Shown piece after piece: positions 1-64,000 of a stretch of 64,000 nt of DNA (positions within the stretch are counted from its first letter, which is position 1; each line of letters opens with the position of its first letter). The stretch lies in NCBI GenBank assembly GCA_043801595.1, contig JAZDLW010000022.1, positions 5,526 through 69,525 of the forward strand, read 5' to 3'. Position numbers and translations under genes: made by a program. The stretch is from Candidatus Aenigmatarchaeota archaeon (GTDB lineage Archaea; Aenigmatarchaeota; Aenigmatarchaeia; JACPZZ01). The notes below the pieces were generated by a model that saw nothing but the letters and a program-made list of their open reading frames with translations, was not told the DNA's origin and did no database searches.

Positions 1-87
1 CTTTATTTCTACGATGGCGCCGGGCTAGAACATTTCCAACAGGTTTACTCAAATGGAGAGGTTAAGATATACAAGGTAAGTTTTTAA
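1..87 (+). CDS. C-terminal fragment of a putative membrane glycosyltransferase (5' end outside window)
   Basis: Frame 1 is open from the window edge to TAA at 85-87. The tail ...LEHFQQVYSNGEVKIYKVSF resembles C-termini of STT3/AglB- or PMT/ArnT-like enzymes, and it adjoins three GT4 genes. Family assignment is weak. Confidence 0.3.
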   Translation, partial: LYFYDGAGLEHFQQVYSNGEVKIYKVSF

Positions 88-228
88 CCGAAAACACTGT
101 GATTTATGTAATTGCCATACCATTTTATTGTTTCTTTCTCGCAACGTTTTTAGTTATGTTGCCGGACAGCGTCTCCGATGTGACGAGAAAAAATAATCTA
201 ATACAAAAAGCACCTCGGGCACGAAATC

Positions 229-237
229 TTATATTTA
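229..237 (+). promoter_or_regulatory. TATA box candidate (TTATATTTA) for the GT4 gene at 271
   Basis: Ends 34 nt upstream of the ATG. Confidence 0.4.
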
Positions 238-270
238 AACCCTATGTATTTCTAGTAGAGTGTCAACAAC

Positions 271-1398
271 ATGATTGAAAAAATGAGAATAGGTATAACT
301 TTTCAAGATCCGCCTTGGGTTTCAAAGGGCGGCGCAGAGGTATTTGCGTTCGAGGTTGCAAAGCGGCTTTCAGCGCGCGGTCATGACGTGACACTAATAG
401 CGGCAGGAAAATCTGGGGCAGAGGTGCGCGATGGAGTCAAAGTTGTTTACACCGGGATGAAGGTAAAGACCGGCATTCCGGCCGCTGATTGCCTGCTCGG
501 ATCATTGATGCATTTTCTTACAGGTCACATTGGCCTAGGCGATTTTGACGTGTTGTATATGCATACAGGTATTCTTAGCAAGTTGCTATCAAGCACGCCC
601 TGCGTTATGCATACATGGGGTGAAATCATAGGCCCCAGTCCGGTAACTCTTACGAGGACATCTATAGACGTCGCTACGGCGTTAACATCGGACAGGATAG
701 TCGCGGCGTCAAAATACGCGGCCGAACAGTATACGAGATTCGCGGTTTTCAGGGATAAAGTCAGGCAGATTAACCCTAGCATAGACACGAAAATTTTTCG
801 TCCTGTAAGACCAAGGATAATTGAAGACTACGGGTTGAAGGGGAAGAAGGTGATTGTGTTTGTAGGGCGTGTTATCCCATCAAAAGGAGCTTACGACATG
901 ATTGAAATCGCAAGGCTCGTTACTAAGGAGAACAAAGACACAAAGTTTCTGCTCATAGGGCCGGGCAACGATAGTTTTGTAGCCTCTCTCAAGAAACGGA
1001 TACAAAACTTGGGCATGGCAGAAAATTTCGAGTTTGTCGGGCCAGTCGACAATAAGGATCTTCCGGACTATTACAGTGCTGCTGATTTGAGCATACTGCC
1101 GTCCCACTTCGAGACGTTCGGAATGGTAAACTTAGAGTCGCAGGCATGCGGTTCTCCTGTAATCGCTTACAATGTCGGCGGCGTGTTCTCTACGATAATC
1201 AATAACAAGACAGGTTTTTTGGTCAAGTACGGCGATTATCAGGGATTTGCGGATAAAATAAATCTAATACTTTGCGACGCCGCCCTCAGAAAGCGGATGG
1301 GAAAAGCGGGGATCAGGCGCATCGGAGATAAATTTGTGTGGGAAAAAAACATCGCTAAACTGGAAAAGGTTTTCGCCGAGGCGATCGGATCTAAATAA
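271..1398 (+). CDS. GT4-family (GT-B) glycosyltransferase
   Basis: 375-aa ORF. C-terminal region ILPSHFETFGMVNLESQACGSPVIAYNVGG...TGFLV matches the GT4 E-x7-E region. TATA-like box 34 nt upstream. Confidence 0.85.
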   Translation: MIEKMRIGITFQDPPWVSKGGAEVFAFEVAKRLSARGHDVTLIAAGKSGAEVRDGVKVVYTGMKVKTGIPAADCLLGSLMHFLTGHIGLGDFDVLYMHTGILSKLLSSTPCVMHTWGEIIGPSPVTLTRTSIDVATALTSDRIVAASKYAAEQYTRFAVFRDKVRQINPSIDTKIFRPVRPRIIEDYGLKGKKVIVFVGRVIPSKGAYDMIEIARLVTKENKDTKFLLIGPGNDSFVASLKKRIQNLGMAENFEFVGPVDNKDLPDYYSAADLSILPSHFETFGMVNLESQACGSPVIAYNVGGVFSTIINNKTGFLVKYGDYQGFADKINLILCDAALRKRMGKAGIRRIGDKFVWEKNIAKLEKVFAEAIGSK

Positions 1399-1434
1399 TC
1401 GCAGAAAAAAGATTTGTGGAGAGGTTGAATTAGT

Positions 1435-1635
1435 ATGCTAGAAGAGCGGTTTTTGAAAACGATCGCATGCCCAAAGTGCAGGGGGGTTGTAGAGCTAAAA
1501 GGCATGTTTTTTGTCTGCGTCCTTTGCAAAGCTTGTTATGCTGTTATTGATGACGTGCCGGTGATGATAAATTCGGAATCATGGGCGCTAAAAGACGCCA
1601 AAGCCAAGAATTTCGTCCATCACCTGAAGATTTGA
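1435..1635 (+). CDS. Trm112/UPF0434-like zinc-ribbon protein
   Basis: 66 aa. CPKCRG...VCVLCKACYAVIDDVPVM fits the Trm112-like pattern. Convergent with a SAM methyltransferase gene. Confidence 0.6.
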   Translation: MLEERFLKTIACPKCRGVVELKGMFFVCVLCKACYAVIDDVPVMINSESWALKDAKAKNFVHHLKI

Positions 1636-1651
1636 ACCAACCGCCGAATGG

Positions 1652-2572
1652 TCAATCTTTCGTCAACGTAACTAGCATGAAATCTTCATTTTTGGTGTAC
1701 TCTATGCGGGGTTTGTTCAGACATAAATTTTCAACCAGCTGTGGAGTGGGACGCCACACGTGTTCTGGGTTTTCCACAAGCGTTTTATCATAGTTTTTCT
1801 TTGCCGCGTTCGGGACGGTTATAAGTACCTTCCTGCCGACCCTGAGCGATTCCTTAACTATTTTTTTAGCCTTTCCAAAATCAACATGTTCCAAGGTGTC
1901 TGGTATAATCACAGTATCGAATGAATTATTCCTGAACGGCTGGGCTGTTGCGTCGGCGATGACAAAATCCACGTTTTTCCTCATTTTTTTTGCCTGTTTT
2001 ATCCTGTATCGGTCTATGTCAAGTCCAACAATGCCGCCCACCTTTTCTATGATATAACCGGTGCTGCAACCTATTTCCAGGATTTTGCCGTTTGCGTGTT
2101 TTTTCAGCCACGCCACCCTTTCTGTTTGCTGGGGTATAAGATAAATCCGGTCAGGGTGCGGCGGCGGTTCGTACACCATCGCGTACATGCTTTTGAACTG
2201 TTCGGCGAGCCTTGACCAATTGACATTTTCACTGTTTACTGTGCTGGCCCGGTCGCTCAGCATGAATATCAGGCGGTTGGGTTTTTTATCATCATCAGAG
2301 TACACGGTTGTTATTATCTTTGGCCTCGTTATTCCGAGCCTTCTTTGCATCTGCAGTCCCAACAAAAGAGAGAGATACGCACGCTTTCCGTCCTTCAAAT
2401 GAAGGTGGATTATGTTGCTTCTGCCGGCACTTTTTTTCAATGCGCCGGAATCGCTTCCCGCTCCGAAAAATTCTATATCGTCCCCGAACTCCTTTTTCAT
2501 TTCCGACTTGTACGAGGAATATTCCTCCGGCTTCAGATTAACGAAAATCGAACAGACCCTCATTACAGCCAC
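1652..2572 (-). CDS. Class I SAM-dependent methyltransferase with an N-terminal domain of unknown function
   Basis: 306 aa. Motif I ILEIGCSTGY, motif II VGLDID, then FDTVIIPDTLEHV. Immediately downstream of the GT4 gene on the same strand. Confidence 0.75.
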   Translation of the reverse strand: MAVMRVCSIFVNLKPEEYSSYKSEMKKEFGDDIEFFGAGSDSGALKKSAGRSNIIHLHLKDGKRAYLSLLLGLQMQRRLGITRPKIITTVYSDDDKKPNRLIFMLSDRASTVNSENVNWSRLAEQFKSMYAMVYEPPPHPDRIYLIPQQTERVAWLKKHANGKILEIGCSTGYIIEKVGGIVGLDIDRYRIKQAKKMRKNVDFVIADATAQPFRNNSFDTVIIPDTLEHVDFGKAKKIVKESLRVGRKVLITVPNAAKKNYDKTLVENPEHVWRPTPQLVENLCLNKPRIEYTKNEDFMLVTLTKD

Positions 2573-3688
2573 TCAACGCTTTGCCAGTCTTCGGTACAAT
2601 TCCAGATGTTTCAATGCTGCCTTTTTCCAGGTAAAGTTTTTTGCCTTATTAAGATTGTGGTCCCCCATCCTTTTAGCCAATCTGGGATTTGAAATAAGTG
2701 ATGTTATCCTTTGGGCTATTTTCCCCTCGTCCAAATCAACAAAAAACCCTCCCTTTTTATCGACCACTTCTTTCAGCCCGCCTACAGATGTACAAATTAT
2801 AGGCTTCCCGTACACAAGCGAATATTGTATCGAAGCCGATTGTGTTGTCAGCGAGTATGCGTGTATCGTAACTGTGGAATTCTCAAACAACCTGCGAACC
2901 TCGGCTTCCGGCACCCACCTTCTCTTAAACGTGACATTTCCATCTATTTGCAAGTCCTTTGCTAATTTTTCCAGTCCGTCGTAGTATCTTTCATGCCCGG
3001 GCAGCGGCATGCCAGCGATTATCAGCCTCGCATCCGGAATCTTTTTCAATACGCGTTTGAACGCCCTGATAATGGTGTCCACACATTTATATTTACTCAC
3101 CAGCCCGAATATCAATACGGTTTTCGTGTCGAACACGCGCCCTTTCAGGGGCTCTAGGTTCGGAACCGGAATCGGTATTTTAAATATTTTATCGCTTTCC
3201 AGTTGCCCGCACAACTCTTTTTCGTGTTCCGTCGTGTGCACGATCACAGCGTCGAAATCTCTGAACAGGATCCTGTGAAGGCATTTTCGTACGAGATCGA
3301 AATGCCTGGAATGCGCGGTTATCACCACGGGTATTCTTCTTTTCTTAGCGTATGCTGTTACGTACGGAAGAAACAGCGTGTGGTAAAAAGCAAACTCGTA
3401 TTGTATGTGTATTATGTCTGGTTTTATGCGGTCTAAAATTTCTGCCATTTTTTTGTGCGAATCGTAAAATCCGCCAAAATTTATCGTTTCATACCACAGC
3501 TGCCCGATTGGCGTCTTCCGCAGCGCTTTCTTTTTCAGGACAGGGAACACGTTTTCGCGTCTTTCGGCACCTTTCATACAGATTACATACACGTCTTGTC
3601 CGAGTTCCGCCAAAGTTTCGGCAAAATTCTCCGAGTGTTTCGCTATACCACTATGTGTTTTCCATTCTGTTATCAGAGCTATTTTCAA
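2573..3688 (-). CDS. GT4-family glycosyltransferase
   Basis: 371 aa. Starts MKIALITEW. C-terminal GT-B region QSASIQYSLVYGKPIICTSVGGLKEVV..GGFFV. Confidence 0.8.
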   Translation of the reverse strand: MKIALITEWKTHSGIAKHSENFAETLAELGQDVYVICMKGAERRENVFPVLKKKALRKTPIGQLWYETINFGGFYDSHKKMAEILDRIKPDIIHIQYEFAFYHTLFLPYVTAYAKKRRIPVVITAHSRHFDLVRKCLHRILFRDFDAVIVHTTEHEKELCGQLESDKIFKIPIPVPNLEPLKGRVFDTKTVLIFGLVSKYKCVDTIIRAFKRVLKKIPDARLIIAGMPLPGHERYYDGLEKLAKDLQIDGNVTFKRRWVPEAEVRRLFENSTVTIHAYSLTTQSASIQYSLVYGKPIICTSVGGLKEVVDKKGGFFVDLDEGKIAQRITSLISNPRLAKRMGDHNLNKAKNFTWKKAALKHLELYRRLAKR

Positions 3689-3755
3689 AGTGATCTACAG
3701 CTATTTTATATAGCGTTTTTAAATATTATGTGTATCGTTTTTGGAGCGGTTTGCT

Positions 3756-4868
3756 GTGAAGATTTGCATGATAACTTCGTATGAACCGGACAGATGCGGC
3801 ATTTCCGATTATTCGGAGAGACTGGCAGGGTCTTTGAGGAAGGCGGGCGCAGAGGTAATTATAATCTCAAGAGAGGGGCAAGGCGCGAAAGGGGAAAAAA
3901 ACATACACCGTATCGTGGCTGTGAAAAAAGTAAAAAGGTCCTTTTCACAGATTTTTGAAGAGTTCGCTTCTTTTAGCAGGACTATGAAAGATGTAAATAA
4001 ATCAATGGAAATAATCGGCGATTTCGGGTCAGAAGTCGTTCATGTACAATACGAGCCGGGGCTTTACAACCTTTTTTATGTTCCGATGCTGTTATCAGCA
4101 CTGCGTAAAAGGGGGATAAAAGTCGTGCTCACGTTGCACGCCATAGATTATTTTCCGCTTACGATATTTCATAAAACTTTTCTTTACAACAAGCCCGACA
4201 AGATTATCGTACACACAAGGGTCCACGAGGAGATAATCAAAAAATCTTTGAAATCTGCGAAACGCATAGAACTGGTTCCGATGGGTTTGATACCCCGCAG
4301 GCCGGGAAGAGACGGAAATTACATTCTATACTTCGGTTTTCTTAACCAGCACAAGGGTGTTGAGGATCTTATCGAAGCTTTCGGCAAAATAAAATGCAGG
4401 GAAAAACTTGTTGTCATCGGCAGCATAAATCCCGTCTTCAGGCCAGACGTGGAATATAAGGATAAAATCAAACGCATGATCAATGACCTGGGTTTAAAAA
4501 GAAGGGTGAATTTTATCTATAAATTCGTTCCGCAAAAATCATTGACGGATTACATAAGGAATTGCATGTTTGTTGTGTTCCCCTACAGATCGTCTTATTC
4601 CGGCGCACAAAGCCAGGCGACCATAGATGTGCTGGCGTCAGGAAAGCCGATGATCGTAACAAAACCGGCCCAAGGCAACCTGGTCGACAATGAGAATGCC
4701 ATTGTCATAGAACCGGATAATGTGGAGATATTGTCAGCAGCATTAGAAAAGATGATTAAATCCAAAGACCTCAGGAAAAGAATCGCGAAAAACAACAAAG
4801 ACCTGGCCAAGGAATTAAACTGGGATAAGATCGCTTACATAACACTGATCGTGTACGAGAACTTGTAA
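3756..4868 (+). CDS. GT4-like glycosyltransferase
   Basis: ORF track starts at TTG 3741. I prefer the in-frame GTG at 3756 (VKICMITSYEPD), with ATG 3768 as an alternative. FPYRSSYSGAQSQATIDVLASGKPMIVT is GT-B-like. AT-rich TATA-like sequences at 3703-3728. Confidence 0.7.
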   Translation: MKICMITSYEPDRCGISDYSERLAGSLRKAGAEVIIISREGQGAKGEKNIHRIVAVKKVKRSFSQIFEEFASFSRTMKDVNKSMEIIGDFGSEVVHVQYEPGLYNLFYVPMLLSALRKRGIKVVLTLHAIDYFPLTIFHKTFLYNKPDKIIVHTRVHEEIIKKSLKSAKRIELVPMGLIPRRPGRDGNYILYFGFLNQHKGVEDLIEAFGKIKCREKLVVIGSINPVFRPDVEYKDKIKRMINDLGLKRRVNFIYKFVPQKSLTDYIRNCMFVVFPYRSSYSGAQSQATIDVLASGKPMIVTKPAQGNLVDNENAIVIEPDNVEILSAALEKMIKSKDLRKRIAKNNKDLAKELNWDKIAYITLIVYENL

Positions 4869-4869
4869 T

Positions 4870-5394
4870 TTACCTGAGTACGTCGAGTTTTGTTATTATG
4901 CCGCACGGTTTGCCCTTTGACGAGACAATTACAGCCTGGTGAAATTCCAGCAGCGACGGCAATATGCCGACATCCTCGTTCTCGTCAACGATTGGGAAAG
5001 GCTTATCCATTATGTCCCTTATTTTTTTGGTGCCAATGTTTTCGAAATTCTTAAGAAGCGTGCTTTCGCTGACACTGCCCACGATAACGCCCCGTTCAAT
5101 AACCGGGAGCTGTGATATGCCGTATTTTCGCATCACGATCAGGGATTTTTTTGCAGGATCGTTCAGGCGAACCGTCCTAAGGCGGCGGATCATTACATCC
5201 CTGCATTTTTTCGTTTCTTTTGGATGGATCGCGGAAATTATTTTATTTACGGTTGACAGCGTAGGGTTTACTTTTCCTCCTTCTATTTTCGCGATATGCG
5301 CCTGGCTGATTCCGATCGATTTTGCCAGAGCAGACTGCGATAATCCAGCCTTCTTCCGCAGGCCACGTATGTATTCGCCCGTTATTATAACCAT
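4870..5394 (-). CDS. XRE-type HTH transcriptional regulator fused to tandem CBS domains
   Basis: N-terminal LRKKAGLSQSALAKSIGISQAHIAKIEGGKVNP is a Cro/XRE HTH. The C-terminal half has two CBS-like repeats (GISQLPVIERGVIVGSVSE; HQAVIVSSKGKPCGIITKLDVL). Confidence 0.75.
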   Translation of the reverse strand: MVIITGEYIRGLRKKAGLSQSALAKSIGISQAHIAKIEGGKVNPTLSTVNKIISAIHPKETKKCRDVMIRRLRTVRLNDPAKKSLIVMRKYGISQLPVIERGVIVGSVSESTLLKNFENIGTKKIRDIMDKPFPIVDENEDVGILPSLLEFHQAVIVSSKGKPCGIITKLDVLR

Positions 5395-5456
5395 TGGTTA
5401 TATTTTTTAGTCAAAATATAAATACGTTGCAGATCATAACATTCTGAAGAAAGCAC

Positions 5457-6614
5457 ATGACAAAAATCACGTACATCACTTCTGAATCTGTAACGGAAGG
5501 ACATCCTGACAAAATTGCTGACCAGATCAGCGATGCCGTTCTCGACAGCCTGATAGCGCAGGATCCGTATTCACGCGTGGCTGTTGAATGTCTAACAACC
5601 ACAGGATTGGTTGTGGTGGCAGGCGAAGTTACAACCAGAGGCTACGCTGATGTACAAGGCATAGCAAGGAAAACGCTCAAGGAAATAGGCTATACGAATC
5701 CGTCTTTCGGCATAGACAGCGAAGATGCGGGTGTTTTGGTTTCGATACACGGGCAAAGTCCGGACATTTCGCAAGGCGTAAATGAAAGCGAAAAGAAGGA
5801 GCAGGGGGCAGGTGACCAGGGAATGATGTACGGGTTCGCATGCCGCGAGACGCCCGAGCTGATGCCGCTTCCGATAATGCTCGCACACAGGCTTACGAGG
5901 CGATTAGCCGAGGTCCGCAAGAACGGAGAAATAAAGAACATAGGCCCTGACGGAAAATCGCAGGTTAGTTTGGAGTATCATGACGGGGTTCCAAAAAGGC
6001 TCACAGCAGTAGTAATCGCAGCGCAGCACACTGATGAAATGGAAGAATCGATTTTGCGCAAAGAAATAACCGAGAAAGTCATAAAACCAGTTTGTAAAAA
6101 CTACCTCGACGAAAACACGAAGATTCACATCAACGCTACTGGAAAATTCGTTATCGGGGGGCCGGAAGGCGATACGGGCGTTACGGGAAGGAAGATTATT
6201 GTTGACACATACGGCGGTGTTGGTCGTCACGGAGGAGGCGGTTTTAGTGGCAAGGATCCGTCCAAAGTCGACCGCTCCGGGGCATATGCAGCGCGTTATG
6301 TTGCGAAAAACATTGTTGCAGCCGGCCTTGCGGATAAATGCGAAGTATCGATTTCATACTGCATCGGCGTCGCAGAGCCGACATCGATAAACGTAGACAC
6401 GTTCGGAACGAACAAAATACCGGAAGATAAGATAGTCGAACTTGTGCGCAAGCATTTCAAGTTAACTCCGAAATGGATAATCGACACGTTGCAGCTGCGA
6501 CGCCCGATATACAGCAAAACAGCAGCATACGGACATTTTGGGCGAAATGAACCGGAATTCACGTGGGAAAAAACGGATCGCGCGGAAATACTTAAAAAAG
6601 AAGCCGGGTTGTAA
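5457..6614 (+). CDS. metK: S-adenosylmethionine synthetase, bacterial/eukaryal type
   Basis: 385 aa. [55 protein letters not shown] and [18 protein letters not shown] are MetK signatures. Confidence 0.95.
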
Positions 6615-6872
6615 CGTTTAAATATTTCAGTTTTCTTCTTAAATTATGTTCACACATGCAGGTTTTTCAAAAGATTCGGAAGATCGAAGAAGAAGATTTC
6701 TATCCGATTACATGGGAGCGAGCCAGCGTCCGAGCAACGATTATCGCAGCCTGTTTTCCGATTTAACTCGCGATTATTCGACTTACGCTGATTCGCGAAA
6801 ACGCTGCAGATGCTACGGCTGATAAACCGCATTTTAAATCCTTTACAGTAATCTAATTATCAGTGTCCCTAA

Positions 6873-7625
6873 ATGACGATAAACCCAAAATCCATGGAAA
6901 AGTTCGTAATACAGCCTTCGAGTTATTCGTATACAACAATAGGAACAGCTTACAACAGCCCGCGCCGTGAAATCGAATATTCAGCTGCGCTCACAAAAAC
7001 CGGCAAAAATTATTACGATTCAAAAATCGTCGTGCCTGCAAACGAAAGAATGTCAACAGCGGCCGAAGAATTAGCGATACAACTTTCTCTGGAACGTGCA
7101 GGCAAAGATCCGAGAAAAGCGGAAGCTTTCAACGACTTGTACGGCAGAAATACTCTCGATTGGTGCGCATGGCAATGGACAGATACGGGCTTGCGAGTGC
7201 CGGAAGGCCGCGATCCCGGTAAATATGAAACAATTGATGGTAGAAAATACTGGGCCAGGATAGTTTTAATCGGCGACAAAGAGGTCGGAGAAATTCTCGT
7301 TCCTGAAGGCCGCGGTCGTGTTATTTCTAAATGGAACGAGGTGTTCGGCCTGCCAGCAGAAACCGAGGACGTGAATTTCGCACACAGTCCGTATACCACT
7401 TTTTTTTGGTTTAATGATTTTAATCCCAGAAAAGACAGCATATCCGGCCATTACGATGTTGCGGTCATGCGCAGGGCTTTCTGGCCCCACGGTGGGAGGG
7501 ATGACGAGTGCATAGACGTCGATGCGGTTTATGGGCGCTGGGCTGAGCGTTCCAACGCCGGCTTCCGCGCGGTTCATGGTTATTTGCCGTATATCGAAAA
7601 GTCGATCACAAAAAACAGTAATTAA
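6873..7625 (+). CDS. Hypothetical protein (250 aa, Trp/Arg-rich, no recognised domain)
   Basis: Long ORF with protein-like composition. No family recognised by eye. Confidence 0.5.
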   Translation: MTINPKSMEKFVIQPSSYSYTTIGTAYNSPRREIEYSAALTKTGKNYYDSKIVVPANERMSTAAEELAIQLSLERAGKDPRKAEAFNDLYGRNTLDWCAWQWTDTGLRVPEGRDPGKYETIDGRKYWARIVLIGDKEVGEILVPEGRGRVISKWNEVFGLPAETEDVNFAHSPYTTFFWFNDFNPRKDSISGHYDVAVMRRAFWPHGGRDDECIDVDAVYGRWAERSNAGFRAVHGYLPYIEKSITKNSN

Positions 7626-7627
7626 TT

Positions 7628-8290
7628 TTACGGCTGATAAAAACCCTTTGGCGGGGCAATATTTTTCTTTTCGTATATGCAGATATCAACGAGCGGACAC
7701 ATGTAACACTTCGGTTTTGCTGTTAAGCAGATCGTCTGCCCGAACTCGACCATTCCCGAGTTGACTTTCAAACGCTCTTTTTCAACAAACATTTTTTCAA
7801 GTGTTTTTCTTATCTCCTCATATTTTGCGTTTTTTCCTACAAGTCCCAGTCGCTTGCTGACGACTTCGACGTGGACGTCGACAGGAATTGTCGGGACGTC
7901 GTAGGCGTAAAGTAAAACTATGTCCGCTGTCTTATAGCCGACACCCGGCAGCGACAGCAGAAGCTCGCGGCTGCTCGGAACACGACTGTGATAATCGTTT
8001 ACGAGAATTTTGCACAGCTTTACGATGTTCTTCGATTTTTGTCTGTAAAACCCGCTTTTTTCAATCAGGCGCACAATCTTTGTTGAACCCAATTTCAATA
8101 TGTCTTCTGGCGTTGAGGCGTGGCGAAAAAGATTTTCCGTGGCGATGTCTGTGTTAATGTCGCGCGTCCTTTGCGACAAAACCGCGCGCACCAGCGATCT
8201 GAACGCGGATTCCTTCGAGTGATGCGAACGCACCGAGTGATATTTGAATACTATTTCCCGTATTCTTTCGGTCCTTTCCATGCCTACCAA
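7628..8290 (-). CDS. nth: Endonuclease III (HhH-GPD DNA glycosylase/AP lyase)
   Basis: HhH motif LPGVGYKTADIVL. C-terminal 4Fe-4S cluster loop CLTAKPKCYMCPLVDIC. Confidence 0.85.
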   Translation of the reverse strand: MVGMERTERIREIVFKYHSVRSHHSKESAFRSLVRAVLSQRTRDINTDIATENLFRHASTPEDILKLGSTKIVRLIEKSGFYRQKSKNIVKLCKILVNDYHSRVPSSRELLLSLPGVGYKTADIVLLYAYDVPTIPVDVHVEVVSKRLGLVGKNAKYEEIRKTLEKMFVEKERLKVNSGMVEFGQTICLTAKPKCYMCPLVDICIYEKKNIAPPKGFYQP

Positions 8291-8335
8291 TTAAATAAAT
8301 ACACCTGACTATAACTCTTTGTCCTTGGGATAGCC

Positions 8336-11131
8336 ATGGTGTTCAGAACACTCGACGATAAATTGCAGGGAATAATCAAGAAGCGCTTTGAGAAGCCGAC
8401 GGAAGCGCAAGCCATGTCCATACCAGCCATAACATCGGGCAAGGATGTCTTATTGATTGCACCGACAGGAATAGGAAAAACTGAAAGCGCAATGATTGGA
8501 ATTTTCAACAGATGGGTTCGAGAGAAACAAAAACCAATAAGCATACTTTACATAACGCCGCTGAGGAGCCTTAACCGCGACTTGTTAAGCAGGCTAAGGT
8601 GGTGGGCGTCCGAATTGGATATGGAAATTGCAGTTCGCCATGGCGATACTACGCAATACGAGCGCGGCAAACAGGCAGCGATGCCTAGCGACATACTGAT
8701 AACAACGCCCGAGACGCTGCAAGCGATGCTAACAGGCTCTGTTCTGCGAAAGAACCTATCGAACATAAGGTTCGTTGTCATAGACGAGGTCCATGAACTG
8801 ATAAACTCGAAGCGCGGCGCGCAATTGAGCATAGGTCTGGAGCGACTCCGAAACCTGACAGGCGATTTCCAGACAGTCGGTTTATCGGCAACAATCGGAA
8901 ACCCCGCTGAAGTTGCGGCGTTTTTAAACGGCGCGAGAAAGTGCGAGATTATAAAATCCGTTGACGCGAAAAAGATGAATATTGTTGTTGAGGCAGTCAA
9001 GACTGAAGACAATGACGCGAAGACGTCGTCGGAACTTCTGGTAGGAATCGATACAGCTGCGAGGCTAAGAAGAATACTGGAGATACTCGGAAAAAGAAAA
9101 TCCGTGATAATATTCACAAACACGCGCGAATTTGCGGAGATACTTAGTTCCAGATTAAAAAAGATAAGCGCTCAGCGGATAGAGACGCACCACGGATCTT
9201 TGGCGAAAGATGTACGGATTGAATTTGAAAAAGGTTTCAAGGACGAGAGCATAAAGGCTTTGGTCGCCACTTCGTCGTTGGAACTGGGCATTGACATCGG
9301 CGCGATAGAAACCGTAATACAGTACCAAAGCCCGAGACAGGTTTCGAAATTAATACAGCGTGTCGGGCGCTCGGGTCATGCGATCGGACGGACGTCAGAA
9401 GGCATTATTCTTGCGACTGGGATCGATGATGCGATAGAGTCGGCGGCGATAGCGAAGCTTGCCTTAAACGGAAAGGTTGAAAAACCGAAGCCGCACAAGC
9501 TTGCAATGGACGTTGTCGCACACCAAATAGTCGGGATGACGCTCGAAACATTTTCAATGAGGATGAAGGACGCTTACGAAACCATTAAGAAATCATACCT
9601 TTACAAGGATCTGGACTACAAGACATTTTTGGCAGTATGCAAACAATTGCAGCAGCTCGGACATGTCTATATCAACGGAGACGTTGTCACGCGGAAAAGG
9701 AACGGATGGAACTACTACTTTGAAAATCTCAGCACAATACCGTCGGTAAAACAATACAGAATATTTGACATGATATCGCGGAAAGGCGTGGGAACGCTGG
9801 ACGACGAATTTATAGCATTGCACGGCCAGGTTGGCACAACATTTGTTGTCAAGGGCCAGTCCTGGAGAATAGTCGATATCGACAATGATATGATAAATGT
9901 GGAGCCGGCCGATGACATTGAAGCCTCCATACCTGCGTGGGAGGGCGAGCTGATTCCTGTTCCGTACGAAGTCGCGCAGGAGGCGCTGAAAATAAAAACA
10001 GAAGTTTCGGCAATGCTTTCCGGCGGTCGCAAAGACGAGGCCGGCGAATTCCTGACAAAGAATTATCCGGTCGATTCGGAAGCGTCGAGCCTGATAATAA
10101 ACGCGCTGAAAAAACAGTCCAAGAATTTCGGCTATGCGCAAAACGAAATCGTCATCGAAACTTTCGGGAACATGACAGTAATACATTCCCATTTCGGATC
10201 GCTGGCGAACGATACGCTCGGGCGGGCGCTGACATTTTATCTTTCCGACAGGATAGGCACGGTCATACTGAAAACCGATCCGTACAGGATAACGCTGAGG
10301 TGCCAGAAGAGTGCAACGAAACACATATTGGATTTCTTCGGCAGTGTCGATGAAAAAGATGTCGAAGTTTATTTGCGGGAAAACATACACCGTTCGGATT
10401 TATTCACGTGGCGGTTCTTCCACAATGCAAAAAGGTTCGGTGCGATTGCGAAGACTGCAGACCTAACGGCGATACCGATGAAAAAGATAGCGGAGATCTA
10501 TCAGGGAACGCCGATATACGAAGAGACAATGAGAGAGATATTTCTCGAAAAGCTGGGTTTCGAAAGGGCTCGGAATGTTCTCAAGGATGTACGAAACGGC
10601 GCGATAAAAATCATACAAGCCGACGGACCTTCGTTGTTCGGAAAGCTGGGCTTGCAAAAGGAATTCGGCGAGGCGATAGGACCGGAGCGACCTGAGACGG
10701 AGATATTGAAAATATTCAAAGACCGCATCAACGAAACGCGCATGAGAATGGTGTGCATGAATTGCGGCAAATGGCTCTGGCTGGGAATGGTTAAAGAATC
10801 GCCGGAAAAATCGAAGTGCGGAAAATGCGGGGCTGCGTTGATAACAGCCATGCGCGAATATGAAAGGTTGACGGAACAGGCTGTGATACGGCGAACAGAA
10901 AAGAAAACGCTGACGCCAGAACAGGAGAAGTTATACGAAGAGGCGCTTAAAGTCGCTGATTTGGTCATGGTAAGCGGCAAAGACGCGGTACGCGCGCTAG
11001 CGGGACGAGGAGTCGGTTATAAAACTGCGGCGAGGATTCTATCAAAGTATCACGCGAATGAGGATGACCTTGCGCGCGAAATTCTAGCAGCCGAGCGCCA
11101 ATACTTTAAAACGAAAAGGTTCTGGAAATAA
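8336..11131 (+). CDS. lhr: Lhr-type large superfamily 2 ATP-dependent helicase
   Basis: 931 aa. Motif I APTGIGKT, motif II VIDEVHEL, motif VI QRVGRSGH. C-terminal Cys4 ribbon CMNCGK...CGKCG. Confidence 0.85.
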   Translation: MVFRTLDDKLQGIIKKRFEKPTEAQAMSIPAITSGKDVLLIAPTGIGKTESAMIGIFNRWVREKQKPISILYITPLRSLNRDLLSRLRWWASELDMEIAVRHGDTTQYERGKQAAMPSDILITTPETLQAMLTGSVLRKNLSNIRFVVIDEVHELINSKRGAQLSIGLERLRNLTGDFQTVGLSATIGNPAEVAAFLNGARKCEIIKSVDAKKMNIVVEAVKTEDNDAKTSSELLVGIDTAARLRRILEILGKRKSVIIFTNTREFAEILSSRLKKISAQRIETHHGSLAKDVRIEFEKGFKDESIKALVATSSLELGIDIGAIETVIQYQSPRQVSKLIQRVGRSGHAIGRTSEGIILATGIDDAIESAAIAKLALNGKVEKPKPHKLAMDVVAHQIVGMTLETFSMRMKDAYETIKKSYLYKDLDYKTFLAVCKQLQQLGHVYINGDVVTRKRNGWNYYFENLSTIPSVKQYRIFDMISRKGVGTLDDEFIALHGQVGTTFVVKGQSWRIVDIDNDMINVEPADDIEASIPAWEGELIPVPYEVAQEALKIKTEVSAMLSGGRKDEAGEFLTKNYPVDSEASSLIINALKKQSKNFGYAQNEIVIETFGNMTVIHSHFGSLANDTLGRALTFYLSDRIGTVILKTDPYRITLRCQKSATKHILDFFGSVDEKDVEVYLRENIHRSDLFTWRFFHNAKRFGAIAKTADLTAIPMKKIAEIYQGTPIYEETMREIFLEKLGFERARNVLKDVRNGAIKIIQADGPSLFGKLGLQKEFGEAIGPERPETEILKIFKDRINETRMRMVCMNCGKWLWLGMVKESPEKSKCGKCGAALITAMREYERLTEQAVIRRTEKKTLTPEQEKLYEEALKVADLVMVSGKDAVRALAGRGVGYKTAARILSKYHANEDDLAREILAAERQYFKTKRFWK

Positions 11132-11249
11132 GCTTTTTGGGACAACGGAAAACCGAAGTTTTCAACGGAAACCAGTGGTTTCCGTGCACAGAAAACAAAT
11201 GTGTTTTCTGTGCCGTGCATAGGAAACCGTTGTTTCCTATGAAAAGCTT
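11130..11249 (+). repeat. Multi-hairpin intergenic element, long four-hairpin form (120 nt)
   Basis: Closing stem AAGCTTTT/AAAAGCTT, overlapping the lhr stop codon. Hairpins GAAAAC-cgaa-GTTTTC, ACGGAAACC-agt-GGTTTCCGT, CACAGAAAACA-aatg-TGTTTTCTGTG, CATAGGAAAC-cgtt-GTTTCCTATG. Confidence 0.85.
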
Positions 11250-11292
11250 AAGCAAAAATGGAAAGGTCAAGTAAAATATAATGGGAAAAGTT

Positions 11293-12435
11293 TCATTTTC
11301 CCGCGACTATTTTTATCACATCGCCTTTTTTCAGCGGGCGTCCTTCTCCAATTCGCATTTTCGTGCGACCATCTATTGCGGTTATGAAGTTTTTGGCGAG
11401 GTCGGTATGTACGATCGAAGCGAATTCCTTGGCTGTTGTACCCTTTGGAACGAGGTACACGTCCGGTAATACGCGTCCGCGTGAATCTGACCAGCTGTTT
11501 TCATTTTCAACAGGATAAACCTCGATCAATCCAAGAAGGCTGAATACAGCTTCATCGATACACTTCTGAATTCCGGTCGAGCCGTATTTGTTTATGAATT
11601 CTTTTATTTTATTTAGAACCGCGGATTGTGCGCTGCTGGCGTTTTGCGATATCGAAATTTCCCGTGTGTTTTCGTTGTACGTTGCCAGCTTTTTTTCCGA
11701 AGCGAGCCTTAATGCAATTTCCATTTCAGCCGAACACGGAACTATTTTATTTCCGACGTCTTTTGATGCGCGTTCCAGATTGTTTTTCGACTCTGGAAGA
11801 TCCATTTTATTCGCTGCTATGAGCATCGGTTTTGTCCGCATGAGGATAAGATGAGCAAGTTTTTTTGCGTCATTTCCAGCATCTTTGACACATTGTTTTA
11901 GCACTTCCTCACGCGGGGTGAATCCTGAAAGCTGTTTCACTATCAGCGATGCGTCAGTTTTTGCGCTTACCCTTCCAATTATTCCCGCGATCCATAATTC
12001 CAGTTCTTCCTTCAGCCATTTTATGTCCGATGCCGGGTCATGATTATCCGTAGGCAGTCCGTTTTCGTCGGTTGTGCCGCTCATGTCAACAACATGGATC
12101 AACGCGTCCGCCTGGCGCAGATCGTCGAGAAATTTGTTTCCTTTTCCGCGACCTTCGTGCGCACCGGGAACAAGGCCGGCGACGTCAATGATCTTGATCG
12201 GTATTAGCCTTGTCCCATCCATGCATTGCGAGTTGTTCGGGTCGCACTTCCTGCCAAGCTCTTTGTGCGGGCATACCGCTTTTACAAAAGCGACGCCTTT
12301 GTTCGGGTCGATGGTCGTGAAAGGATACGAAGCGATCTTCACGTCCATCATTGTCAGGGCTTTAAAAAAAGACGACTTGCCGCTCGACGGTTTTCCTACC
12401 AGTCCTATTAACATTGACCAACAATCCTTTGCCAT
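11293..12435 (-). CDS. P-loop GTPase of the YchF/OLA1/DRG group with C-terminal TGS domain
   Basis: G1 GLVGKPSSGKSS, G3 DVAGLVPGA, NKMD. C-terminal TGS-like PLKKGDVIKIV. The start may be the internal Met at 12414. Confidence 0.8.
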   Translation of the reverse strand: MAKDCWSMLIGLVGKPSSGKSSFFKALTMMDVKIASYPFTTIDPNKGVAFVKAVCPHKELGRKCDPNNSQCMDGTRLIPIKIIDVAGLVPGAHEGRGKGNKFLDDLRQADALIHVVDMSGTTDENGLPTDNHDPASDIKWLKEELELWIAGIIGRVSAKTDASLIVKQLSGFTPREEVLKQCVKDAGNDAKKLAHLILMRTKPMLIAANKMDLPESKNNLERASKDVGNKIVPCSAEMEIALRLASEKKLATYNENTREISISQNASSAQSAVLNKIKEFINKYGSTGIQKCIDEAVFSLLGLIEVYPVENENSWSDSRGRVLPDVYLVPKGTTAKEFASIVHTDLAKNFITAIDGRTKMRIGEGRPLKKGDVIKIVAGK

Positions 12436-13130
12436 CGTGTGCAGAACGGCGTATCAAACGATACGACATTCGCATAGCTTTTTGATTTTGACACTTCGAT
12501 ACAGCTTCCGAGCGTACCTATGCCCTTTCCGTCGGCGAAAGCGCGCGCGGCATGTCTTTTGAAAATTATTTTCACGGATCCTGAAAAAACGACCGGTTTG
12601 TTAAAGCCGTGCGGGTTGAGAGGCGTAAAAACTAAGCTCTCCGAGCTTCGATCTATTATCGGCCCGCCCGCTGATATGTTGTACGCTGTTGATCCTGCGG
12701 GCGTTGATATTACGCCGCCGTCGGCTATGACGTTTTTGTAAAAGAGCGAATTGTTTACAAAAACGTCAAAACGCAGCGCCTTTTCGGTGAGGCGGAAAAA
12801 ACCTATTTCATTGAAACTTGTAAATTTTTTATTATCAGTTCGGCCGTCGATCATGCAGAATTTTACGAGTGAAAATTCCCCCCTACCCAGCTTTTCGGTT
12901 ATCCGATCAATATCCGACAAATCCGCTTCTGCCAAGACGCCCTTGCTTTCGTCGGCACGAATGCAAAGAACCGGAACACCGCTTTTCGAAGCCTTTGTCA
13001 TGGCTTTCAGGAATGTGCCGTCGCCGCCTATTGCCACGATGAGGTCTCCAGGCGTGTTTTTCAGGGATTTATCAATAACCCCAGTAATATTCTTATGTTT
13101 TGTTTTGTCACCAAACATCGAAATGCGCAT
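12408..13130 (-). CDS. nadK: NAD(+) kinase
   Basis: GGDGTFL and ISTPAGSTAYNISAGGPI motifs. 240 aa. Confidence 0.85.
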   Translation of the reverse strand: MRISMFGDKTKHKNITGVIDKSLKNTPGDLIVAIGGDGTFLKAMTKASKSGVPVLCIRADESKGVLAEADLSDIDRITEKLGRGEFSLVKFCMIDGRTDNKKFTSFNEIGFFRLTEKALRFDVFVNNSLFYKNVIADGGVISTPAGSTAYNISAGGPIIDRSSESLVFTPLNPHGFNKPVVFSGSVKIIFKRHAARAFADGKGIGTLGSCIEVSKSKSYANVVSFDTPFCTRWQRIVGQC

Positions 13131-13171
13131 AAACTAATGATGACTTGCAATAATTAATAAGTGTGGTTTAA

Positions 13172-13672
13172 ATGAAAACACCCATATGCTCAATATGCTT
13201 GCAATCGGACATACTCTGCCAAAGCTGCAGCAACAACGTAGCGTCGGGCAGGTTAAGCAGGGAAGGCGCGGATATAATCAAAAAACTCTACCAGATGTCA
13301 AAGGAAATAAAATCCCTGGCAAACGTGACTGTTGAAAAGGTGCTTACCTTTGAAAGCCTTGTTGTCATCATTGTGCCGAAGCGTGATGTTCCCGGCATAG
13401 TCGGAAAAGAGGGGCGCATTGCGATAGAGGTTAAAAGACAGTTTGGAAAGCAGATCAAGGTTGTCGGCGACGGCGATTACAAAACAATGATTTCCGGATT
13501 GATGTATCCTGCCAAAATCGAAAGCATAGGAAAACTTTATTCAAACGGCAAAGAAAGCCTGAAAATAAATTTGCGAAGAGGCGAGCTGAGAAACTTGCCG
13601 GCAAGAAAAGAGGATTTGTTGAAGGCTGCCGAAGAGATATCCGGACGTGAATCGGTTATTTCTGTCAATTAA
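13172..13672 (+). CDS. Zinc-ribbon plus KH-domain RNA-binding protein
   Basis: N-terminal CSIC-x7-CQSC. KH GxxG core VPGIVGKEGRIAIEVKRQFGKQIKVV. Confidence 0.6.
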   Translation: MKTPICSICLQSDILCQSCSNNVASGRLSREGADIIKKLYQMSKEIKSLANVTVEKVLTFESLVVIIVPKRDVPGIVGKEGRIAIEVKRQFGKQIKVVGDGDYKTMISGLMYPAKIESIGKLYSNGKESLKINLRRGELRNLPARKEDLLKAAEEISGRESVISVN

Positions 13673-14043
13673 TGCCTGTAATGGTTTTCGAGTATGTCAA
13701 GTTTTTCGCTCAACACCTTGAGCTGCGCTTTCACAGTTTCTATTTCTGCGAGAATAAGATCGATTTTCGGGCTTGACGACGGCTGCTCCGGCTGCGCGTA
13801 CTGCGGTGCGAATTCCTGTGCAGGCCTCTGCGGAAGCGGGAACTGTTTTTCGGCGGGTATCTGAGGTTCTCGTATCATGTCAACCGGCGGGCGCGTCTGG
13901 CGGTCGTCGTAGCGAGACTCATAGGAATTTATGGCCTGTTCTGACGGTAGTTTTATCGGCGCCATGCTTTCCTTTACGCCTTCAAGCGACGGTTTCGCAG
14001 AAAATTTGCGCAGCGCGTTTGCGACCGAATCGATAAAACTCAT
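13669..14043 (-). CDS. Hypothetical P/Q-rich protein with C-terminal coiled coil
   Basis: 124 aa. PQRPAQEFAPQYAQPEQP linker followed by LILAEIETVKAQLKVLSEKLDILE. 4-nt overlap with the upstream gene. Confidence 0.5.
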   Translation of the reverse strand: MSFIDSVANALRKFSAKPSLEGVKESMAPIKLPSEQAINSYESRYDDRQTRPPVDMIREPQIPAEKQFPLPQRPAQEFAPQYAQPEQPSSSPKIDLILAEIETVKAQLKVLSEKLDILENHYRH

Positions 14044-14534
14044 CTTTGCTCCCTCTCCGGCATGTTAAAGGCTTTTCTTAAATCGTTCAGGGCCATTGTC
14101 ATCCTTTCCTCATTGCGGCGCAACATTCCAATCCTGTGGTTTTTGTAAAAATAATTCATGTAAAGAAGCAGCATCAGTTTTACCAAAACATTCGAGTATT
14201 CGAATTCGGTTCTCAGCTGGCAGTAAATAATCATTCTCACAGTTCCCTGTTTTGTTTCGGAATGCTGCTTTCCCTGATAGCGCACGTTAATCATCATGTC
14301 CGTGAACCCGTCCTCTTCACGTTTCATTTCGACTTCGGTGAAAAAGGTGCGAACAACATCGGTTATATCCCAGCGCAGATCTTTTTGCGTCCAGCGCGTA
14401 CCGCTTATTTCAAAATACTGCCTTAACAGCGAAGTCGCCTGGTTCACCATTTTCCACGGCTCCGCACCAGTGTAAACCATTTCAAGTTCCTTGTGAGGTG
14501 CAAATAAGTCGTCCGCGATAATCCATTTTCCCAT
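14040..14534 (-). CDS. Hypothetical protein, paralog of 14547-15059
   Basis: 164 aa. Shares Y-x-GA-x-P, RWD/KWD, LRTE(F/Y) and FYK...L..AF blocks with the neighbouring gene. Confidence 0.55.
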   Translation of the reverse strand: MGKWIIADDLFAPHKELEMVYTGAEPWKMVNQATSLLRQYFEISGTRWTQKDLRWDITDVVRTFFTEVEMKREEDGFTDMMINVRYQGKQHSETKQGTVRMIIYCQLRTEFEYSNVLVKLMLLLYMNYFYKNHRIGMLRRNEERMTMALNDLRKAFNMPEREQR

Positions 14535-14546
14535 TCAAACCATTCC

Positions 14547-15059
14547 TTACGCAACGCGGAATTCTTCGAACGCTTTCTTGATCTCTATTTCCATGTTCCT
14601 TATCAGCGCCCGGCCTTCGTGCAGATATTTCAGGCGCTGGGTTTTGTAAAATATCGTGTGCCACAACATCCTGATCATTTCATAGAAAACGCTTCTTTGC
14701 CACAAAGTGTCCTGCGGGTATTCAGTTCGCAGGGTTCCGAATAGCCTTACACGCGCGTTTCCTTCGCCCTTTGTGCTCTGGCCTATCAATTCGACGGACA
14801 TCCTAAAATACGTGAACCTGTCAAGAGGCTTGCTGATTTCCCAGAAAACATCGAATTTTTGCGTATCCCCAACATTGTCCCATTTGAACGTCCTTTCCTG
14901 AACCTGCCCGCGGTCAACGCCGTAGATTAGGGGTATCAACTCTGACAATCGCGGATAGAACCGCTCAGGCTTCGCTCCTCTGTAGTTAAGAACTAAATAG
15001 TACGGGTCAAACCTGATGAACGGATCCTCGATAACTAGTTTTGTCCTTGCAATTACCAT
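14547..15059 (-). CDS. Hypothetical protein, paralog of 14040-14534
   Basis: 170 aa. First gene of the leftward arm of a divergent gene pair. Confidence 0.55.
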   Translation of the reverse strand: MVIARTKLVIEDPFIRFDPYYLVLNYRGAKPERFYPRLSELIPLIYGVDRGQVQERTFKWDNVGDTQKFDVFWEISKPLDRFTYFRMSVELIGQSTKGEGNARVRLFGTLRTEYPQDTLWQRSVFYEMIRMLWHTIFYKTQRLKYLHEGRALIRNMEIEIKKAFEEFRVA

Positions 15060-15109
15060 GCTTCACACTTCACTTTATTATTTAATCTTCTGCCTTAAAA
15101 TCTAATTAT

Positions 15110-15670
15110 ATGCCCGAAGAGTCCTTAATAATCAAGTCAATATTGGGTTCTGCAGCAATAATCGCGCTGGTTCTTTTCTTCCTTACAGGCGGGTTAAAGG
15201 GCATTGCCGATGCATTCTCGTTGCTAAGCATAGCGATTGGCCTGTTGATAATCGTTGCGCTGTACCTTGCTGAGAGCGGAAGTGAGCATGCCATGATCGG
15301 AACCACGCTGGCGTCCGTACTGATAATCGGCGGCCTGCTCGTACTGCTCAACTCCGGATTGTTGAGTCTTGGCGTTATTTTCCTTGTGCTTCTGGCAGTT
15401 TTGTTTGTTGCTCCAGGGGTTAAGAATGAGGGAGGCAAGGAATGGGCAATACTGATAGCAACGTTTGTTGTGCTGTTATTTCTATCAAGTGCGCAGGGGT
15501 TATTGCCAAGCATACTCAGGGCGTTTAGCCTTGTAATACTCGCAGCGGGCATTTTAACCATAATCTTCTTTATGAGAGTAAGGGAAAAGGAAATACAGGG
15601 CATAACGTCAGCAGGCCTGATGATCGGGACAGTACTGGTATTGCTTGGCTTGTACCTTGTGTTGTTTTAG
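15110..15670 (+). CDS. Polytopic membrane protein (about 6 TM), unknown function
   Basis: 186 aa, almost entirely hydrophobic helices. The mirror ORF on the minus strand was rejected. Confidence 0.6.
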   Translation: MPEESLIIKSILGSAAIIALVLFFLTGGLKGIADAFSLLSIAIGLLIIVALYLAESGSEHAMIGTTLASVLIIGGLLVLLNSGLLSLGVIFLVLLAVLFVAPGVKNEGGKEWAILIATFVVLLFLSSAQGLLPSILRAFSLVILAAGILTIIFFMRVREKEIQGITSAGLMIGTVLVLLGLYLVLF

Positions 15671-15679
15671 GCGTAAACC

Positions 15680-15865
15680 ATGTTCGAATTAACGTCGTTT
15701 GACAGGATATTCCTGAAGGTTTTGGGAACAATATTGATAGTTTTGGGAGCTTTCATGGGCGCTTTCTTCCCGGCAAGGGATTACGAGCCGAAATTCAGAT
15801 TCATGGGAATACTTGTGCCCGGCACAATGCTGATCATAGGCCTTTACCTTTGGGCGGCCAGCTAA
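15680..15865 (+). CDS. Small two-TM membrane protein
   Basis: 61 aa. LKVLGTILIVLGAFMGAFF ... ILVPGTMLIIGLYLWAA. Confidence 0.5.
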   Translation: MFELTSFDRIFLKVLGTILIVLGAFMGAFFPARDYEPKFRFMGILVPGTMLIIGLYLWAAS

Positions 15866-15910
15866 ACGATACTTTTTTACCAGACGGGCATAATAATATT
15901 CTAGATAGCA

Positions 15911-16075
15911 ATGGTTTTCGAGAAATTGGCAGGGTTATTGCTCATTGCAACAGGATTCCTTCTGATATTGTACTTTCCGGATGTAAAGGATCTTGAGGTG
16001 CCGGGCTTTAACTGGGTTGCAATCTTTATCGGCCTTTTCCTGCTGGTTGTCGGGATAAGGCTGTTGTTAGGGTGA
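15911..16075 (+). CDS. Small two-TM membrane protein (below the ORF-track cutoff)
   Basis: Hand-translated 54 aa: MVFEKLAGLLLIATGFLLILYFPDVKDLEVPGFNWVAIFIGLFLLVVGIRLLLG. Same architecture as 15680-15865. Stop lies 6 nt before the next ATG. Confidence 0.4.
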   Translation: MVFEKLAGLLLIATGFLLILYFPDVKDLEVPGFNWVAIFIGLFLLVVGIRLLLG

Positions 16076-16081
16076 AACTCC

Positions 16082-17944
16082 ATGGTAAACTTTATAAAAA
16101 GATCGAGGCCGACAGGCGAATTCCTGTATGCATTGCCGCCAGACCAGAATGGGACACAATTTGACAGCGTTCCGGGAGACGAATTGCTGGGAATACTGAT
16201 AAATCCAACAGGGCCGCTCGGCTTCATATCGCTCCTTTACATAAAGACAATGATACAGATGCCAAAGTTCGGGTACGGCGTTTACAAGTACAAGGACAAT
16301 TTCGAGATCAATCCGACTTACAGGGAATATTACACGGCAACACTTGCGCAGAAGCAGGATCTTGAAACGAAAATAAAAGCGGGCTTGGAATCCGCGGCCC
16401 GTGCAATAAGCGACTATGAACTTCTGGCGCACGACCTCAGGAAATACCAGTCCTATCTGTATCAGTTTAACAAACTCGAGGAAGGCAGGGAAAAGCTAAA
16501 AGAGGCGAAGACGGAAGAGGACAAGAAAAAATACGCGACACAGATTCTTGAGGCCAATACAACATTGAAAGCAGTTTTCATAGATCAGGTCGATGTGCAC
16601 ACGGGCGAAGGCGTTGCGCTCAAGCTCATAGTGAGCAGGTGGCCGAACATAATTGTGGATTTCATGAAACTCGAGGACGATATGAAAACGTCCGAGGATA
16701 TAGTGAAGAGGCTTGTTCCAAAGATCACTACTGCAGAGGCTGTTGTTCTGGCAACAAAGAATAAACTTTTTGACAGGTGGAAGGAAACGTTCCTGGACGC
16801 GGTCAAGCAGCGATACTTAAACCTGCTGAGCCTGATGAATGCCAGAAAAAAAAGCATCGAACAATACAAGAGATGGCTGCGGCCCTATGTTGTCCAACAT
16901 GAATTGCTGAACGAAACGCAGGAGAAAGCCGGCGAAGGCGGTAAAACGCTTACACACAGGTTAAAAATCGGCGCGCATGCGATGTCGACGCACGATCTCG
17001 GGGTTTTTGCCTGGAAGCCCTTTTCACCGGGCGATGTGTTCCGTGCGACTGTTGAGAGAAAAGAAATAGAAATTTCACTGAAATATCTTGGAAAAAAACC
17101 GGAGGAAGAGGCGGAGGATAAAGCCATACTCGCCAAGTACTTGGGCCAGTATAACATAGGTTATGACAAGATCAAAGGCGGAAAATTCACCATAACGTTC
17201 TGGATAAATCCCTACGATAAAGTCGCGAAAGAGGCGCTGTACTCGACAAATCCGAAGAAAGATTATATAAACAGCAAGTCGTTGATCGAGGAGTATCCGT
17301 GGCTAAAACCGAAGGAGATTGAGGGGCAGGTACTAAAAGTTTTGATGGATTCAGAAATGCAACCGAAGACATACCAGAACACGCTTGTGATGCATCCCGA
17401 TTATATTTATTACATACTCTGGGACCTCACGTTCAACAGGCAGATAATAAGCATACCGCAAGGCACAGTAGATGACGGATTCATATTTATAAAAATCGCG
17501 TTCATAAGCCAGAATGTCCTGTTGACGAAATTGCTCGAGAGGTGGGCGTACGAGCAAAGTTTTGACCGCAATGTCGAGGAGATTTTAGGATTGACGGCAA
17601 TAGAGGAAGTCGAGAAAATCGATGTTGGAACAACCGGCAACATGGAAGAATATGCCAAAAACAGATACAAGTCGGTTTACGCCGAGAAAAAAGGGAAAGA
17701 GGACAAGAAGCCGGTCTCGCTGATGGAATCGATCGTGCACAAAATAAACGAGATGAACAACCGGTTGAGCGTCATTAACATGATGACAGGACCATTCGGT
17801 ATAACGTTCCAATTGTTCAAGAAAGGACCTTATGAAACAAACCTCAAAGACAGGATAACAAGGCAATATTCAAAGGCGTTTGCGGAAACATATCGTGCAG
17901 AGTTTATCGACTGGTTCGAGGACGCGGCAAGAATAGGCGACTGA
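16082..17944 (+). CDS. Large hypothetical protein with central coiled-coil region (620 aa)
   Basis: Long ORF, GGGTGA Shine-Dalgarno-like sequence upstream. Lys/Glu-rich helical segment around residues 90-280. No recognisable catalytic motif. Confidence 0.65.
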   Translation: MVNFIKRSRPTGEFLYALPPDQNGTQFDSVPGDELLGILINPTGPLGFISLLYIKTMIQMPKFGYGVYKYKDNFEINPTYREYYTATLAQKQDLETKIKAGLESAARAISDYELLAHDLRKYQSYLYQFNKLEEGREKLKEAKTEEDKKKYATQILEANTTLKAVFIDQVDVHTGEGVALKLIVSRWPNIIVDFMKLEDDMKTSEDIVKRLVPKITTAEAVVLATKNKLFDRWKETFLDAVKQRYLNLLSLMNARKKSIEQYKRWLRPYVVQHELLNETQEKAGEGGKTLTHRLKIGAHAMSTHDLGVFAWKPFSPGDVFRATVERKEIEISLKYLGKKPEEEAEDKAILAKYLGQYNIGYDKIKGGKFTITFWINPYDKVAKEALYSTNPKKDYINSKSLIEEYPWLKPKEIEGQVLKVLMDSEMQPKTYQNTLVMHPDYIYYILWDLTFNRQIISIPQGTVDDGFIFIKIAFISQNVLLTKLLERWAYEQSFDRNVEEILGLTAIEEVEKIDVGTTGNMEEYAKNRYKSVYAEKKGKEDKKPVSLMESIVHKINEMNNRLSVINMMTGPFGITFQLFKKGPYETNLKDRITRQYSKAFAETYRAEFIDWFEDAARIGD

Positions 17945-17946
17945 TC

Positions 17947-18016
17947 CTTTTCTTTTAACACAGAAAACAACTGTTTTCTGTGCGCGGAAATCAAAGATTT
18001 CCGCTGAAAAGAAAAG
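17947..18016 (-). repeat. Multi-hairpin intergenic element, two-hairpin form, inverted orientation (70 nt)
   Basis: Closing stem CTTTTCTTTT/AAAAGAAAAG. On the minus strand reads GCGGAAATC-ttt-GATTTCCGC-g-CACAGAAAAC-agt-TGTTTTCTGTG. Starts 3 nt after the upstream stop. Confidence 0.8.
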
Positions 18017-18047
18017 CGTCAACGGAAAAGAAAATTTGGGCGGTAAA

Positions 18048-20051
18048 ATGGTTTACACAATAGGCGTTTCCAGCGGCTGGTGGGGCATTGCCAAGACGCC
18101 GGACCTTCTTGGACTGGGATTAAAGGCGATGTCCGCCGCAACTTACGGCGTCACGTTTGTACAACTTGATATCGAATCGCCGTCAGAATTCCGCGAGCCG
18201 TTGCTTCAGCAGCAACTTACGATCGCGCGCGAAGATCTCGGGATAAACTATGGCATACACGGCGAAATAGACATGCGCCTGGAAAATTCTATAAAGGATT
18301 TCTGGGACATTTTTAACGAGAGATTGATCGATCAGATAGAAGGCGCGGTTGAGACGAAAACGGCGTACATGCATTTTCACGCGTCGTCCGAACCTCCGCC
18401 AACATTCGGATCGGCAATGATAGGGACAAGGTTTTACAGGCTGGTCGGGCCTGACGGGGCCACGCTTTACAATGCGTTGAATTATTTTGAGCAGGACAAA
18501 AGCGGAAAATTCTTTTCCAAAAAATATCCGCACCTAACCCATGTGCAAATCGATATTATCAGGAATATCATTCTAGAAAACTACCTTTCCGGAGGCGGAC
18601 CCGAAGCTTCGGACCCGAAACACCGCCAGTTTCTAGACGGATTGAATGAATACGAAACATCGGCAGCTATTATCGCGCTAGGCGATGTGCGGGAAAATAT
18701 ATCAAAGAAAATGGCGGGCATAATGAAGCCCGAACTGGAAAATATGGCGAGGGCGCGAGGAGTGCCGGTTACTGTGCCTACGCGAGATGGGGGAGCCAGA
18801 CAGATTACCATAGCGGAGTACATTGACTGGCTTAACAGTGAAACAAGCGCGGGCAGGAATGACATCAACGGTATTTTAAACGCCTTAACCAGTTATCTGA
18901 ATTTAAGAGGCGCGTCACTCGAAGATTATGTTAAGACGGCGAGAGAAAAAGCACGACGGTCGCTGTACAAATATGTAGAGGATTTTCTTAAAAGCGAGAT
19001 AAAGGAAAAATACGTTCCATTCTTCGGCTTTGATGAGCGACTTGCGTATGAACTCGTTGGCAGGCTATTGCAGGGCTCTCCGCAATGGAAAAAAATATGT
19101 TACACGCCTTATGTGCGGGAGCAATTGAGAATACAATTCATACAGGAAAATACCGGGAAGCAGTTCAATGACGACGCGGACATTACCATTGAAAATCTTT
19201 TAAGGAGCAATGACCGCCGAGTTCAAGCGTTAGTTTCCACGGTCGTAGCGATGGAGTACATCAACGGACATTTCGAATCTCCGATGCAATACAGGGATCC
19301 CAATACAGGGAAGTTCACACTGTTAAAAAGCAAAAACGGCGACCGCGTCAAGGATTATATCAAGGACAATAACATTATCGTAACGTTCGAGACGCCGCAG
19401 GTAGAACCTAAACAGGAAGGACTGTTGCGTATAGTGCGCTCGGAACACATTTACCAGCTTGTGAAAAAAATACGGGCGTACAGGGGCGATGAAGATTATC
19501 TTTCAAAGAACGTTTTTATTTCGCTTGACTTCGAGCACATACTCACGCACAACCTTAGCATAGACCTTGAGATCGATGATTTACCGCTGGACGGCGGAGC
19601 TTATTGCAAAGTCATCCATGTTGGACAACCTAAACCAATACATCCTGCGCACGCGCCGCTGATTGTCGGGTCCGAAGCGCAGGAACTTATCTATAGATAT
19701 CTTTTCAAGCTTCGCAAAAAGGGATTCAAGGACGGCTGGATAATTTTTGAGCGCGGCGGCGGGCAGAGCCCGCTCGAATGGATGCGGTCGAGCGTTCATG
19801 CCATGAGGTTAATAGTCGAATATCTTGAAAAAGAAATGGACCCTGACAAACTTCCGCCGGAATTTTACGGCATATCACCGGATTCCGAGTTTTCGGAACA
19901 GAGACAGGCCGCAATAATACAGGAACATTTCTTTGCGCCGTTAAACGGCACACTGGCAGTTCCTGATGAAGAACATACTTTCCTGGGACGAGTTGCGACG
20001 GAAAGGCCGGGCATTGCGCCTGAAAAATGGAAGAAGGAAGAATTGAGGTAG
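18048..20051 (+). CDS. Xylose-isomerase/endonuclease IV-like TIM-barrel protein with a large insertion (about 667 aa)
   Basis: Ordered candidate metal-ligand blocks YGIHGE, MHFHAS, VTFETPQ, LDFEH (D-x-x-H), IHVGQ, HPAH, IFERGG. Start taken at ATG 18048 (track: TTG 18036). Confidence 0.6.
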   Translation: MVYTIGVSSGWWGIAKTPDLLGLGLKAMSAATYGVTFVQLDIESPSEFREPLLQQQLTIAREDLGINYGIHGEIDMRLENSIKDFWDIFNERLIDQIEGAVETKTAYMHFHASSEPPPTFGSAMIGTRFYRLVGPDGATLYNALNYFEQDKSGKFFSKKYPHLTHVQIDIIRNIILENYLSGGGPEASDPKHRQFLDGLNEYETSAAIIALGDVRENISKKMAGIMKPELENMARARGVPVTVPTRDGGARQITIAEYIDWLNSETSAGRNDINGILNALTSYLNLRGASLEDYVKTAREKARRSLYKYVEDFLKSEIKEKYVPFFGFDERLAYELVGRLLQGSPQWKKICYTPYVREQLRIQFIQENTGKQFNDDADITIENLLRSNDRRVQALVSTVVAMEYINGHFESPMQYRDPNTGKFTLLKSKNGDRVKDYIKDNNIIVTFETPQVEPKQEGLLRIVRSEHIYQLVKKIRAYRGDEDYLSKNVFISLDFEHILTHNLSIDLEIDDLPLDGGAYCKVIHVGQPKPIHPAHAPLIVGSEAQELIYRYLFKLRKKGFKDGWIIFERGGGQSPLEWMRSSVHAMRLIVEYLEKEMDPDKLPPEFYGISPDSEFSEQRQAAIIQEHFFAPLNGTLAVPDEEHTFLGRVATERPGIAPEKWKKEELR

Positions 20052-20053
20052 GC

Positions 20054-20061
20054 TTTATATA
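20054..20061 (+). promoter_or_regulatory. TATA box candidate (CTTTATATA context) directly after the stop of 18048-20051
   Basis: Same string as at 36065-36073. If active, the transcript would carry element 20107-20178 as a leader of the NTase operon. Confidence 0.35.
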
Positions 20062-20106
20062 GCTATTTCTCTTAGAGAACGCAGAAGCCATTATAATGTT
20101 TGACAA

Positions 20107-20178
20107 TAAACTTCTTAAAACAACGGAAACCGTGGGTTTCCGTGCACAGGAAACGTGACGTTTCCTGTGAGAAGTTTA
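20107..20178 (+). repeat. Multi-hairpin intergenic element, two-hairpin form (72 nt, the cleanest copy)
   Basis: Closing stem TAAACTTCT/AGAAGTTTA (9 bp). ACGGAAACC-gtg-GGTTTCCGT (9 bp). CACAGGAAACG-tga-CGTTTCCTGTG (11 bp). All stems are perfect. Confidence 0.9.
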
Positions 20179-20223
20179 ATCAAGAAACAAGGATAATTAA
20201 TATTTTGGAAGAGTGCTGCAATT

Positions 20224-21018
20224 ATGGAAACAAATAAATCCGGAGAAAAAAAAGATTATGAGCCGAAGGCTCGCGTTTCGAAGGCAATGAAGTTCTCCAA
20301 GATCATACGCGAACAGTTTCCCGACTTTGTAAAAGGCGTTCTTTTGTTCGGGTCGGCTGCCAAAGGCGTGAAAAAAGCGGGTGATGTCGATGTTCTCATA
20401 ATACTCGACGATACCGATCCCAAGATATTTCCCGAACAAATTGACAAGGTTGACGAAAACATACGACTGATCGCGGACAGTATTGGGGACCTTCATCCGC
20501 AGGTTCACACGATCACGGATTTCTGGGACTGGATACGGCACGGAGACCCGATACTATTCAACTTTTTACGGTACGGATATCCGATATTCGATGCAGGCTT
20601 CCTAAAACCGACACAGCGCCTGTTGGAAGCGGGAAGGATAACGCCGTCGCAGGAGGCCATACGGCTCTACTCAAAAATCGCGCCTAAAAATCTTGAGAAG
20701 GCGGAGAGCTACATACGCGCAGCAGTGATAAGATATTACGATGCGATGACAGCCGCTGCGCAGGCGGTTTCGATGCTCGCTTTTAAACACCAACCCGAGC
20801 CACGCGAGATACCTTCGGTGCTGGACAGGCTTGTAAAGGAAGGAAAGCTCGACAAGAAATTCGTGGACTATTATATTTCCGTTTTCAAACTGTGGAAGCA
20901 GATAGATCACAAGGAGATAACGGACATACCCGGCAATGTTATCGAGAAGCAGAGAAAAGAGACGAATGAGTTTGTAGATATGATGAAGACGTTCCTTAAG
21001 GGCTATGCGGAAGAGTGA
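20224..21018 (+). CDS. Pol-beta-superfamily nucleotidyltransferase fused to a helical HEPN-like domain (short form)
   Basis: NTase motif LLFGSAAKGVKKAGDVDVLIILDD. Conserved middle block NFLRYGYPIFDAGFLKPTQRLLEAGRITPSQEA. C-terminal helical module with KQIDHKEITDI. Confidence 0.75.
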   Translation: METNKSGEKKDYEPKARVSKAMKFSKIIREQFPDFVKGVLLFGSAAKGVKKAGDVDVLIILDDTDPKIFPEQIDKVDENIRLIADSIGDLHPQVHTITDFWDWIRHGDPILFNFLRYGYPIFDAGFLKPTQRLLEAGRITPSQEAIRLYSKIAPKNLEKAESYIRAAVIRYYDAMTAAAQAVSMLAFKHQPEPREIPSVLDRLVKEGKLDKKFVDYYISVFKLWKQIDHKEITDIPGNVIEKQRKETNEFVDMMKTFLKGYAEE

Positions 21019-22144
21019 CATGAAAATTAAAAGCGTGCCAAAACGAAAATCGATCAAAGACATAGCGCGAAAGCGAAGAGCGGACATGGTTAAGGCCCTT
21101 ACGCAGAAGATACTCAACAAATTCGGAAAATACGTGAAGTGCGTTGTCCTTGTCGGATCCGTAGCGCGCGACGAATTCAAGAGTAATTCCGATATAGACA
21201 TGTTTATCGTTATCGACGACACGAAAGTCAATTTCACGCCCGAGGAAAAAAGAAGGATAGACGTCGAGATCGACCTGGCGGCCCAAGAGATCAACAAAGA
21301 TATCATTGTGCAACCTGCTTATACGCTGACTGAATTCTGGGACATGGTACGAACATCGCACCCGCTGATATACAATTTTATCAGGGACGGTATTCCAGTT
21401 TACGACACGGGTTTTTTCATGCCCATAAAACGCCTGCTTGAAATGGGTCGCATACCTGCGACCAAAGAAGCCGCGGACGCGCTTTTGGACAAGGCGCCGA
21501 AGCGATTGCGCAGGATATCCGAGGTAAAATTGTACATGGTCGCGGAAGACTGCTACTATGCAATGGTTGATATAACCCAGGCCGTTTTAATGTCGCTGGG
21601 TTTTGCGCCCCCTTCACCGGGAAAAGCGGCCGATGAATTCCGAAGACACCTCGTAGACACGAAAATAGTCGAAGGAAAATACGCGGATTGGCTGGATGCG
21701 ATAAACGAGTTCCGCAAGGATGTGGAGCATAAAAAAATAAACGAGATAACTGGATCCGAACTAGACGAGTGGATGAAAAAAGCCAACGAATTCGTTGAAA
21801 AGATGCTGCAGGTTTCCGGAGGATTGGAGTTAAAGAAAAAGGAAAGGATAGTCGAGAAAAGCTATGACGTGATGACAAAGGCGATTGTTGCCGCGTTAAA
21901 ATCGGTAAATAAGCTGCCAAACGAGCAGGCTGAAATTCCGAGCGCTTTCAAGAAATACCTGGTGGACGAGGGGCTTGTCGAAAAGCATTATATCGATATA
22001 TTCAACCGCCTTGAAGAGATGAGAAACAAAGTGCACGACGGAAGGATAACGGAGATACCGGACAAGGACATATATTCGCACAGGGAATATGTCAGGAAGT
22101 TTATCCATCACATCGGCAAGATAGTAAAGGAAGACGAACAATAA
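21005..22144 (+). CDS. Nucleotidyltransferase fused to two HEPN-like modules (long form)
   Basis: VLVGSVARDEFKSNSDIDMFIVIDD. Duplicated C-terminal module with FRKDVEHKKINEI (R-x4-H) and MRNKVHDGRITEI. Alternative start at ATG 21020, just after the upstream stop. Confidence 0.75.
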   Translation: MRKSDMKIKSVPKRKSIKDIARKRRADMVKALTQKILNKFGKYVKCVVLVGSVARDEFKSNSDIDMFIVIDDTKVNFTPEEKRRIDVEIDLAAQEINKDIIVQPAYTLTEFWDMVRTSHPLIYNFIRDGIPVYDTGFFMPIKRLLEMGRIPATKEAADALLDKAPKRLRRISEVKLYMVAEDCYYAMVDITQAVLMSLGFAPPSPGKAADEFRRHLVDTKIVEGKYADWLDAINEFRKDVEHKKINEITGSELDEWMKKANEFVEKMLQVSGGLELKKKERIVEKSYDVMTKAIVAALKSVNKLPNEQAEIPSAFKKYLVDEGLVEKHYIDIFNRLEEMRNKVHDGRITEIPDKDIYSHREYVRKFIHHIGKIVKEDEQ

Positions 22145-22163
22145 ATTTCCGGATTTTATTTTT

Positions 22164-22721
22164 ATGAGCCAGAACATTGTAGCGAAAACCAGGGAATTCG
22201 TAAAGAATGCGTTTGTAGATAATCCGAGCTACAGCTTTGGTGACTGGTCCGTGATGTACGAACACAGCATACTTGTGCAGCAAATCGCGCTATTGATTTC
22301 TTCCACTGTTAATGCTGACAAATTCGTAATTTCCGTCGCAAGCCTTCTTCACGACATAGGAAAGACGCACGACGCCGACGAAAAAACGCTGCACGCGGAA
22401 CATGAAAAATTTAATCTGGCTATGTGCGAAAAATTCCTCGACGGACTTGATATGAGCGAAGGTAATAGAATCAAAATAAAGCGCATAATTTCTTTTGAAG
22501 AAGTTTCGGTTGAAACAAAGATAATCAAGGACGCAGATGCGCTTGCGTTTTACGCCGATAAAAGACTGCACACGCTTTTTTTAGAATGGGCAACCAAGAA
22601 CGGCTACGACGCGGATATAGAAAAGAAACTGGACAAATTCTCTAAATTGAATTTCGACATAAGCAAAACCACGGGAAAAGCGTGGTTCGAACAGATTAAG
22701 CGTGACTGGAAGAGAGCATGA
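22164..22721 (+). CDS. HD-domain metal-dependent phosphohydrolase
   Basis: SLLHDIGK, HAEHE and KDADALAF motifs. 185 aa. Confidence 0.8.
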   Translation: MSQNIVAKTREFVKNAFVDNPSYSFGDWSVMYEHSILVQQIALLISSTVNADKFVISVASLLHDIGKTHDADEKTLHAEHEKFNLAMCEKFLDGLDMSEGNRIKIKRIISFEEVSVETKIIKDADALAFYADKRLHTLFLEWATKNGYDADIEKKLDKFSKLNFDISKTTGKAWFEQIKRDWKRA

Positions 22722-23806
22722 AGACGATAAAGGAAGGATTAGTCATGCTGCACATACCCGACAGCGCAAATGACGTTTTTTATAATCCGGAGATGGAGAT
22801 GTCGCGAGACATATCGGTGGCGTTTTTGCAAAGCATCGAAGATAAAAAAATGTCCGTTTGCGACCTGTTGTCCGCAACCGGCGCAAGGGCTGTGCGGTAT
22901 GCGAAAGAAGTCGATTCTGTTGAAAGGGTGTTAGCAAACGACGGCAACGAGGTCGCGGAAAAATATATTTCCGAGAACGCCTCGATTAACAATGTCGGCA
23001 AAAAGGTTTTTGCATCGTGCAGCGGCGCAAACACTTTTCTCGCGTCCCACAAAAACGAATTCGATTTCATCGACATAGACCCGTTCGGTTCTCCAGTCTA
23101 TTATCTCGAAGAATTTTCGCGAACTGTCAAGCCGAACTCGTACGCGGCGATAACCGCGACAGACTGCGGCGCGCTTTCCGGCGTTTTCGCTGATACATGC
23201 TTTCGTCGTTATGGCGTCAAACTTGGAAGAACAGAATGCTTCAAGGAAGTCGGAATCAGAAATTTACTGGGCGTAGTAGCGTCGTCACTGGCGTCGCGAG
23301 GGTTTTCCATAAAACCCCTGTTGTCGCATGTTACGCTGCATTATTTCAGGATCATACTGGAAATAAACGGTGGTATACGGAATGAAACGAAACGATTTTA
23401 CCACTGCGATAAATGCGGATACTGTACATTTGAAAAAGCGGATAAATGCGGGCACAAACCCGATGAACTGGGTCCGATATGGGCAGGAAAACTTCACGAC
23501 AAAAGCGCGTGTTTCAGGATATTGGATAAACTTAACAGCGGAACATTCGGCAGGAAAACGGACGCGAAAAGAGTTTTGCTGTCAATAATCGAGGAGGCGG
23601 ACTATCCGTTTTATTACGACGTGCACGATATGTCGGAACGGTTTTCAACCGATACGCCGTCAATGGACGGCATAATGCGCAAATTAAGATCGCGCGGTTT
23701 CACAGTCACACGCACGCACTTTTCGGACAGCGCGATAAAAACGAATGCAAATATATCGGATGTCAACGGTTTATTCGGAACGGGAGTAGACAACAAACAC
23801 GGATGA
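22718..23806 (+). CDS. trm1: tRNA (guanine26-N2)-dimethyltransferase
   Basis: VFYNPEMEMSRDISV, DLLSATGARAVRYAKE, IDIDPFGSP. Cys cluster CDKCGY...CGH. ATGA overlap with the HD gene. Confidence 0.85.
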   Translation: MKTIKEGLVMLHIPDSANDVFYNPEMEMSRDISVAFLQSIEDKKMSVCDLLSATGARAVRYAKEVDSVERVLANDGNEVAEKYISENASINNVGKKVFASCSGANTFLASHKNEFDFIDIDPFGSPVYYLEEFSRTVKPNSYAAITATDCGALSGVFADTCFRRYGVKLGRTECFKEVGIRNLLGVVASSLASRGFSIKPLLSHVTLHYFRIILEINGGIRNETKRFYHCDKCGYCTFEKADKCGHKPDELGPIWAGKLHDKSACFRILDKLNSGTFGRKTDAKRVLLSIIEEADYPFYYDVHDMSERFSTDTPSMDGIMRKLRSRGFTVTRTHFSDSAIKTNANISDVNGLFGTGVDNKHG

Positions 23807-24328
23807 CAAAAGCACGATTAAAAACCAGAGGGCGCCGAACGAAGGGACGTTTGACGTGTTAACGCTGGATTTTATGCGGAATGAAAAGTTGTCCTTGTTG
23901 TCAAGGATGTTGACAGCCATTATGTCGAAGTCTATTTCGCTGTTTTTCGACACGAGACCAGTCAGCGTAATCGCAGCCGATGCGGCATTGCCGTGCGGTA
24001 CCAAAACGGTCGGCGCAGACGCCACCATGGACACCTCTGCGGTGAAATTCGGATAATATTTTATGGCGTACGTTTTGTCTACAAGTCCGTTGTTCGCTAT
24101 CCTCGCATTTACGACAGTGCTACCATCCAGAGGCACGAGAACGTTTGCAATATTTACAGCGTCTATGAAACAGACGTTTGTACAAAAATTTTCCGTGTCT
24201 GCGTAAACTCCTCCAGCCATTAAGCGCGATATCAGGCCGTTTTGCCATGCATAGGCCGCTCCGACTAGGACAACAGCACCCAGCGTAAGCATTATGATCG
24301 ATATTACGTTTGTAACTCCCTTTGTCAT
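23771..24328 (-). CDS. Archaeal pilin-N-type surface protein with PGF-CTERM-like C-terminal anchor
   Basis: N-terminus MTKGVTNVISIIMLTLGAVVLV resembles a class III signal / Pilin_N. C-terminus VPSFGALWFLIVLLSSVFVVYSRSE resembles a PGF-CTERM sorting signal. Confidence 0.6.
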   Translation of the reverse strand: MTKGVTNVISIIMLTLGAVVLVGAAYAWQNGLISRLMAGGVYADTENFCTNVCFIDAVNIANVLVPLDGSTVVNARIANNGLVDKTYAIKYYPNFTAEVSMVASAPTVLVPHGNAASAAITLTGLVSKNSEIDFDIMAVNILDNKDNFSFRIKSSVNTSNVPSFGALWFLIVLLSSVFVVYSRSE

Positions 24329-24365
24329 CGCAGCGCCCTTGAAGAAATCAAAACATAGGAAACCG

Positions 24366-24390
24366 AATAAAAAAAATAAAAACCGGCCGG
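24366..24390 (-). terminator. Oligo-T terminator candidate downstream of 24393-24599
   Basis: On the minus strand the stop codon is followed by the palindrome CCGGCCGG and then TTTTTATTTTTTTTATT, typical of archaeal intrinsic termination. Confidence 0.45.
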
Positions 24391-24392
24391 CT

Positions 24393-24599
24393 CTATCGTG
24401 AGCCGAGCCTTCTGCCTTTAACGAATTTCCACAGCTTCTTTGTCATCTCGCTGGGAGCTATCGGGTTGCGCCCAAACACCTGTTCAAGTGTTTCTTTGCG
24501 TCCGTTGAAGTTTATTGAATATCCGCCAAAAGGTTTTTTACCTCTGGTTTTTTTCGCAGGCTTCTTTGCAGCCTTGGTTTTTTTGAAAATCCCAAACAT
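24393..24599 (-). CDS. Small basic protein with SWIB/MDM2-like N-terminal half
   Basis: 68 aa. Lys-rich tail KKTKAAKKPAKKTRGKK, then LEQVFGRNPIAPSEMTKKLWKFVK. This resembles the first helices of SWIB domains (..VG..PMPRTEIIKKMWDYIK). The match is by eye only. Confidence 0.45.
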   Translation of the reverse strand: MFGIFKKTKAAKKPAKKTRGKKPFGGYSINFNGRKETLEQVFGRNPIAPSEMTKKLWKFVKGRRLGSR

Positions 24600-24686
24600 T
24601 TGTTTTCCTCCCTATGTTTTACGCCGACCTTGAGCCGACTAATTAATAACGGTTTTCAGAGAATATAAATCAACGGCGAATCAAAC

Positions 24687-25637
24687 TTATGCGCCGCCGA
24701 TCGTTTCGATGTTTTTCTCGACTTCCTCTTCTATGCCGAGCTTGTTTACGATCTCTTTGTATCTGTTGCGGATTGTGACCTCGGTCACGCCAACCACATC
24801 GGCAACTTCGCGCTGCGTTCTTCGTTCGCCGCACAATACGGCCGCTATGTACAACGCGGCTGCAGCGACACCGGTCGGGCCTTTGCCGGATGTGACGTCG
24901 AACTTACTCGCCTTTTCCAGTACGTCGATAGCACGAGCCTGGACTTTGTCATTAAGATTCAGCATCGACGCGAAGCGCGGTATGTAATCCTGCGGTTTTG
25001 CGGGCAATATTCTGATCCCGATTTCGCGTGAAACGTAACGGTACGTCTTTCCGATTTCGCGTTTCTCAACACCTGACGCCTCTGCTATTTCGTCCAAAGT
25101 TCTGGGAGTGTTATATTCGCGGCACATCGCATACATCAACGCTGCGATTACGGATTCCATTGAGCGCCCTCTGACAAGGCCTTTGTCTACGGCCTGTTCG
25201 TACAATTGCGCGACTTGTTCATGAACGCTTTTTGACAAACCGAGGAAAGAAACCAGTCTTTGGAGTTCTGATAAAGCATATGACAAGTTTCTGTCTTTGC
25301 TTTCGATGAGCCTTTTGTGCCATTTTTGCAGCCTGTAATATTGCGCGCGCTTCTTTGTTGAGACTTTGAAAAGTTCGCCAGGCCCCTTTCCGATTTCGGT
25401 TGTCATGCCTTTGTCGTGTTTGGTGTGCGTCAGCGGAGCGCCGGTGCGTGCACGCTTGGAGCGTTGCTCCTCGTCGAATGCGCGCCATTCCTGGGTCATG
25501 TCTATCATTGATTCTTTTACCACAAGGCCGCATTTCATGCACACCAATTCAGCACGGCTTGAGTCCTCAGACAATCGCTTTGAGCCGCATTCCGGACAAA
25601 CGAGTTCTTTCTTTTTTTCCTCTTTTTTGATCATCAT
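24687..25637 (-). CDS. tfb: Transcription initiation factor IIB
   Basis: N-terminal zinc ribbon CPECGS...CMKCG, B-finger region, two cyclin-fold repeats, and C-terminal HTH QREVADVVGVTEVTIRNRYKE. Confidence 0.95.
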   Translation of the reverse strand: MMIKKEEKKKELVCPECGSKRLSEDSSRAELVCMKCGLVVKESMIDMTQEWRAFDEEQRSKRARTGAPLTHTKHDKGMTTEIGKGPGELFKVSTKKRAQYYRLQKWHKRLIESKDRNLSYALSELQRLVSFLGLSKSVHEQVAQLYEQAVDKGLVRGRSMESVIAALMYAMCREYNTPRTLDEIAEASGVEKREIGKTYRYVSREIGIRILPAKPQDYIPRFASMLNLNDKVQARAIDVLEKASKFDVTSGKGPTGVAAAALYIAAVLCGERRTQREVADVVGVTEVTIRNRYKEIVNKLGIEEEVEKNIETIGGA

Positions 25638-25777
25638 AGCAGTTCCTCAATAAGCAGTTATAGCTAAATAGTCTTCGCAGTTAAGTATTTAAGCTTTTGG
25701 GTGTTTATAAGCCGCTGCGCACAACGAGTTTCGATACAGGTCGGTTTTGACCGTATTGCGGCGTAAACGAACCAACG

Positions 25778-25785
25778 TATATAAA
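25778..25785 (+). promoter_or_regulatory. TATA box candidate for the histone gene
   Basis: TATATAAA lies 32-39 nt upstream of ATG 25817, consistent with a short or absent leader. Confidence 0.5.
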
Positions 25786-25816
25786 TTCCAGTTTTCAATG
25801 TAGATTTGGCGAAAAT

Positions 25817-26020
25817 ATGGCAGGTTCTTTCCCTTCGGCTCCTTTAGAAAGGATTGCGCGCAAGGCTGGTGCAGAACGCGTTTCGGCGTCTGCGGTTGAG
25901 GCGTTAAACGAAATTTTGACTGAGATTGCCGAACAGATCGCAAAAGAGGCTGCCGCAGTGTCGAACCATGCTGGGCGCGTGACGATTAAGCGCGATGACA
26001 TAAAGCTGGCTTCGCGGTAA
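25817..26020 (+). CDS. Archaeal histone (HMf family)
   Basis: 67 aa. PLERIARKAGAERVSASAVEALNEILTEIAEQIAKEAAAVSNHAGRVTIKRDDIKLA aligns with the archaeal histone fold. Confidence 0.9.
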   Translation: MAGSFPSAPLERIARKAGAERVSASAVEALNEILTEIAEQIAKEAAAVSNHAGRVTIKRDDIKLASR

Positions 26021-26719
26021 TCACCGAAGCTTTACTTCTCCGGTAATATTTTCAAGGGACCTGATCAGCGGGTCGTCGGGTTTTTTGTGGTAGATTTCCG
26101 TGTACAGCGTTTTGATGACGCTCCGCACGTCTTCGGCCTTCAAATTTTTTTCCTTTTTCTGGAAAAAGATCATCAAGTCCATTTTCACAGGTTCGCCGTT
26201 GCTGTAAGACGGTTGCACATAGTTTATTTTTTCCATGGACTTGGCACCGAATCTCCTGCGGTAATAATTCTGTCTCCTTCTGGCACTGTCAACTAAATTT
26301 TTCGGCACACCCTCTTCTGTGTCGACTTCACCAATGAAGCCAAGAGAATTTTTTAATCTGGATCTGAAGCGCTTCTTGAAAAACTTGATGAATTTACTGC
26401 CTAAATCCTTGTTCCTGTATTCGGGGATTGTTGCCAAATAATTTCCAAAAACGAAATTCGGGAAAGTCTTTACTATGGCCATGCCAATTACATCGCAGCC
26501 CTTCTTCGATACGAACAGGTGATAATTCGGATCGGATTTTATCCGGTGGGCTATTTCCTCGGGCGGTGCAAGCTCTTCCGGAGGAAACGATTTTTTATAT
26601 ATGTCCATGGCATTGCTAAAATCGTTGCCCGAAGCGTTTCTGGTTTCATAGATCCTTACGCGCGCGCCCAGATATTTTTTTTCTAGATAATTCCTCACAC
26701 CGGAGATATTCAACGACAT
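26021..26719 (-). CDS. GNAT-family N-acetyltransferase-like protein
   Basis: VIGMAIVKTFPNFVFGNYLATIPEYRNKDLGSKFIKFF resembles GNAT motif A. Start trimmed to Met35 (26719) because the longer ORF overlaps the aIF5A start. Confidence 0.55.
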   Translation of the reverse strand: MSLNISGVRNYLEKKYLGARVRIYETRNASGNDFSNAMDIYKKSFPPEELAPPEEIAHRIKSDPNYHLFVSKKGCDVIGMAIVKTFPNFVFGNYLATIPEYRNKDLGSKFIKFFKKRFRSRLKNSLGFIGEVDTEEGVPKNLVDSARRRQNYYRRRFGAKSMEKINYVQPSYSNGEPVKMDLMIFFQKKEKNLKAEDVRSVIKTLYTEIYHKKPDDPLIRSLENITGEVKLR

Positions 26720-26788
26720 GATAACAGTAACAAATTGAATACATTTAAACATGCAGTGATCATAATGTTTATTGATTTGTGATATAGC

Positions 26789-27190
26789 ATGGCTGAAACT
26801 ACAACAACTTCGATAAAACACCTTAAACCGGGTCAGTTCGTTCTTATTGACGGCGAAGTATGCCGCGTAGCGAGCATCGACATGTCGAAATCAGGAAAGC
26901 ACGGTTCAGCGAAAGCGAGGATGGAGGCCAATGGCGTTTTTGACGGGCGAAGAAGATCAATAGTAAAACCGGCGGATTCCGAGATCGATGTCCCGATCAT
27001 ACTGAAAAAAATCGGGCAGGTGCTTGCCATTTCCGGAAGCATAGCACAGATGATGGACATGCAGGATTATTCGCAGTTTGAAGCGGAAATACCGGACGAG
27101 CTTAAAGCCGAAATCAAGGAAGGAAGCGAAGTTTCGTACTGGGAAGTGACCGGTAGAAAGATATTGCGCGAAGTCAAGAGCGAATCCTAA
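26789..27190 (+). CDS. eif5a: Translation initiation factor 5A
   Basis: Hypusination loop SKSGKHGSAKA. 133 aa. Adjacent to agmatinase. Confidence 0.9.
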   Translation: MAETTTTSIKHLKPGQFVLIDGEVCRVASIDMSKSGKHGSAKARMEANGVFDGRRRSIVKPADSEIDVPIILKKIGQVLAISGSIAQMMDMQDYSQFEAEIPDELKAEIKEGSEVSYWEVTGRKILREVKSES

Positions 27191-27192
27191 AA

Positions 27193-28068
27193 TTATATTT
27201 TACTTTTTAGCTGTGCCATAGTTTCCATGAAAAATTTCGAGGCTGTCATTTCTGTAACATTGTTGTCCGGGAGCGGACGCAACTCGACTATATCCATGCC
27301 CACTATTTTTTTGGCGTTTTTTAAAACTTTTATCAGTTCCAAAGCCTCGTGATACAAAATACCGTCCGGTTCGGGCGTTCCTACGCCAGGCGCGATTCCC
27401 GGGTCAAAACCGTCCATGTCTATTGTTATGTAAACGTTCGAGTCTTTGACGAAATTTTCCAATTTTTTCTTTGCAGCGCCAAAATCTTCGCGCAGCTGGT
27501 AGCGGAATATGATATTGTCCTTGAACTTCATGTTTGCTGCCGGCGACGCCCTTATTCCGATTCCAAGGATGTTTCTGTTTCCGATCTTGTCAGCACAAAG
27601 GTGCATTGCGCAGGCGTGATCAAACTTGCTTCCCTCGAACTCTTCACGCATGTCGTCGTGGGCGTCTATTTGCACGACTTTCAGATCCTTGAATTTTTCC
27701 GCACATGCCCACACACAACCAGCGGTTAAAGTGTGCTCGCCGCCGATCATTACCGGAAATTTATTTTTCTTCAGAATGTGCGCTGTCTGCTCCTGAACCC
27801 GCTTAATGGTCGCTTCGGCGCTTTCCTTGACAACTTCCAATTCGCCCAGATCGAAGAAGCCTATGTCGAGAAGGTTCGTGTTGGTCTTGATGTCGTAAAC
27901 TTCGTTCTGCACAAATGCTTCGCGAAATACCTTCGGACCAAACCTGCTTCCTGAAAGATAACATACGGTAGCATCGAATGGCGCACCGAAAAACCACACC
28001 CTGCACTTTTTCGGATCCGGAACGTATCCGGGCGCGTTCAGTCCCATCGGATATAGAAGGTCTGACAT
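27193..28068 (-). CDS. speB: Agmatinase (arginase/ureohydrolase family)
   Basis: GGEHTLT, VQIDAHDD, ITIDMDGFDPGIAPGVGTPEPDG (Mn ligands). Confidence 0.9.
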   Translation of the reverse strand: MSDLLYPMGLNAPGYVPDPKKCRVWFFGAPFDATVCYLSGSRFGPKVFREAFVQNEVYDIKTNTNLLDIGFFDLGELEVVKESAEATIKRVQEQTAHILKKNKFPVMIGGEHTLTAGCVWACAEKFKDLKVVQIDAHDDMREEFEGSKFDHACAMHLCADKIGNRNILGIGIRASPAANMKFKDNIIFRYQLREDFGAAKKKLENFVKDSNVYITIDMDGFDPGIAPGVGTPEPDGILYHEALELIKVLKNAKKIVGMDIVELRPLPDNNVTEMTASKFFMETMAQLKSKI

Positions 28069-28220
28069 GTATTGAGTTGTGGTGCGCAGGATTTAAATTT
28101 ATATTGCCGTACACGCCGTTTCAGCGGTCGTACAGTTCACGGTTCAAACCGGATATCATGCCCTGTTTATGACGGCAAAGTTATTTAAATTGCAGCCAAG
28201 ATCTGATATTACGTGATATT

Positions 28221-28721
28221 TTGTCCGATAACAACCGTCCGGATTTTGACGAATATTTCATGAGAATCGCAGTTGAAGTCGCGTCGCGTGCAACATGCCT
28301 GCGGCGTCACGTGGGTGCGGTAATGGTAAAAGATAAGCGAATAATTTCTACAGGCTACAACGGTTCGCCTTCAGGAGCGCTGCATTGTACTGATATTGGG
28401 TGTTTGTTGGCTAAGCGTGACGACGAGGACGGATCAACGAAAGAACATTGTATACGCACAGTTCATGCAGAGGAGAACGCGATTCTCCATGCTGCGAGAC
28501 ACGGGGTAAGCACCGAAGGTGCTACGATTTACGTTACAGCAGGCCCGCCGTGCGTCGCGTGCGCGAAAAACCTGATAAATGCGGGCGTAAAGAGAATAGT
28601 CTATGTCGGAAATTATCCGGGTGAGCATGCTGTCAAATTTTTGAAGGCTGCGAATGTAGAACTCGTTCCGATTGAACAGTCGATTATCAAAACGAAGCGA
28701 ATCGATCCTCTTTGTTTCTGA
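28221..28721 (+). CDS. dCMP deaminase (CDA fold)
   Basis: HAEENAI and PCVACAKNLINAG zinc motifs. TTG start as given in the ORF track. Confidence 0.85.
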   Translation: MSDNNRPDFDEYFMRIAVEVASRATCLRRHVGAVMVKDKRIISTGYNGSPSGALHCTDIGCLLAKRDDEDGSTKEHCIRTVHAEENAILHAARHGVSTEGATIYVTAGPPCVACAKNLINAGVKRIVYVGNYPGEHAVKFLKAANVELVPIEQSIIKTKRIDPLCF

Positions 28722-28736
28722 TAAACAGATTTAATC

Positions 28737-28758
28737 TAAGCCTTTTCCAAAAGGCTTA
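28737..28758. repeat. Perfect 10-bp palindrome TAAGCCTTTT-cc-AAAAGGCTTA followed by the AGCGAAAAGAGAATGG motif
   Basis: Starts 16 nt after the dCMP deaminase stop. Same stem-plus-tail arrangement as 37773-37807. Resembles the closing stem of the hairpin elements without internal hairpins. Confidence 0.6.
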
Positions 28759-28810
28759 AGCGAAAAGAGAATGGAAGAACGTTTAATCAGGAAAGACGCG
28801 TTATCATGGT

Positions 28811-29443
28811 ATGAAAGGCCAGTTTTTCCCGTATGCAGACTCTATAAAAACGAAAAAATTCCCGCTTGTTACGTATTCATTGATCGCCGCGAACATAATC
28901 ATATTTATCGCCAGCTTGACCGATTTCGAGAATATAATAAATTTTTTCGGCTTTGTCCCAGCGCTGTTTCCGTCAATGCACACGATCATAACAATATTTA
29001 CATCGATGTTCCTGCATGCGGGAATAGACCATATATTCGGTAACATGTGGTATTTGTGGATTTTCGGCGACAATGTCGAGGATAAGCTTGGAAGAGTGAA
29101 CTTTATCGGCCTGTATTTTTTGTCGGGCATAGCGGCTAATTTTGTCCAATATGTCGTTGATACATCCTCGATAATCCCGTCGATCGGCGCTTCGGGAGCG
29201 ATATCTGGAATACTCGGAAGCTATCTGATACTGTTTCCGAAAGCGTCGATAAAAACATCCACAGGTCTGGCGCTTGTGGATTATCCGGCATGGCTTGTGA
29301 TAGGTTTGTGGTTTGTAATGCAGCTGTTTTTCGGCTTCGCTTCTCTTGCCGGGTCGGGCGGAAGCAACATAGCTTTCTGGGCCCACATAGGAGGATTCGT
29401 TTTCGGTTACGTTGCTACAAAGGCTGTTAAGAAATTACGATAA
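28811..29443 (+). CDS. Rhomboid-family intramembrane serine protease
   Basis: GASGAISGILG (catalytic GxSG) and AHIGGFVFG (His). Multi-TM. Confidence 0.8.
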   Translation: MKGQFFPYADSIKTKKFPLVTYSLIAANIIIFIASLTDFENIINFFGFVPALFPSMHTIITIFTSMFLHAGIDHIFGNMWYLWIFGDNVEDKLGRVNFIGLYFLSGIAANFVQYVVDTSSIIPSIGASGAISGILGSYLILFPKASIKTSTGLALVDYPAWLVIGLWFVMQLFFGFASLAGSGGSNIAFWAHIGGFVFGYVATKAVKKLR

Positions 29444-29467
29444 ATAGAGGGGAGTGTTAAATTAATT

Positions 29468-30844
29468 ATGGAAAAAGTTATCCGGCGGGTTCTTAGGAAA
29501 ATTTCTCCGAGCAAAAAGGAAAGCGATGATATCAGAAAGATTTCGCTGTCTTTTCTCGGGGCTGTCCGCAAATATGCAGACAAATATTCAGCCGAAACCA
29601 TACTGGCCGGATCGATAACGAGAAACACATGGCTGAAAGACAAAAAGGAAATTGACATATTCATAGCATTGCCGGAAAGTGTCAGCGAGTCGCAGCTTGA
29701 GAAGATAGGTTTGTCGGTTGGAAAGGCCGCGATAAAATCGCTTGGTGGGCGTTATGTAATCTCATTTGCTCAGCATCCGTATGTCCGGGGCAGGGTCGGA
29801 AAATACGAGGTCGATATTGTGCCGTGCTACAATCTTTCGTCAGCCGAAAAAATAAAATCCGCTGTTGACCGCACGCCATTTCATGTGAGATTTATTGAGA
29901 ATAACATGGACTCAAAGCAATCCGATGACGTAAGATTGTTAAAGCAATTCTGCAAATCAATCGGGGTTTACGGCGCAGACTTGAAAACCGAGGGCATTCC
30001 GGGTTATCTGTGCGATCTGCTTGTTATAAAGTACGGATCGTTTGCAAGCGCAATCAAGGCGATTTCGGAATGGAAACCGGGCCATGCGATAAGATTTAAC
30101 GATGCGAAAAGCGATTCGAAATTCGAACAGCAGCCGTTTATACTAATCGATCCTGTTGATCCGAAAAGAAACGTGGCAGCAGCGTTGTCGCCGCGAAACT
30201 TTGAAAAACTTGTGCGCAGCGCGAACGCATTCTGCGAAAAACCGTCGGAAAAGTTTTTTTCAATCCAGGCGAAAAGGCCGATGGAAAAATACGAGTTCGT
30301 AAAGTTGATCAAGGCGAGGAAAACAAGGGTGATTTCGATAACGTTCAAGCCTCCAAAAACCGTTCCGGATATTTTGTGGCCGCAGCTAAGGCGCGCGACG
30401 GAAAGGATAGCAGGCATGCTCAGGGAAAACGATTTCCGCGCAATGAAGCATGCATCGTGGACTGACGAAAATAAAACGGCGGTAATTTTGCTTGAGATGG
30501 AGGTTTTTCGATTACCCGATGTCAAAAAAATGACAGGGCCGTCGGTGTTTGCGCACGCCAATGCGCGCAACTTCATCGAGCGATACGACGTTAGCAACAC
30601 GAAGCCATACATCGAGGGCGTTAACTGGATGGCGGAGATAAAAAGGAAATATACAGATGCGTCGGCTTACGTCAAAATAAAACTCAGCCAAAACAGGAAA
30701 ACGTTGGCTGACATGGGAATTCCGAGCCACATTGCAGACGCGATGTCCGGCGGATTTAAAGTGAACGAAGACGGAGATTTATACGAGGTAATAAATTCCA
30801 ACAAAGGCGCGAAGGCATTTGTAAGGGATTTTTTCGGACGTTGA
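29468..30844 (+). CDS. cca: CCA-adding tRNA nucleotidyltransferase, archaeal class I
   Basis: GSITRNTWLKDKKEIDIFI (G-S...D-x-D), RTPFHVRF. 458 aa. Confidence 0.9.
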   Translation: MEKVIRRVLRKISPSKKESDDIRKISLSFLGAVRKYADKYSAETILAGSITRNTWLKDKKEIDIFIALPESVSESQLEKIGLSVGKAAIKSLGGRYVISFAQHPYVRGRVGKYEVDIVPCYNLSSAEKIKSAVDRTPFHVRFIENNMDSKQSDDVRLLKQFCKSIGVYGADLKTEGIPGYLCDLLVIKYGSFASAIKAISEWKPGHAIRFNDAKSDSKFEQQPFILIDPVDPKRNVAAALSPRNFEKLVRSANAFCEKPSEKFFSIQAKRPMEKYEFVKLIKARKTRVISITFKPPKTVPDILWPQLRRATERIAGMLRENDFRAMKHASWTDENKTAVILLEMEVFRLPDVKKMTGPSVFAHANARNFIERYDVSNTKPYIEGVNWMAEIKRKYTDASAYVKIKLSQNRKTLADMGIPSHIADAMSGGFKVNEDGDLYEVINSNKGAKAFVRDFFGR

Positions 30845-30907
30845 TTTTGGAAAGTGAGTTTTGCCCAACTATGATAACAATTTAATATAACACGCACAAC
30901 TCACCTT

Positions 30908-31807
30908 ATGGAGATAGTATTTCTCGGGACTGGGTCCGGAATTCCGTCGAAAGAACGGAACCATCCAGGCATACTCCTGAAATACGAAGGCGACCAACTT
31001 TTGTGGGATTGCGGCGAAGGAATACAACGACAACTCGCATTAGCCGGGGAAAGTTTCATGAAAATAAACAACATTTTCATAACACACTGGCATGCCGACC
31101 ATTTTGCCGGGCTTATCGGAATATTGCAGTCCATGAATCTTGAAGGACGCAAGAAGACGTTAACAATACACGGGCCAGAATCGGAATTGTTTGTCGATGC
31201 CATACTCGAGCTGGGGCACTGGGGCGTCGGGTTCAACGTAAAGGCAAATGATTTAACTTTTGAGGGAAGCGAAACCGAGACGGTTTTAAAAACCGAAGAG
31301 TTTTCGGTGTATTCAATACCGGTTGTGCATACTGTGCCTGCGGTTGCGTACTGCTTTAAAGAAACGGACAGAGTTAATGTTGATCTTAAGAAAGCGTCGG
31401 TGTTCGGGTTGAAAGAAGGTCCGATGATCGGAAAATTAAAGGAATCTGGCAGCATCGTGTTCAAGGGCAAGAAGGTTGACCTTGAAGACGTATCGACGAA
31501 AAGAATCGGGCGCAAAATCGTTTATTCCGGCGATACCATCCCGTGCGATAATATCGCGGAGATGGCGAAAGGCGCGGATATATTGATACACGATTCGACG
31601 TTTTTGGAAGCGCAGGACAACGAAAGGAAAGAGGCGCACTCCAATGTCGAGGACGTTGCGAAGATTGCCAAGAAGGCCGATGTCAAAAAACTTGTTCTGA
31701 CGCATTTCTCGAGGCGCTACAGGTCAATGAAAGAGTTCGAAGCGTCTGCGAAAAAGATATTCCCGAACACGATTGCTGCGTACGATCTGATGAGGATAAA
31801 GGTTTAG
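30908..31807 (+). CDS. rnz: Ribonuclease Z
   Basis: Metallo-beta-lactamase HWHADH motif, N-terminal FLGTGSGIPS, C-terminal THFS. Confidence 0.9.
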   Translation: MEIVFLGTGSGIPSKERNHPGILLKYEGDQLLWDCGEGIQRQLALAGESFMKINNIFITHWHADHFAGLIGILQSMNLEGRKKTLTIHGPESELFVDAILELGHWGVGFNVKANDLTFEGSETETVLKTEEFSVYSIPVVHTVPAVAYCFKETDRVNVDLKKASVFGLKEGPMIGKLKESGSIVFKGKKVDLEDVSTKRIGRKIVYSGDTIPCDNIAEMAKGADILIHDSTFLEAQDNERKEAHSNVEDVAKIAKKADVKKLVLTHFSRRYRSMKEFEASAKKIFPNTIAAYDLMRIKV

Positions 31808-31821
31808 CGCGCATTCCGACA

Positions 31822-31842
31822 ACGCATACCTCGGGTATGCGT
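31822..31842. repeat. Single 9-bp hairpin ACGCATACC-tcg-GGTATGCGT preceded by GACAACG
   Basis: Lies between convergent rnz and trm56. The GACAACG lead-in matches the leader of the hairpin-element family. Possibly a degenerate member or a terminator. Confidence 0.4.
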
Positions 31843-31852
31843 TTAGCTGCTC

Positions 31853-32371
31853 TCATATGAATTTTTTTCCGCGCTCGGACGGTTCTATTTTCCTGCGGGC
31901 GTTTTTGAAATCCTTTTCCAATTCGCTTCCATTGAAAATATGGTCGAGTGTAACAGCGATTCCGCTCACTTCGGAGTGCGGCTGGTTCGTTACTGCGACA
32001 TTGTAATCGGCCATATAATACACAGCCATCGGGACTTTCTCACCGCCAGCAACAAGGAGGATTTTATCCTCTTTCCTGATTTCCTTTTCAACGTCCTGCA
32101 AGCGCAAGCCGTACATTGTCAGGTGTACGACTTTGTAACCCATCGAGGAATATCTTTTTATAACGTCATTCCACCTTTTCGCGAATTCTATCTTGAAGCT
32201 TCCGCCCCACTCGGACGAAATTTTTTCAATATTTTTCTTCAATTTCTGGTCCTCGTCGCCCACTATGATAATCTCGTCAGCTCCGAAGGCGCGCGACGCG
32301 AGAGCGCAGTGCGTAGTTATTCGTTGGTCGCGGAATATGCGATGGCCGATGCGCAATACGGAGACTTTCAT
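31853..32371 (-). CDS. trm56: tRNA (cytidine56-2'-O)-methyltransferase (SPOUT)
   Basis: MKVSVLRIGHRIFRDQRITTHCALASRAFGADEIII matches the aTrm56 N-terminus. The 273-aa track ORF was trimmed to Met102 because its extension runs over repeats and the tRNA gene. Confidence 0.8.
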   Translation of the reverse strand: MKVSVLRIGHRIFRDQRITTHCALASRAFGADEIIIVGDEDQKLKKNIEKISSEWGGSFKIEFAKRWNDVIKRYSSMGYKVVHLTMYGLRLQDVEKEIRKEDKILLVAGGEKVPMAVYYMADYNVAVTNQPHSEVSGIAVTLDHIFNGSELEKDFKNARRKIEPSERGKKFI

Positions 32372-32388
32372 ACCAAATCCTTTTCTTT

Positions 32389-32454
32389 CAAACTTTAAGA
32401 CAGCGGTTTGCTGTGCAAACCGCGCATAGGAAACTTGGTTTCCTATGAAGTTTG
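32389..32454 (+). repeat. Multi-hairpin intergenic element, two-hairpin unit
   Basis: Closing stem CAAACTT/AAGTTTG. Hairpins GCGGTTTGC-tgt-GCAAACCGC and CATAGGAAAC-ttg-GTTTCCTATG. Confidence 0.8.
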
Positions 32455-32470
32455 AACAAACGAGAAAAGT

Positions 32471-32537
32471 CTTTGGACAACGAAAATCATAGATTTTCGT
32501 GCACAGGAAATCAACAGATTTTCTGTGTTCCCAAAAG
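32471..32537 (+). repeat. Multi-hairpin intergenic element, two-hairpin unit
   Basis: GACA-ACGAAAATC-ata-GATTTTCGT-g-CACAGGAAATC-aaca-GATTTTCTGTG. Imperfect closing stem CTTTGG/CCAAAAG. Abuts the 3' end of tRNA-Gln. Confidence 0.8.
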
Positions 32538-32546
32538 AAAATGAAA

Positions 32547-32708
32547 TAGCCCCGGGCGGATTCGAAATCGGCAGTGCGAAACTTTCGCTGCGCACTTCCG
32601 CCGTTTACGGGTATCGTCTGACTGAAGCATGCGTATACTAAATAGCGCATGCTTCTAGCTACTACGCCACCCAAAGCCCGCCGTGCTTGGCCGCTGCACT
32701 ACGGGGCT
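32547..32708 (-). tRNA. tRNA-Gln(UUG) with two introns (58 nt after position 37, 31 nt between positions 53 and 54)
   Basis: Hand-folded from the reverse complement. Acceptor AGCCCCG/CGGGGCT, D arm GTGC-AGCGGCCAA-GCAC, anticodon stem GCGGG/CCCGT. The anticodon loop CTTTGG is interrupted by an intron containing the 10-bp hairpin GAAGCATGCG/CGCATGCTTC. T stem GGCGG/CCGCC with loop TTCGAAT is split by the second intron (AGTGCG/CGCACT hairpin). Mature length 73 nt, no encoded CCA. Confidence 0.8.
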
Positions 32709-32718
32709 ATTTTTACCT

Positions 32719-32748
32719 AAACAGGTGCTATTTTGCATGCACCTGTTT
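32719..32748. promoter_or_regulatory. 10-bp perfect inverted repeat AAACAGGTGC-n10-GCACCTGTTT over the expected tRNA-Gln promoter
   Basis: Located 11-40 nt upstream of the tRNA 5' end on the minus strand. The AT-rich loop (AAAATA on the minus strand) sits where a TATA box is expected. Confidence 0.45.
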
Positions 32749-32854
32749 CTAGTTGCCACGTTGATTAATTGAGACTGCGCGTCTTAAATAACGTATCCGC
32801 GCGCTCCGGATGAATATAAAAGTTTAACCCTTTTATTACATATCAGGAGATTTT

Positions 32855-34291
32855 GTGGAACCGTACAAGTCCAAGTTCATACAGTTCTTAGTTGACTCCG
32901 GAGCTTTGAAAATCGGAGGATCTTACAAGACAAAGTCCGGAAGATATTCGCCTTATTTCCTGAATGCCGGAGCTTTTGACGACGGTGAAAAAGCCAGACA
33001 AGTTGGAAGGTATTATGCCGAAGCCATCAAAAGTGTTGTCGGAGACAAATTTGATCTGATTTTAGGCATTCCCAATAAAGGCATCTCGTTGGCTGTGGCG
33101 ACTTCGATTGCTCTCGCTGAAATGGGGATAAACAGAGGATGGACATTCTACAGGAAGGAAGCAAAAAATTACGGAGAGGCTACTGTTGACAAAACCAAAG
33201 ACCAGCTGCCGACCAGAGAGCAGATGCAAAAGGAAATGCTTGTGGGCAGTCTCATACCCGACGGCTCAACAGTACTCCCGCTTGATGACGTTCTTACAAC
33301 AAGCGAGTCAAAGCGAGAGGCGGATGCTGTAATTCGCAGAATTACAAGCGGAGTCAAAATGCCGCATGGAATAATATCTGCTGACAGACAGGAGATAAAC
33401 GAAGACGGCGAAATCGCAATAGAAATGTTTGCAAAGGAATGTGGAACCGTATACACTTCTATTGTTACAGCAGGCGACATTTACGATTATTTAAAAGAAA
33501 ACGGAAAACTGGACAGTCCTGTAGATATTGCGTTCATGAGATATTTCCGCGCATGGGGAACGCCGGAGCTTAGAAAGAAGTATAATCTTGTCGGCAGCAA
33601 GCTGATTGAAGGCCGTACAGTCATACCAGCATGCGATGTTCCGTTTGAGGATTTCGAACCTATTGTTGAAGCGACTGCGGATAACCCGAAAATTGGCGGT
33701 TACAAAATACCCGCTCATGCAGGAAGAAAGGGATGGGAGCGTTGGGTCGAAGTTGCAAGAAAATACACCAACAAGCCATTGATTTACGATCACCAGAAAG
33801 CCGGGACGGATATTCCGGACACAGCCGGGCAATTTATGCGAGATTTGAAAGCGTCCGGCATGGACGCTGTTATTCTGTTTCCACAATCCGGACCTAGAAC
33901 GCAGGTTGCGTGGACTGGTGAGGCGCTGCAGCAGGGTTTAACAGTCTTTGTGGGCGGCGAGATGACACACCCCAAATATCTGAGAAGCGCAGGCGGTTAC
34001 ATAGCCGACGAAGCTCCAGACGAAACTTATGTCAGAGCTGCGCGACAAGGCGTTAACCATTTCATTGTGCCCGGAAACAAGCCTGAGAGGATAAAGCATT
34101 ACCGCGAACTTATTATGGCAGAAGGTGTTGATCCGGTTTTCGCTTCGCCCGGATTGGTTGCACAGGGCGGTTCAATTTCTGAAGCAACGAAAGTTGCTGG
34201 AGATAACTGGCATGGCATTGTCGGACGTGCAATAACCGAAGCACCGGACAAACGCGCTGCAGCCAAAGAGTTAACAAGCCAATTATACTAA
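32855..34291 (+). CDS. pyrE-pyrF: Orotate phosphoribosyltransferase fused to an OMP decarboxylase-superfamily domain
   Basis: N-terminal FIQFLVDSGALKIGGSYKTKSGRYSPYFLN and PRPP loop VLPLDDVLTTSES. C-terminal IYDHQKAGTDIPDT and FIVPGNKPE...SPGLVAQGG resemble ODCase-fold motifs. GTG start preceded by AGGAG. Confidence 0.7.
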   Translation: MEPYKSKFIQFLVDSGALKIGGSYKTKSGRYSPYFLNAGAFDDGEKARQVGRYYAEAIKSVVGDKFDLILGIPNKGISLAVATSIALAEMGINRGWTFYRKEAKNYGEATVDKTKDQLPTREQMQKEMLVGSLIPDGSTVLPLDDVLTTSESKREADAVIRRITSGVKMPHGIISADRQEINEDGEIAIEMFAKECGTVYTSIVTAGDIYDYLKENGKLDSPVDIAFMRYFRAWGTPELRKKYNLVGSKLIEGRTVIPACDVPFEDFEPIVEATADNPKIGGYKIPAHAGRKGWERWVEVARKYTNKPLIYDHQKAGTDIPDTAGQFMRDLKASGMDAVILFPQSGPRTQVAWTGEALQQGLTVFVGGEMTHPKYLRSAGGYIADEAPDETYVRAARQGVNHFIVPGNKPERIKHYRELIMAEGVDPVFASPGLVAQGGSISEATKVAGDNWHGIVGRAITEAPDKRAAAKELTSQLY

Positions 34292-34348
34292 TTTTCGGTT
34301 TGTTAAACGCTAATAAAATCAGCAGACAATATGTTTTAGGCGGAACAG

Positions 34349-36013
34349 ATGAGGATTTTACAACTGCACGCAGACAGCGTTGAGTACGAACCTATTAAAA
34401 AGGAGATAAAGCAGGCCGAAGAAGCTGAGCAGAAAAAATACTCTTTGGTCGAGGTTCTTGTTCTTTTAACAGCAATCGAGAAGGGCGATACCAAAGAAAC
34501 CGCGGCTTGGGCGATCGAAGATGCGGCGAAGTTCATGGCAAAAATGAAGATAACGAGGATGTTAATTTACCCGTACGCGCATTTGAGTTCAAATTTATCA
34601 TCGCCGTTCGATGCCATGGACATTGTTCTGGAGATGGAGAAGGTTGCAAAACAGAATGGGATTGACGCAAACCATGCGCCTTTTGGATGGAATAAAAAAT
34701 TTTCGATATCTGTAAAAGGCCATCCGATGGCAGAGATGTCGCGGACTTACGTCGGAAAGCCGAAAAAAGAGGAGACGATTAAAATTGAAAAACCGAAGGC
34801 CGAGCAGACTATAGAGAAATTACCGGACAGCGACCACAGGATTATCGGGCAGAAACTCGATCTGTTCAGTTTCCAACCAGAAGCGCCTGGGATGGCTTTT
34901 TTTCATCCAGCGGGAATGGTAATCAGGAACGAGCTGGTTAAGTTAACGCGCGAGAAGCTCGCAAAGGCGGGCTATGTCGAGATAACAACGCCGATAATGA
35001 TGAAGAAAAGCATATGGGAACAAAGCGGACACTGGGACCATTACAAGGACAGCATGTTTTTCACAAAGACCGACGATGCGGAATTCGCGATAAAACCTAT
35101 GAACTGTCCTGGAGCAATACTGTTCTTCAAAAACTCGAAGAAGAGTTATCGCAATCTTCCACTGCGCGTTGCGGAATTCGGCATGATACATCGCAACGAA
35201 TTAAGCGGCGTTGTAGGCGGATTGTTCCGCGTTCGCGAATTCACGCAGGACGACGCGCACCTGTTCGTGCGGGTCGACCAGCTTGAGAATGAACTCGCTG
35301 ATGTAGTCGACTTGGTCTCAGATTTTTACAAACAGTTCGGATTTGCTTTCCATGTAGAACTGTCGACCCGGCCGGAAAACTCTATCGGTTCTGATGAATT
35401 GTGGAACAAAGCGGAAAGCGCGCTGGAAAATGTTCTAAAGAAAAAGAATCTTAAATTCAAAACAAACAAGGGCGACGGCGCATTCTACGGGCCGAAGATA
35501 GATTTCCATGTGAAAGATTCGCTTGGCAGAACCTGGCAGTGCGGGACAGTGCAGGTTGATTTTTTCATGCCGCAAAGGTTTGCAATGTCTTATGTAACTG
35601 CGGACGGCAAAGAGGCTGTTCCGATAATGATACACCGTGCAATATACGGAAGCATAGAGCGTTTCATGGGAATTCTTGTCGAACATTACAACGGTGCGTT
35701 TCCTTTGTGGTTATCGCCAACCCAAATTAAAGTACTTCCGATAAGCGACAAGAATTTTGATTACGCAAAGGTGGTTGAAAAAACGCTTTTGTCGTCCGGG
35801 TTCAGGGTTGAAGGCGATTATGAGAATCATACGCTTGACTACAAGATCAGAAACGCCCAGATGGAGAAAGTGTTTTACACAATTGTGATAGGCGCGAAAG
35901 AGGAAGATAAAAAAACGATTGCAGTTCGCGATCGCGCCGGAAAAACAGAATACAATATAAAAATCAACGATTTTATTGAGAAGCTTGCTGTTGCTATCAA
36001 AGACCGTTTGTAA
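34349..36013 (+). CDS. thrS: Threonyl-tRNA synthetase with archaeal DTD-like N-terminal editing domain
   Basis: Class II motifs FHPAGM, HRNELSG..FRVREFTQDDAHLF, GPKIDF, MIHRAIYGSIERF. C-terminal anticodon-binding domain. Confidence 0.9.
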   Translation: MRILQLHADSVEYEPIKKEIKQAEEAEQKKYSLVEVLVLLTAIEKGDTKETAAWAIEDAAKFMAKMKITRMLIYPYAHLSSNLSSPFDAMDIVLEMEKVAKQNGIDANHAPFGWNKKFSISVKGHPMAEMSRTYVGKPKKEETIKIEKPKAEQTIEKLPDSDHRIIGQKLDLFSFQPEAPGMAFFHPAGMVIRNELVKLTREKLAKAGYVEITTPIMMKKSIWEQSGHWDHYKDSMFFTKTDDAEFAIKPMNCPGAILFFKNSKKSYRNLPLRVAEFGMIHRNELSGVVGGLFRVREFTQDDAHLFVRVDQLENELADVVDLVSDFYKQFGFAFHVELSTRPENSIGSDELWNKAESALENVLKKKNLKFKTNKGDGAFYGPKIDFHVKDSLGRTWQCGTVQVDFFMPQRFAMSYVTADGKEAVPIMIHRAIYGSIERFMGILVEHYNGAFPLWLSPTQIKVLPISDKNFDYAKVVEKTLLSSGFRVEGDYENHTLDYKIRNAQMEKVFYTIVIGAKEEDKKTIAVRDRAGKTEYNIKINDFIEKLAVAIKDRL

Positions 36014-36065
36014 AGGTATAGAATGGCTCGGATCGCCAAAAAAACCGCGTTTCGCGGTGATAAAC

Positions 36066-36073
36066 TTTATATA
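36066..36073 (+). promoter_or_regulatory. TATA box candidate (CTTTATATA) at the head of the thrS-ftsZ spacer
   Basis: The same CTTTATATA string occurs at 20053-20061. If used, transcription would start near 36097 and include all hairpin modules upstream of ftsZ. Confidence 0.4.
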
Positions 36074-36180
36074 ACACTTTCACCAATTATTATCAATTAG
36101 GGAGTAGAACTCCTCGTGTAAAAGGCGTTCGGTAACGCCGATTCTTGGTTTGCACTATGACGTGGCAGGGTTACCTACCG

Positions 36181-36242
36181 CGTTTCACAGGTTGCGGGGC
36201 AACCTGTGCAAGGAAACAAATGTTTCCTTTGTAGGCGAAACG
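36181..36242 (+). repeat. Multi-hairpin intergenic element, two-hairpin unit
   Basis: Closing stem CGTTTC/GAAACG. Hairpins CACAGGTTGC-ggg-GCAACCTGTG and CAAGGAAAC-aaat-GTTTCCTT(T)G. Confidence 0.75.
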
Positions 36243-36265
36243 AGTTTTGGCGGTCTGAAGCTTCG

Positions 36266-36308
36266 CAGGTTGCAGAGCAACCGGCGCAGGGAAACACGGT
36301 TTCCCTTG
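36266..36308 (+). repeat. Multi-hairpin intergenic element, two-hairpin unit without an obvious closing stem
   Basis: CAGGTTGC-aga-GCAACCGG and CAGGGAAAC-acg-GTTTCCCTTG. Confidence 0.65.
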
Positions 36309-36321
36309 TGTTGCACATTTT

Positions 36322-36348
36322 GACTAGTCTAACAAGTTTAGACTAGTC
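36322..36348. repeat. Perfect 11-bp hairpin GACTAGTCTAA-caagt-TTAGACTAGTC
   Basis: Contains the self-complementary octamer GACTAGTC twice. Lies between hairpin-element modules upstream of ftsZ. Confidence 0.7.
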
Positions 36349-36352
36349 TGTC

Positions 36353-36399
36353 TGAACTTTTCAAACAACGGAAACGATCGCGTTTCCTCTGGAAGTTCA
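36353..36399 (+). repeat. Multi-hairpin element, single-hairpin unit
   Basis: Closing stem TGAACTT/AAGTTCA around CAACGGAAACG-atcg-CGTTTCC. Ends 10 nt before the GGAGGGG Shine-Dalgarno-like sequence of ftsZ. Confidence 0.7.
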
Positions 36400-36422
36400 C
36401 TCAAATAATGGAGGGGAATTGT

Positions 36423-37547
36423 ATGTCGATATTGGAGTCGGTATTAAACAAGGGTGCTGCAACAGCAGGTCACGGAAGCGATTCGGGCGTGACAATGAAG
36501 AATTTCGATTATGAAAAGATAACCGAACAAGAGTTTGGTTTCAGCATGAAAAGAGCGAAAATAGTTGTAATTGGATGCGGTGGTGGAGGTACTAACTCTA
36601 TCAATCGTCTGGCAGAAATGGGCGTTGAAGGAGCCAATACTGTTGCAATAAACACGGATGCAAAGCATTTAGCGGTCATAAAGGCTGACAAAAAGATCCT
36701 TATTGGAAAGGAAATTACCAGAGGTTTGGGAGCAGGCGGTTACCCGGAAATAGGAAAGAAAGCAGCCGAAGAGAGTAGAACACAGCTGAAAGAATCGCTG
36801 GCAGGAGCCGATCTGGTATTCCTCACTGCCGGAATGGGCGGTGGAACCGGAACAGGTTCAGCACCGGTCGTTTCCGAGATTGCGAAAGAATTGGGCGCGA
36901 TCGTTATCGGAGTGGTAACAATGCCATTCAAGATCGAAGGCGCAAGAATTATTAAGGCCGAGAACGGTCTCGGAAAATTACGAGAAGCGTGCGACACTGT
37001 AATAGTGATCGAGAACGATAAACTTCTCGAGTTTGCAGGTGACCTTCCGATCCAGCAAGCGTTTGCCGTAGCGGACGAATTGATCGCCGGGATGGTAAAG
37101 GGAATAACAGAGGCTATAACGCTGCCGTCATTGGTTAACCTAGACTACGCTGACGTGAAGGCGATAATGCATTCGGGCGGAGTCGCGGCAATAGGCCTTG
37201 GATTCTCAAACAGTTCCGACAGGGCGCGCGATGCTGTAACAAAAGCATTGCAGAATCCGTTGTTAGAAGTTGATTATCAGGGCGCTAGCGGAGCGTTAAT
37301 CCACATAACAGGCGGCCCAGACCTTAAACTGTCCGAAGTCAACCAAATCGGTGGCATAGTGTCTTCGCATCTAGATTCCTCGGCGCAGGTAATCTGGGGC
37401 GCAAGAGTGCAACCGGACTTCCACGGAAAGGTGCAGGTAATAACAATAATAACAGGAGTTACCAGCCCGTACATACTGGGCCAGGTTACCAGGGAATCCA
37501 CCCCTACCTTGGGAATCAGCGAGCTCGGTATTGACAGGATAGCATAA
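36423..37547 (+). CDS. ftsZ: Cell division GTPase FtsZ
   Basis: GCGGGGTNSINRL, tubulin signature AGMGGGTGTGSAPVV, T7 loop NLDYADV. Start chosen at ATG 36423 because GGAGGGG (36410-36416) lies 6 nt upstream. The track start 36408 is in frame. Confidence 0.95.
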   Translation: MSILESVLNKGAATAGHGSDSGVTMKNFDYEKITEQEFGFSMKRAKIVVIGCGGGGTNSINRLAEMGVEGANTVAINTDAKHLAVIKADKKILIGKEITRGLGAGGYPEIGKKAAEESRTQLKESLAGADLVFLTAGMGGGTGTGSAPVVSEIAKELGAIVIGVVTMPFKIEGARIIKAENGLGKLREACDTVIVIENDKLLEFAGDLPIQQAFAVADELIAGMVKGITEAITLPSLVNLDYADVKAIMHSGGVAAIGLGFSNSSDRARDAVTKALQNPLLEVDYQGASGALIHITGGPDLKLSEVNQIGGIVSSHLDSSAQVIWGARVQPDFHGKVQVITIITGVTSPYILGQVTRESTPTLGISELGIDRIA

Positions 37548-37573
37548 ACTAGAATTGCGGTGCGATGAAGCGA

Positions 37574-37618
37574 CACAGGAAACGATAGTTTCCTGTGCAC
37601 GGTTTGCTTTTGCAAACC
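37574..37618 (-). repeat. Multi-hairpin element, two-hairpin unit in inverted orientation
   Basis: CACAGGAAAC-gata-GTTTCCTGTG then GGTTTGC-tttt-GCAAACC. This is the reverse order of unit 32389-32454. Confidence 0.75.
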
Positions 37619-37644
37619 TTTGAGCTGAGCACTTTACTAATTTT

Positions 37645-37766
37645 TAAACTTTTTAAAACAACGGAAACCTATGGTTTCAACGAAAACTCAAGAAGTTTTC
37701 GTGCATAGGGAAACTCGGTTTCCCCATGCCGTGCATAGGAAATTGTCGAATTTCCTATGAAGTTTA
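37645..37766 (+). repeat. Multi-hairpin intergenic element, long four-hairpin form (122 nt)
   Basis: Closing stem TAAACTT/AAGTTTA. Hairpins GAAACC/GGTTTC, ACGAAAACT/AGTTTTCGT, CATAGGGAAAC/GTTTCCCCATG (1 mismatch), CATAGGAAATT/AATTTCCTATG. Confidence 0.85.
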
Positions 37767-37772
37767 ATCAAA

Positions 37773-37793
37773 CAAGCTTTTCAAAAAAGCTTG
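37773..37793. repeat. 9-bp palindrome CAAGCTTTT-caa-AAAAGCTTG followed by AGCAAAAGAGAATGG
   Basis: The stem sequence equals the closing stem of the long element at 11130-11249 (AAGCTTTT/AAAAGCTT) but encloses no hairpins. Confidence 0.6.
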
Positions 37794-37838
37794 AGCAAAA
37801 GAGAATGGTTTTAAACCGTTCGGTACTAACATTATTTT

Positions 37839-37973
37839 ATGGAGATAACGACAAAGTCGGTGAGGAAATTTTTCAAGTCCAAGAAGAACCTGTTATACAT
37901 GTTTTTCTGGTCGCTGATGTTTTTGGCCGGTTTTGCGGTTGCGTTGTTGTTAATTGCGCGGGGGCGGGTTTGA
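37839..37973 (+). CDS. Small single-TM protein (44 aa, below the ORF-track cutoff)
   Basis: Hand-translated MEITTKSVRKFFKSKKNLLYMFFWSLMFLAGFAVALLLIARGRV. Its TGA is immediately followed by the ATG of the DUF357 gene. Confidence 0.35.
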   Translation: MEITTKSVRKFFKSKKNLLYMFFWSLMFLAGFAVALLLIARGRV

Positions 37974-38213
37974 ATGGTCGGAGATAAGATACCCAGGACA
38001 GAGGTTGTCAAGTGGATCGAGAGGTTGGATAAAAAACTGGTCTCTGCCCAACCGAAAAACAGGAAGGCGGGGGAGGTTTTAAAGAACGCAGAAGCGTATC
38101 GCGACGATTCCAAACATTGGTTAAAAGAAGGCAACCTTTTCCTTGCGTTCGAGGCGTGTGTGTATTCGTGGGCGATAATCGAAACCGCGGAAGCGTTAGG
38201 CGAGGTCGTTTAG
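37974..38213 (+). CDS. DUF357-like small archaeal protein
   Basis: 79 aa. AEAYRDDSKHWLKEGNLFLAFEACVYSWAIIETAEALG resembles the DUF357 helical hairpin pattern, recalled from memory. Confidence 0.55.
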   Translation: MVGDKIPRTEVVKWIERLDKKLVSAQPKNRKAGEVLKNAEAYRDDSKHWLKEGNLFLAFEACVYSWAIIETAEALGEVV

Positions 38214-38654
38214 GACAATAGCCATTGCTATTGAACCGCCGAACGCGAAACCGAAGAACAAGCCGGACGATAACCAAACGAAACCGTTAACGGCAAGGTA
38301 GACAAGAACGAAACCGAAGATTACTGATGCCAAATAACTCGGAAGCTCGTAGTCTATCTTTTTTGCAAGCATTTTCATCCTCTGCGAATTCTTCGTCTTC
38401 GAGGCGTAAAATCGCCTGTAGAAAACCCAGTGTTTTCCGAATTCATGGTGCCAGTGCGTGCCATAGAACATGCCCACTGCGATGCCTAACAGGAAACCGG
38501 CGTAAATTCTGTTTCCTGTAGCCAGGTAAACGTTAGTTGATTCGAGAAATAGGAAGGCTGCAAGCAAGGCGATGAAAACATGCGCTTTTGCTGTCATTGC
38601 CCAGATAAGATGATCCCTGTGCAGAAGCCTGTACGCCTGCTTTAAAAAATTCAT
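38196..38654 (-). CDS. Membrane protein (about 4 TM), unknown function
   Basis: Trimmed to Met57 (38654) because the longer ORF overlaps dph5. Hydrophobic helices and an HWHHEFGKHW segment. Confidence 0.5.
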   Translation of the reverse strand: MNFLKQAYRLLHRDHLIWAMTAKAHVFIALLAAFLFLESTNVYLATGNRIYAGFLLGIAVGMFYGTHWHHEFGKHWVFYRRFYASKTKNSQRMKMLAKKIDYELPSYLASVIFGFVLVYLAVNGFVWLSSGLFFGFAFGGSIAMAIVLNDLA

Positions 38655-38705
38655 ATATAATATTCCCAATACGTCCAATTTAAGGTTTATTGGTGATGTG
38701 ATTTT

Positions 38706-39449
38706 ATGCTTTCGATAATAGGGCTGGGTATTTTTGACGAGAACGATATATCCCTGCGCGGCCTTGAAGAGATTAGGCGTTCTGATAAAGCTTATGTCGA
38801 ATTTTATACGAACATCTGGCACGGCGATGTTGCAAAGCTCGAAAAAACGGTTGGAAAGAAAATCATCGCATTAAAGCGCAGGGACATCGAGGACAACAAC
38901 AGGATCATAAGCGATGCGAAAGCGAAAAACGTGTGTTTACTGGTTCCAGGCGATCCGCTGGCTGCGACAACGCACGCAGAATTGCTGCTTCGTGCAAAAA
39001 ATGAAGGAATCGAAACTAAGATCATACACTCATCCTCCATATTTTCGTCGGTTGGCGAATGCGGGTTGCAGCTGTATAAGTTCGGGCGGACTGCGACCAT
39101 CCCTCTTCCCGAGAAGACGGGCGGTGTTGCGCCGGAATCGGTTTATGACATTGTTAAAGGAAATCTAAAACTGGGAGCCCACACGTTGCTGTTGCTGGAC
39201 ATAGACGTGGAGAATAAAAAGGCGCTCTCTGTGAAAGAAGGATTGGAAACGCTGAAAAAACTCGACAAGAAAAAAATTCTCGGCAAATTCGTTGTCATAA
39301 GCATGCTCGGTTCAGAGAAGCAACGCATCGATTACGGCGATTACGGCAAATTGTCAAAAATAAATTATGAACTTCCGGCCGTTATCGTTGTTCCGGGCAA
39401 ACTTCATTTTGCAGAGGAAGAGTTTATTAATGCTGTTGCTTTTAAATAG
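38706..39449 (+). CDS. dph5: Diphthine synthase
   Basis: MLSIIGLGIFDENDISLRGLEEIRRSDKAYVEFYT, LVPGDPLAATTH (tetrapyrrole methylase fold). Confidence 0.9.
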   Translation: MLSIIGLGIFDENDISLRGLEEIRRSDKAYVEFYTNIWHGDVAKLEKTVGKKIIALKRRDIEDNNRIISDAKAKNVCLLVPGDPLAATTHAELLLRAKNEGIETKIIHSSSIFSSVGECGLQLYKFGRTATIPLPEKTGGVAPESVYDIVKGNLKLGAHTLLLLDIDVENKKALSVKEGLETLKKLDKKKILGKFVVISMLGSEKQRIDYGDYGKLSKINYELPAVIVVPGKLHFAEEEFINAVAFK

Positions 39450-39469
39450 GTTGTCAAGAAAATAGTATT

Positions 39470-40111
39470 ATGGCTTACGAAAGAGTTTCGCACTTGGTAA
39501 AGGACGGATTTACAATACTCGATTCCAAAGGACAGGACAACATGCGCGTCCTTAAGGAAACCCTTGCAAAATACCAGCAAGCGCGGCATGAGCTCGGCTC
39601 TCCGCTTTCAAAGGACGCGGGCGCTGCTAATCTCAGAAGGTACGAGGTTGCCAGAACCAGCGTTGACATGCTTCTTGAGGAAATAAAAGGCTATGCAAGA
39701 CACTCAGCTCAGATTGTTTCAGATCAGGCTGACAGCCAACTCTCTTATGTGCGCAAGCAGGTCATTGACGAGGCTACTGGTAAGAGGTTGATGAACGTAA
39801 AGGTCATGCCGAGACCGTCCGCTGACGCTGTAAAAAATTCCATAGACGGTGCTAGACGCTACCTGATGACATCGGCGCAGTATATTGGTCAGATGGCAAA
39901 TGTCATGCATGACAATCCCGCGTTTTCGGAAAATGACGCCAAATTTTTGTACAGTGTAGCGGAAAAGTTAAGAGACGGGGAAAAAGCGCTGGGTGAACAA
40001 ATAAATAAACACAATGACAGTGTGGACATGGTAGAGATTAAGAAAATTGACAAAGACTGGAGTAAGGAACTTAACCGCCATCTCAAGGCAATAAAAAAAG
40101 GAAGATTCTGA
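39470..40111 (+). CDS. Alpha-helical hypothetical protein, paralog of 42558-43148
   Basis: 213 aa. Shares KYQQARHELG / AYRKAEAELGG and EEIKGYARHSAQ / LEIRGYARQSMT blocks with the paralog. Confidence 0.55.
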   Translation: MAYERVSHLVKDGFTILDSKGQDNMRVLKETLAKYQQARHELGSPLSKDAGAANLRRYEVARTSVDMLLEEIKGYARHSAQIVSDQADSQLSYVRKQVIDEATGKRLMNVKVMPRPSADAVKNSIDGARRYLMTSAQYIGQMANVMHDNPAFSENDAKFLYSVAEKLRDGEKALGEQINKHNDSVDMVEIKKIDKDWSKELNRHLKAIKKGRF

Positions 40112-40150
40112 TTTTAGAAACGATTTAACGATACGCGTTTAATTCTAATT

Positions 40151-40642
40151 ATGGCAAAGCCAGTTGTGAAGATGCAAGATTACGAGCGCAAAGCTGAGAC
40201 GTTGCGTACGGCACTTTCTTATGCCAAGGACAGCGTGGATCGCGGAAATTATGCTGCTGCATTCAATTACATTGCACAAGCGAACGCAATGATACCGAAA
40301 AGGGGCGGCGGAATGCTGGGAGGCGTATACGGAAATGCGAAGAAGGAGATAGGAATACTCACAAGATATGTGCTTTCCGGTGCGCAACAGAAGTTGAGCG
40401 ACGGTTACGCAAAAATTGACAGGGAAATGGACAGAATCTCGCACGGCGGAACGCCAAAGCCATATGCGAGAAGAACGATAAAGGCCATGGAAGGGTTTGT
40501 TGAGGCGTTCACAGACCCAAGCATGCCCGCGGCGGTTTCGAAAGAATTCGAGTCGCACAAAGATCGCGTAACCAAATTAAAATCCGAGCTCGAAAAACTT
40601 GCGCAATCAAAGGGCGGGAAAATAGACTGGGATAAACCATGA
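40151..40642 (+). CDS. Alpha-helical hypothetical protein
   Basis: 163 aa. Charged helical composition with a Gly-rich loop RGGGMLGGVYGN. Confidence 0.5.
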   Translation: MAKPVVKMQDYERKAETLRTALSYAKDSVDRGNYAAAFNYIAQANAMIPKRGGGMLGGVYGNAKKEIGILTRYVLSGAQQKLSDGYAKIDREMDRISHGGTPKPYARRTIKAMEGFVEAFTDPSMPAAVSKEFESHKDRVTKLKSELEKLAQSKGGKIDWDKP

Positions 40643-40659
40643 ATCGTGCGGTTCGGCGT

Positions 40660-41409
40660 TTATTTTTCAATTTTCTGCATCAGTTCTTCCATTTTTTCCA
40701 CGAACATCGTCGATTTATCGACAAGCTCGTCTATCTTTTCCGGTTTTAGCATTTTCAGTTCGCCGTGTTCGAGAAGCTTACAGTGTTTTATGACATCCTC
40801 GTAATATCTCACGTACTCGTTCGAAAGTTTTCGCTTGCGGACGAAATGTATTCTCAATTGCTCCGGTATCTGCTTTGGCGAAGGCGGCGATACGCCGACG
40901 GCCATCAACGGCGCCTGTGCCGCATCGACAACAGCGGACGATAACGCGTCTATTATCGAAACCGTATGGAACCGTTCTATTCTCAACAGACGCAAAGGCG
41001 ACTGCTGTATCAGCGATTTCATCGCCTCTTTCGTTCCCGGTACGCGACCTTCCACCAAAAGTTTTTTCAGCGGAAGGAAAAATCCGGACGGGTCGTACAG
41101 CGGAATTCCTTCCTTTATTTCCGTGAACGTGACCGGTGAACCATGCCGCACGAGCTCCCAGTAATCCGACAGCTTGTAAAAAAGCAGATTAATTTTTCCT
41201 TTCATCCTCGCATTATCTACGGCTTTCTGCGCTTCCGCTTTTATCTCATTTGTCGTAATGGAGTCTACCTGATTCGTGTCGTCCATGAGAAATATTATGG
41301 TTTCTCCTGGCTCCGCTTCTGTATGGGATATCATCCATATTGATTTCAATATCTCGGGGAATTTTTTCGTTAATTTGTTTACCAGATTTTTTATTTCAAC
41401 ACCTTTCAT
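40660..41409 (-). CDS. Nucleotidyltransferase/HEPN-like family member with degenerate NTase active site (short form)
   Basis: Conserved family block FTEIKEGIPLYDPSGFFLPLKKLLVEGRVPGTKEA and C-terminal module KLLEHGELKML. The G-S...D-x-D position reads ISHTEAEPGETIIFLMDD. Confidence 0.65.
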   Translation of the reverse strand: MKGVEIKNLVNKLTKKFPEILKSIWMISHTEAEPGETIIFLMDDTNQVDSITTNEIKAEAQKAVDNARMKGKINLLFYKLSDYWELVRHGSPVTFTEIKEGIPLYDPSGFFLPLKKLLVEGRVPGTKEAMKSLIQQSPLRLLRIERFHTVSIIDALSSAVVDAAQAPLMAVGVSPPSPKQIPEQLRIHFVRKRKLSNEYVRYYEDVIKHCKLLEHGELKMLKPEKIDELVDKSTMFVEKMEELMQKIEK

Positions 41410-42485
41410 TTTTTGATCCCCTTTAAAATTTCTTCCAGGTTCTTCGCGTACAGCCGCGACGTATACACGTCTTTTTCCGTGACTTCCTGAAGCCTGTTAT
41501 TATCCGAAGCGTTTTTCATCGCCTTTATTTTTTTCAGGACGTCGAGATATCCTTTTGAAACCAGGCCAGTTGCGATTAATTCCCTTTCAACGAATTTGAT
41601 TATGTTCCTGTCGTTTGCGTTAACGCCTTTCTTTTTCAGAATATTCCTGCAGGCGTTGAATGCGATCGAGTTTGATTCTTCTATGATCTCCCTTTTCTTT
41701 TCGATTTCCAAACGCGAAAATATCGAATCCATCCTGTATATGAAATCGCGCGCCTTGGTAATCCATGAAAACGTTTCTTTGGCAGTAAGCTTTGTCAATT
41801 CGCCGTGGTCGATTTTGCGCGTTATCGCGTAGAAGTCATCGACAATTTCGGCGTAATGATTCTCAAGAACATTTTTACAAACAAAGTGCTTGCGCAGCGC
41901 AGTTCCGAGATTTTTCGCAGATGGAGGCGCAACACCGTAGAACATCAATACCGCCTGCCCGGCCTCGACCATTGCATATAGTAAATCTGACGTTATGTCC
42001 TCCAAAAATATTTTCCTGACGTTTTCAAGCCTTGACGGCGCGCGCTGTATGAGCATCTGCGACCGTTCCATTGTTCCGCTCATCCTGCCCTCTTTTAACA
42101 GCCTGCTAAGCGGTTCGATATACCCCGATGGGTCATAAATGGGCAGAGCATCGCGCACTGATGTGAAAACCCACGGCTCGCCGGAGCGAAGCAGGTCCCA
42201 CCAATCCGTTAATCTTTTGGCTGGCTGAAAATGAATGTTGATTTTTGTTTTTTCCTTCACAGAACTGTTTATTTCGGATATGTCATCGCTTATTTTTGAT
42301 AATTCCGCGCCGGATATGTCAGTTGTTGCGTCATCTACTACTGTCATTACGTCTATGTCCGACGACGGTTTCGCCTCGCCGCGCGCAAAAGAACCGTAAA
42401 TCCATATTGCTTTTATTTTTCCGTCGTACTTCGAGAGTATTGAAGAACACGCTTCCTTGATAGCGTCGAGCGCGTCGTATTTCAT
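41406..42485 (-). CDS. Nucleotidyltransferase fused to two HEPN-like modules (long form)
   Basis: WIYGSFARGEAKPSSDIDVMTVVDD, family block VRDALPIYDPSGYIEPLSRLLKEGRMSGT, modules with TRKIDHGELTKL and a second divergent copy. ATGA overlap with 40660-41409. Confidence 0.7.
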   Translation of the reverse strand: MKYDALDAIKEACSSILSKYDGKIKAIWIYGSFARGEAKPSSDIDVMTVVDDATTDISGAELSKISDDISEINSSVKEKTKINIHFQPAKRLTDWWDLLRSGEPWVFTSVRDALPIYDPSGYIEPLSRLLKEGRMSGTMERSQMLIQRAPSRLENVRKIFLEDITSDLLYAMVEAGQAVLMFYGVAPPSAKNLGTALRKHFVCKNVLENHYAEIVDDFYAITRKIDHGELTKLTAKETFSWITKARDFIYRMDSIFSRLEIEKKREIIEESNSIAFNACRNILKKKGVNANDRNIIKFVERELIATGLVSKGYLDVLKKIKAMKNASDNNRLQEVTEKDVYTSRLYAKNLEEILKGIKK

Positions 42486-42557
42486 AACTAGATATTGGTC
42501 GTTTTATAATAAAACAAAGCTTTTATCCGTCTCGGACGTAAAGTAATATTGTTGCAT

Positions 42558-43148
42558 ATGGTTGACGTATACGCCAAGATAGACGCGTCGATTAAAAGCG
42601 GATTGAAAATTCTAGGTTCCGGCAAGGATCCTGTCAAGACAATAGGCTCAGCAACCGACGCTTACAGAAAAGCCGAGGCTGAGCTTGGCGGAATCGGCAC
42701 ACCTGTGATCGGAACTACGGACCACCACAAATACCAATTGGCGGAAAAGAGGATCGAAGGCCTTAAGCTGGAAATAAGAGGCTATGCAAGGCAGTCGATG
42801 ACAGAACGCGTTGACAATGTCTACAAAACGATAAGGAACAACGATTACGGAATTCCGAAATTAAGGACAAGAGGACTTAATGTTTTATTGGATCCGGTAA
42901 CGTCCTCCGGAATAAGCGAATCAGTGTCGGGAAAAACGGAGAAATACAGAAAGGAGTCCGAAGGCTATGTCAAAACCGTTATCACGGAGCTTGACCGCGT
43001 GGGACTGAAAGAGGCGGACGATGACGCGCTGAAATCCGAGCTAAATCGCAAGCTCGCGGCTGCGAAAAAAACATTGGAGAGGCAGAAAAAGGATTACGAG
43101 GGCGCGGCAAGGGCGGACGCGATCAGAAAAGCTTCCAAAAGGCGTTAG
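42558..43148 (+). CDS. Alpha-helical hypothetical protein, paralog of 39470-40111
   Basis: Start taken at ATG 42558 (track TTG 42549). See the paralog blocks above. Confidence 0.55.
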   Translation: MVDVYAKIDASIKSGLKILGSGKDPVKTIGSATDAYRKAEAELGGIGTPVIGTTDHHKYQLAEKRIEGLKLEIRGYARQSMTERVDNVYKTIRNNDYGIPKLRTRGLNVLLDPVTSSGISESVSGKTEKYRKESEGYVKTVITELDRVGLKEADDDALKSELNRKLAAAKKTLERQKKDYEGAARADAIRKASKRR

Positions 43149-43204
43149 GCGTTTCCGAACGTTTTTAAATATATGCGCTGGAAATAACTAAAAAGGGAGA
43201 TTTG

Positions 43205-44083
43205 ATGCATACGACGAACAAGAATAATTTTATTTTTTGGGCGATTTTCTCAGTCGTTTTAACGCTGCCCTTGTTTGCGGCTGCGGCGCCGGTCGGTGCG
43301 AGCGCGGTCGGAGCGTCGCTGTTAAAAATGATAGGCGTTCCCGATGCAATATCGAATGGCGGCGCATCGACAATAATGTTCTATGTCGTAATACCGTCGA
43401 TAATCATGTTCCTGATAATGTACGGAATTCTTGACGAGATAAAATTATTCTACAAGGGAGGAATAAACTTCGCGATAGCGTTCTTCGCAACTTTGTTGAC
43501 AATACCATCGGGCGTTTTAGGCCAGATCATTGTCGGGATTTACGGAGGCGGGCTTGCGACACTTGCCATAATACTGGGGATTTCGCTGTTGCCGAGGTTC
43601 ATAGACGTTTTCGGTCCGCGTACGGGATTGCCTACCAATATCCTGAACCTGTTGTCCGGTGTTACGTACGGTTTTGTGATGTATTATGTTTTCGGCCTGC
43701 TTGAGGGCGGAAATGCGCTCGGCGGAGTTTTAAAGGATGCGACATGGATAAAATGGGTTTTTGCCATTGGCGTGCCGATTCTGGTCATGTGGAGGGGCTG
43801 GTGGAACAGAAGCCTCAATATGCGCATGGGAAGCGTTCTGAACGTACAACATGCGGAAGAGACGGCTGCGTTGCAGGCCGCAAATCGATGCAAGCAGGCA
43901 CTCCGTGATTTGGCAAATGTCACCGCTACTGGGGGCGGGTCGTTGGCAGGCGTGGATGCTGCCACTTACAACAATGCTATTATGAACGTTGAAACAATGT
44001 GCAGTCACGCTTATCCCGAGCCTTATCTCAGAACTTTGCCGAAAGGCACTATAACAAAGCTAGCAAATACGCATACAACCTAA
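43205..44083 (+). CDS. Membrane protein, member 1 of a five-gene tandem paralog family
   Basis: GGGAG Shine-Dalgarno-like sequence 5 nt upstream. Signal-like N-terminus FSVVLTLPLFAAAAPVGA. Family motif VVIPSIIMFLIMYGILDEIKLFYKG. Confidence 0.6.
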   Translation: MHTTNKNNFIFWAIFSVVLTLPLFAAAAPVGASAVGASLLKMIGVPDAISNGGASTIMFYVVIPSIIMFLIMYGILDEIKLFYKGGINFAIAFFATLLTIPSGVLGQIIVGIYGGGLATLAIILGISLLPRFIDVFGPRTGLPTNILNLLSGVTYGFVMYYVFGLLEGGNALGGVLKDATWIKWVFAIGVPILVMWRGWWNRSLNMRMGSVLNVQHAEETAALQAANRCKQALRDLANVTATGGGSLAGVDAATYNNAIMNVETMCSHAYPEPYLRTLPKGTITKLANTHTT

Positions 44084-44121
44084 ACATCTAATTCTTTTTT
44101 AATCCGCTACAATATTCTTTT

Positions 44122-44925
44122 ATGGGCAAAAATCTACTGGTCGTTTTCCTGCTATCTCTTCTGGTATTCCCGTTCGCACTGGCGGCTGAATCAACGCTTT
44201 CCGAGGGAGCAGTCAAATTCTGGGGCACGTGGTTCAATGTCCCTGCAAAGTATATGATATCGTGGCAGTCGATTGTCACGTTCGTAGTTGTGCCGATTAT
44301 CATAGCATTGTTTTTCGCCTATGAGATCTGGAAAGATCTGGGAATTTTTCACGCAGGCGCAGCGAATGTCTGGATCCCGATTCTGATAGTTTACATGATG
44401 CTCAGGAACGGTTTCTGGGACTACATCGATTTGTTTGTGTCAAGTACGCAGATGATTCCGGCACTGGTTCTATCGTTCCTCGCAATGCAGGTAACAAGCA
44501 AACTAAAGGGCAAAGTGACGTCGTTCGGCTATTCTGGAATTTTCGGCGGTATGGTGGGTTATGCGCTTGAAGCTGTAAGCGGCGGCATTTTTCTCGGGAG
44601 CATAGGTTTTATCATAAGCAAGGGTCATCCCGGTCCGCTGGTTTACATAATGGCGTCTGTTGGAGCGGGTTTGGGCATTTTCGCAATGTGGTGGGAAAAA
44701 CACGGAAGAAAGTCAGGATCGTTGAAAAATGCGCTCGGCGAGGAGGACCAGATAACGAGCGAAGAAGCAACGCTGGAAAAGGAGCTGAAGAGATACAATA
44801 AAATGGCCTCGCGCGAAAAGGACCCTGCGATTAAGGGTGTATACGAGGAGAGAATGGTCAATATTAAAAGGGAACTAGACAAACTGAGGGCGCAGGAAGA
44901 GGTTGTTGTGGAAGGAGCCACATGA
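44122..44925 (+). CDS. Membrane protein, member 2 of the tandem paralog family, with C-terminal coiled coil
   Basis: Signal-like LLVVFLLSLLVFPFALAAES. Motif VVVPIIIALFFAYEIWKDLGIF. C-terminal EEATLEKELKRYNKM...KRELDKLRAQEE. Confidence 0.6.
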   Translation: MGKNLLVVFLLSLLVFPFALAAESTLSEGAVKFWGTWFNVPAKYMISWQSIVTFVVVPIIIALFFAYEIWKDLGIFHAGAANVWIPILIVYMMLRNGFWDYIDLFVSSTQMIPALVLSFLAMQVTSKLKGKVTSFGYSGIFGGMVGYALEAVSGGIFLGSIGFIISKGHPGPLVYIMASVGAGLGIFAMWWEKHGRKSGSLKNALGEEDQITSEEATLEKELKRYNKMASREKDPAIKGVYEERMVNIKRELDKLRAQEEVVVEGAT

Positions 44926-44962
44926 TCGTTAACATTTAAGATTTGAACGAATAACTAATATT

Positions 44963-45559
44963 ATGTTTGCAGTTGCGTTCGCAGGACCGCCCACCTCTTC
45001 CCCCGCCTCGATTATTTTAAACTTGCTGGAAAAATACCAGGCACAACAGCTGGTCGTTCCGTTCCTTCTTACGTTTGTCATAGCGTACGGTGTTTTGGAC
45101 TCGATAAAAATATTCAAGAAAAACAGCATAAACGCGATAGTCGCGCTCGCGATTTCCTTTTACGCGATATTTTACGGCCCTTACGGCGCAATGGGATCGT
45201 TTTTGACGCAAATTTATGGCACTGGTGCGGTTGCGATAGCGGGACTGGTAATGATTATGATAATCCTTGGAGCGCTGAGTTTGGGCGGAACGCACATGCC
45301 GGGACAGGGCGTTTTTCAGAGGCTATTTGGTAATTCGTTCGGCCCGATAGTGGGAATCATAGTGGTTGTTGTTATGATATACCTGCTGTCGACCGGCTAC
45401 TTGCAGGGCGTTGGCATAAATCTAGATCCGGATACGACCGCATTTCTGATAATACTGTTGCTGATAATACTCTTCATATACATTATCGCAAGGCCGGACA
45501 GGATGAAAAAATGGTGGAACATGTGGGGTCCGCATTATCCGGCAGGCGGCGATTGGTAA
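44963..45559 (+). CDS. Membrane protein, member 3 of the tandem paralog family
   Basis: Motif LVVPFLLTFVIAYGVLDSIKIFKKN. Multi-TM. Confidence 0.6.
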   Translation: MFAVAFAGPPTSSPASIILNLLEKYQAQQLVVPFLLTFVIAYGVLDSIKIFKKNSINAIVALAISFYAIFYGPYGAMGSFLTQIYGTGAVAIAGLVMIMIILGALSLGGTHMPGQGVFQRLFGNSFGPIVGIIVVVVMIYLLSTGYLQGVGINLDPDTTAFLIILLLIILFIYIIARPDRMKKWWNMWGPHYPAGGDW

Positions 45560-45567
45560 CAATAAAC

Positions 45568-45687
45568 GACCTTTTTTAACAACGGAAAGCTTCTGCTTTC
45601 AACGGAAGCCACAGGTTTCCGTGCACAGGAAAATCGTGATTTTCCCGTGCCGTGCATAGGAAATTTCCGAATTTCCTATGAAAGGTC
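45568..45687 (+). repeat. Multi-hairpin intergenic element, long four-hairpin form (120 nt)
   Basis: Closing stem GACCTTT/AAAGGTC. Hairpins GAAAGC/GCTTTC, ACGGAAGCC/GGTTTCCGT, CACAGGAAAATC/GATTTTCCCGTG, CATAGGAAATT/AATTTCCTATG. Starts 9 nt after the upstream stop. Confidence 0.85.
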
Positions 45688-45739
45688 AATCAAAAAGGGT
45701 TTGTCGAGAAATAAAAACTAACGAAAAGAGAATGATATT

Positions 45740-46225
45740 ATGGTTCAGGACATATTCACGCCATTGCTCGGAAATCTCAATCAACTGGGTTTTTATAAGT
45801 TTTTGCTTCCTTGGCTGTTCACTCTGGCAATAGTCTACGGAATTCTTTTAAAAACGAAGATTTTTGACGAGAAAGAAAAAACCCTAAACGGCCTTATAGC
45901 GCTTGTTGCGGCGTTCTTTGTGGTAAACTACACACCCATTGGTTTTGGTTTGGATTCGTTTTTCACGCAGGCGTTCGGCGTAGGCATACTGATACTAACT
46001 GCCATTTTTGTGGTGCTGCTGCTCATGGGGCTGGTGGGATTAAAGGGCGAGGAAATATTCAAAGCCGAGAACATGAAGAACGGCGGCCTGGCAATAATGT
46101 TGCTGATTATTTTCATCATCATATTGGTGTTCATGATAGGCGGGGTGAAAATAGATTCGAGCCAGTTAACGCTGATAATGACCCTGCTGTTCATAATTGT
46201 TGCGGTTGCGTACATAGCGAAATAA
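45740..46225 (+). CDS. Membrane protein, member 4 of the tandem paralog family
   Basis: Motif FYKFLLPWLFTLAIVYGILLKTKIFDEK. Confidence 0.6.
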   Translation: MVQDIFTPLLGNLNQLGFYKFLLPWLFTLAIVYGILLKTKIFDEKEKTLNGLIALVAAFFVVNYTPIGFGLDSFFTQAFGVGILILTAIFVVLLLMGLVGLKGEEIFKAENMKNGGLAIMLLIIFIIILVFMIGGVKIDSSQLTLIMTLLFIIVAVAYIAK

Positions 46226-46295
46226 ACTTCTTAGGACAACGGAAAGCCGAAGCTTTCCGTGCAAAGGAAACGCATCGTTTCCTTTGAGAAGTTTA
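46223..46295 (+). repeat. Multi-hairpin intergenic element, two-hairpin form (73 nt)
   Basis: Closing stem TAAACTTCT/AGAAGTTTA, whose TAA is the stop codon of the upstream gene. Hairpins ACGGAAAGC-cgaa-GCTTTCCGT and CAAAGGAAACG-cat-CGTTTCCTTTG. Confidence 0.85.
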
Positions 46296-46341
46296 ATCAA
46301 GAAATAATACGGTTAAATAGATCACAGGAGAACTAGTAATT

Positions 46342-46926
46342 ATGGCTGCGTTTGATTTCATACAATTACAAAACACCCTGAAAGCTGCGGGATTTTATGA
46401 TTTTATCCTGCCTTGGCTGCTGGCGTTTTCGATAGTTTTCGGGGTTCTTCAGACTGTCAACGTTTTCAAGAAGGGTGACGGCAAACTGCCCAATACGTCC
46501 GTTGACGGGATAATTTCGCTTGTAGTGGCGTTTTATCTGACATTGTTCACGCCTTACCAAGGCTTTCTTTCGTCATTTTTCAGCAAGCTTTTCGGAAGCT
46601 CGATAATAGTTTTATCGGGCGTGCTCATGCTGCTGATATTCGTGGGAATTTTCGGTTTTCAATCCAAGGAACTTTTCCAAGGAACAAAGACAAAATACGT
46701 GGTTTTGGCAGTTGCTCTGGTATTGGCAGCCGGTTTGTTTTTCAACGCAAATTCGGGAATATTCTCGTTCGGCGGCGTGGGTTCGTTGTTTTCAAGCGGC
46801 GGCGATGCGTTAACGTTGATAGTATTTCTTGCGGTAATAGCGCTGGTAATGTGGTATATTGTACACGAAGGCAAAGGTGGGGCAGAGGAGACACCAGCCA
46901 AACCTGTCGGCAAGGATTCGAACTAG
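46342..46926 (+). CDS. Membrane protein, member 5 of the tandem paralog family
   Basis: Motif FYDFILPWLLAFSIVFGVLQTVNVFKKG. Confidence 0.6.
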   Translation: MAAFDFIQLQNTLKAAGFYDFILPWLLAFSIVFGVLQTVNVFKKGDGKLPNTSVDGIISLVVAFYLTLFTPYQGFLSSFFSKLFGSSIIVLSGVLMLLIFVGIFGFQSKELFQGTKTKYVVLAVALVLAAGLFFNANSGIFSFGGVGSLFSSGGDALTLIVFLAVIALVMWYIVHEGKGGAEETPAKPVGKDSN

Positions 46927-46957
46927 TATTTTTAAACAAACCCACAATTGAGAACGC

Positions 46958-46964
46958 TTTAAAT
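46958..46964 (+). promoter_or_regulatory. TATA box candidate (TTTAAAT) for 46988-47395
   Basis: Ends 24 nt upstream of ATG 46988, consistent with a leaderless transcript. Used to prefer the plus-strand ORF. Confidence 0.4.
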
Positions 46965-46987
46965 CTTTATTTGCAGTTCTGTAAGGC

Positions 46988-47395
46988 ATGAGATACGAAA
47001 GAGAGGGTTATTACTCGCTTCCGTTTACGCTTGTTTATAACAAGGTATCGCAAGTTATAAACTGGCGATTGGACAAGGTTGAGATATCCGGAATAAACAA
47101 GACGGACACAGGACATTACGTTTATGCAGATGATGGCTATTGGCTTGAGGCTGGAACCGGTTACCGTGGATGCAGTATAGGAAATGTAAGGGGGGAAGTG
47201 GGTTGCCTGGTATGCCGTGGAGACAACGAATTCCGTGCAAGAGTCTACGACCCGTTTAGGGATGCACGTATCAACAGAGTACAAGTAAGAATCAGCGCAG
47301 ATAAATATTTTGAAGTTGCCAATGAGGTCTTTCAGGAATTGGATGTTTTGGAAAGGGAACTCTTCCTTGGTCCTCAAATTTTCAGGAGAATATAA
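46988..47395 (+). CDS. Hypothetical protein (135 aa)
   Basis: Composition (E/R/G/D/V) is typical of the other genes here, unlike the fully overlapping minus-strand ORF. TATA-like box upstream. Confidence 0.4.
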   Translation: MRYEREGYYSLPFTLVYNKVSQVINWRLDKVEISGINKTDTGHYVYADDGYWLEAGTGYRGCSIGNVRGEVGCLVCRGDNEFRARVYDPFRDARINRVQVRISADKYFEVANEVFQELDVLERELFLGPQIFRRI

Positions 47396-47423
47396 CACGA
47401 CAAGTTTTTTGGGTTTCGATTTT

Positions 47424-48119
47424 TTATTGCTTGTTTCCCATTTTCTGCAGCGTATCGTTAACAGAACGGACGGATTCTATCATTGAAGGAAGCGTTTCCT
47501 TGAAAGCTTTTTCTATTGATCCGATCCTTGCGTCGATCTGGTCTATGTTTTCGCGGTACTGGTCGATCTTTCCCTCTATTCCGCCTGTTGCGAAATGACT
47601 GGATTCCTTTATTGTCCGCATTTGCAAATCAATATCGTGTAACCGTTCGTTAACAGCGTCAAATCTTTTCTCAATCGCATCTATCCTGAATTCAAGCTGC
47701 TTCCATTTTTCTTCCACAACAGCCTCGACGACCTCTTCGATTTCCGTAGCTCCGGGCGTGCCGCTCAACGCGACCGGTATCGTGCCCATTTCCGGCATTG
47801 ACGGTTCCCATTCGGGTGCGGGTTGCGGTTCCTGGTTCTCTACTGGAAAATCATAACCCGTAGGTTCAGGCTCTGGCGCTTGGAATTCCGGTTGCTGTTG
47901 CTGCGCAGGCTGTTGTCGCTGCTGCGTGACGCCTTCCTTTACAGCGGTCATCATTGCGCTGTGAATTTCAGGCTCGGAATAACCTTCCTGTTTCAGATTC
48001 GAAGAAACATCATTCTCATGCAGTCCTTGGTTTGACATGGAAACAACCTTGTTCACAGGCGCTTCGCCCCTTCCCGTTTCTTGGGGTTTTTTCTTAAAAA
48101 GCCACATGAACTTACCCAA
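47424..48119 (-). CDS. P/Q-rich linker plus coiled-coil protein
   Basis: 231 aa. QQRQQPAQQQQPEFQAPEPEP linker followed by heptad-like LEFRIDAIEKRFDAVNERLHDIDLQMRTIKE. Confidence 0.55.
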   Translation of the reverse strand: MGKFMWLFKKKPQETGRGEAPVNKVVSMSNQGLHENDVSSNLKQEGYSEPEIHSAMMTAVKEGVTQQRQQPAQQQQPEFQAPEPEPTGYDFPVENQEPQPAPEWEPSMPEMGTIPVALSGTPGATEIEEVVEAVVEEKWKQLEFRIDAIEKRFDAVNERLHDIDLQMRTIKESSHFATGGIEGKIDQYRENIDQIDARIGSIEKAFKETLPSMIESVRSVNDTLQKMGNKQ

Positions 48120-48151
48120 ATAATGTTTGACTAACGCTTAATATATTGTTT

Positions 48152-48547
48152 TCATTGTTCGTTTTTCCGTTCATCGAGCATTCTTTTGACTTCCGGCCGC
48201 GTGATAAAGCTTGATTTCATGGGGTTTATCAGATCGATGAAGCCCTGAAGTTCTTTCAGCTCGTTTTTCGTCGCAACGCGCTCCATCAACTTTGCCGTTT
48301 TTCTTGAATCGTCTTCGAGTTTCGCTATACTGTTTCCCAGTTCTTCGATCCGCGCGCCGAGCTTGTCAATGGAAATTTTGACCTGCTTAAATTGTTCAAG
48401 AATGCTCTTGTCTATGGTTTCCATGCTAGATTCAAGCGTCGCGCTCCGCTGTTCGACCAAGCGCAGCCTTTTCGAGTTGTCGTTTACGCGCCTTATTATC
48501 TCCGCAATCACGGACTGAAAATCCTGTTTTTTATCAAAAACGGCCAT
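48152..48547 (-). CDS. Coiled-coil protein
   Basis: Trimmed to Met40 (MAVFDKKQDF...). Continuous heptad-like sequence. Divergent from the pilus ATPase gene across a 41-nt spacer. Confidence 0.55.
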   Translation of the reverse strand: MAVFDKKQDFQSVIAEIIRRVNDNSKRLRLVEQRSATLESSMETIDKSILEQFKQVKISIDKLGARIEELGNSIAKLEDDSRKTAKLMERVATKNELKELQGFIDLINPMKSSFITRPEVKRMLDERKNEQ

Positions 48548-48588
48548 GCTATCAAAATACAATTTAGATAAAAGACATAATATAGTAT

Positions 48589-50862
48589 ATGGCTCTACGT
48601 TTCGAGTACAATCCGCAGGATAATTCCATACGGCTGAACACGCTCGGTACGCTTTACGGCTCAAGCCTCGAGGACTTTGACGCCATAATGGCGGCAGCTA
48701 TTGATAAAATAATCGAGGTAAAGAAAGTTTCGCGGATCGTGCTTGCGGAAACGCGTGAATACGAGTATGACTGGGAACAAACAAAGCTTCTTGTCGAAAT
48801 TGCCGAAGCACTGGATGAGATAGTAAAAGGAAGGAGATTGCTGACCATTTCTGCGCTGTCGCCGCCAAACTGCGACAAGCACACGCAAGAGCGAAGCCAC
48901 AACGTGCAGCGCATTGTAATAGATTTGATGCGGCGCGACCCGATCGGAGCGTATGCGGAGGTATTGAGGGAGATCAGACAGGCGAAAATAGACGCGAAGA
49001 AGAACCCATATCACATCCAGTGCTACGCGTATTATGTGAACAATTCGCTGCTTCCAATCCAGCGTGCGATGGAATCCACGACGCTGATACAACTCGTAAA
49101 GGATAATATCGCAGGCTATCATATCGGCGACAGGAGCCTTTACAGGGATATATTTCATCCAACAGTACGGCCGAATTTCATGCTAACAAGGTACATGTCC
49201 GCCACGCCCGCAAACGGCCAGGCGGTTGACAGGTACAAAATCGGCGACATAGATGTTGAGATATTCCGCGTTCCAACAAAATCGGAATTGGTCTATCACG
49301 TTATTCCGCCTGAATTTCAGTTAACAGAGGATAAGTACATGTTGCTGGATGCGGCCAGAAGATATATGGCAGCACACAGGCCCATTGAAACGGAGTTTTC
49401 CGATCCCGAGCGGGCGCGCGAGATATTCGCAAACATAGGGCGCGACATGATACGCGATTTGTCAACGAACATGGGAATATTTTTGAGCCCGGGCGAGACC
49501 GAGAATATAACCAAAATCCTGACGCGTTACACAGCAGGCTACGGAGTTTTGGAAATTTTACTGGCCGACGAAAAGATACAGGACATATATATCAATTCGC
49601 CTATCGGACAAAATCCCATATACATCACGCATTCCGATTACAACGAGTGCGCAACCAATCTTATTCCCACAAAGGATGACGCTGAATCGTGGGCAACGAG
49701 ATTCAGAATAGCGTCTGGACGGCCGTTAGACGAGGCGAACCCGGTCCTTGACACGGATATAATAGTTCCTGGCGGGCGCGCGAGAGTTGCTGCGATAACA
49801 AAGACTTTGTCGCCTGAAGGGCTGGCGTTCGCGTTCCGAAGACACAGGGATAAACCTTGGACGCTACCGTTGTTCATAAAAAGCGGGATGATAAATCCGC
49901 TGTTCGCGGGCGTGATGAGTTTTTTAGTCGATGGTTCAGCGTCTATGCTGATCGCAGGCGGTCGAGGATCCGGAAAGACGTCGCTGTTAAACGCCCTGAT
50001 GCTTGAGATCTCGCCGAACAAGCGAATACTTACTGTCGAGGATACGATCGAGCTTGCGGTCGATTACATGAGAAAGCTCGGGTACAACATCGAACGATTG
50101 AAGTCGCGTTCGGTGATTACGCACATCGAAACTGAGATGGCTGCGGATGAGGCGTTGCGAACTGCGCTGCGTCTCGGCGATTCCTCGTTAATAGTGGGCG
50201 AAGTGCGTTCGATCGAGGCGAAAGCGCTGTACGAGGCAATGCGAATAGGCGCTTTATCGAACATTGTCGCAGGCACAATACACGGCGAATCGCCGTACGG
50301 CGTTTACGACCGAGTTGTGAACGATCTCGGCGTTCCGCCGACAAGTTTCAAAGCGACGGATATAATCGTTATTGCGAAAATGCTCCATTCCGCCGACGGT
50401 TTGCACAGGTTCCGGCGCGTAACGGAATTGACAGAAGTGCGCAAGCACTGGAAAAACGACCCGTACGAAGAAAAGGGATTTGTAAACCTCATGGAATATT
50501 CGGCTGCTAACGACGCACTGAAGGCCACTGATGTTCTGTCTACGGGCGAGTCGGAAATAATAAACCGGATAGCTTCGTCAACGCGCGAGTGGGAAGGAAA
50601 ATGGGAGGATGTATGGGAAAACATACAGCTTCGCGCGAACATCAAAAAAGCAATGGTCGACTACTCCACCAAACTCAATCTTCCGGAAATAATCGAGGCG
50701 CCGTGGGTGATACAATCCAACGAATGTTTCCATATAATCAGTTCGAAAATCAAGGAAGATACGGGTTACATGGATCCGAAGGAAATATTCTCCAGGTGGG
50801 ATAAATGGTTTGGCACAAAAATAAAGGAGTATATTCCGAAATTGGCGACAAAGGCAAGATGA
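48589..50862 (+). CDS. Type IV pilus/archaellum-type secretion ATPase (GspE/VirB11/FlaI family) with an N-terminal extension of about 300 aa
   Basis: Walker A GGRGSGKTSLLNAL, Walker B region SLIVGEVRSIEA, His-box-like AGTIHGESP. 757 aa. Confidence 0.9.
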   Translation: MALRFEYNPQDNSIRLNTLGTLYGSSLEDFDAIMAAAIDKIIEVKKVSRIVLAETREYEYDWEQTKLLVEIAEALDEIVKGRRLLTISALSPPNCDKHTQERSHNVQRIVIDLMRRDPIGAYAEVLREIRQAKIDAKKNPYHIQCYAYYVNNSLLPIQRAMESTTLIQLVKDNIAGYHIGDRSLYRDIFHPTVRPNFMLTRYMSATPANGQAVDRYKIGDIDVEIFRVPTKSELVYHVIPPEFQLTEDKYMLLDAARRYMAAHRPIETEFSDPERAREIFANIGRDMIRDLSTNMGIFLSPGETENITKILTRYTAGYGVLEILLADEKIQDIYINSPIGQNPIYITHSDYNECATNLIPTKDDAESWATRFRIASGRPLDEANPVLDTDIIVPGGRARVAAITKTLSPEGLAFAFRRHRDKPWTLPLFIKSGMINPLFAGVMSFLVDGSASMLIAGGRGSGKTSLLNALMLEISPNKRILTVEDTIELAVDYMRKLGYNIERLKSRSVITHIETEMAADEALRTALRLGDSSLIVGEVRSIEAKALYEAMRIGALSNIVAGTIHGESPYGVYDRVVNDLGVPPTSFKATDIIVIAKMLHSADGLHRFRRVTELTEVRKHWKNDPYEEKGFVNLMEYSAANDALKATDVLSTGESEIINRIASSTREWEGKWEDVWENIQLRANIKKAMVDYSTKLNLPEIIEAPWVIQSNECFHIISSKIKEDTGYMDPKEIFSRWDKWFGTKIKEYIPKLATKAR

Positions 50863-52931
50863 GCGTAATGGGCGACAACTCTTTGGATAAGGACGAGCTG
50901 GCACGGATTGCGAAAGAATATGCGCCCAGAATTTTCGAGGATTATGAAAAGAGGCCCGAGGAATTCGTTTCACGTGACTATAAAGTATTCAAGAGCGAGG
51001 AAGCCAGCTCCAAAAAAAATCTTACGCCTTACGAATTACTTTGCAGCGTTGCTGAAAAAATAATCAAAGTGCAGCCTTCGAAAGGCTCTTCCGAAGACCT
51101 GACAAAATCAATAGAATTTTCCGGAATGCGGTGCACGCCGGCTGGCGTGTTGTCCGCAGCGTTCATATCAACTATACTCTTCATTTTTTTATCAGCAACC
51201 ATCACGCTTATCGGATTAGTGCCGATACCACTCGGACTGACCATGGTAATTTTCTCAATGTTCGCAGGTTTTTACATCGTGCATTACCCCAAAAAGCGCG
51301 CCAAAGACCTGCGTGTACGCGCATCCGAGGAGATCGTTCTGTCAATAGTCTACATGGTAATATCCATGCGGATTGTCCCGAACCTTGAGAATGCGATAAA
51401 GTTCGTTGCGACCAATCTGGCAGGACCGTTGGCAATGGACTTCCGCAAGCTTCTATGGGACATATACATGAGAAAAGAGGAGAACACGGACAAGGCGCTC
51501 GGCAAATACATCGATATGAGATGGAAGAACGAGAACGAGGAATTTTCCTCCGCATTAAACCTTATACGCAATTCCGTTGACCAGCCTGAACAAAAGCGTC
51601 TCGCCATGCTCGACGAGTCTGTTGACGTAATATTGAAAGGGACAAAGGAAAGGATGAATCACTATGCACACAACTTGCAAATGCCATTGCTGATAATACA
51701 CGCAATGGGAATAATGCTTCCGGTGATAGGGCTTGTTTTGTTCCCGGTTCTCGTGATGTTTTTATCAAATCTCATCCAGCCGTATATGCTATTCCTGGGG
51801 TACGACGTTTTCCTTTTCCTCGGGCTGTGGTGGTATACGTCGAACGTTTTGTCGACAAAGCCGCCGACACTCTCAAAGCCTGATGTTTCTAAGCATCCGG
51901 ATACGCCGAAGGCAGGATATTTCCGGCTAAGAATTTTCGGAAAAAAATTGAACGTAAGGACGGCTATACCTCCGTCAATACTTTTTGTAACACTGTTTGC
52001 CATAGGCGTTAACGGAATGACAAACAATGCGGCAACGTCGTTCATCAAGGTGATATATTCCGTTGTCATCATCGCGGCGTTTTCGCTTTCAATATCGTTT
52101 TACGCGTTTTTGGAATCTTTCCAGCGTACATACGTGCGGAAAAAAATAATGAGCGTCGAATCCGAGTTTGCGGAAGCTTTATTCCACCTTGGAAACCAAT
52201 TGTCTTCCGGAATTCCGATAGAGAATGCTATTGATAAAAACCAGGAGAAGATACGCGACCTGAGTATATCAGATTTCTTCGAGCGCATTGTGCAAAACAT
52301 CAAACGCATGGGCATGACGTTTGAGCAGGCGATTTTTGACAAGAACAACGGCGCTGTCTGGTATTACCCGTCGAGTCTGATCATATCGGTGATGAAAGTG
52401 ATTGTCGAGGCTGTGCGAAAGGGCGTTTACAATGCATCGCAGTCAATGCTTTCGATATCAAGATACCTCAAGGACGTGCATTCGATAGAAGAGGAGCTGC
52501 GTTCGGTATTGGGAGAAAGCACAACGAGCATGAAATTTTTAGGAGCGGTTCTTGCGCCGTTGGTAGCAGGCGTGACAGTAACGCTGGCATTGGTAATGCT
52601 CGACATAATCAAGGCGCTCGGAGAGAAGATTGCGATATTAACATCGCAGGGTGGGGCGACAAGCCTTCCGTTATTCTTAACAATCGGAATGGACAAAGGT
52701 GCGGTTACTGCGGAAATATTCCAGCTTGTTGTCGGGATATACATGCTTGAGGTGGCAGGATTGTTATCGTATTTCGTAAGCAGGATCGAAACAGGGGAAG
52801 ACAAGATCAACTTTTACAGTACGCTCGCGCTTAACATGTTCATATCGTTTGCCGTTTATTCCATAACAATCCTGATAGTTTATTCGACGTTCGGAGCGCA
52901 GATACAGAGCGCGATAATTGGAGGGGTTTGA
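50859..52931 (+). CDS. FlaJ/TadC/PilC-like polytopic membrane platform protein
   Basis: Start set at ATG 50859 (ATGA overlap with the ATPase stop). Alternating cytoplasmic helical domains and TM clusters. Position next to the ATPase supports the call. Confidence 0.65.
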   Translation: MSVMGDNSLDKDELARIAKEYAPRIFEDYEKRPEEFVSRDYKVFKSEEASSKKNLTPYELLCSVAEKIIKVQPSKGSSEDLTKSIEFSGMRCTPAGVLSAAFISTILFIFLSATITLIGLVPIPLGLTMVIFSMFAGFYIVHYPKKRAKDLRVRASEEIVLSIVYMVISMRIVPNLENAIKFVATNLAGPLAMDFRKLLWDIYMRKEENTDKALGKYIDMRWKNENEEFSSALNLIRNSVDQPEQKRLAMLDESVDVILKGTKERMNHYAHNLQMPLLIIHAMGIMLPVIGLVLFPVLVMFLSNLIQPYMLFLGYDVFLFLGLWWYTSNVLSTKPPTLSKPDVSKHPDTPKAGYFRLRIFGKKLNVRTAIPPSILFVTLFAIGVNGMTNNAATSFIKVIYSVVIIAAFSLSISFYAFLESFQRTYVRKKIMSVESEFAEALFHLGNQLSSGIPIENAIDKNQEKIRDLSISDFFERIVQNIKRMGMTFEQAIFDKNNGAVWYYPSSLIISVMKVIVEAVRKGVYNASQSMLSISRYLKDVHSIEEELRSVLGESTTSMKFLGAVLAPLVAGVTVTLALVMLDIIKALGEKIAILTSQGGATSLPLFLTIGMDKGAVTAEIFQLVVGIYMLEVAGLLSYFVSRIETGEDKINFYSTLALNMFISFAVYSITILIVYSTFGAQIQSAIIGGV

Positions 52932-53359
52932 TGCCGTCGGACAATGTTCGCTTCATGTTCTGGATCGCGATAGCTTTGATGTTCATGCTTGTGTTTTTCG
53001 GAATAGCAAACATACTGTTGCCCAGATTAATAATTTACAGTCAGCTGCCTGATACCGAGAGATCGCTTTATTCGGACAGCGGCGACGAGGCTGCGCTGCG
53101 CATTGTGAACGGCGTATGCAATCTGTGGAATGCCAAAGTCAGCTTCGATTCAGGCTTCGAGAGCGTTGTCGACTACAGAATAACATCCGGTTCAGCGGGA
53201 GAGACGCAGATCGGCGTTAAGTTCAGTTCAGTATGCCCGGAAATAGGCGACCACTGGAGATATGCGGGAGTTACGATGAGTGCGGAGAACACGTACGAGG
53301 TCAGAATAACACTGGACAGCGGTACGTCGAAGATAATCATTAATGTGAAAAAGAAGTAG
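52928..53359 (+). CDS. N-terminally anchored pilus-operon protein (143 aa)
   Basis: ATGA overlap with the upstream stop. Hydrophobic N-terminus FMFWIAIALMFMLVFFGIANILL. Confidence 0.55.
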   Translation: MMPSDNVRFMFWIAIALMFMLVFFGIANILLPRLIIYSQLPDTERSLYSDSGDEAALRIVNGVCNLWNAKVSFDSGFESVVDYRITSGSAGETQIGVKFSSVCPEIGDHWRYAGVTMSAENTYEVRITLDSGTSKIIINVKKK

Positions 53360-53366
53360 TGAATAT

Positions 53367-53591
53367 ATGATAACAGCGGAAAGCGCAAAGATAATGTTCA
53401 TTGCGATAATCGCAATAGTCGTGCTGACTGTAGTATTGGTTGTCGCGGTCGCACTGCAGGCTGCAACGCCGAGCGCAAACGTGTCAACGTGCGACGTGAT
53501 TGAGGGAAGCGGGGTTGTTGGAAAAGGTATCTGCTATCCGCTAAAGGCAGCGACATGGGTTTATTCAAAAACAATAGGCGTGATAAAATGA
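53367..53591 (+). CDS. Small N-terminally anchored pilus-operon protein (74 aa)
   Basis: IMFIAIIAIVVLTVVLVVAVAL helix followed by a short Cys-containing tail. Confidence 0.5.
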   Translation: MITAESAKIMFIAIIAIVVLTVVLVVAVALQAATPSANVSTCDVIEGSGVVGKGICYPLKAATWVYSKTIGVIK

Positions 53592-53788
53592 ATAAAAAAG
53601 GCATGACAACGGCAATGCTCGTAATACTGGGAGCGGTCGTAGTATCATTGATGGTTCTTGGCGTATTCCTGCTATTCTTTAACGAGGAATCGCAAACTGG
53701 CGGTTTTGCGGTTGTGTTTGCAAAAGGCATATGCGGTTTTCTAGCAAACGTAATAGGCGGTTTTGGCGCTGCGATATGCAACCTGTGA
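53588..53788 (+). CDS. Small pilin-like protein with class III signal-peptide-like N-terminus
   Basis: Start at ATG 53588 (ATGA overlap). MNKKG/MTTAMLVILGAVVVSLMVLGVFLL. Confidence 0.55.
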   Translation: MNKKGMTTAMLVILGAVVVSLMVLGVFLLFFNEESQTGGFAVVFAKGICGFLANVIGGFGAAICNL

Positions 53789-53828
53789 TGGTTTATAATC
53801 GTAAAAAATAATACTAAGAAGGATGTAT

Positions 53829-55040
53829 ATGCGAAAAGGAATGTCGGCTGGTGCGCTGGCGCTGATGGGTGGGATAGCGTTGCTGCTTCTCGTGTTGATT
53901 ATCAATGCTGCGCTGGATCCGACGTCCGGTTTTCGCGACTTCCTGAAAAAAGTGCCGTGGTTAAATAAAATCGTCGCGCCAGGCTCTTCTGACGGGGATA
54001 CGACGCCTGCGCCAATTCCCACAGACTCTTTCAAGGATTATCCGAGTTGGAGCTCGCTTTCAATATCTCCGACAGCACCGGCAATAAAATGGTCGTCTCC
54101 AACAGATTCCGCAGATGCATGCAAAGTTAAAATCGAATCATTGTTCGATCCTGTTAAAAATCCCAATTTCAACAGCTTCCGTGATATTTGTTTGTACGCG
54201 ACTTCAGATTTTCTATCGGAACCGTTCGATCTTGGCACAAACTGCAAAGTGGAGGCGAGCACACTCGTAAGCTACGTATCGTCTGTTTGCCGTTCGCAAG
54301 TCGGTGTGTTCGGCCTTGACCACAGAACATGGTTGCTTCCTACCAAAAATTGCGGGCAGACCCACAGGGACAAATTCAATGACATAAGATTCAACTGTGG
54401 GCTGGACAACGTGTGTTCGGGAGTTGTGCGATTATACTACAACAAGGATGACAAAGGCGTAGGGATCTGCGACGGAAATTCCGATATTCCGGCAATAAAA
54501 GACGCTCCTACAGCCAAAACGACGATCATAAAATGGCTCGATGACAGGATAAAGGATTCGGAGCAAAGCGGTGCGGGATCCGAAATGTGCGATTCTTTCA
54601 GCGATTGCACAATGGTGATAAATATTCCTGAGCCAGGGATACCGATAAACGAGCTTACGACAGCGATAATAGAGAATGTTAGGATTGACATGGGCGTTGA
54701 CAACGCATTTGCTGACGGTGCGAAATATCTGGAGTATGGGAGCGGAAAACCTTCCTGCGGTTCTTGCTGGCTACCATGGAATTTACCATGCTGCTTATCA
54801 GGAGGTTATGTCAGAGACGGCGTGGGACTAGATTTTTCTTTTTACGATCCTGCGCCTTACCAGTCAACAGGGCTGGCGGTCCCATGCGCAGTTCCAAAAT
54901 CGGAAAATCTCGGCTATAACTGCGGTTCGAACAATGTGTGCACGGGTGATATCAGGGTAACATACGGCTGCTCGTTTGCAGGTTCCTGCGGTAAAGATAA
55001 TAAACAGAGATTCATCGGCGTATGCGAAAAACCACCATAG
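53829..55040 (+). CDS. Cys-rich secreted pilin-like protein (about 403 aa)
   Basis: MRKG/MSAGALALMGGIALLLLVLII, then about 24 Cys. Internal repeat FNCGLDNVCSGVVRLYY / YNCGSNNVCTGDIRVTY. ATG 53823 is an alternative start. Confidence 0.65.
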   Translation: MRKGMSAGALALMGGIALLLLVLIINAALDPTSGFRDFLKKVPWLNKIVAPGSSDGDTTPAPIPTDSFKDYPSWSSLSISPTAPAIKWSSPTDSADACKVKIESLFDPVKNPNFNSFRDICLYATSDFLSEPFDLGTNCKVEASTLVSYVSSVCRSQVGVFGLDHRTWLLPTKNCGQTHRDKFNDIRFNCGLDNVCSGVVRLYYNKDDKGVGICDGNSDIPAIKDAPTAKTTIIKWLDDRIKDSEQSGAGSEMCDSFSDCTMVINIPEPGIPINELTTAIIENVRIDMGVDNAFADGAKYLEYGSGKPSCGSCWLPWNLPCCLSGGYVRDGVGLDFSFYDPAPYQSTGLAVPCAVPKSENLGYNCGSNNVCTGDIRVTYGCSFAGSCGKDNKQRFIGVCEKPP

Positions 55041-55071
55041 GATTGTAGTCATGGACCACTAAAAGATATTT

Positions 55072-55392
55072 ATGAAAGCATTAACAGAGGCGACATTGGC
55101 TGTGCTGATAGGTTTTATCATTGCGCTGGTTTTCGCGTTCCTGATGCTAGGCTGGGTCGAAAACAGCGGCGACAACATAGAACGCGAACGGAGCAAACTC
55201 GCGTCAACAGCAGGATGTCTGACAAAAGAAAACGCGTGCGGATTCGATGATAACAAAGCGTGCGTGTACACGCTTGACGGGCAAAATGCATGCGGCTGCC
55301 GCGCATGGTTAGGGATCGATAAAAACGGCGATTGCGCCGAAGGAAAGAAATGCAGTTCGGAAAGAGGGACGAATTATGGTTTCTGTGTTTAA
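55072..55392 (+). CDS. Cys-rich N-terminally anchored pilus-operon protein (106 aa)
   Basis: ATLAVLIGFIIALVFAFLML helix. 9 Cys in the C-terminal 60 aa. Confidence 0.55.
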   Translation: MKALTEATLAVLIGFIIALVFAFLMLGWVENSGDNIERERSKLASTAGCLTKENACGFDDNKACVYTLDGQNACGCRAWLGIDKNGDCAEGKKCSSERGTNYGFCV

Positions 55393-55567
55393 GGGTGAAA
55401 GCGATCAGGCGCTGATGATGGTTCTTGTAATTGTTGGTTTCGTTATCCTGCTCGGAATAGCAATAGCGCTGGTTGTTGTAATCGGAAGACCGAGCGCGAT
55501 GAACGCTGTTCCGCTGATCGGAAACTCGCTTTGCGATCTTTTGAAAGGATTAAGGGTGAAATGCTGA
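55376..55567 (+). CDS. Small pilin-like protein (63 aa)
   Basis: MVSVFKG/ESDQALMMVLVIVGFVILLGIAIALVVV. Overlaps the upstream gene by 17 nt. Confidence 0.45.
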   Translation: MVSVFKGESDQALMMVLVIVGFVILLGIAIALVVVIGRPSAMNAVPLIGNSLCDLLKGLRVKC

Positions 55568-55900
55568 ATGCCGGAACAGGGAATAGATCTTATGATGGTC
55601 GTCGTAGGTACGATCGTTTTGCTGGCGGTAATAATAGGATTGGTTTTTTTAGGCGTTATCGGGCCGATTGACAGCACGAAAAAAGGAAGGAATATGGAGT
55701 TCGCTTGCACGCAATACCAAGGCGAGATAGGGTGTGCGAGAAGCGAATGCACGACCGCGTACGATTCTACTGCGTGCAGAATTTTGCTTGCAAATACAAA
55801 ATACGGCGCAAATTCAATAAGCGTCTGGGAAACCTGCAATTCGATAGGAATAAACGATCCCAAAAACTGCCATATAAGATGCTGCGGAAAGACGGGATGA
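55568..55900 (+). CDS. Cys-rich pilin-like protein (110 aa)
   Basis: MPEQG/IDLMMVVVGTIVLLAVIIGLVFLG. 8 Cys, ending CHIRCCGKTG. Confidence 0.55.
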   Translation: MPEQGIDLMMVVVGTIVLLAVIIGLVFLGVIGPIDSTKKGRNMEFACTQYQGEIGCARSECTTAYDSTACRILLANTKYGANSISVWETCNSIGINDPKNCHIRCCGKTG

Positions 55901-55907
55901 TTTTATT

Positions 55908-56252
55908 ATGCGCAAACAAAATAAGTTCATGAAAAAAGGAATGCTGGCAATAGATATGATTATCGTGCTTGCGATAGGCGTAATAATCCTCGCGGTTGTT
56001 GTCGGACTTGTAATATTCGGCGGGCAGCAGCCGGGAAGCGATATTGCGAAGCAGGCGTTCGTGCGATCGTGCTGCCAGTTGAACATGCCGACCACATGTA
56101 CGGCTGACTCTTCAACAATTAACTGTATAATTCCCAAAAGTCTTGAATCGTCGTTCGGTTGTACATCTTCACCGTGCTCTAGGAAGCTGGATTTTGTGGC
56201 AAGTGCGATAGGTATAACATCCAATGTAAAAGCGTTCTGCGGTTGCGGCTGA
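55908..56252 (+). CDS. Cys-rich pilin-like protein, paralog of 61857-62222
   Basis: MKKG/MLAIDMIIVLAIGVIILAVVVGLVIFG (alternative start 55929). DIAKQAFVRSCCQLN parallels QQARANFNNACQILV. Ends FCGCG. Confidence 0.6.
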   Translation: MRKQNKFMKKGMLAIDMIIVLAIGVIILAVVVGLVIFGGQQPGSDIAKQAFVRSCCQLNMPTTCTADSSTINCIIPKSLESSFGCTSSPCSRKLDFVASAIGITSNVKAFCGCG

Positions 56253-56287
56253 AAAACATATTATTAAACAAAATACAATTCTAGTTG

Positions 56288-58963
56288 ATGGACAGCAGAA
56301 AAGGACTGGGCCAAGATACGATATTTCTAATGGTCGGAATCCTGATACTGCTTATTACTGCGTTGGTTATCTACGCGCTAATAGGCGGGCCTTACTGCGA
56401 TGACCTTGCCAAAAAAACCGCTAGCAACATAAAAGTCGCTGTCGATACTGTTGCAACAACAGGAACGTACACGAAAGACAGCCCGTACACGACGTATGCG
56501 ATGTTATGCCAGAATAATGTGAAAAAACCCTTGACGCTTAACCCGGCAGATTATCGTACTTTTTCAGCGCCCGAATACATGATCTACTGGGAGCATTTTC
56601 CAGAGTCTCCGAAAAATATAGCTGAGGGGTTGTACAAATTTGACGAAAGCTATCCGTTCAGCAAAAATATGGCTATGATTCTTGGGACCAATGTCGCGTT
56701 ATCATTTGTAAGCGGAACGCTTTCCTCCTTTGCAAAAACCGCCAAAGGAGCGACTTTGATCAAAGACATATCCAGCAAGATATCGAAATCCACGGCAGGC
56801 AAGGTGGTGGGGCTGTTTTTCAAGCCGTTTGTGATAGGCGGAAAAATCGCAACACTTCCGCTGAAATTAATAGATTATGCTGCAACAATGGCGGCCAAAG
56901 GGATCGTCAAACCCATCGGGTTCATAGTAAAGGTTGCAATTACAAAAACCGGCGTAGGAGAAACCGCAATCGGAAAATGGATAGTTGCCAAGACAGCGCC
57001 AAACATATTCGGCCGTGTGGTGGGGCTGGGCTTCCTCGAATCAATGGGCGAAAGCGCGCTTATACAAATCACAGAGGCTTCGGAAGGAAAAACTGTCAGG
57101 ATGATCCGGATCGTGGATCCGGCTGACTCTTCGAAAATGATCGAAAAAGCCATTGTGCCGGAGATCACAAGGGTTGAGTTCAAGACCACCATTGACAGTT
57201 TAGCCAGCAGCGGCGCAGAGGAGGACAGGATAATAGCGGAAAGATTCAGGGAATTTTTCGCGTACGACAACGACGAAATTGCAAGCGCGGAAAACTTTGA
57301 AAAATCGTTCCAAGAACTGGTGAAAGACTCCGAGAAATTCGACTCAGGTTTTTACGATCTGGTCGGCGGCGCGATGAAAGCGGCCAGAGAATCTTTTGAC
57401 AACACAGCCAAAGACATGGCAAGCCGATACGGTTTATATGCGCACAGACCGATAACGGTTTTCTTTGACCAGAGCGGCTTAACGAGGTTCTCCAATAAAG
57501 TAAATGCTATCGGTACTTTCAGAAAGATGAAGTTTTTCGGTGAAGACGGAAAACTTGTCGATGAAGTGTCAACGAGCATTAAAAAGTCGTTCTCCGATCT
57601 GAAGATAACGACAAAAATGGAAACCGAGGATGATTTTGCCGCAGCTACGGAAAAGTTTTTCGTAAAGGACGGCAAAATGATAGTGGCAAGCGCGGAAACG
57701 GATACGGCTATGCTGTCCTTCCTTGAGTCGGAAATAAAATACGGTGTGGATGGATCCGAAACCGGAATAACAAAAGGTGCGTATTCGAACCTGATGAATG
57801 GCGCAGCCAGCGAAGATGATATTGGGAGCATAGCATCGAGTTTCCATACAAATTATATATCTGAACTTAGAAGCGTCGGGATGTCTGAGGATGCTATAAA
57901 TGCCGCGGAAGGCAAACTGTCAACGTCACAGTATTCCAAGACACTTGTGAGGGATATGGGGAGAGAGTTGAAGTCGGCAAAAGAATTTGCAGTTGACAAT
58001 GACGAAGCGCTTGAAATTGCAATGTTGTCCGCATCTTGGAAACGCGAGCCGGAACAGCTTGCGCTGATGGCGCAGGACGAGTATGAAACAATATTGTGGG
58101 AAGGCAAGGGTACAATCAAATTCATAAAAACGAACATAGCGGCTTTTATGGTCGGTACGGAGACTGAGAATGAATTAAAATATGCGTACCTGAAAGCGCC
58201 GAATGCGGGATGCGAGTCGAACACGGTCTGCTTAAACCAAAAAGGCGTGGAGCAGAAAAAAGTCGATGTTAAAGAATCGGACATAAAAAATTACGAGACC
58301 GCGTATGTTGTTTCGAAAGATGTTATGGTAAGGCTGGAACGGCCCAAAGACGGTCACATCATATCACCTATAGGCGCCGGCATAGGTGCATTCAAATTAA
58401 CGGTAGATCCGCGTTTCCATCTCGTTTCGCCGTGTCTTGCGGAGTTAAAGTTTTATGAGAGCGGCACTGACGCTGAAATGGGCAAGCCGTTGATAATGTC
58501 CGAAGTTGACAGATGCGACCTTTCTTCTAGAAATTCCAATTATTGCTATTTTGACGAAGACAAATTCAACGAAATGGCTGTGGGATTTTATAGCAGTCTG
58601 GCATGTTCTGTCGTAGCCGATATAGGAAAGCTTGCGCTTTTCGGTTTCGTGCTTCAGCCAGCTTGTTCGCTTGCAGAGGTAAAGACCGAGTACGATACAA
58701 CATGGCCGTTCCAGCCTTTCGAGCCGCTGAAAAGAGAGAATATGAATATATTTTCTTGCAACGTTGAAAAAAATCCCAAGGCTGCTGCAAAGCTTGCCGT
58801 AACAGCATGTTGTAATATTGCCAAGTGCGACAGCGGTTATGTATGTTCCGATGTGGAGTATAGCGACAAAAACAAGGTGATCTGCGGAAAAGACAAATGC
58901 ACACTCGCAGACCTTGCGAAGACTGCGGAAGAAGAATATAAAACAACGTGCGGGTGCTCATGA
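56288..58963 (+). CDS. Large (about 891 aa) pilin-like-signal protein, candidate adhesin or tip protein
   Basis: MDSRKG/LGQDTIFLMVGILILLITALVIYA. Long low-Cys central region and a Cys-rich C-terminal 250 aa ending TTCGCS. Confidence 0.65.
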   Translation: MDSRKGLGQDTIFLMVGILILLITALVIYALIGGPYCDDLAKKTASNIKVAVDTVATTGTYTKDSPYTTYAMLCQNNVKKPLTLNPADYRTFSAPEYMIYWEHFPESPKNIAEGLYKFDESYPFSKNMAMILGTNVALSFVSGTLSSFAKTAKGATLIKDISSKISKSTAGKVVGLFFKPFVIGGKIATLPLKLIDYAATMAAKGIVKPIGFIVKVAITKTGVGETAIGKWIVAKTAPNIFGRVVGLGFLESMGESALIQITEASEGKTVRMIRIVDPADSSKMIEKAIVPEITRVEFKTTIDSLASSGAEEDRIIAERFREFFAYDNDEIASAENFEKSFQELVKDSEKFDSGFYDLVGGAMKAARESFDNTAKDMASRYGLYAHRPITVFFDQSGLTRFSNKVNAIGTFRKMKFFGEDGKLVDEVSTSIKKSFSDLKITTKMETEDDFAAATEKFFVKDGKMIVASAETDTAMLSFLESEIKYGVDGSETGITKGAYSNLMNGAASEDDIGSIASSFHTNYISELRSVGMSEDAINAAEGKLSTSQYSKTLVRDMGRELKSAKEFAVDNDEALEIAMLSASWKREPEQLALMAQDEYETILWEGKGTIKFIKTNIAAFMVGTETENELKYAYLKAPNAGCESNTVCLNQKGVEQKKVDVKESDIKNYETAYVVSKDVMVRLERPKDGHIISPIGAGIGAFKLTVDPRFHLVSPCLAELKFYESGTDAEMGKPLIMSEVDRCDLSSRNSNYCYFDEDKFNEMAVGFYSSLACSVVADIGKLALFGFVLQPACSLAEVKTEYDTTWPFQPFEPLKRENMNIFSCNVEKNPKAAAKLAVTACCNIAKCDSGYVCSDVEYSDKNKVICGKDKCTLADLAKTAEEEYKTTCGCS

Positions 58964-59457
58964 AAGGAATAGTTATAGTGCGGGATTTCCTGATATTTAT
59001 CGCAGAGCTCGCTGTACTGTTGTTCAGCCTCGTTTTCATAACACAGGCCGGCAGCCAGATGGGCGATTTCGTTTTCAATTTCGATTCGCGTGTAGCATCG
59101 GAAACTATATTCGGCTTCGAAGCTGCGGCCGATATGTCAGGCGGAAATTTTGAAGCTGGTTTCACGATGCCTGCAAACCCGTACAAACTTTCCATAGGAA
59201 CTGACAACGGAAATTATTTTGTGCTGATTGATTCGTCGCGCGAAACATTCCACGCGCCTGGTGGCGTTACGATAAAATTCCAGAAGCCGAGAAAATTGTT
59301 CCTTATACACACGATCGGCAATAATCTTGCGGTGCTTGACGGCGAGATTGCTGCGCCTGCAGGCGGAAAGATGAGCGAAAGCCAGAACTGGCGTGTGGAC
59401 GTGAAGCGTGTTAACAACGATATCAGCGTAAGCGCGATTCCGCTGGGGGCGAAGTAA
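58960..59457 (+). CDS. Pilin-like-signal protein (165 aa)
   Basis: ATGA overlap. MKG/IVIVRDFLIFIAELAVLLFSLVF. Confidence 0.55.
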   Translation: MKGIVIVRDFLIFIAELAVLLFSLVFITQAGSQMGDFVFNFDSRVASETIFGFEAAADMSGGNFEAGFTMPANPYKLSIGTDNGNYFVLIDSSRETFHAPGGVTIKFQKPRKLFLIHTIGNNLAVLDGEIAAPAGGKMSESQNWRVDVKRVNNDISVSAIPLGAK

Positions 59458-59459
59458 AC

Positions 59460-59900
59460 ATGTCGTCATTTTTATCCGAGAATTTTCTAAAGATAGTTTC
59501 GCTGGCGCTGACCATATTCGCGATACTCGGATCAATCGTCCAATTCCAGTCGTTTGCGATACAACTGCACGGAAAACAGACGGACAGGCTCTATATAATG
59601 TTCGGGCAATATCTTGCAGGCGCGCCGTTCATTACAGCGAGCGATCCGGAATACAGAAAAGGCGTGCTTGATGAAGTTAAATTGAACGCGTTAACAAATG
59701 ATTCGTTTAAAACAAAATTCAGCTTTGCCCAGATAGACAAATACCTCGTGGAGATAACGACGGATTCTTCTGGCTGGATATTCGGTGACGATTCGTTGTT
59801 AGGTGCGAATTACAGACTGTGGACTTATCCGGTTGCCGTAAAAACAACGGATGCGGTTGTTCCGGGAAAGATGTTAGTTTATGTTCCAAAAGAGGCGTGA
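59460..59900 (+). CDS. N-terminally anchored pilus-operon protein (146 aa)
   Basis: LKIVSLALTIFAILGSIV helix. Starts 2 nt after the upstream stop. Confidence 0.5.
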   Translation: MSSFLSENFLKIVSLALTIFAILGSIVQFQSFAIQLHGKQTDRLYIMFGQYLAGAPFITASDPEYRKGVLDEVKLNALTNDSFKTKFSFAQIDKYLVEITTDSSGWIFGDDSLLGANYRLWTYPVAVKTTDAVVPGKMLVYVPKEA

Positions 59901-59901
59901 T

Positions 59902-60459
59902 ATGGTTAGAAAATTAAAAGGCGACATTTGGTTTGTTTCGGATTTTCTATTCCTCGTATCGCTGTTCTCAGTCTCGATGATAATGTTGTTTTCGATGAGC
60001 ATTGCAAAGCTCATTGTGGGTAACCTTATCGATTATACGGTTCACGCGCAATTCCTCGAATTCTCCCTAAACAACGAGAACGCGTTGCTGTCGGGCTCCG
60101 AAATTAAAATAAATCCGTCGGATCCGCAGCTGAAACGAATTATGTCGTTCGCGGCGTTCCAATGGAACGGAGATCCGATATGCGGTTCGCCGCCTGTTGC
60201 TCCCTGCTGGGACGGTAATGTTTTCATCGACGGCGTGTTTTACAATGTTAATGACATGACAAAAGGAATATTCGACAAGCTTGTGGGCGGGCCGTATGTT
60301 CTCGAATTAAGAAAGAATTTCAATGGCGTTGACAAAAGATTTATCATCGCATCGCGCGACGCAGATAATATAAACGCGGATCCGGAAGTTGCGGAACTGG
60401 AATTCGCTGTTCCGTACTCGTCGCCGGCGTTTTACAGGTTATACTCGGTGATAAAATGA
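59902..60459 (+). CDS. Pilin-like-signal protein (about 185 aa)
   Basis: Start moved to ATG 59902, just after the upstream TGA. MVRKLKG/DIWFVSDFLFLVSLFSVSMIMLF. Confidence 0.5.
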   Translation: MVRKLKGDIWFVSDFLFLVSLFSVSMIMLFSMSIAKLIVGNLIDYTVHAQFLEFSLNNENALLSGSEIKINPSDPQLKRIMSFAAFQWNGDPICGSPPVAPCWDGNVFIDGVFYNVNDMTKGIFDKLVGGPYVLELRKNFNGVDKRFIIASRDADNINADPEVAELEFAVPYSSPAFYRLYSVIK

Positions 60460-61787
60460 AAGGCGGAATAATGACGTTTTCCGGCAGCCTGATAATGATA
60501 TTGATAGGCGTCGGAATAATCTGGTGGTTCCGTTCTGTTTCGGTGTCGGAGGCGTTCATAACATCCGAGCGGCACAAGGAGAGCTTTTCAACACTTAACT
60601 ATGCCGAATTCGCGAAGAAAACTCTTGAGGAAGCGGCGTATATGTATTCGTATATAGGCGCTGCGAAAATGGGAATAACAGGAGGAACGAACGTTGCGCA
60701 GAAAAAGGATGAGATCGCGATATGGAAAACAGCGCCGGATGAGATTACGATAAAGAACGAGCTTAAGAAAAATATCAGCGGCGAAATCGACAATTCATTA
60801 CCAGAAACGTCGATACCCGGAAAGTTCCTTGTAACTTCGTACTTAACAACGAAAATCGATGTGGCTGCGGACAAATCCGATTTATCGGCATCGGATAAAT
60901 TTTCGGTAAAAGGAGAGAAAAATATAGTTGTAAAGAAAAATCTGGAGAGTTCCGGAATATACGTGACCGCTAAACTTAAGGGAATAATCGATACGGAGAT
61001 AAAATTAAAGTATTTCGCGCTTTACGATGCTGCGCGCCAGTTCATAAGCAGCGGACAAGCCGAGGCGAGGATAAACAATGCATTCGCTGCGATTAATACG
61101 ATTGGCAGCGCAACTCGTTCCTCGTCCAAGTGCGGAACGTTCGATCCGTGCAATTACGGAAATCCGTACGACAGTTCTTGTCCGTCATCTGCGGCTGCGA
61201 CAGAACCAGCAGATGCCGAGGCTTTGGCTAACACAGGTTACGCAACTTTGGCAGGAACAACGTTTTCCGAAACAATATCAGGATCGCCATTCTCGTCTTT
61301 CCTGGCAAAATTTGAAAAATACGGGACTCTGACACCGAAAGCCGGATATAACGATTTGGACAAGTCTGTCAGTACGGGTTCGTGTTCGTTCACATGCAGT
61401 TATTTAAAGTATAATGCCTGCCAAACAACAAGAGAAGTGTGCGTGCCGGTGGACCCTCCCACAGATCCCCCGTCGCCTGATGTTTGCACAGACGTATGTG
61501 TCGGAGGAGATGACACACTTTACAGCAGTTGTTCCGCTGGCACTAAAACGAGCACGATAACGTTCACGTTCGTAGCGGACATGTATGCAAAATACTCTTC
61601 GGAGGATCCTAACAGCCAAGTGCCGTCGCAAAACCTCAAAAGCATAGCGGGAAAAACGCTTCCTTACGATACTCTGAAGTTTAACTTTCTCACACATAGC
61701 TGTTCTGTGATTAAAGGCGGAAGCGTTTCAACGGAACTGAAAAGCGATGTTACAGACTGTTCAATAACAACGAGTCATGTTATATAA
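60456..61787 (+). CDS. Pilin-like-signal protein with Cys/Pro-rich C-terminal region (443 aa)
   Basis: ATGA overlap. MKGG/IMTFSGSLIMILIGVGIIWWF. C-terminal CVPVDPPTDPPSPDVCTDVCVGG. Confidence 0.6.
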   Translation: MKGGIMTFSGSLIMILIGVGIIWWFRSVSVSEAFITSERHKESFSTLNYAEFAKKTLEEAAYMYSYIGAAKMGITGGTNVAQKKDEIAIWKTAPDEITIKNELKKNISGEIDNSLPETSIPGKFLVTSYLTTKIDVAADKSDLSASDKFSVKGEKNIVVKKNLESSGIYVTAKLKGIIDTEIKLKYFALYDAARQFISSGQAEARINNAFAAINTIGSATRSSSKCGTFDPCNYGNPYDSSCPSSAAATEPADAEALANTGYATLAGTTFSETISGSPFSSFLAKFEKYGTLTPKAGYNDLDKSVSTGSCSFTCSYLKYNACQTTREVCVPVDPPTDPPSPDVCTDVCVGGDDTLYSSCSAGTKTSTITFTFVADMYAKYSSEDPNSQVPSQNLKSIAGKTLPYDTLKFNFLTHSCSVIKGGSVSTELKSDVTDCSITTSHVI

Positions 61788-61856
61788 AAACAAGCGAAAC
61801 CTTTGCCATGTTAAGATATTTAAGGGTCACAAACAAACATTATAATTAAGATAAAA

Positions 61857-62222
61857 ATGAAACGAAAGGGTATCGCACTTCCAATCGACATGCTTGTTAT
61901 TCTTGCGATCGCTGTCATAATCCTGATAGCGGTTGTTGCAGTGTTCATGGGCGTATGGACGCCTTTCGCTGGCAACCAGCAGGCAAGAGCGAACTTTAAT
62001 AATGCCTGCCAGATTTTAGTCAACACAGGATGCGCCGATTTGTCTACGAGCCAGTGGGTTAGTCTGTGCAAGGCTGCTAACGGAATCGTTTTAAGTAAGG
62101 CTACATGTGACAATGACGTGGACAAGCTTGCTGTAAAGGTAGGATGCGGCTGCCCGAATGTTGCGCCGTTAGGAGCAACGACAACAACTGCGACACCAAC
62201 AACGACAACAACAACTATCTAA
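61857..62222 (+). CDS. Candidate major type IV pilin (class III signal peptide, Thr-rich tail)
   Basis: MKRKG/IALPIDMLVILAIAVIILIAVVAVFMG, 6 Cys including GCGC, C-terminal TTTTATPTTTTTTI. Separated from the operon by its own 69-nt AT-rich spacer. Confidence 0.7.
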   Translation: MKRKGIALPIDMLVILAIAVIILIAVVAVFMGVWTPFAGNQQARANFNNACQILVNTGCADLSTSQWVSLCKAANGIVLSKATCDNDVDKLAVKVGCGCPNVAPLGATTTTATPTTTTTTI

Positions 62223-62266
62223 AAATTTCCGTTTTTCCGGTAGCAAAGTTTTGCGCACAATCGATT

Positions 62267-63445
62267 CTAAACCAGAAATTTTATTATATTCTTAGACACG
62301 CCGGCTTTTGCTGCGCTTGTTTCGTCGAATTTTTCCGATTTTGACGGCTTTATGCCTGCGCCGCACACAACAAAAGGAACAGGTTCCGTCGAATGTTCAT
62401 AGCCTTTTTTTGCGTCTAGAGAAATCGAGAAATGGTCGCTTGTCACCGCGATTACGGTTTTGTCAAGGTCGACGTTATCTAGTAATCTTTGGATAACAGC
62501 CCTGTCGAATTTTTCTATGAAATCGGTTTTCTCGTCGCGCTTGCGATCATGCGACAACTGATCAAAAGCGTTGACGTGAAGAAGTATAAAGCCGTATTTT
62601 TTCATTGCTTCGATAACTGCGTTGGTTTTGTTGTCGAGATCGGTGTCCTGTTTTCCCGTCGCGCCTACAGGTTTTATAAAATCCATACCGAGAAATTTCG
62701 CGATTCCCTGCAGCGTGTCATGCGCAGCTATAACGCAGCCTTTTTTACCGTAGCGTTCTTCAAAGCTTTCTGTTATGGTCATGTGGCCCGCGCTCCTGAC
62801 TATTATAGTATTTGCGGGAATCTTTCTTTTTTTGTTTACCGGGTCTTCTCCGAGTATTTTCCGCGCCCTGCGAAGGAATTTGTTCAGGGCGCTTGCTGTT
62901 ATTTTGGCGTTCGGCGTTTTCGGCGTTATCTGCTTTACCGAAACGTTCGTCGTTTTCGGGTCGTTTCCGATGATGTTGAACGACAATGCTTTTCCATCGA
63001 GACGATGCATTACGATTGCCAGCCTATGGCCAAGCGTGTGCTCAACGTAAAACCTTATGCCGTCGATCTCGGTGCAGTCAAGCTTTTCCGCCAGTTCGTC
63101 CAGACCGGTATCATCCCGACCCGCCCGGCGGTCGACCAATAAATCGTCCTTTCCAAGCGTTGCGAAGTTCGCGCGCATGCATACGTCGCCTTTGTTTATT
63201 TCAATGCCTGTGCTTATCGCTTCTATGTAACCCCTTCCCGGATACGATTCGTCGTAACAACCCAGGATTTTTAACAAGCCTTCGTCGGTTTCCGCATCTT
63301 TTTCATAACCAACGTTTAACGCGCCTATAATTCCGTTTGCGGCGAGAAAATCCAAGCCGGGATGGTATGCGACGGAAAGAGGCGTGTCGCCCTTGTTATC
63401 GGGTTTGTCTGGCATGCCGTCACATACGATAAGAATGGCCTTCAT
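62267..63445 (-). CDS. apgM: 2,3-bisphosphoglycerate-independent phosphoglycerate mutase, archaeal type
   Basis: MKAILIVCDGMPD..., VTSDHFS, alkaline-phosphatase-superfamily pattern. 392 aa. Confidence 0.85.
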   Translation of the reverse strand: MKAILIVCDGMPDKPDNKGDTPLSVAYHPGLDFLAANGIIGALNVGYEKDAETDEGLLKILGCYDESYPGRGYIEAISTGIEINKGDVCMRANFATLGKDDLLVDRRAGRDDTGLDELAEKLDCTEIDGIRFYVEHTLGHRLAIVMHRLDGKALSFNIIGNDPKTTNVSVKQITPKTPNAKITASALNKFLRRARKILGEDPVNKKRKIPANTIIVRSAGHMTITESFEERYGKKGCVIAAHDTLQGIAKFLGMDFIKPVGATGKQDTDLDNKTNAVIEAMKKYGFILLHVNAFDQLSHDRKRDEKTDFIEKFDRAVIQRLLDNVDLDKTVIAVTSDHFSISLDAKKGYEHSTEPVPFVVCGAGIKPSKSEKFDETSAAKAGVSKNIIKFLV

Positions 63446-63494
63446 AAAACGATTTGTGCGGCAATATTAATATCCTTTGGGTGAATAACAGCGT

Positions 63495-64000
63495 ATGTTA
63501 ATAGATCTGCGTTTAACTATGGAAAGCGGCCAGACGCCGGAGTTCGTATGGGATAAAAACGGATACAGATATTCGCGCATTGTTGACGGGCGCACATGCG
63601 AACTATGGCAGGACAAACAAATACTTTGCACAAACGGATTTGAAAATTATGTCAGCGGTTTTCTTCGCGAGACGGACGACCTGAAAATAATCTACAAAAA
63701 AATCGACACGGACAGCGTTATGAACGAAGCTATCGAAAAGTACAACGGACTTAGAATAACGAAAAGCAATCCATGGGAGACGACAGTCTCGTTCATATGT
63801 TCTGCGAATAACAACATAAAACGGATAAGAAAAAACGTGCAATCACTGATGATCAATGGTGTTGTCATGACGCCCGCTGAAATATTGAAAACGGACCTAA
63901 ACTACGCGAAGCTCGGTTTCCGCGAAAAATTCCTGAAAAAATCGTCCGAAATGATCGTTGGCGGGCACTCGCTCGAAGAAATAAAAAAAATGAAGTACGA
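63495..64000 (+). CDS. ogg: 8-oxoguanine DNA glycosylase (Ogg, HhH-GPD), 3' end outside window
   Basis: Hand-translated MLIDLRLTMESGQTPEFVWDKNG... (the L-x-L-T-x-x-SGQ-x-F-x-W Ogg N-terminal signature) and PWETTVSFICSANNNIKRI. No stop before the window end. Confidence 0.7.
   Translation, partial: MLIDLRLTMESGQTPEFVWDKNGYRYSRIVDGRTCELWQDKQILCTNGFENYVSGFLRETDDLKIIYKKIDTDSVMNEAIEKYNGLRITKSNPWETTVSFICSANNNIKRIRKNVQSLMINGVVMTPAEILKTDLNYAKLGFREKFLKKSSEMIVGGHSLEEIKKMKY

Follow-up and report, generated by a model that had tools for sequence, protein, structure and literature searches.

We consider it probable that the hairpin-rich DNA on either side of the cell-division gene ftsZ in an uncultivated DPANN archaeon (Aenigmatarchaeota) consists of two unrelated layers superimposed on one another, a conserved regulatory backbone and a set of selfish hairpin arrays that have spread. 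The backbone is single-copy, specific to ftsZ and conserved in four sister genomes (L001, L002, L003 and L084), and the arrays belong to a family present at at least 11 loci in the window, the 64-kb stretch of DNA analysed here. DPANN archaea are uncultivated organisms with tiny genomes, and to our knowledge very little is known of their gene regulation or non-coding DNA. A structured ftsZ leader of about 240-325 nt would, if real, be a testable handle on division control in DPANN cells, and the arrays would indicate that streamlined DPANN genomes, too, can host expanding REP-like selfish palindromes.

Gene neighbourhood and spacers

The thrS gene upstream of ftsZ encodes a ThrRS with an archaeal editing domain and ends at 36013, and the ftsZ product carries the Pfam domains Tubulin and FtsZ_C. 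Comparison with orthologues places the ftsZ start at the ATG at 36423 (MSILESV...) and not at 36408, so the upstream spacer measures 409 nt. Downstream, 291 nt separate ftsZ from a 44-aa ORF at 37839, which has 47-aa counterparts in the more distant relatives L118 (84% identity) and L119 (85%) and is followed at 37974 by a DUF357 gene. A first-pass annotation had called both spacers unusually long, and indeed intergenic gaps in the window have a median of 38.5 nt (about 39 nt), with only four of 72 above 200 nt. The features that it named were all found in place (Table 1): the small hairpins GGGAG/CTCC (36100-36113) and GGCGTT/AACGCC (36124-36139), three upstream repeat units, a perfect 11-bp palindrome and, downstream, an inverted unit, a four-hairpin unit and an empty palindrome (37773-37793). 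RNA folding against shuffled sequence gave z-scores of -7.5 for the upstream and -8.6 for the downstream spacer, with none of 100 and none of 200 shuffles, respectively, folding as well.

A long gap upstream of ftsZ recurs across the Aenigmatarchaeota, exceeding 200 nt at all 20 loci where ORF tiling gave a usable upstream gap, as against 14% of all gaps. Short spacers in relatives with the same gene order would have spoken against a role for the spacer; those relatives instead have spacers of about 320 nt.

Table 1. Features around ftsZ and further hairpin arrays in the window
Feature	Position	Strand	Basis or remark
Type A array E1, four hairpins	11132-11247	+	Directly after stop codon of Lhr-type helicase gene
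Type A array E2, two hairpins, outer stem CCTTTTCTTTT/AAAAGAAAAG	17946-18016	+	Repeat comparison
Type A array E3, two hairpins	20109-20176	+	Between TATA box (20055-20062) and gene at 20224
Type A arrays E8 (32390-32453) and E9 (32471-32537)	32390-32537	+	Absent at orthologous site of L001 and L003
BRE-like purine run and TATA box, GATAAAC TTTATATA	36059-36073	+	Sole TATA-like motif in 409-nt spacer
Invariant initiator region, CAATTA direct repeat (36084-36089, 36094-36099)	36074-36099	+	Sequence conservation
P1 hairpin, AGGGAG-loop-CUCCU	36099-36114	+	Kept in all seven leaders
P2a helix GUGUAAA/UUUGCAC around P2 hairpin GGCGUU/AACGCC, with U-rich tract	36116-36155	+	Conservation
P3 hairpin, conserved loop GGUUACCUA	36159-36185	+	Compensatory changes
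Type B two-hairpin unit, copy a, CACAGGTTGC..GCAACCTGTG and CAAGGAAAC..GTTTCCTTTG	36186-36231	+	46 nt, 76% identical to copy b
Type B unit, copy b	36264-36308	+	Repeat comparison
Second UGUUGCAC motif	36309-36316	+	Conserved in all five leaders
P6 hairpin, perfect 11-bp palindrome built on GACTAGTC	36322-36348	+	Orthologues still fold
Type A one-hairpin E4, GAACTT/AAGTTC around AAACAAC and GGAAACG..CGTTTCC	36354-36398	+	Repeat comparison
Shine-Dalgarno GGAGGGG (36410-36416), spacer and ftsZ ATG	36410-36425	+	GGAGGGGAATTGTATG invariant in five genomes
ftsZ CDS	36423-37547	+	Pfam; 92-95% identical to sister genomes
K-turn-like hairpin after ftsZ stop	37559-37632	+	Motif conserved in L001-L003
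Type B unit, inverted, in K-turn hairpin loop	37574-37618	-	Absent from L001-L003
T-rich tract TTTACTAATTTTTAAAC	37633-37649	+	Motif shared with relatives
Type A four-hairpin array E5, outer stem AAACTT/AAGTTT, linkers CGTGCA	37646-37765	+	Repeat comparison
Empty T/A palindrome CAAGCTTTT caa AAAAGCTTG and family tail GAGCAAAAGAGAATGG	37773-37808	+	
Conserved 44-aa membrane-type ORF, next after ftsZ	37839-37973	+	Orthologues in L001 and L002
Type A array E6, four hairpins	45568-45687	+	Orthologous spacer of L001 33 nt, without element
Type A array E7, two hairpins	46226-46292	+	L001 site an empty nested palindrome

Promoter and leader of ftsZ

The exact box TTTATATA lies at 36066-36073, 357 nt from the ftsZ ATG, and agrees at the sequence level with the archaeal pattern of a TTTAWATA-type box after a purine-rich BRE. 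Five genomes conserve the box, with GATAAAC or AAAAAAC in front of it; BRE and TATA are invariant in the four sister genomes and retained in L118, and the L119 sequence starts at P1, with the promoter off the contig. From the TATA box to the 5' arm of P1 (36065-36104), 37-40 of 40 positions are identical in five genomes, and CAATTAG..CATTAG is kept in L118. Transcription probably starts inside the initiator region, where the CAATTA direct repeat is possibly a DNA operator bound by a transcription factor. If transcription began from this BRE/TATA, about 355 nt upstream, the ftsZ leader would measure about 325 nt in the window genome and about 240 nt in its sisters. The long leader from a distant TATA box that had been proposed is plausible, the spacer having a single TATA-like box. 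Such leaders appear to be unusual in the window genome, the nearest TATA-like box lying a median of 40 nt upstream of the start where one was found (within 400 nt, for 25 of 49 window genes).

Four-fold synonymous sites of ftsZ are near saturation (identity of 38-44% for the window against its sisters and of 38-57% across all pairs) while the leader backbone stays conserved, the promoter and the first ~100 nt downstream being 77-87% identical to the sisters and the 5' domain of the leader 77-98% identical between genomes. A covariance model of the 5' domain matched the five orthologous leaders, the window's included, and nothing else in 0.8 Mb. The conserved elements of the leader would be P1 at its 5' end, GUGUAAA with either of two UUGCAC partners, P2 with its U-tract, P3, P6 and the Shine-Dalgarno (SD) sequence. 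The 5' arm of P1 mimics a Shine-Dalgarno sequence and the 3' arm is anti-SD-like, with a T-rich loop in L118 and L119; past P1 the leader could not be aligned with L118, L119 or more distant relatives. The helices are maintained through G.U pairs and compensatory changes on the sense strand: P2a/P2 has one G.U pair in all five sequences and one A-U to G.U change, in P3 the genomes differ between UG, GC and UA at pair 78-95 and between AU and GC at pair 80-93, and P6, whose stem sequence differs in orthologues, has three sense-strand G.U pairs in L001. Such pairs in the helices point to RNA structure. The five leaders are so alike that no more than 2-4 double changes are seen, a thin covariation signal.

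The GUGUAA(A) segment is predicted to pair alternatively with the second UUGCAC instead of its P2a partner, and the U-rich tract after P2 (36142-36151; T7 in L001, T6 in L003) is a candidate site of early termination or attenuation. The most likely mode of action would be control within the leader, through premature termination at this tract, switching between the alternative helices, or both. The leader resembles attenuators and riboswitches in being long and conserved, with predicted mutually exclusive helices (the two UUGCAC partners for GUGUAAA), a hairpin followed by a U-tract and an anti-SD-like segment; unlike known riboswitches it has no known aptamer and no Rfam match. Rfam 15 gave no match at gathering score over the whole window, and over 35950-37900 only three matches, with E of at least 3, to unrelated miRNA or sRNA models and driven by single hairpins.

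The upstream block might instead be an independent small RNA gene read from the TATA box, with a product of about 55 nt if it ended at the U-tract following P2 or of about 250 nt if it ended at the T/A palindrome 5' of the SD, and with ftsZ transcribed separately or by read-through. Its strong BRE/TATA, the hairpin and T6-T7 run after P2 in L001 and L003, the T/A palindromes just 5' of the SD in L002 and L084 and the concentration of conservation in the first ~100 nt are all compatible with this, as is the layout in distant relatives, where a distal TATA is followed by repeats and a hairpin and then by a second, proximal TATA. However, no second TATA-like box occurs from 36074 to the ftsZ ATG, no palindrome precedes the SD in L001 or L003, and the window, L002 and L084 have interruptions in the U-tract. 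Independent ncRNAs had been raised in the first-pass annotation together with a comparison against Rfam, which lent them no support, and we regard a separate small RNA gene as rather unlikely. A coding function for the spacer was rejected, its only ORF (36150-36323) being unconserved in relatives, and so was a tRNA, ARAGORN giving no match in the window.

The 3' hairpin and T-tract

The backbone would extend past the ftsZ stop codon, where a hairpin combines a canonical stem (GGUGC/GCAC), a GAU bulge, tandem GA/GA pairs and a non-canonical stem (AGC/GCU), matching in sequence a K-turn of Kt-7 or box C/D type (GUGC-GAU-GA-AGC opposite GCU-GA-GCAC). The motif GTGCGATGAAGC..G(C/A/G)..GAGCAC is conserved in L001-L003, where the loops are 4-6 nt, and four genomes conserve both the K-turn motif and the T-tract. 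Structure prediction gives a 5/2 asymmetric internal loop for the window, L002 and L003, and the K-turn of L001 did not form in the minimum free energy fold. In the window genome the loop is enlarged by the inserted type B unit. The T-rich tract is probably the ftsZ terminator, and L7Ae probably binds the C/D-like K-turn hairpin; hairpin and tract together would end the transcript. The relatives carry TTACTTATTTTTT about 30 nt upstream of the next ORF, where it may also act as the TATA box of that ORF, in which case the T-tract of the sister genomes would also serve as promoter of the next small gene.

Box C/D-type K-turns have been described, as have L7Ae-bound mRNA K-turns in Sulfolobus (PMC5539422, PMC6298567). 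The ftsZ hairpin shares with these the canonical stem, 3-nt bulge, tandem GA/GA and short non-canonical stem, as well as its place in an mRNA untranslated region; it differs in lying at the 3' end of ftsZ and not in a 5' leader, and is predicted from sequence. Its bulged strand GAUGA resembles the C box RUGAUGA, with CUGA on the other strand, but guide regions and C'/D' boxes are lacking and position 3n is U, A or G. A box C/D sRNA was accordingly rejected, since there is a single C/D-like pair and the short orthologue loops leave no room for guides; two genomes have CUGA as the D box, and one each has CAGA and CGGA. An L7Ae-bound hairpin here would extend the idea, shown so far in Sulfolobus, of L7Ae contacting mRNAs.

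A dispersed family of hairpin arrays

The pattern GGAAA-N4-12-TTTCC occurs 20 times in the window against 1.5 expected. Hairpins of the type GRAAAN-loop-NTTTYC, joined by GTGCA linkers, form arrays of one to four in the window genome and up to about eight in a sister genome, and their neighbours are unrelated genes (helicase, GTPase, nucleotidyltransferase, unknown). All nine arrays with an outer stem (type A) lie on the + strand, as do six of six matches to an asymmetric core motif (0.01 expected); seven of the nine follow + strand genes, several of them right after the stop codon, E1 sits between convergent genes, and E8/E9 are flanked by tRNA-Gln and aTrm56 genes, both on the - strand. The first-pass annotation was silent on the modules not being special to ftsZ.

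Among 84 loci, arrays occur in the window genome and L003 only. Insertion polymorphism was found at at least five orthologous sites, empty palindromes included, with E4, E5, E6, E7, E8/E9 and the K-turn loop absent or empty in relatives. The E4 site is occupied by an empty T/A palindrome in both L002 and L084 and by nothing in L001 or L003; E5 is absent in L001 and L002, where about 100 nt lead to the next ORF. The site of type B copy a is a gap in all relatives. Copy b lies 5' of a conserved GUUGCAC, and the single type B unit found in each of the four sister leaders, which may be functional there, lies 3' of it. Dispersed copies with presence/absence polymorphism are the marks of a mobile or selfish repeat. 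The arrays are nested within loops of older palindromes (terminator-like ones with T/A runs, and the K-turn hairpin), and their outer complementary arms vary by copy (GCTTTT, AACTTCT, GACCTTT, GAACTT, AAACTT). Insertion into hairpins would explain why complementary flanks differ from copy to copy, and the nesting hints at a structure-directed insertion mechanism. As selfish DNA spread through the window genome and lodged in pre-existing palindromes, the arrays would account for the additional length relative to the sisters, ~90 nt on the upstream and ~190 nt on the downstream side of ftsZ. These insertions are probably neutral or have no more than an incidental effect on ftsZ.

The whole leader and trailer, modules included, could alternatively be a dedicated device for post-transcriptional control of ftsZ, the hairpins offering, for example, multiple sites to a single RNA-binding protein through which ftsZ translation or stability would be set. 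Module density is highest around ftsZ (five units in 700 nt), every sister leader has a type B unit, leader and trailer fold very stably, and a GAAAAC/GTTTTC inverted repeat surrounding the proximal ftsZ BRE/TATA of distant relatives would fit as well. Against this, most of the stems counted in the first-pass annotation are copies of the dispersed repeat, whose family occupies at least eight other spacers of the window beside the unrelated genes named above; module copy number and position vary among the sister genomes, and L001 and L003 have neither E4 nor E5. A scan of 39 hairpins from the window and L003 gave 28 with perfect stems, along with four G:T and five A:C mismatches and hence no G:T excess; being near-pure Watson-Crick, the stems argue against the arrays as selected parts of a riboregulator. 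We therefore judge a dedicated device improbable, and of the hairpin-based control proposed earlier the part that stands is the backbone leader, repeat modules as controllers mostly falling away. As a practical warning, dense hairpins beside an important gene should not be taken on their own as a sign of regulation.

Selection might nonetheless act on the arrays as elements of operon RNAs, such as stabilisers, terminators or processing sites in the manner of REP/BIME or pneumococcal BOX. The positions after + strand genes, several of them directly following a stop codon, the T-rich left arms, the single orientation and the outer stems that vary between copies yet stay complementary all suit that reading, which we hold to be unlikely: E8 and E9 are antisense to their neighbours, copies are not conserved at orthologous sites, the stems do not have the G.U pairs expected under RNA-level selection, and in L003 inverted copies flank a 3.6-kb segment. 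Very improbable, in our judgement, are binding sites in double-stranded DNA (operators of a dimeric regulator, nucleoid-protein sites or origin-recognition-like boxes). Half-sites of the form GGAAAC/GTTTCC show partial sequence conservation, the stems are perfectly Watson-Crick, and they resemble the inverted repeat at the proximal ftsZ TATA of distant relatives; but loops range from 3 to 6 nt and stems covary (GGAAAC, GGAAAG, GAAAAC, GGAAAT), neither of which a fixed dimer site would tolerate, copies are found downstream of genes as often as upstream, and the number of dispersed loci argues against a replication origin.

A bolder version of the two-layer reading, unlikely in our estimate, would make the backbone an undescribed ftsZ riboregulator, uniting 5' switch, attenuator, SD-mimic and L7Ae K-turn, and the arrays a new class of archaeal mobile palindrome whose integration is specific to hairpin loops. 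Were it true, the riboregulator would couple division to a cellular signal such as free L7Ae or ribosome assembly.

Comparison with known repeats

BOX elements of Streptococcus pneumoniae are modular and intergenic, with pairing terminal modules and a variable number of internal ones. The window arrays share the modular build and the stable intergenic stem-loops; they differ in that their outer modules are unconserved in sequence and resemble the target palindrome, and they have no sequence relation to BOX and an archaeal host. Insertion sequences IS1397 and ISKpn1 target REP loops, and class C group II introns target terminator hairpins. Like these the arrays are inserted in or beside an existing hairpin, but at 45-120 nt they are non-coding, whereas those elements are autonomous and protein-coding.

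Prokaryotic MITEs, archaeal ones included, have been reviewed (PMC10969869), and the arrays are likewise small, non-coding, dispersed, structured and variable between strains. They were nevertheless rejected as MITEs, since their outer arms differ between copies, with no conserved terminal inverted repeats, no flanking direct duplication of the target site and a varying number of hairpin modules.

The REP/BIME elements of proteobacteria are mobilised by RAYT tyrosine transposases (PMC2817692, PMC3733652), and REP/REPIN sequences are defined as palindromes of 20-40 bp with a GTAG (or CGTC) tag at one end (PMC3733652). The arrays are similarly short, multi-copy extragenic palindromes in composite arrays, mostly intergenic near 3' ends and variable in presence. 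Unlike REP/BIME, which alternate, they are co-oriented in tandem with fixed GTGCA linkers, nested in the loop of a host palindrome and carried by an archaeon. They have neither a GTAG nor a CGTC tag, their stems starting ACGG, CACAGG or CATAGG and finishing CCGT, CCTGTG or CCTATG. The window contains no RAYT or IS200/IS605 gene, and no transposase, HUH or integrase Pfam domain was found among its ~66 ORFs. A CRISPR array was rejected, the units being parted by linkers of 1-7 nt and not by spacers. The family tail GAGCAAAAGAGAATGG recurs after the empty palindrome at 28737-28758, after the E6 array and after an empty palindrome in L084.

Conservation and structure of the putative ftsZ leader

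By its sequence the DNA is archaeal, and its genes include those for a threonyl-tRNA synthetase with an archaea-specific editing domain (thrS), FtsZ, aTrm56, TFB and the CCA-adding enzyme. The nearest FtsZ loci among GTDB genomes are those of groundwater MAGs of Candidatus Aenigmatarchaeota (DPANN): FtsZ of the sister genomes L001, L002 and L003 is 92-94% identical to that of the window at the amino acid level, the metagenome contig L084 falls within their clade, and FtsZ of two further relatives, L118 and L119, is 84-85% identical. Synteny with L001 spans 26.8-46.9 kb, where ordinary proteins are 26-84% (mostly 57-84%) identical.

Orthologues place the true start of ftsZ at an ATG preceded by an invariant GGAGGGGAATTGT, so that the upstream spacer measures 409 nt; the downstream spacer extends 291 nt to a conserved 44-aa ORF, against a median intergenic gap in the window of 38.5 nt. 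Both fold far more stably than shuffled sequences (z = -7.5 upstream and -8.6 downstream). All coordinates given in the first-pass annotation were found again in the sequence, and the TATA-like box that it described is indeed the only one in the upstream spacer, 357 nt 5' of the ATG; such a box lies within 400 nt of 25 of 49 window genes, at a median distance upstream of 40 nt among those 25.

The long leader that had been proposed from this box gains support from conservation. The 40-nt stretch that opens with the TATA box and closes with the 5' arm of the first helix, P1, has 37-40 identical positions in five genomes, and the following ~100 nt are 77-98% identical, compared with 38-57% at the four-fold degenerate sites of ftsZ among these genomes, which are close to saturation. 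RNAalifold recovers P1 (AGGGAG/CUCCU), a helix P2a (GUGUAAA/UUUGCAC) that encloses P2 (GGCGU/ACGCC) and a U-rich tract (T7 in L001, T6 in L003), and P3 with a conserved loop; in these helices several pairs are G.U on the sense strand, and a small number of changes are compensatory. A second UUGCAC, kept in all five leaders, is a predicted alternative partner of GUGUAAA. A further helix, P6, corresponds to the GACTAGTC palindrome of the first-pass annotation; its stem sequence differs in each genome and folds in every one (in L001 by way of three G.U pairs), as judged from single-sequence folds in place of pair counts, a bulge shifting the register between species. For this clade a structured 5' leader is therefore the most plausible reading of the spacer. 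A mechanism may be pictured in which the U-tract would act in attenuation, GUGUAAA would change pairing partners, P1 would serve as a mimic of the Shine-Dalgarno (SD) sequence or as an anti-SD, and L7Ae would bind a K-turn 3' of the gene, a combination that we infer with moderate to low confidence.

Searched against 0.8 Mb, a covariance model built on the 5' domain retrieved the five leaders alone, with no distant homologue and no second copy in the window, and a metagenome scan with an invariant 20-mer gave one additional true leader (L084) and three chance matches. L118 keeps the BRE/TATA, the CAATTAG..CATTAG initiator and P1, while the remainder of its ~145-nt leader differs and thrS no longer adjoins ftsZ; the L119 contig starts at P1 and shares the leader of L118. 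A minimal 'start-stop' ORF, GTG-TAA, lies 11-12 nt 3' of the SD-like GGGAG of P1 and reads GTG-TGA in L003 and L084; this A-to-G change keeps the stop, but it also keeps the P2a G.U pair, and its meaning is ambiguous.

In more distant Aenigmatarchaeota the ftsZ upstream gap exceeds 200 nt at all 20 loci with a usable gap from ORF tiling (three further loci were left out, as overlapping spurious ORFs hid the gap), compared with 14% of 980 gaps overall. Together with the conserved leader of the window clade, this marks an extended non-coding stretch upstream of ftsZ as a trait of the lineage. The distant loci (L005, L006, L007, L010, L011, L019, L020 and L022) share a layout of their own: a distal TATA followed by 3-5 direct repeats ACGGGTT or GGGCTT (GGGTT-type), then a hairpin and TATTTCTAA, then a proximal BRE/TATA inside a CGAAAACC..GGTTTTCG (GAAAAC/GTTTTC) inverted repeat, and finally AAAATATATTTT and the SD. 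This layout is recurrent but unlike that of the window clade.

The 3' flank of ftsZ

The window and L001-L003 share, 3' of ftsZ, a conserved GTGCGATGAAGC-loop-GCTGAGCAC with TTTACTTATTTTTT after it. This hairpin fits the geometry of a putative K-turn, with a C stem GUGC/GCAC, a bulge GAU, tandem GA/GA and an NC stem AGC/GCU, and the expected 5/2 asymmetric loop appears in the predicted fold of three of the four genomes. In Sulfolobus, L7Ae is known to target C/D-like K-turns of mRNAs (PMC5539422). In L118 and L119 the K-turn is absent and a hairpin with a T-run is found instead. The T-rich tract that follows the hairpin lies ~30 nt 5' of the next ORF in L001 and L002, and from this position it may double as the ftsZ terminator and the TATA box of that gene.

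That next ORF is of 44 aa and membrane type in the window clade; an identity as SecE, considered on the grounds of gene order, was rejected for lack of evidence. In its place the distant relatives (L005-L022) have a very small conserved ORF 30-150 nt 3' of ftsZ. Its acidic product of ~20-30 aa contains the motif (I/L)WDP(L/F)E(D/E) and could be an FtsZ partner.

A dispersed family of hairpin arrays

The first-pass annotation had suggested that the hairpins crowding both spacers take part in the control of ftsZ, a reading that for the most part lacks support. Modules of the form GRAAAN-loop-NTTTYC are clustered at several sites in the window (see table). Type A arrays consist of 1-4 hairpins with CGTGCA linkers and (A)ACAAC in front, set between two complementary arms that vary by copy (GCTTTT/AAAAGC, AACTTCT/AGAAGTT, GACCTTT/AAAGGTC and others); 'empty' versions, T/A-run palindromes bearing the same tail, occur in the window and in L001, L002 and L084. 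The type B unit, a GGTTGC hairpin plus a GGAAAC hairpin, has two copies in the leader, one at 32.4 kb and an inverted one within the K-turn loop. A + orientation is common to all nine type A arrays and to all six matches to the asymmetric core AACGRAA..TTYCGTGCA (0.01 expected), and E8 and E9 lie on + although their neighbours tRNA-Gln and aTrm56 are on -. Since GC skew follows gene strand throughout the window, replication and transcription bias are not separable here; the genes adjoining the arrays have no common theme.

Selection on these hairpins as RNA would be expected to leave a strand signal in the form of G.U over A.C mismatches. The scan of the window and L003 covered 39 hairpins, of which 28 are perfectly Watson-Crick paired; the mismatches are four G:T and five A:C, so that G:T is not commoner, which counts against RNA-level selection. 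Unlike the G.U-bearing helices of the leader, the near-perfect module stems thus point to young, DNA-level palindromes.

Orthologous sites differ in array content, which amounts to insertion polymorphism. The spacer with E6 measures 180 nt in the window and its counterpart 33 nt in L001, where the E7 site holds an empty nested palindrome; E8 and E9 are absent from L001 and L003; the E4 site, in the leader, has an empty palindrome in L002 and L084 and nothing in L001 and L003; E5, 3' of ftsZ, and the unit in the K-turn loop are absent from L001-L003; and the leader type B unit lies on opposite sides of a conserved GUUGCAC in the window and its relatives. Some 90 nt upstream and 190 nt downstream of ftsZ consist of copies, specific to this lineage, of a selfish, REP/BIME-like family. 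The family seems to insert into hairpin loops that were already present, and because the ftsZ flanks supply such targets, this may explain the local density of modules.

Among 84 loci, arrays were found only in the window genome and L003. In the latter, two multi-hairpin arrays in inverted orientation, 88 nt long and 93% complementary, enclose 3.6 kb that is rich in toxin-antitoxin genes. This segment, which carries VapBC/AbrB-PIN-like pairs and the DUF357 gene and takes the place of the small ORF normally 3' of ftsZ, may have arisen by inversion or may be a composite mobile segment. Searches of the window ORFs for domains gave none of the transposase type, and a scan of viral contigs for the array core yielded no arrays, its 33 matches being single and due to chance.

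At gathering and permissive thresholds Rfam, a check proposed in the first-pass annotation, matched nothing in the spacers or the hairpin family, and the spacers contain no tRNA or tmRNA. SRP RNA, RNase P RNA and H/ACA or C/D guide RNAs were rejected on motifs, conserved boxes and guides being absent; a CRISPR-like array was ruled out by linkers of just 1-7 nt, origin-recognition boxes by TTTCC/GGAAA halves 7 nt apart and by the presence of no fewer than 11 dispersed loci, and a small ORF in the spacer (e.g. CdrS-like) by the finding that none is conserved. The family lacks the GTAG or CGTC tag of REP and the conserved terminal inverted repeats and target-site duplication of MITEs, and C/D sRNAs differ from it in having guides. 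In behaviour it resembles REP/BIME or BOX elements and loop-targeting insertion sequences, but its DPANN host and unusual nested, co-oriented architecture are its own, and we therefore regard it as a variant of an already known kind of element.

Two other hairpin types were noted. A conserved perfect hairpin type, RCGCATAYC-loop-GRTATGCGY, occurs between convergent genes in the window, with further copies in L084 and in L001, both of the latter in the orthologous aTrm56-tRNA-Gln spacer and one of them between tRNA exon segments. In L119, two modules, GTGAAAACAC..GTGTTTTCAC and CACAAGACAC..GTGTCTTGTG, lie 3' of ftsZ and are missing from its close relative L118, which suggests similar palindrome turnover in the neighbouring clade.

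Coordinates of features in the window (w) and in related loci
Feature	Location
Module clusters	w 11.1, 18.0, 20.1 (E3), 32.4 (E8, E9), 36.2-36.4, 37.6-37.8, 45.6 (E6), 46.2 (E7) kb
'Empty' palindromes	w 28737-28758; w 37773-37808
RCGCATAYC-type hairpins	w 31821-31843; L001:6209-6231; L001:6333-6353; L084:5011-5033
L119 modules 3' of ftsZ	L119:1285-1335
L003 segment with flanking arrays	L003:11270-15200
thrS	w 34349-36013
Start-stop ORF in leader	w 36116-36121
ftsZ start (ATG)	w 36423
Distant upstream layout, example	L005:9500-9925
Interval holding E3	w 20052-20223
Nucleotidyltransferase gene	w 20224
aTrm56 ORF, mechanical call	w 31853-32674 (-)
aTrm56 start (ATG)	w 32371
Non-coding stretch at aTrm56	w 32372-32854
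tRNA-Gln(UUG)	w 32547-32708 (-)
ORF block	w 48589-62222

Other genes of the window

The nucleotidyltransferase gene is among the few others whose nearest TATA-like box is remote (-170, an exact TTTATATA), and array E3 lies between that box and its start codon. The block 3' of a T2SSE-type (type IV pilus/archaellum-like) ATPase is mostly uncharacterised; among its 15 ORFs a Pfam match at E <= 1e-5 was obtained for the ATPase alone. The mechanical call for aTrm56 extends too far: both its Trm56 domain and its orthologues indicate a later start (MKVSVLRIGH), and the stretch beyond it is therefore non-coding, holding the E8/E9 arrays and a tRNA-Gln(UUG) gene that is not annotated and is interrupted by two introns, at 37/38 and in the T-arm. 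ARAGORN with intron options misses this gene and calls a clean 75-nt tRNA-Gln once both introns are removed by hand; the orthologues in L001 and L003 differ in intron content.

Follow-up and report, generated by a model that had tools for sequence, protein, structure and literature searches.

A type IV pilus-like gene cluster with cysteine-rich, class III-like subunits in an Aenigmatarchaeota archaeon

What kind of surface apparatus, if any, is encoded where a secretion-type ATPase gene and a membrane platform gene are followed by a long run of genes whose products resemble no named family? DPANN archaea are believed to live on the surface of host cells, and the molecules that make this contact are largely unknown. 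We followed up such a locus at positions 48589-62222 of a 64,000-nucleotide stretch of DNA (hereafter the window, meaning the whole stretch that was analysed), which an initial annotation had described as type IV pilus-like and had guessed to come from a small-genome archaeon; the source is indeed an Aenigmatarchaeota MAG, of the DPANN lineage. Our analysis confirmed that the gene cluster at 48589-62222, from an Aenigmatarchaeota (DPANN) archaeon, is genuinely type IV pilus-like. The description holds: a secretion-superfamily ATPase, an adjoining FlaJ/TadC-like platform protein, an excess of prepilin-like N-termini and tight operon packing are found together. Taking the minimal TFF definition from bioRxiv 10.64898/2026.04.22.720090 and PMC4858521, we consider it likely that the locus encodes the machinery of a pilus-like type IV filament.

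Gene order, motor and flanking genes

The locus comprises 16 co-directional open reading frames on the + strand, namely an ATPase (g1), a platform protein (g2) and 14 single-helix proteins (g3-g16), which bears out the earlier count of 14 co-directional genes after the first two. Its genes are tightly operon-packed, with four ATGA overlaps (g1/g2, g4/g5, g11/g12 and g14/g15); a fifth ATGA junction had been claimed, but one overlap, at g2/g3, is TTGA. The sole sizeable intergenic gap, 69 bp and AT-rich, lies 5' of g16. Window g16 is identical to NCBI V1836_03700, and g11 to V1836_03675.

The ATPase g1 (48589-50862, + strand; 757 aa) has a FlaI/TadA/GspE-like core between an N-terminal region (aa 1 to ~285) and a C-terminal extension. 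It matches Pfam T2SSE (E = 1e-18, aa 415-601; family cut-off 24.9 bits) as well as the NCBIfam FlaI and TadA-family models, with the FlaI model aligned over aa 288-693, and in PDB it aligns with afGspE, CpaF and FlaI over aa ~285-618. Walker A (GGRGSGKT), the Asp box (EDTIE), Walker B (LIVGEVR) and the His box (GTIH) are all intact, by which g1 is a VirB11/GspE/FlaI-superfamily ATPase predicted to be catalytically competent. An extra N-terminal domain of about 300 aa had been proposed, and residues 1-285 do lack a match among solved structures in PDB; the net extension comes to ~170-190 aa, however, because FlaI, afGspE and full-length CpaF themselves have ~115-125 residues before the aligned core (the shorter CpaF entries 8rkd and 8rjf have ~35). 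The C-terminus of g1 is longer as well. This conserved motor ATPase makes a good marker gene: its homologues number over 5,700, at about 60% identity, and relatives occur in 325 species representatives among GTDB genomes. The N-domain family counts only 290 representative clusters, whose named distant members are either DPANN (Anstonellales) or vaguely labelled MAGs, and as far as these sequence labels go the N-domain is DPANN-restricted.

The platform protein g2 (50859-52931, + strand; 690 aa) is polytopic and FlaJ/TadC-like, with at least nine hydrophobic segments. Its own match to Pfam T2SSF is sub-threshold (E = 0.018, 15.4 bits vs. a cut-off of 25.2), 22 of 40 g2 orthologues have T2SSF as their best-ranking family (best E = 6e-5), and a profile search against PDB gave no match. 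Both the topology, with at least nine transmembrane segments, and the ATGA overlap with the ATPase gene agree with membership of the T2SSF family, towards which we lean.

The system also reaches upstream beyond 48589, taking in two conserved coiled-coil genes on the minus strand (47424-48541). The nearer, u1 (48152-48541; 129 aa), is divergent from the ATPase and has a conserved start, MAVFDKK (the mechanical ORF continues to 48664); its paralogue u2 (47424-48119; 231 aa) is a cytoplasmic protein in which a Q/P/E-rich linker joins a small N-terminal domain to a C-terminal coiled coil. Between u1 and g1 lies a divergent, AT-rich (74%) spacer of 47 bp (48542-48588) with TATA-like elements legible in the sequence, presumably a bidirectional archaeal promoter region. 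Apart from generic coiled-coil matches, u2 gave a sub-threshold match to Pfam DUF7310 (E = 9e-5, 23 bits vs. a cut-off of 40), a family also matched, below threshold, by 5 of 44 u1 orthologues; in PDB and Pfam, u1 itself drew nothing beyond generic coiled-coil matches. Directly upstream are five paralogous polytopic membrane proteins, m1-m5 (43202-46926, + strand), which have relatives of the same family near the ATPase in 56 of 80 loci and which have no Pfam family and no A24-like GxGD motif; they are possibly associated with the pilus-like system, their membership being uncertain.

Some of these features would also fit a reduced archaellum, that is, a motility organelle. Besides the alignment of g1 with the FlaI model and FlaI structures, both u1 and u2 give faint FlaC_arch matches (E = 0.04-0.08, below the 27.8-bit cut-off and among many generic coiled-coil matches), and FlaG, FlaI and FlaJ with adjacent archaellum homologues have been described in most Aenigmarchaeota MAGs (PMC8407114), in loci that we infer to be of the same kind as the present one. 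Against the NCBIfam FlaI equivalog, however, g1 scores 131.8 bits vs. a cut-off of 550, and the TadA-family model, afGspE and CpaF all outscore FlaI; by these scores g1 is no FlaI orthologue. Archaea that bear an archaellum always retain seven components, among them FlaH, FlaF, FlaG and archaellins (Makarova et al. 2016, PMC4858521), whereas neither the 14 downstream proteins nor u1/u2 matched archaellin, FlaF/G or FlaH (KaiC-like), and the reported absence of archaellin-like genes stands, since g3-g16 had no archaellin or Fla family match in Pfam or NCBIfam at E <= 0.1. Nor was FlaC/D/E or FlaX recognised in the locus beyond the faint FlaC_arch matches of u1 and u2. We regard the archaellum as largely refuted, with scarcely any probability left to it.

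Class III-like N-termini, even cysteine counts and individual subunits

Every one of the 14 proteins g3-g16 has one N-terminal hydrophobic helix. We scored their N-termini with a strict, home-made, FlaFind-like class III rule ([KR][GA] followed by the helix, with a short leader before), using the 52 other genes of the window as controls. Ten of the 14 locus proteins passed, compared with 2 of 52 controls, on a rule by which a signal-anchor with a short basic leader and a transmembrane helix is indistinguishable from a class III signal; the residue at -1 is G in nine of the ten and A in g7, and the four that failed are g3, g4, g9 and g13. The initial estimate of at least nine prepilin-pattern proteins is thus upheld in number, although one of its cited examples, MPEQG/ (g9), has no basic residue. 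Leaders in the locus are mostly of 3-6 residues, basic and ending in G, and of the 267 single-helix proteins in related loci, 158 satisfy the same rule, with leaders mostly of 3-5 residues. Neither an acidic nor a Tyr residue is conserved at +5/+6 among the class III-like proteins, which also lack the Flp G/XXXXEY motif. No window subunit reaches the curated Pilin_N threshold in Pfam, and among 148 class III-like proteins of related loci a single one matches Pilin_N / DUF1628 (4.6e-6); that the subunits belong to no nameable family was likewise borne out by the Pfam and NCBIfam searches.

Cysteine makes up 90 of the 3024 residues of the locus proteins (3.0%) vs. 0.9% in controls (Fisher p = 2e-16). 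The impression of unusual Cys-richness is true relative to this genome and to most archaeal pilins. The counts are even in all 12 Cys-containing locus proteins (g12 and g13 have none), compared with 19 even vs. 18 odd among controls, and across all related loci they are even in 181, odd in 44 and zero in 42. Even counts point to stabilisation of the subunits by extracellular disulfides, as predicted from sequence. A precedent for Cys-richness exists among archaeal T4P components, in Thermoproteales subclade 4E (PMC4858521).

The individual subunit genes, all on the + strand, begin with g3 (52928-53359; 143 aa, 2 Cys, genus-restricted) and g4 (53367-53591; 74 aa, 2 Cys), each with an N-terminal helix and without the K/R-G motif. 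They are followed by g5 (53588-53788; 66 aa, 2 Cys), which is class III-like (MNKKG/MTTAML...), and, downstream of g6, by four further small proteins: g7 (55072-55392; 106 aa, 8 Cys), class III-like as MKA/LTEATL...; g8 (55376-55567; 63 aa, 2 Cys), class III-like as MVSVFKG/ESDQAL...; g9 (55568-55900; 110 aa, 8 Cys), which starts MPEQG/IDLMMVV...; and g10 (55929-56252; 107 aa, 8 Cys), which starts MKKG/MLAIDM..., ends ...FCGCG and belongs to a 'CGC' small-pilin family.

Three products are much larger. The first, g6 (53829-55040; 403 aa, 20 Cys), is class III-like (MRKG/MSAGAL...) and a candidate large Cys-rich surface protein, or adhesin, with no family match in Pfam or NCBIfam and two relatives only, both at genus level. 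The third, g15 (60456-61787; 443 aa, 12 Cys; MKG/GIMTFSGSL...), is an orphan large Cys-rich surface protein. Between them lies g11 (56285-58963; 892 aa, 18 Cys), large and class III-like (MDSRKG/LGQDTIFL...), which has only 15 homologues in 5.8e9 proteins and whose family was found in 9 loci by iterative search; its AF2 model is confident only for aa 231-620 and poor elsewhere, its fold has no match in PDB, and we consider it a candidate tip protein or adhesin. It heads a recurring block, g11-g14, whose gene-size pattern repeats in related loci (L016, L044, L049, L054, L060 and L023). Within this block, g12 (58960-59457; 165 aa, MKG/IVIVRDFL...) and g14 (59902-60459; 185 aa, 2 Cys, MVRKLKG/DIWFVSDFL...) are minor-pilin-like, and g13 (59460-59900; 146 aa), with an N-terminal helix and without the K/R-G motif, is the most widely conserved subunit gene, its mature domain occurring in 19-20 loci.

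The best major-pilin candidate, and the probable major subunit, is g16 (61857-62222; 121 aa, 6 Cys), which starts MKRKG/IALPIDMLVIL... and ends in a Thr-rich tail. Its family has 64 members, every one labelled hypothetical, in which the N-terminal helix is conserved at 91% vs. 57% for the head, and five head cysteines are invariant in 63 of 63 family members; a congener has tandem g16 paralogues. The AF2 model is moderately confident (pLDDT 78) and shows the N-terminal helix followed by an all-alpha head, with no structural match in PDB. Its match to Pfam Pilin_N is sub-threshold (E = 0.073, 14.4 bits vs. a cut-off of 25.2), as are all those of the 14 of 63 family members that match this model. 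If the prediction is right, the all-alpha, triple-disulfide head of g16 would be a type IV filament subunit fold without a match among solved structures; being small and defined, the protein is suited to direct tests.

Conservation across Aenigmatarchaeota

Phylum-wide, the conserved elements are the ATPase g1 and the u1/u2 coiled-coil genes; outside the genus, the pilin-like genes can no longer be recognised. By blastp, u1 is present in 69 of 80 related loci and u2 adjoins the ATPase in 66, iterative search finds the pair in 69, and both genes occur also in loci without platform and subunits. A g2 homologue adjoins the ATPase in 47 of the 80. Dozens of species combine ATPase and platform with a series of Cys-rich class III-like proteins. 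This architecture is shared by ~35 of 80 Aenigmatarchaeota loci, also where BLAST detects no homology between the subunits, and two small Cys-rich subunit families recur in related loci; about 40% of related genomes have an ATPase that does not adjoin platform or subunits. Between congeners, identity is 88% for the ATPase, 76% for the platform, 52-78% for neighbouring genes and 39-62% for the subunits.

As initially reported, the 64-kb window holds no prepilin peptidase: Pfam and GxGD-motif searches found no A24 class III signal peptidase (PibD/FlaK/EppA), the only protease there being a rhomboid (28811-29443), and none lies within 10 kb of the ATPase in the 80 related loci. Archaellin, FlaH and A24 peptidase were all absent from the locus, from the window's polytopic proteins and from the best 25 of 59 Pfam families of the other window genes. 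Two nanoarchaea are reported to encode the ATPase and yet to lack a peptidase of this class (Makarova et al. 2016, PMC4858521).

The lack of a peptidase nearby and the uncoupling of the ATPase from subunit-like genes in that 40% of genomes, along with the four proteins without a K/R-G motif and the unmatched curated pilin models, are what one would expect if the 14 downstream genes encoded ordinary signal-anchored or Sec-secreted surface proteins (envelope- or S-layer-associated) that are simply co-located with an ATPase that exports otherwise. We judge this very improbable, given the ATGA/TTGA translational coupling that runs from the ATPase through the subunits and the recurrence of the association in dozens of species despite complete turnover of subunit sequence. 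The very short leaders ending in G and the near-invariant helix of g16 are also typical of polymerising prepilins, not of simple anchors.

In related loci, proteins with like N-termini carry Peptidase_M23, Peptidase_M15_4, weak SLT, ConA-like lectin (Laminin_G_3) and PLD-like domains, and in three of them (L051, L064 and L068) the M23 protein is the last gene of the cluster. Such proteins would suit a bindosome- or pseudopilus-like platform for display or secretion, with a short stalk at most, that presents adhesins, lectins and lytic enzymes at the surface or contact site; g6, g11 and g15 would then be cargo or effectors and the small Cys-rich proteins the stalk. The ratio of 14 subunit-like to 2 motor genes and the size of several products (403, 443 and 892 aa) agree with this picture, as does a 2026 TFF survey that proposes wide 'functionalisation' with class III-signal binding proteins (bioRxiv 10.64898/2026.04.22.720090). 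However, g6, g11, g15 and the other window subunits have no recognisable enzyme, lectin or substrate-binding domain in Pfam or NCBIfam, the conservation pattern of g16 is typical of a polymerising major subunit, and the enzyme-bearing proteins could equally be ordinary co-located signal-anchored ectoenzymes. We therefore weigh a display platform as an unlikely alternative to the filament. Quite unlikely, too, is a host-attack or attachment organelle in which the Aenigmatarchaeota motor would polymerise disulfide-stapled all-alpha mini-pilins, their fold unlike that of any solved pilus, and display fast-evolving effectors by the class III route, with g6, g11 and g15 as the window's equivalents. 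If it were so, the murein hydrolases (M23, M15, SLT), phospholipase D-like enzyme and lectins of some lineages would imply bacterial, not archaeal, hosts or prey. Independently of this reading, the relatives with murein hydrolases in sister lineages suggest, as a testable idea, that bacteria may be the targets of some Aenigmatarchaeota. The literature searched yielded no pairing of an Aenigmatarchaeota member with a host.

Proposed assembly and comparison with known systems

For the preferred filament reading, we propose that the subunits enter the membrane and have their short leaders cut by a class III signal peptidase that would be encoded elsewhere, after which the ATPase-platform motor would pull them from the membrane and polymerise them through their conserved hydrophobic helices. 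As major subunit, g16 would contribute a small, predicted all-alpha head with probably three disulfides and a possibly glycosylated Thr-rich tail. By analogy with bacterial minor pilins and PilY1, g11 with g12-g14 would likely act as a priming or tip complex, its large component being adhesin-like; the small Cys-rich g5 and g7-g10 and the large g6 and g15 may be minor subunits or displayed adhesins, and the cytoplasmic u1 and u2 probably scaffold or regulate the motor. Fast divergence of the heads against a constant motor would fit surface or host recognition by an episymbiont, and hypervariable disulfide-rich surface subunits could set host specificity. The locus is in this respect a concrete, phylum-wide candidate for a DPANN host-contact apparatus.

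DPANN islands of FlaI, TadC and unrecognisable pilins have already been described (Makarova, Wolf & Koonin 2019, PMC6393860, Fig. 2A), with a FlaI-type ATPase and TadC-type platform followed by many signal-peptide proteins that are unlike known pilins and were predicted to be diverse pilins. Because this concept is already published, the advance here lies in detail and testability rather than in principle. To that generic description we add a u1/u2 pair conserved phylum-wide, a DPANN-restricted ATPase N-domain, a systematic enrichment in Cys with even counts, two families of small Cys-rich subunits that recur, and the predicted all-alpha head of the candidate major pilin g16.

Among characterised archaeal systems, Thermoproteales subclade 4E (PMC4858521; the Pyrobaculum pilus in bioRxiv 10.64898/2026.04.22.720090) is similarly multi-component, with large adhesin-like and small minor-pilin-like proteins. 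Its members are hyperthermophilic Thermoproteota in which disulfides are explained by thermostability, whereas the present organism has its relatives among groundwater MAGs; the subunits of the two show no detectable relationship in sequence, and the ATPase N-domain and accessory genes differ. The euryarchaeal/halobacterial subclade 4F (PMC4858521) likewise has an ATPase with an extra, variable N-terminal domain and an associated cytoplasmic coiled-coil protein (arCOG07564), but the N-domain family found here is DPANN-labelled or unlabelled, with no identified haloarchaeal members, the DUF7310 matches of u1/u2 are sub-threshold, and no PilA-family (arCOG02981-type) pilin was recognised in the locus. 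The Methanococcus Epd pilus, or archaeal System 1 (bioRxiv 10.64898/2026.04.22.720090), which is reported in some DPANN, comprises 11 genes in a single unit, which encode many pilins and minor pilins as well as an adhesin-like protein; unlike the present locus, with its one 690-aa platform gene and no peptidase, it has two platform genes and an in-cluster peptidase (EpdA/EppA-type).

The bacterial type IVa minor-pilin/PilY1 tip complex may resemble g11-g14 in its working, as ~4 small prepilin-like proteins and one large non-pilin-sized protein are encoded together, although g11 has no sequence or fold similarity to PilY1 or to anything in PDB. The g1 ATPase core scores well against CpaF/TadA of bacterial Tad/Flp pili; unlike T4aP and Tad/Flp systems, the locus is archaeal and has no conserved acidic +5 residue, no Flp G/XXXXEY motif and no secretin. 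Identity as a bacterial Tad/Flp pilus was rejected on the missing Flp motif and on a g1 score of 140 bits vs. a cut-off of 373 for TIGR03819, the TadA/CpaF equivalog. A disulfide-delimited head region, as predicted here, is a classic feature of bacterial pilins.

Motor and coiled-coil partners

Window segment 48589-62222 is filled by 16 ORFs, all on the plus strand, encoding an ATPase (g1), a platform protein (g2) and 14 downstream subunit-like proteins (g3-g16), and we conclude that an Aenigmatarchaeota archaeon here carries a genuine type IV filament locus with clear limits. The type IV pilus-like character proposed in the initial annotation is borne out by the family and motifs of the ATPase, the T2SSF-type orthologues of the platform and an excess of class III-like proteins (short basic leader ending in G or A, then a hydrophobic helix) among the subunits. 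With refined starts, four of the five ATGA junctions originally counted stand (g1/g2, g4/g5, g11/g12 and g14/g15), while g2/g3 is a TTGA overlap; the remaining junctions are mostly gaps of 0-7 nt, with a 17-nt overlap at g7/g8 and gaps of 28-69 nt confined to the positions before g6, g7, g10, g11 and g16.

The ATPase (757 aa) matches Pfam T2SSE (E = 1e-18), carries intact Walker A, Asp box, Walker B and His box motifs, and aligns with the PDB structures of afGspE, CpaF and FlaI over aa ~285-618. Of the NCBIfam models, FlaI aligns with aa 288-693 and a TadA-family model with aa 303-576, each scoring far below its equivalog cut-off. The platform (690 aa) has at least nine hydrophobic segments; its own T2SSF match is sub-threshold, and T2SSF is the family matched by 22 of 40 orthologues. 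We rejected an archaellum: archaellins, FlaF/G and FlaH are all lacking at the locus, in keeping with the earlier remark that no archaellin-like genes are present, and the ATPase does not qualify as a FlaI equivalog.

More than 5,700 homologues align with g1 over its full length at ~60% identity, with source names of Aenigmarchaeota/Aenigmatarchaeota and a few labelled Nanoarchaeota. Scanning one genome per GTDB species, we found relatives in 325 species; nearly all of the best 80 are Aenigmatarchaeota MAGs, and groundwater is the source of several. Residues 1-290 form a narrow family (290 representative clusters among 1.84 billion) that is always N-terminal, in host proteins of ~720-790 aa or 1260-1780 aa. 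Among the ten most distant full-length members, informative names were confined to Candidatus Anstonellales (DPANN); the others had no name or vague labels ("Euryarchaeota archaeon HGW", "bacterium"), which we suspect to be mis-assignments. Intein domains (PF14528, PF14890) occur in some full-length g1 homologues (proteins P0017 and P0069), and some N-domain representatives, at 1264-1783 aa, have about double the usual length, as would fit intein insertion.

Divergent from the ATPase on the minus strand, and outside the span initially annotated, lie two coiled-coil genes, u1 (48152-48541) and u2 (47424-48119), which an iterative profile search identified as mutual paralogues. Their products have no predicted transmembrane segments and are therefore presumably cytoplasmic. 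Generic coiled coils are the sole matches of the pair beyond a sub-threshold match of u2 to DUF7310. Subclade 4F has been described as combining an ATPase that bears an additional N-terminal domain with a linked coiled-coil protein, and as occurring in nanoarchaea "without identifiable pilins" (PMC4858521). The extra domain and the coiled-coil partners led us to consider a 4F link, which the N-domain relatives, all DPANN-type, did not confirm; the locus may be the DPANN counterpart of subclade 4F.

Several elements of this picture have precedents. DPANN islands combining FlaI, TadC and unrecognisable signal-peptide proteins have been shown and read as encoding divergent pilins (PMC6393860), Cys-rich type IV pilus components have been described in the Thermoproteales 4E group (PMC4858521), and variable ATPase N-domains are a theme of a 2026 survey of type IV filaments (bioRxiv 10.64898/2026.04.22.720090). 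A genomic study of Aenigmarchaeota described FlaG/FlaI/FlaJ, with archaellum homologues beside them, in most MAGs (PMC8407114); these are presumably loci of the same kind as ours. Neither the type of machinery nor the notion of divergent pilins in DPANN is thus new; the new details are the u1/u2 pair, the DPANN-only ATPase domain, the systematically disulfide-rich subunits and a predicted all-alpha mini-pilin, and they make the locus experimentally approachable.

Class III-like signals and cysteine in the subunits

Each of the 14 downstream proteins has one N-terminal hydrophobic helix. Under a strict class III rule (short leader, then [KR][GA], then helix), 10 of the 14 pass, in line with the earlier estimate of at least nine such proteins. 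Among 52 control genes taken from elsewhere in the window 2 do so, and one of these two itself looks genuinely class III. Cysteine makes up 3.0% of subunit residues (90/3024) vs. 0.9% in controls (Fisher p = 2e-16), upholding the description of the subunits as unusually Cys-rich, and cysteine counts are even in all 12 Cys-containing subunits, compared with 19 even and 18 odd in controls. Taken together, these figures establish that the class III-like and cysteine excesses are real and well beyond chance. In related loci, the 267 proteins with a single N-terminal helix have even cysteine counts in 181 cases, odd in 44 and zero in 42, and clustering of their mature domains gives 129 groups, of which 91 are singletons. 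D residues between +2 and +7 in several window proteins suggested an acidic +5 residue equivalent to the bacterial E5; we rejected this, since the position is not conserved among the 158 proteins compared. Some 25 kb from the locus, window 23771-24328 (minus strand) encodes a protein of 185 aa that begins in textbook class III-like fashion (MTKG/VTNVISIIMLTLGAVVL), has a C-terminal TM anchor and matches no family; the same peptidase or machine could act on it as well.

As initially annotated, no prepilin peptidase was found in the window: its unannotated polytopic proteins gave no A24 family match in Pfam and no GxGD motif, and its only membrane protease is a rhomboid (28811-29443). Across the 80 related ATPase neighbourhoods, 32 otherwise unassigned polytopic proteins included M50, M48 and M56 peptidases and glycosyltransferases, with no A24 member. 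In most archaea with such ATPases the peptidase is present and usually unlinked, and two nanoarchaea are without it (PMC4858521).

Two small Cys-rich families recur across related loci. The first, which includes g10 and g16 and which we call the CGC family, starts MKG-ISLP..., has the framework C-x7-C ... C ... C-x3-CGC and usually terminates at or near CGC. Its profile retrieved only 64 proteins among 5.8 billion, all labelled hypothetical and with no Pfam domain in any. Most of these sources are without a name, and the named ones are Aenigmatarchaeota save for one partial protein labelled Heimdallarchaeaceae (P0182); this protein and a g11 homologue labelled "Candidatus Uhrbacteria bacterium" (P0197, on a 2.1-kb contig) are probably mis-binned Aenigmatarchaeota contigs. 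The second family (MKG-VAIPYVIA..., C-x6-7-[YF]C-x2-W), also class III-like, is absent from the window and often lies between ATPase and platform (L069, L070, L077, L079, L081).

Within the first family, g16 (100% identical to NCBI V1836_03700, on a 90.8-kb contig of an Aenigmatarchaeota MAG) is a candidate major pilin. Across 33 orthologues, pairwise identity is 91% in the N-terminal segment (aa 5-37, KG-[IV][AS]LPIDMLVILAIAVIILIAVVAVFMGVW-PF) and 57% in the head; five cysteines are invariant in 63/63 family members, and a congener carries two tandem copies. Its AT-rich upstream gap of 69 bp, the one sizeable gap of this kind in the locus, would be compatible with strong expression independent of the other genes. 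An AlphaFold2 model built from the ortholog alignment (pLDDT 78) comprises a helix (10-30), a G/P break, an all-alpha head (helices 38-56, 64-74 and 87-96) and a disordered, Thr-rich tail, and a Foldseek search against the PDB gave no match (best E = 4.4). The heads of known archaeal pilins and archaellins are beta-rich and those of bacterial pilins alpha-beta, so that the g16 head, if the model is right, would be a distinct type. The tail (TTTTATPTTTTTTI, window 62180-62222) may be an O-glycosylation site.

Preceding g16, the block g11-g14 begins with a class III-like protein of 892 aa and 18 cysteines (g11, 100% identical to V1836_03675 on the same MAG contig as the g16 match), which has just 15 homologues. 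Its model is confident only at aa 231-620, with the conserved N- and C-terminal parts poorly modelled, and returned no significant fold match in the PDB. Blocks of one 730-900-aa protein and, after it, three or four 125-190-aa proteins also occur in the distant loci L016, L023, L044, L049, L054 and L060. From the likeness to bacterial minor pilins with PilY1, an analogy in block make-up and not a demonstrated homology, and to archaeal subsystems containing adhesins (Makarova 2016, PMC4858521; Sivabalasarma & Albers 2026), we infer that g11-g14 may form a priming or tip module.

Conservation and hydrolase or lectin domains across related loci

When the window genes were compared by blastp with every ORF of the 80 loci, homologues were found in all 80 for the ATPase, 69 for u1, 66 for u2 and 47 for the platform, compared with 3-6 (congeners) for each of g3-g13; iterative profile searches widened just two of the families, g13 to 19 loci and g11 to 9. 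The architecture of minus-strand u2 and u1 followed by plus-strand ATPase, platform and a class III-like Cys-rich run nevertheless recurs in ~35 of the 80 loci, where the subunit sequences are wholly different. Most remaining loci have the ATPase and u1/u2 followed by GT2/PMT-type (PMT_2) glycosyltransferases, and here the platform must be encoded elsewhere. Because platform and subunits do not follow the ATPase and u1/u2 in ~40% of species (e.g., L002/L021 on CP070801.1, and ~30 other loci), motor and subunit genes are frequently unlinked. Variations in gene content include very large Cys-rich ORFs between ATPase and platform (1950 and 2090 aa, in L010 and L066) and, in other loci, 836-1300-aa proteins directly behind the platform.

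Identity to congeners is 88% for the ATPase, 76% for the platform, 52-78% for neighbouring genes and 39-62% for the subunits, by which measure the subunits are the fastest-diverging genes of the neighbourhood, but not dramatically so. We accordingly rejected a description as extremely fast-evolving pilins: they diverge only moderately faster than their neighbours, and the main contrast is with an unusually conserved ATPase.

Among 148 class III-like proteins of related loci, one matched Pilin_N, and strong matches were obtained to Peptidase_M23 (3), PLD-like (2), Laminin_G_3 (2) and Peptidase_M15_4 (1) domains, with one moderate match to Glucosaminidase (E = 3.9e-06) and one weak match to SLT. 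The M23 proteins are each the last gene of their cluster (L051:20443-21507, L064:20521-21636, L068:13478-14593), the M15 and weak SLT proteins lie in L053:19395-21825, and the ConA-like lectins (Laminin_G_3) lie behind the platform (L026:9128-10018, L038:11022-11933); in each of these placed proteins a short basic leader precedes a helix. For archaeal peptidoglycan hydrolases, a 2025 survey listed Sec and Tat signals only (PMC12352652). The presence of murein hydrolases in pilus-like operons of archaea hints that bacteria may be the targets. One reading, which we consider improbable, is that our locus builds a host-attack organelle whose displayed effectors take the class III route. The window's own proteins contain no hydrolase or lectin domains of this type, and jackhmmer related g6, g14 and g15 neither to the hydrolase/lectin proteins nor to other families of the related loci. 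The hydrolase and lectin proteins bear on the possible role of the machine in the phylum, not demonstrably on the window.

Upstream membrane proteins and surroundings

Directly upstream of the locus, on the plus strand (43202-46926), are five paralogous polytopic membrane proteins (m1-m5) sharing the motif [FY]..[FIL]LLP[WF]LL.F.I.[YF]G[IV]L, with no Pfam family and no A24-like motifs. Since 56 of the 80 Aenigmatarchaeota loci have relatives of these proteins close to the ATPase (m4 and m5 having homologues in 42 each), m1-m5 may be part of the filament system. An IS605 OrfB/TnpB-like gene (Cas12f1-like_TNB) precedes the m-family genes in the 88%-identity congener L001 (1549-2775), with no counterpart in the corresponding part of the window.

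The other window genes are ordinary archaeal housekeeping genes (including TFIIB, FtsZ, aTrm56, CCA-adding enzyme, ThrRS editing domain), and three GT4-type glycosyltransferase genes also occur among them (271-4868; one individually identified, 271-1398). Rfam and tRNA scans of the window found no RNA genes, and bacterial sigma-70 and intrinsic-terminator scans gave no more than shuffle expectation and were thus uninformative for this archaeon. The gap between m5 and u2 (46967-47398) contains two overlapping ORFs on opposite strands, of 143 aa (minus) and 135 aa (plus), and the equivalent place in L001 is occupied by a plus-strand gene of 154 aa.
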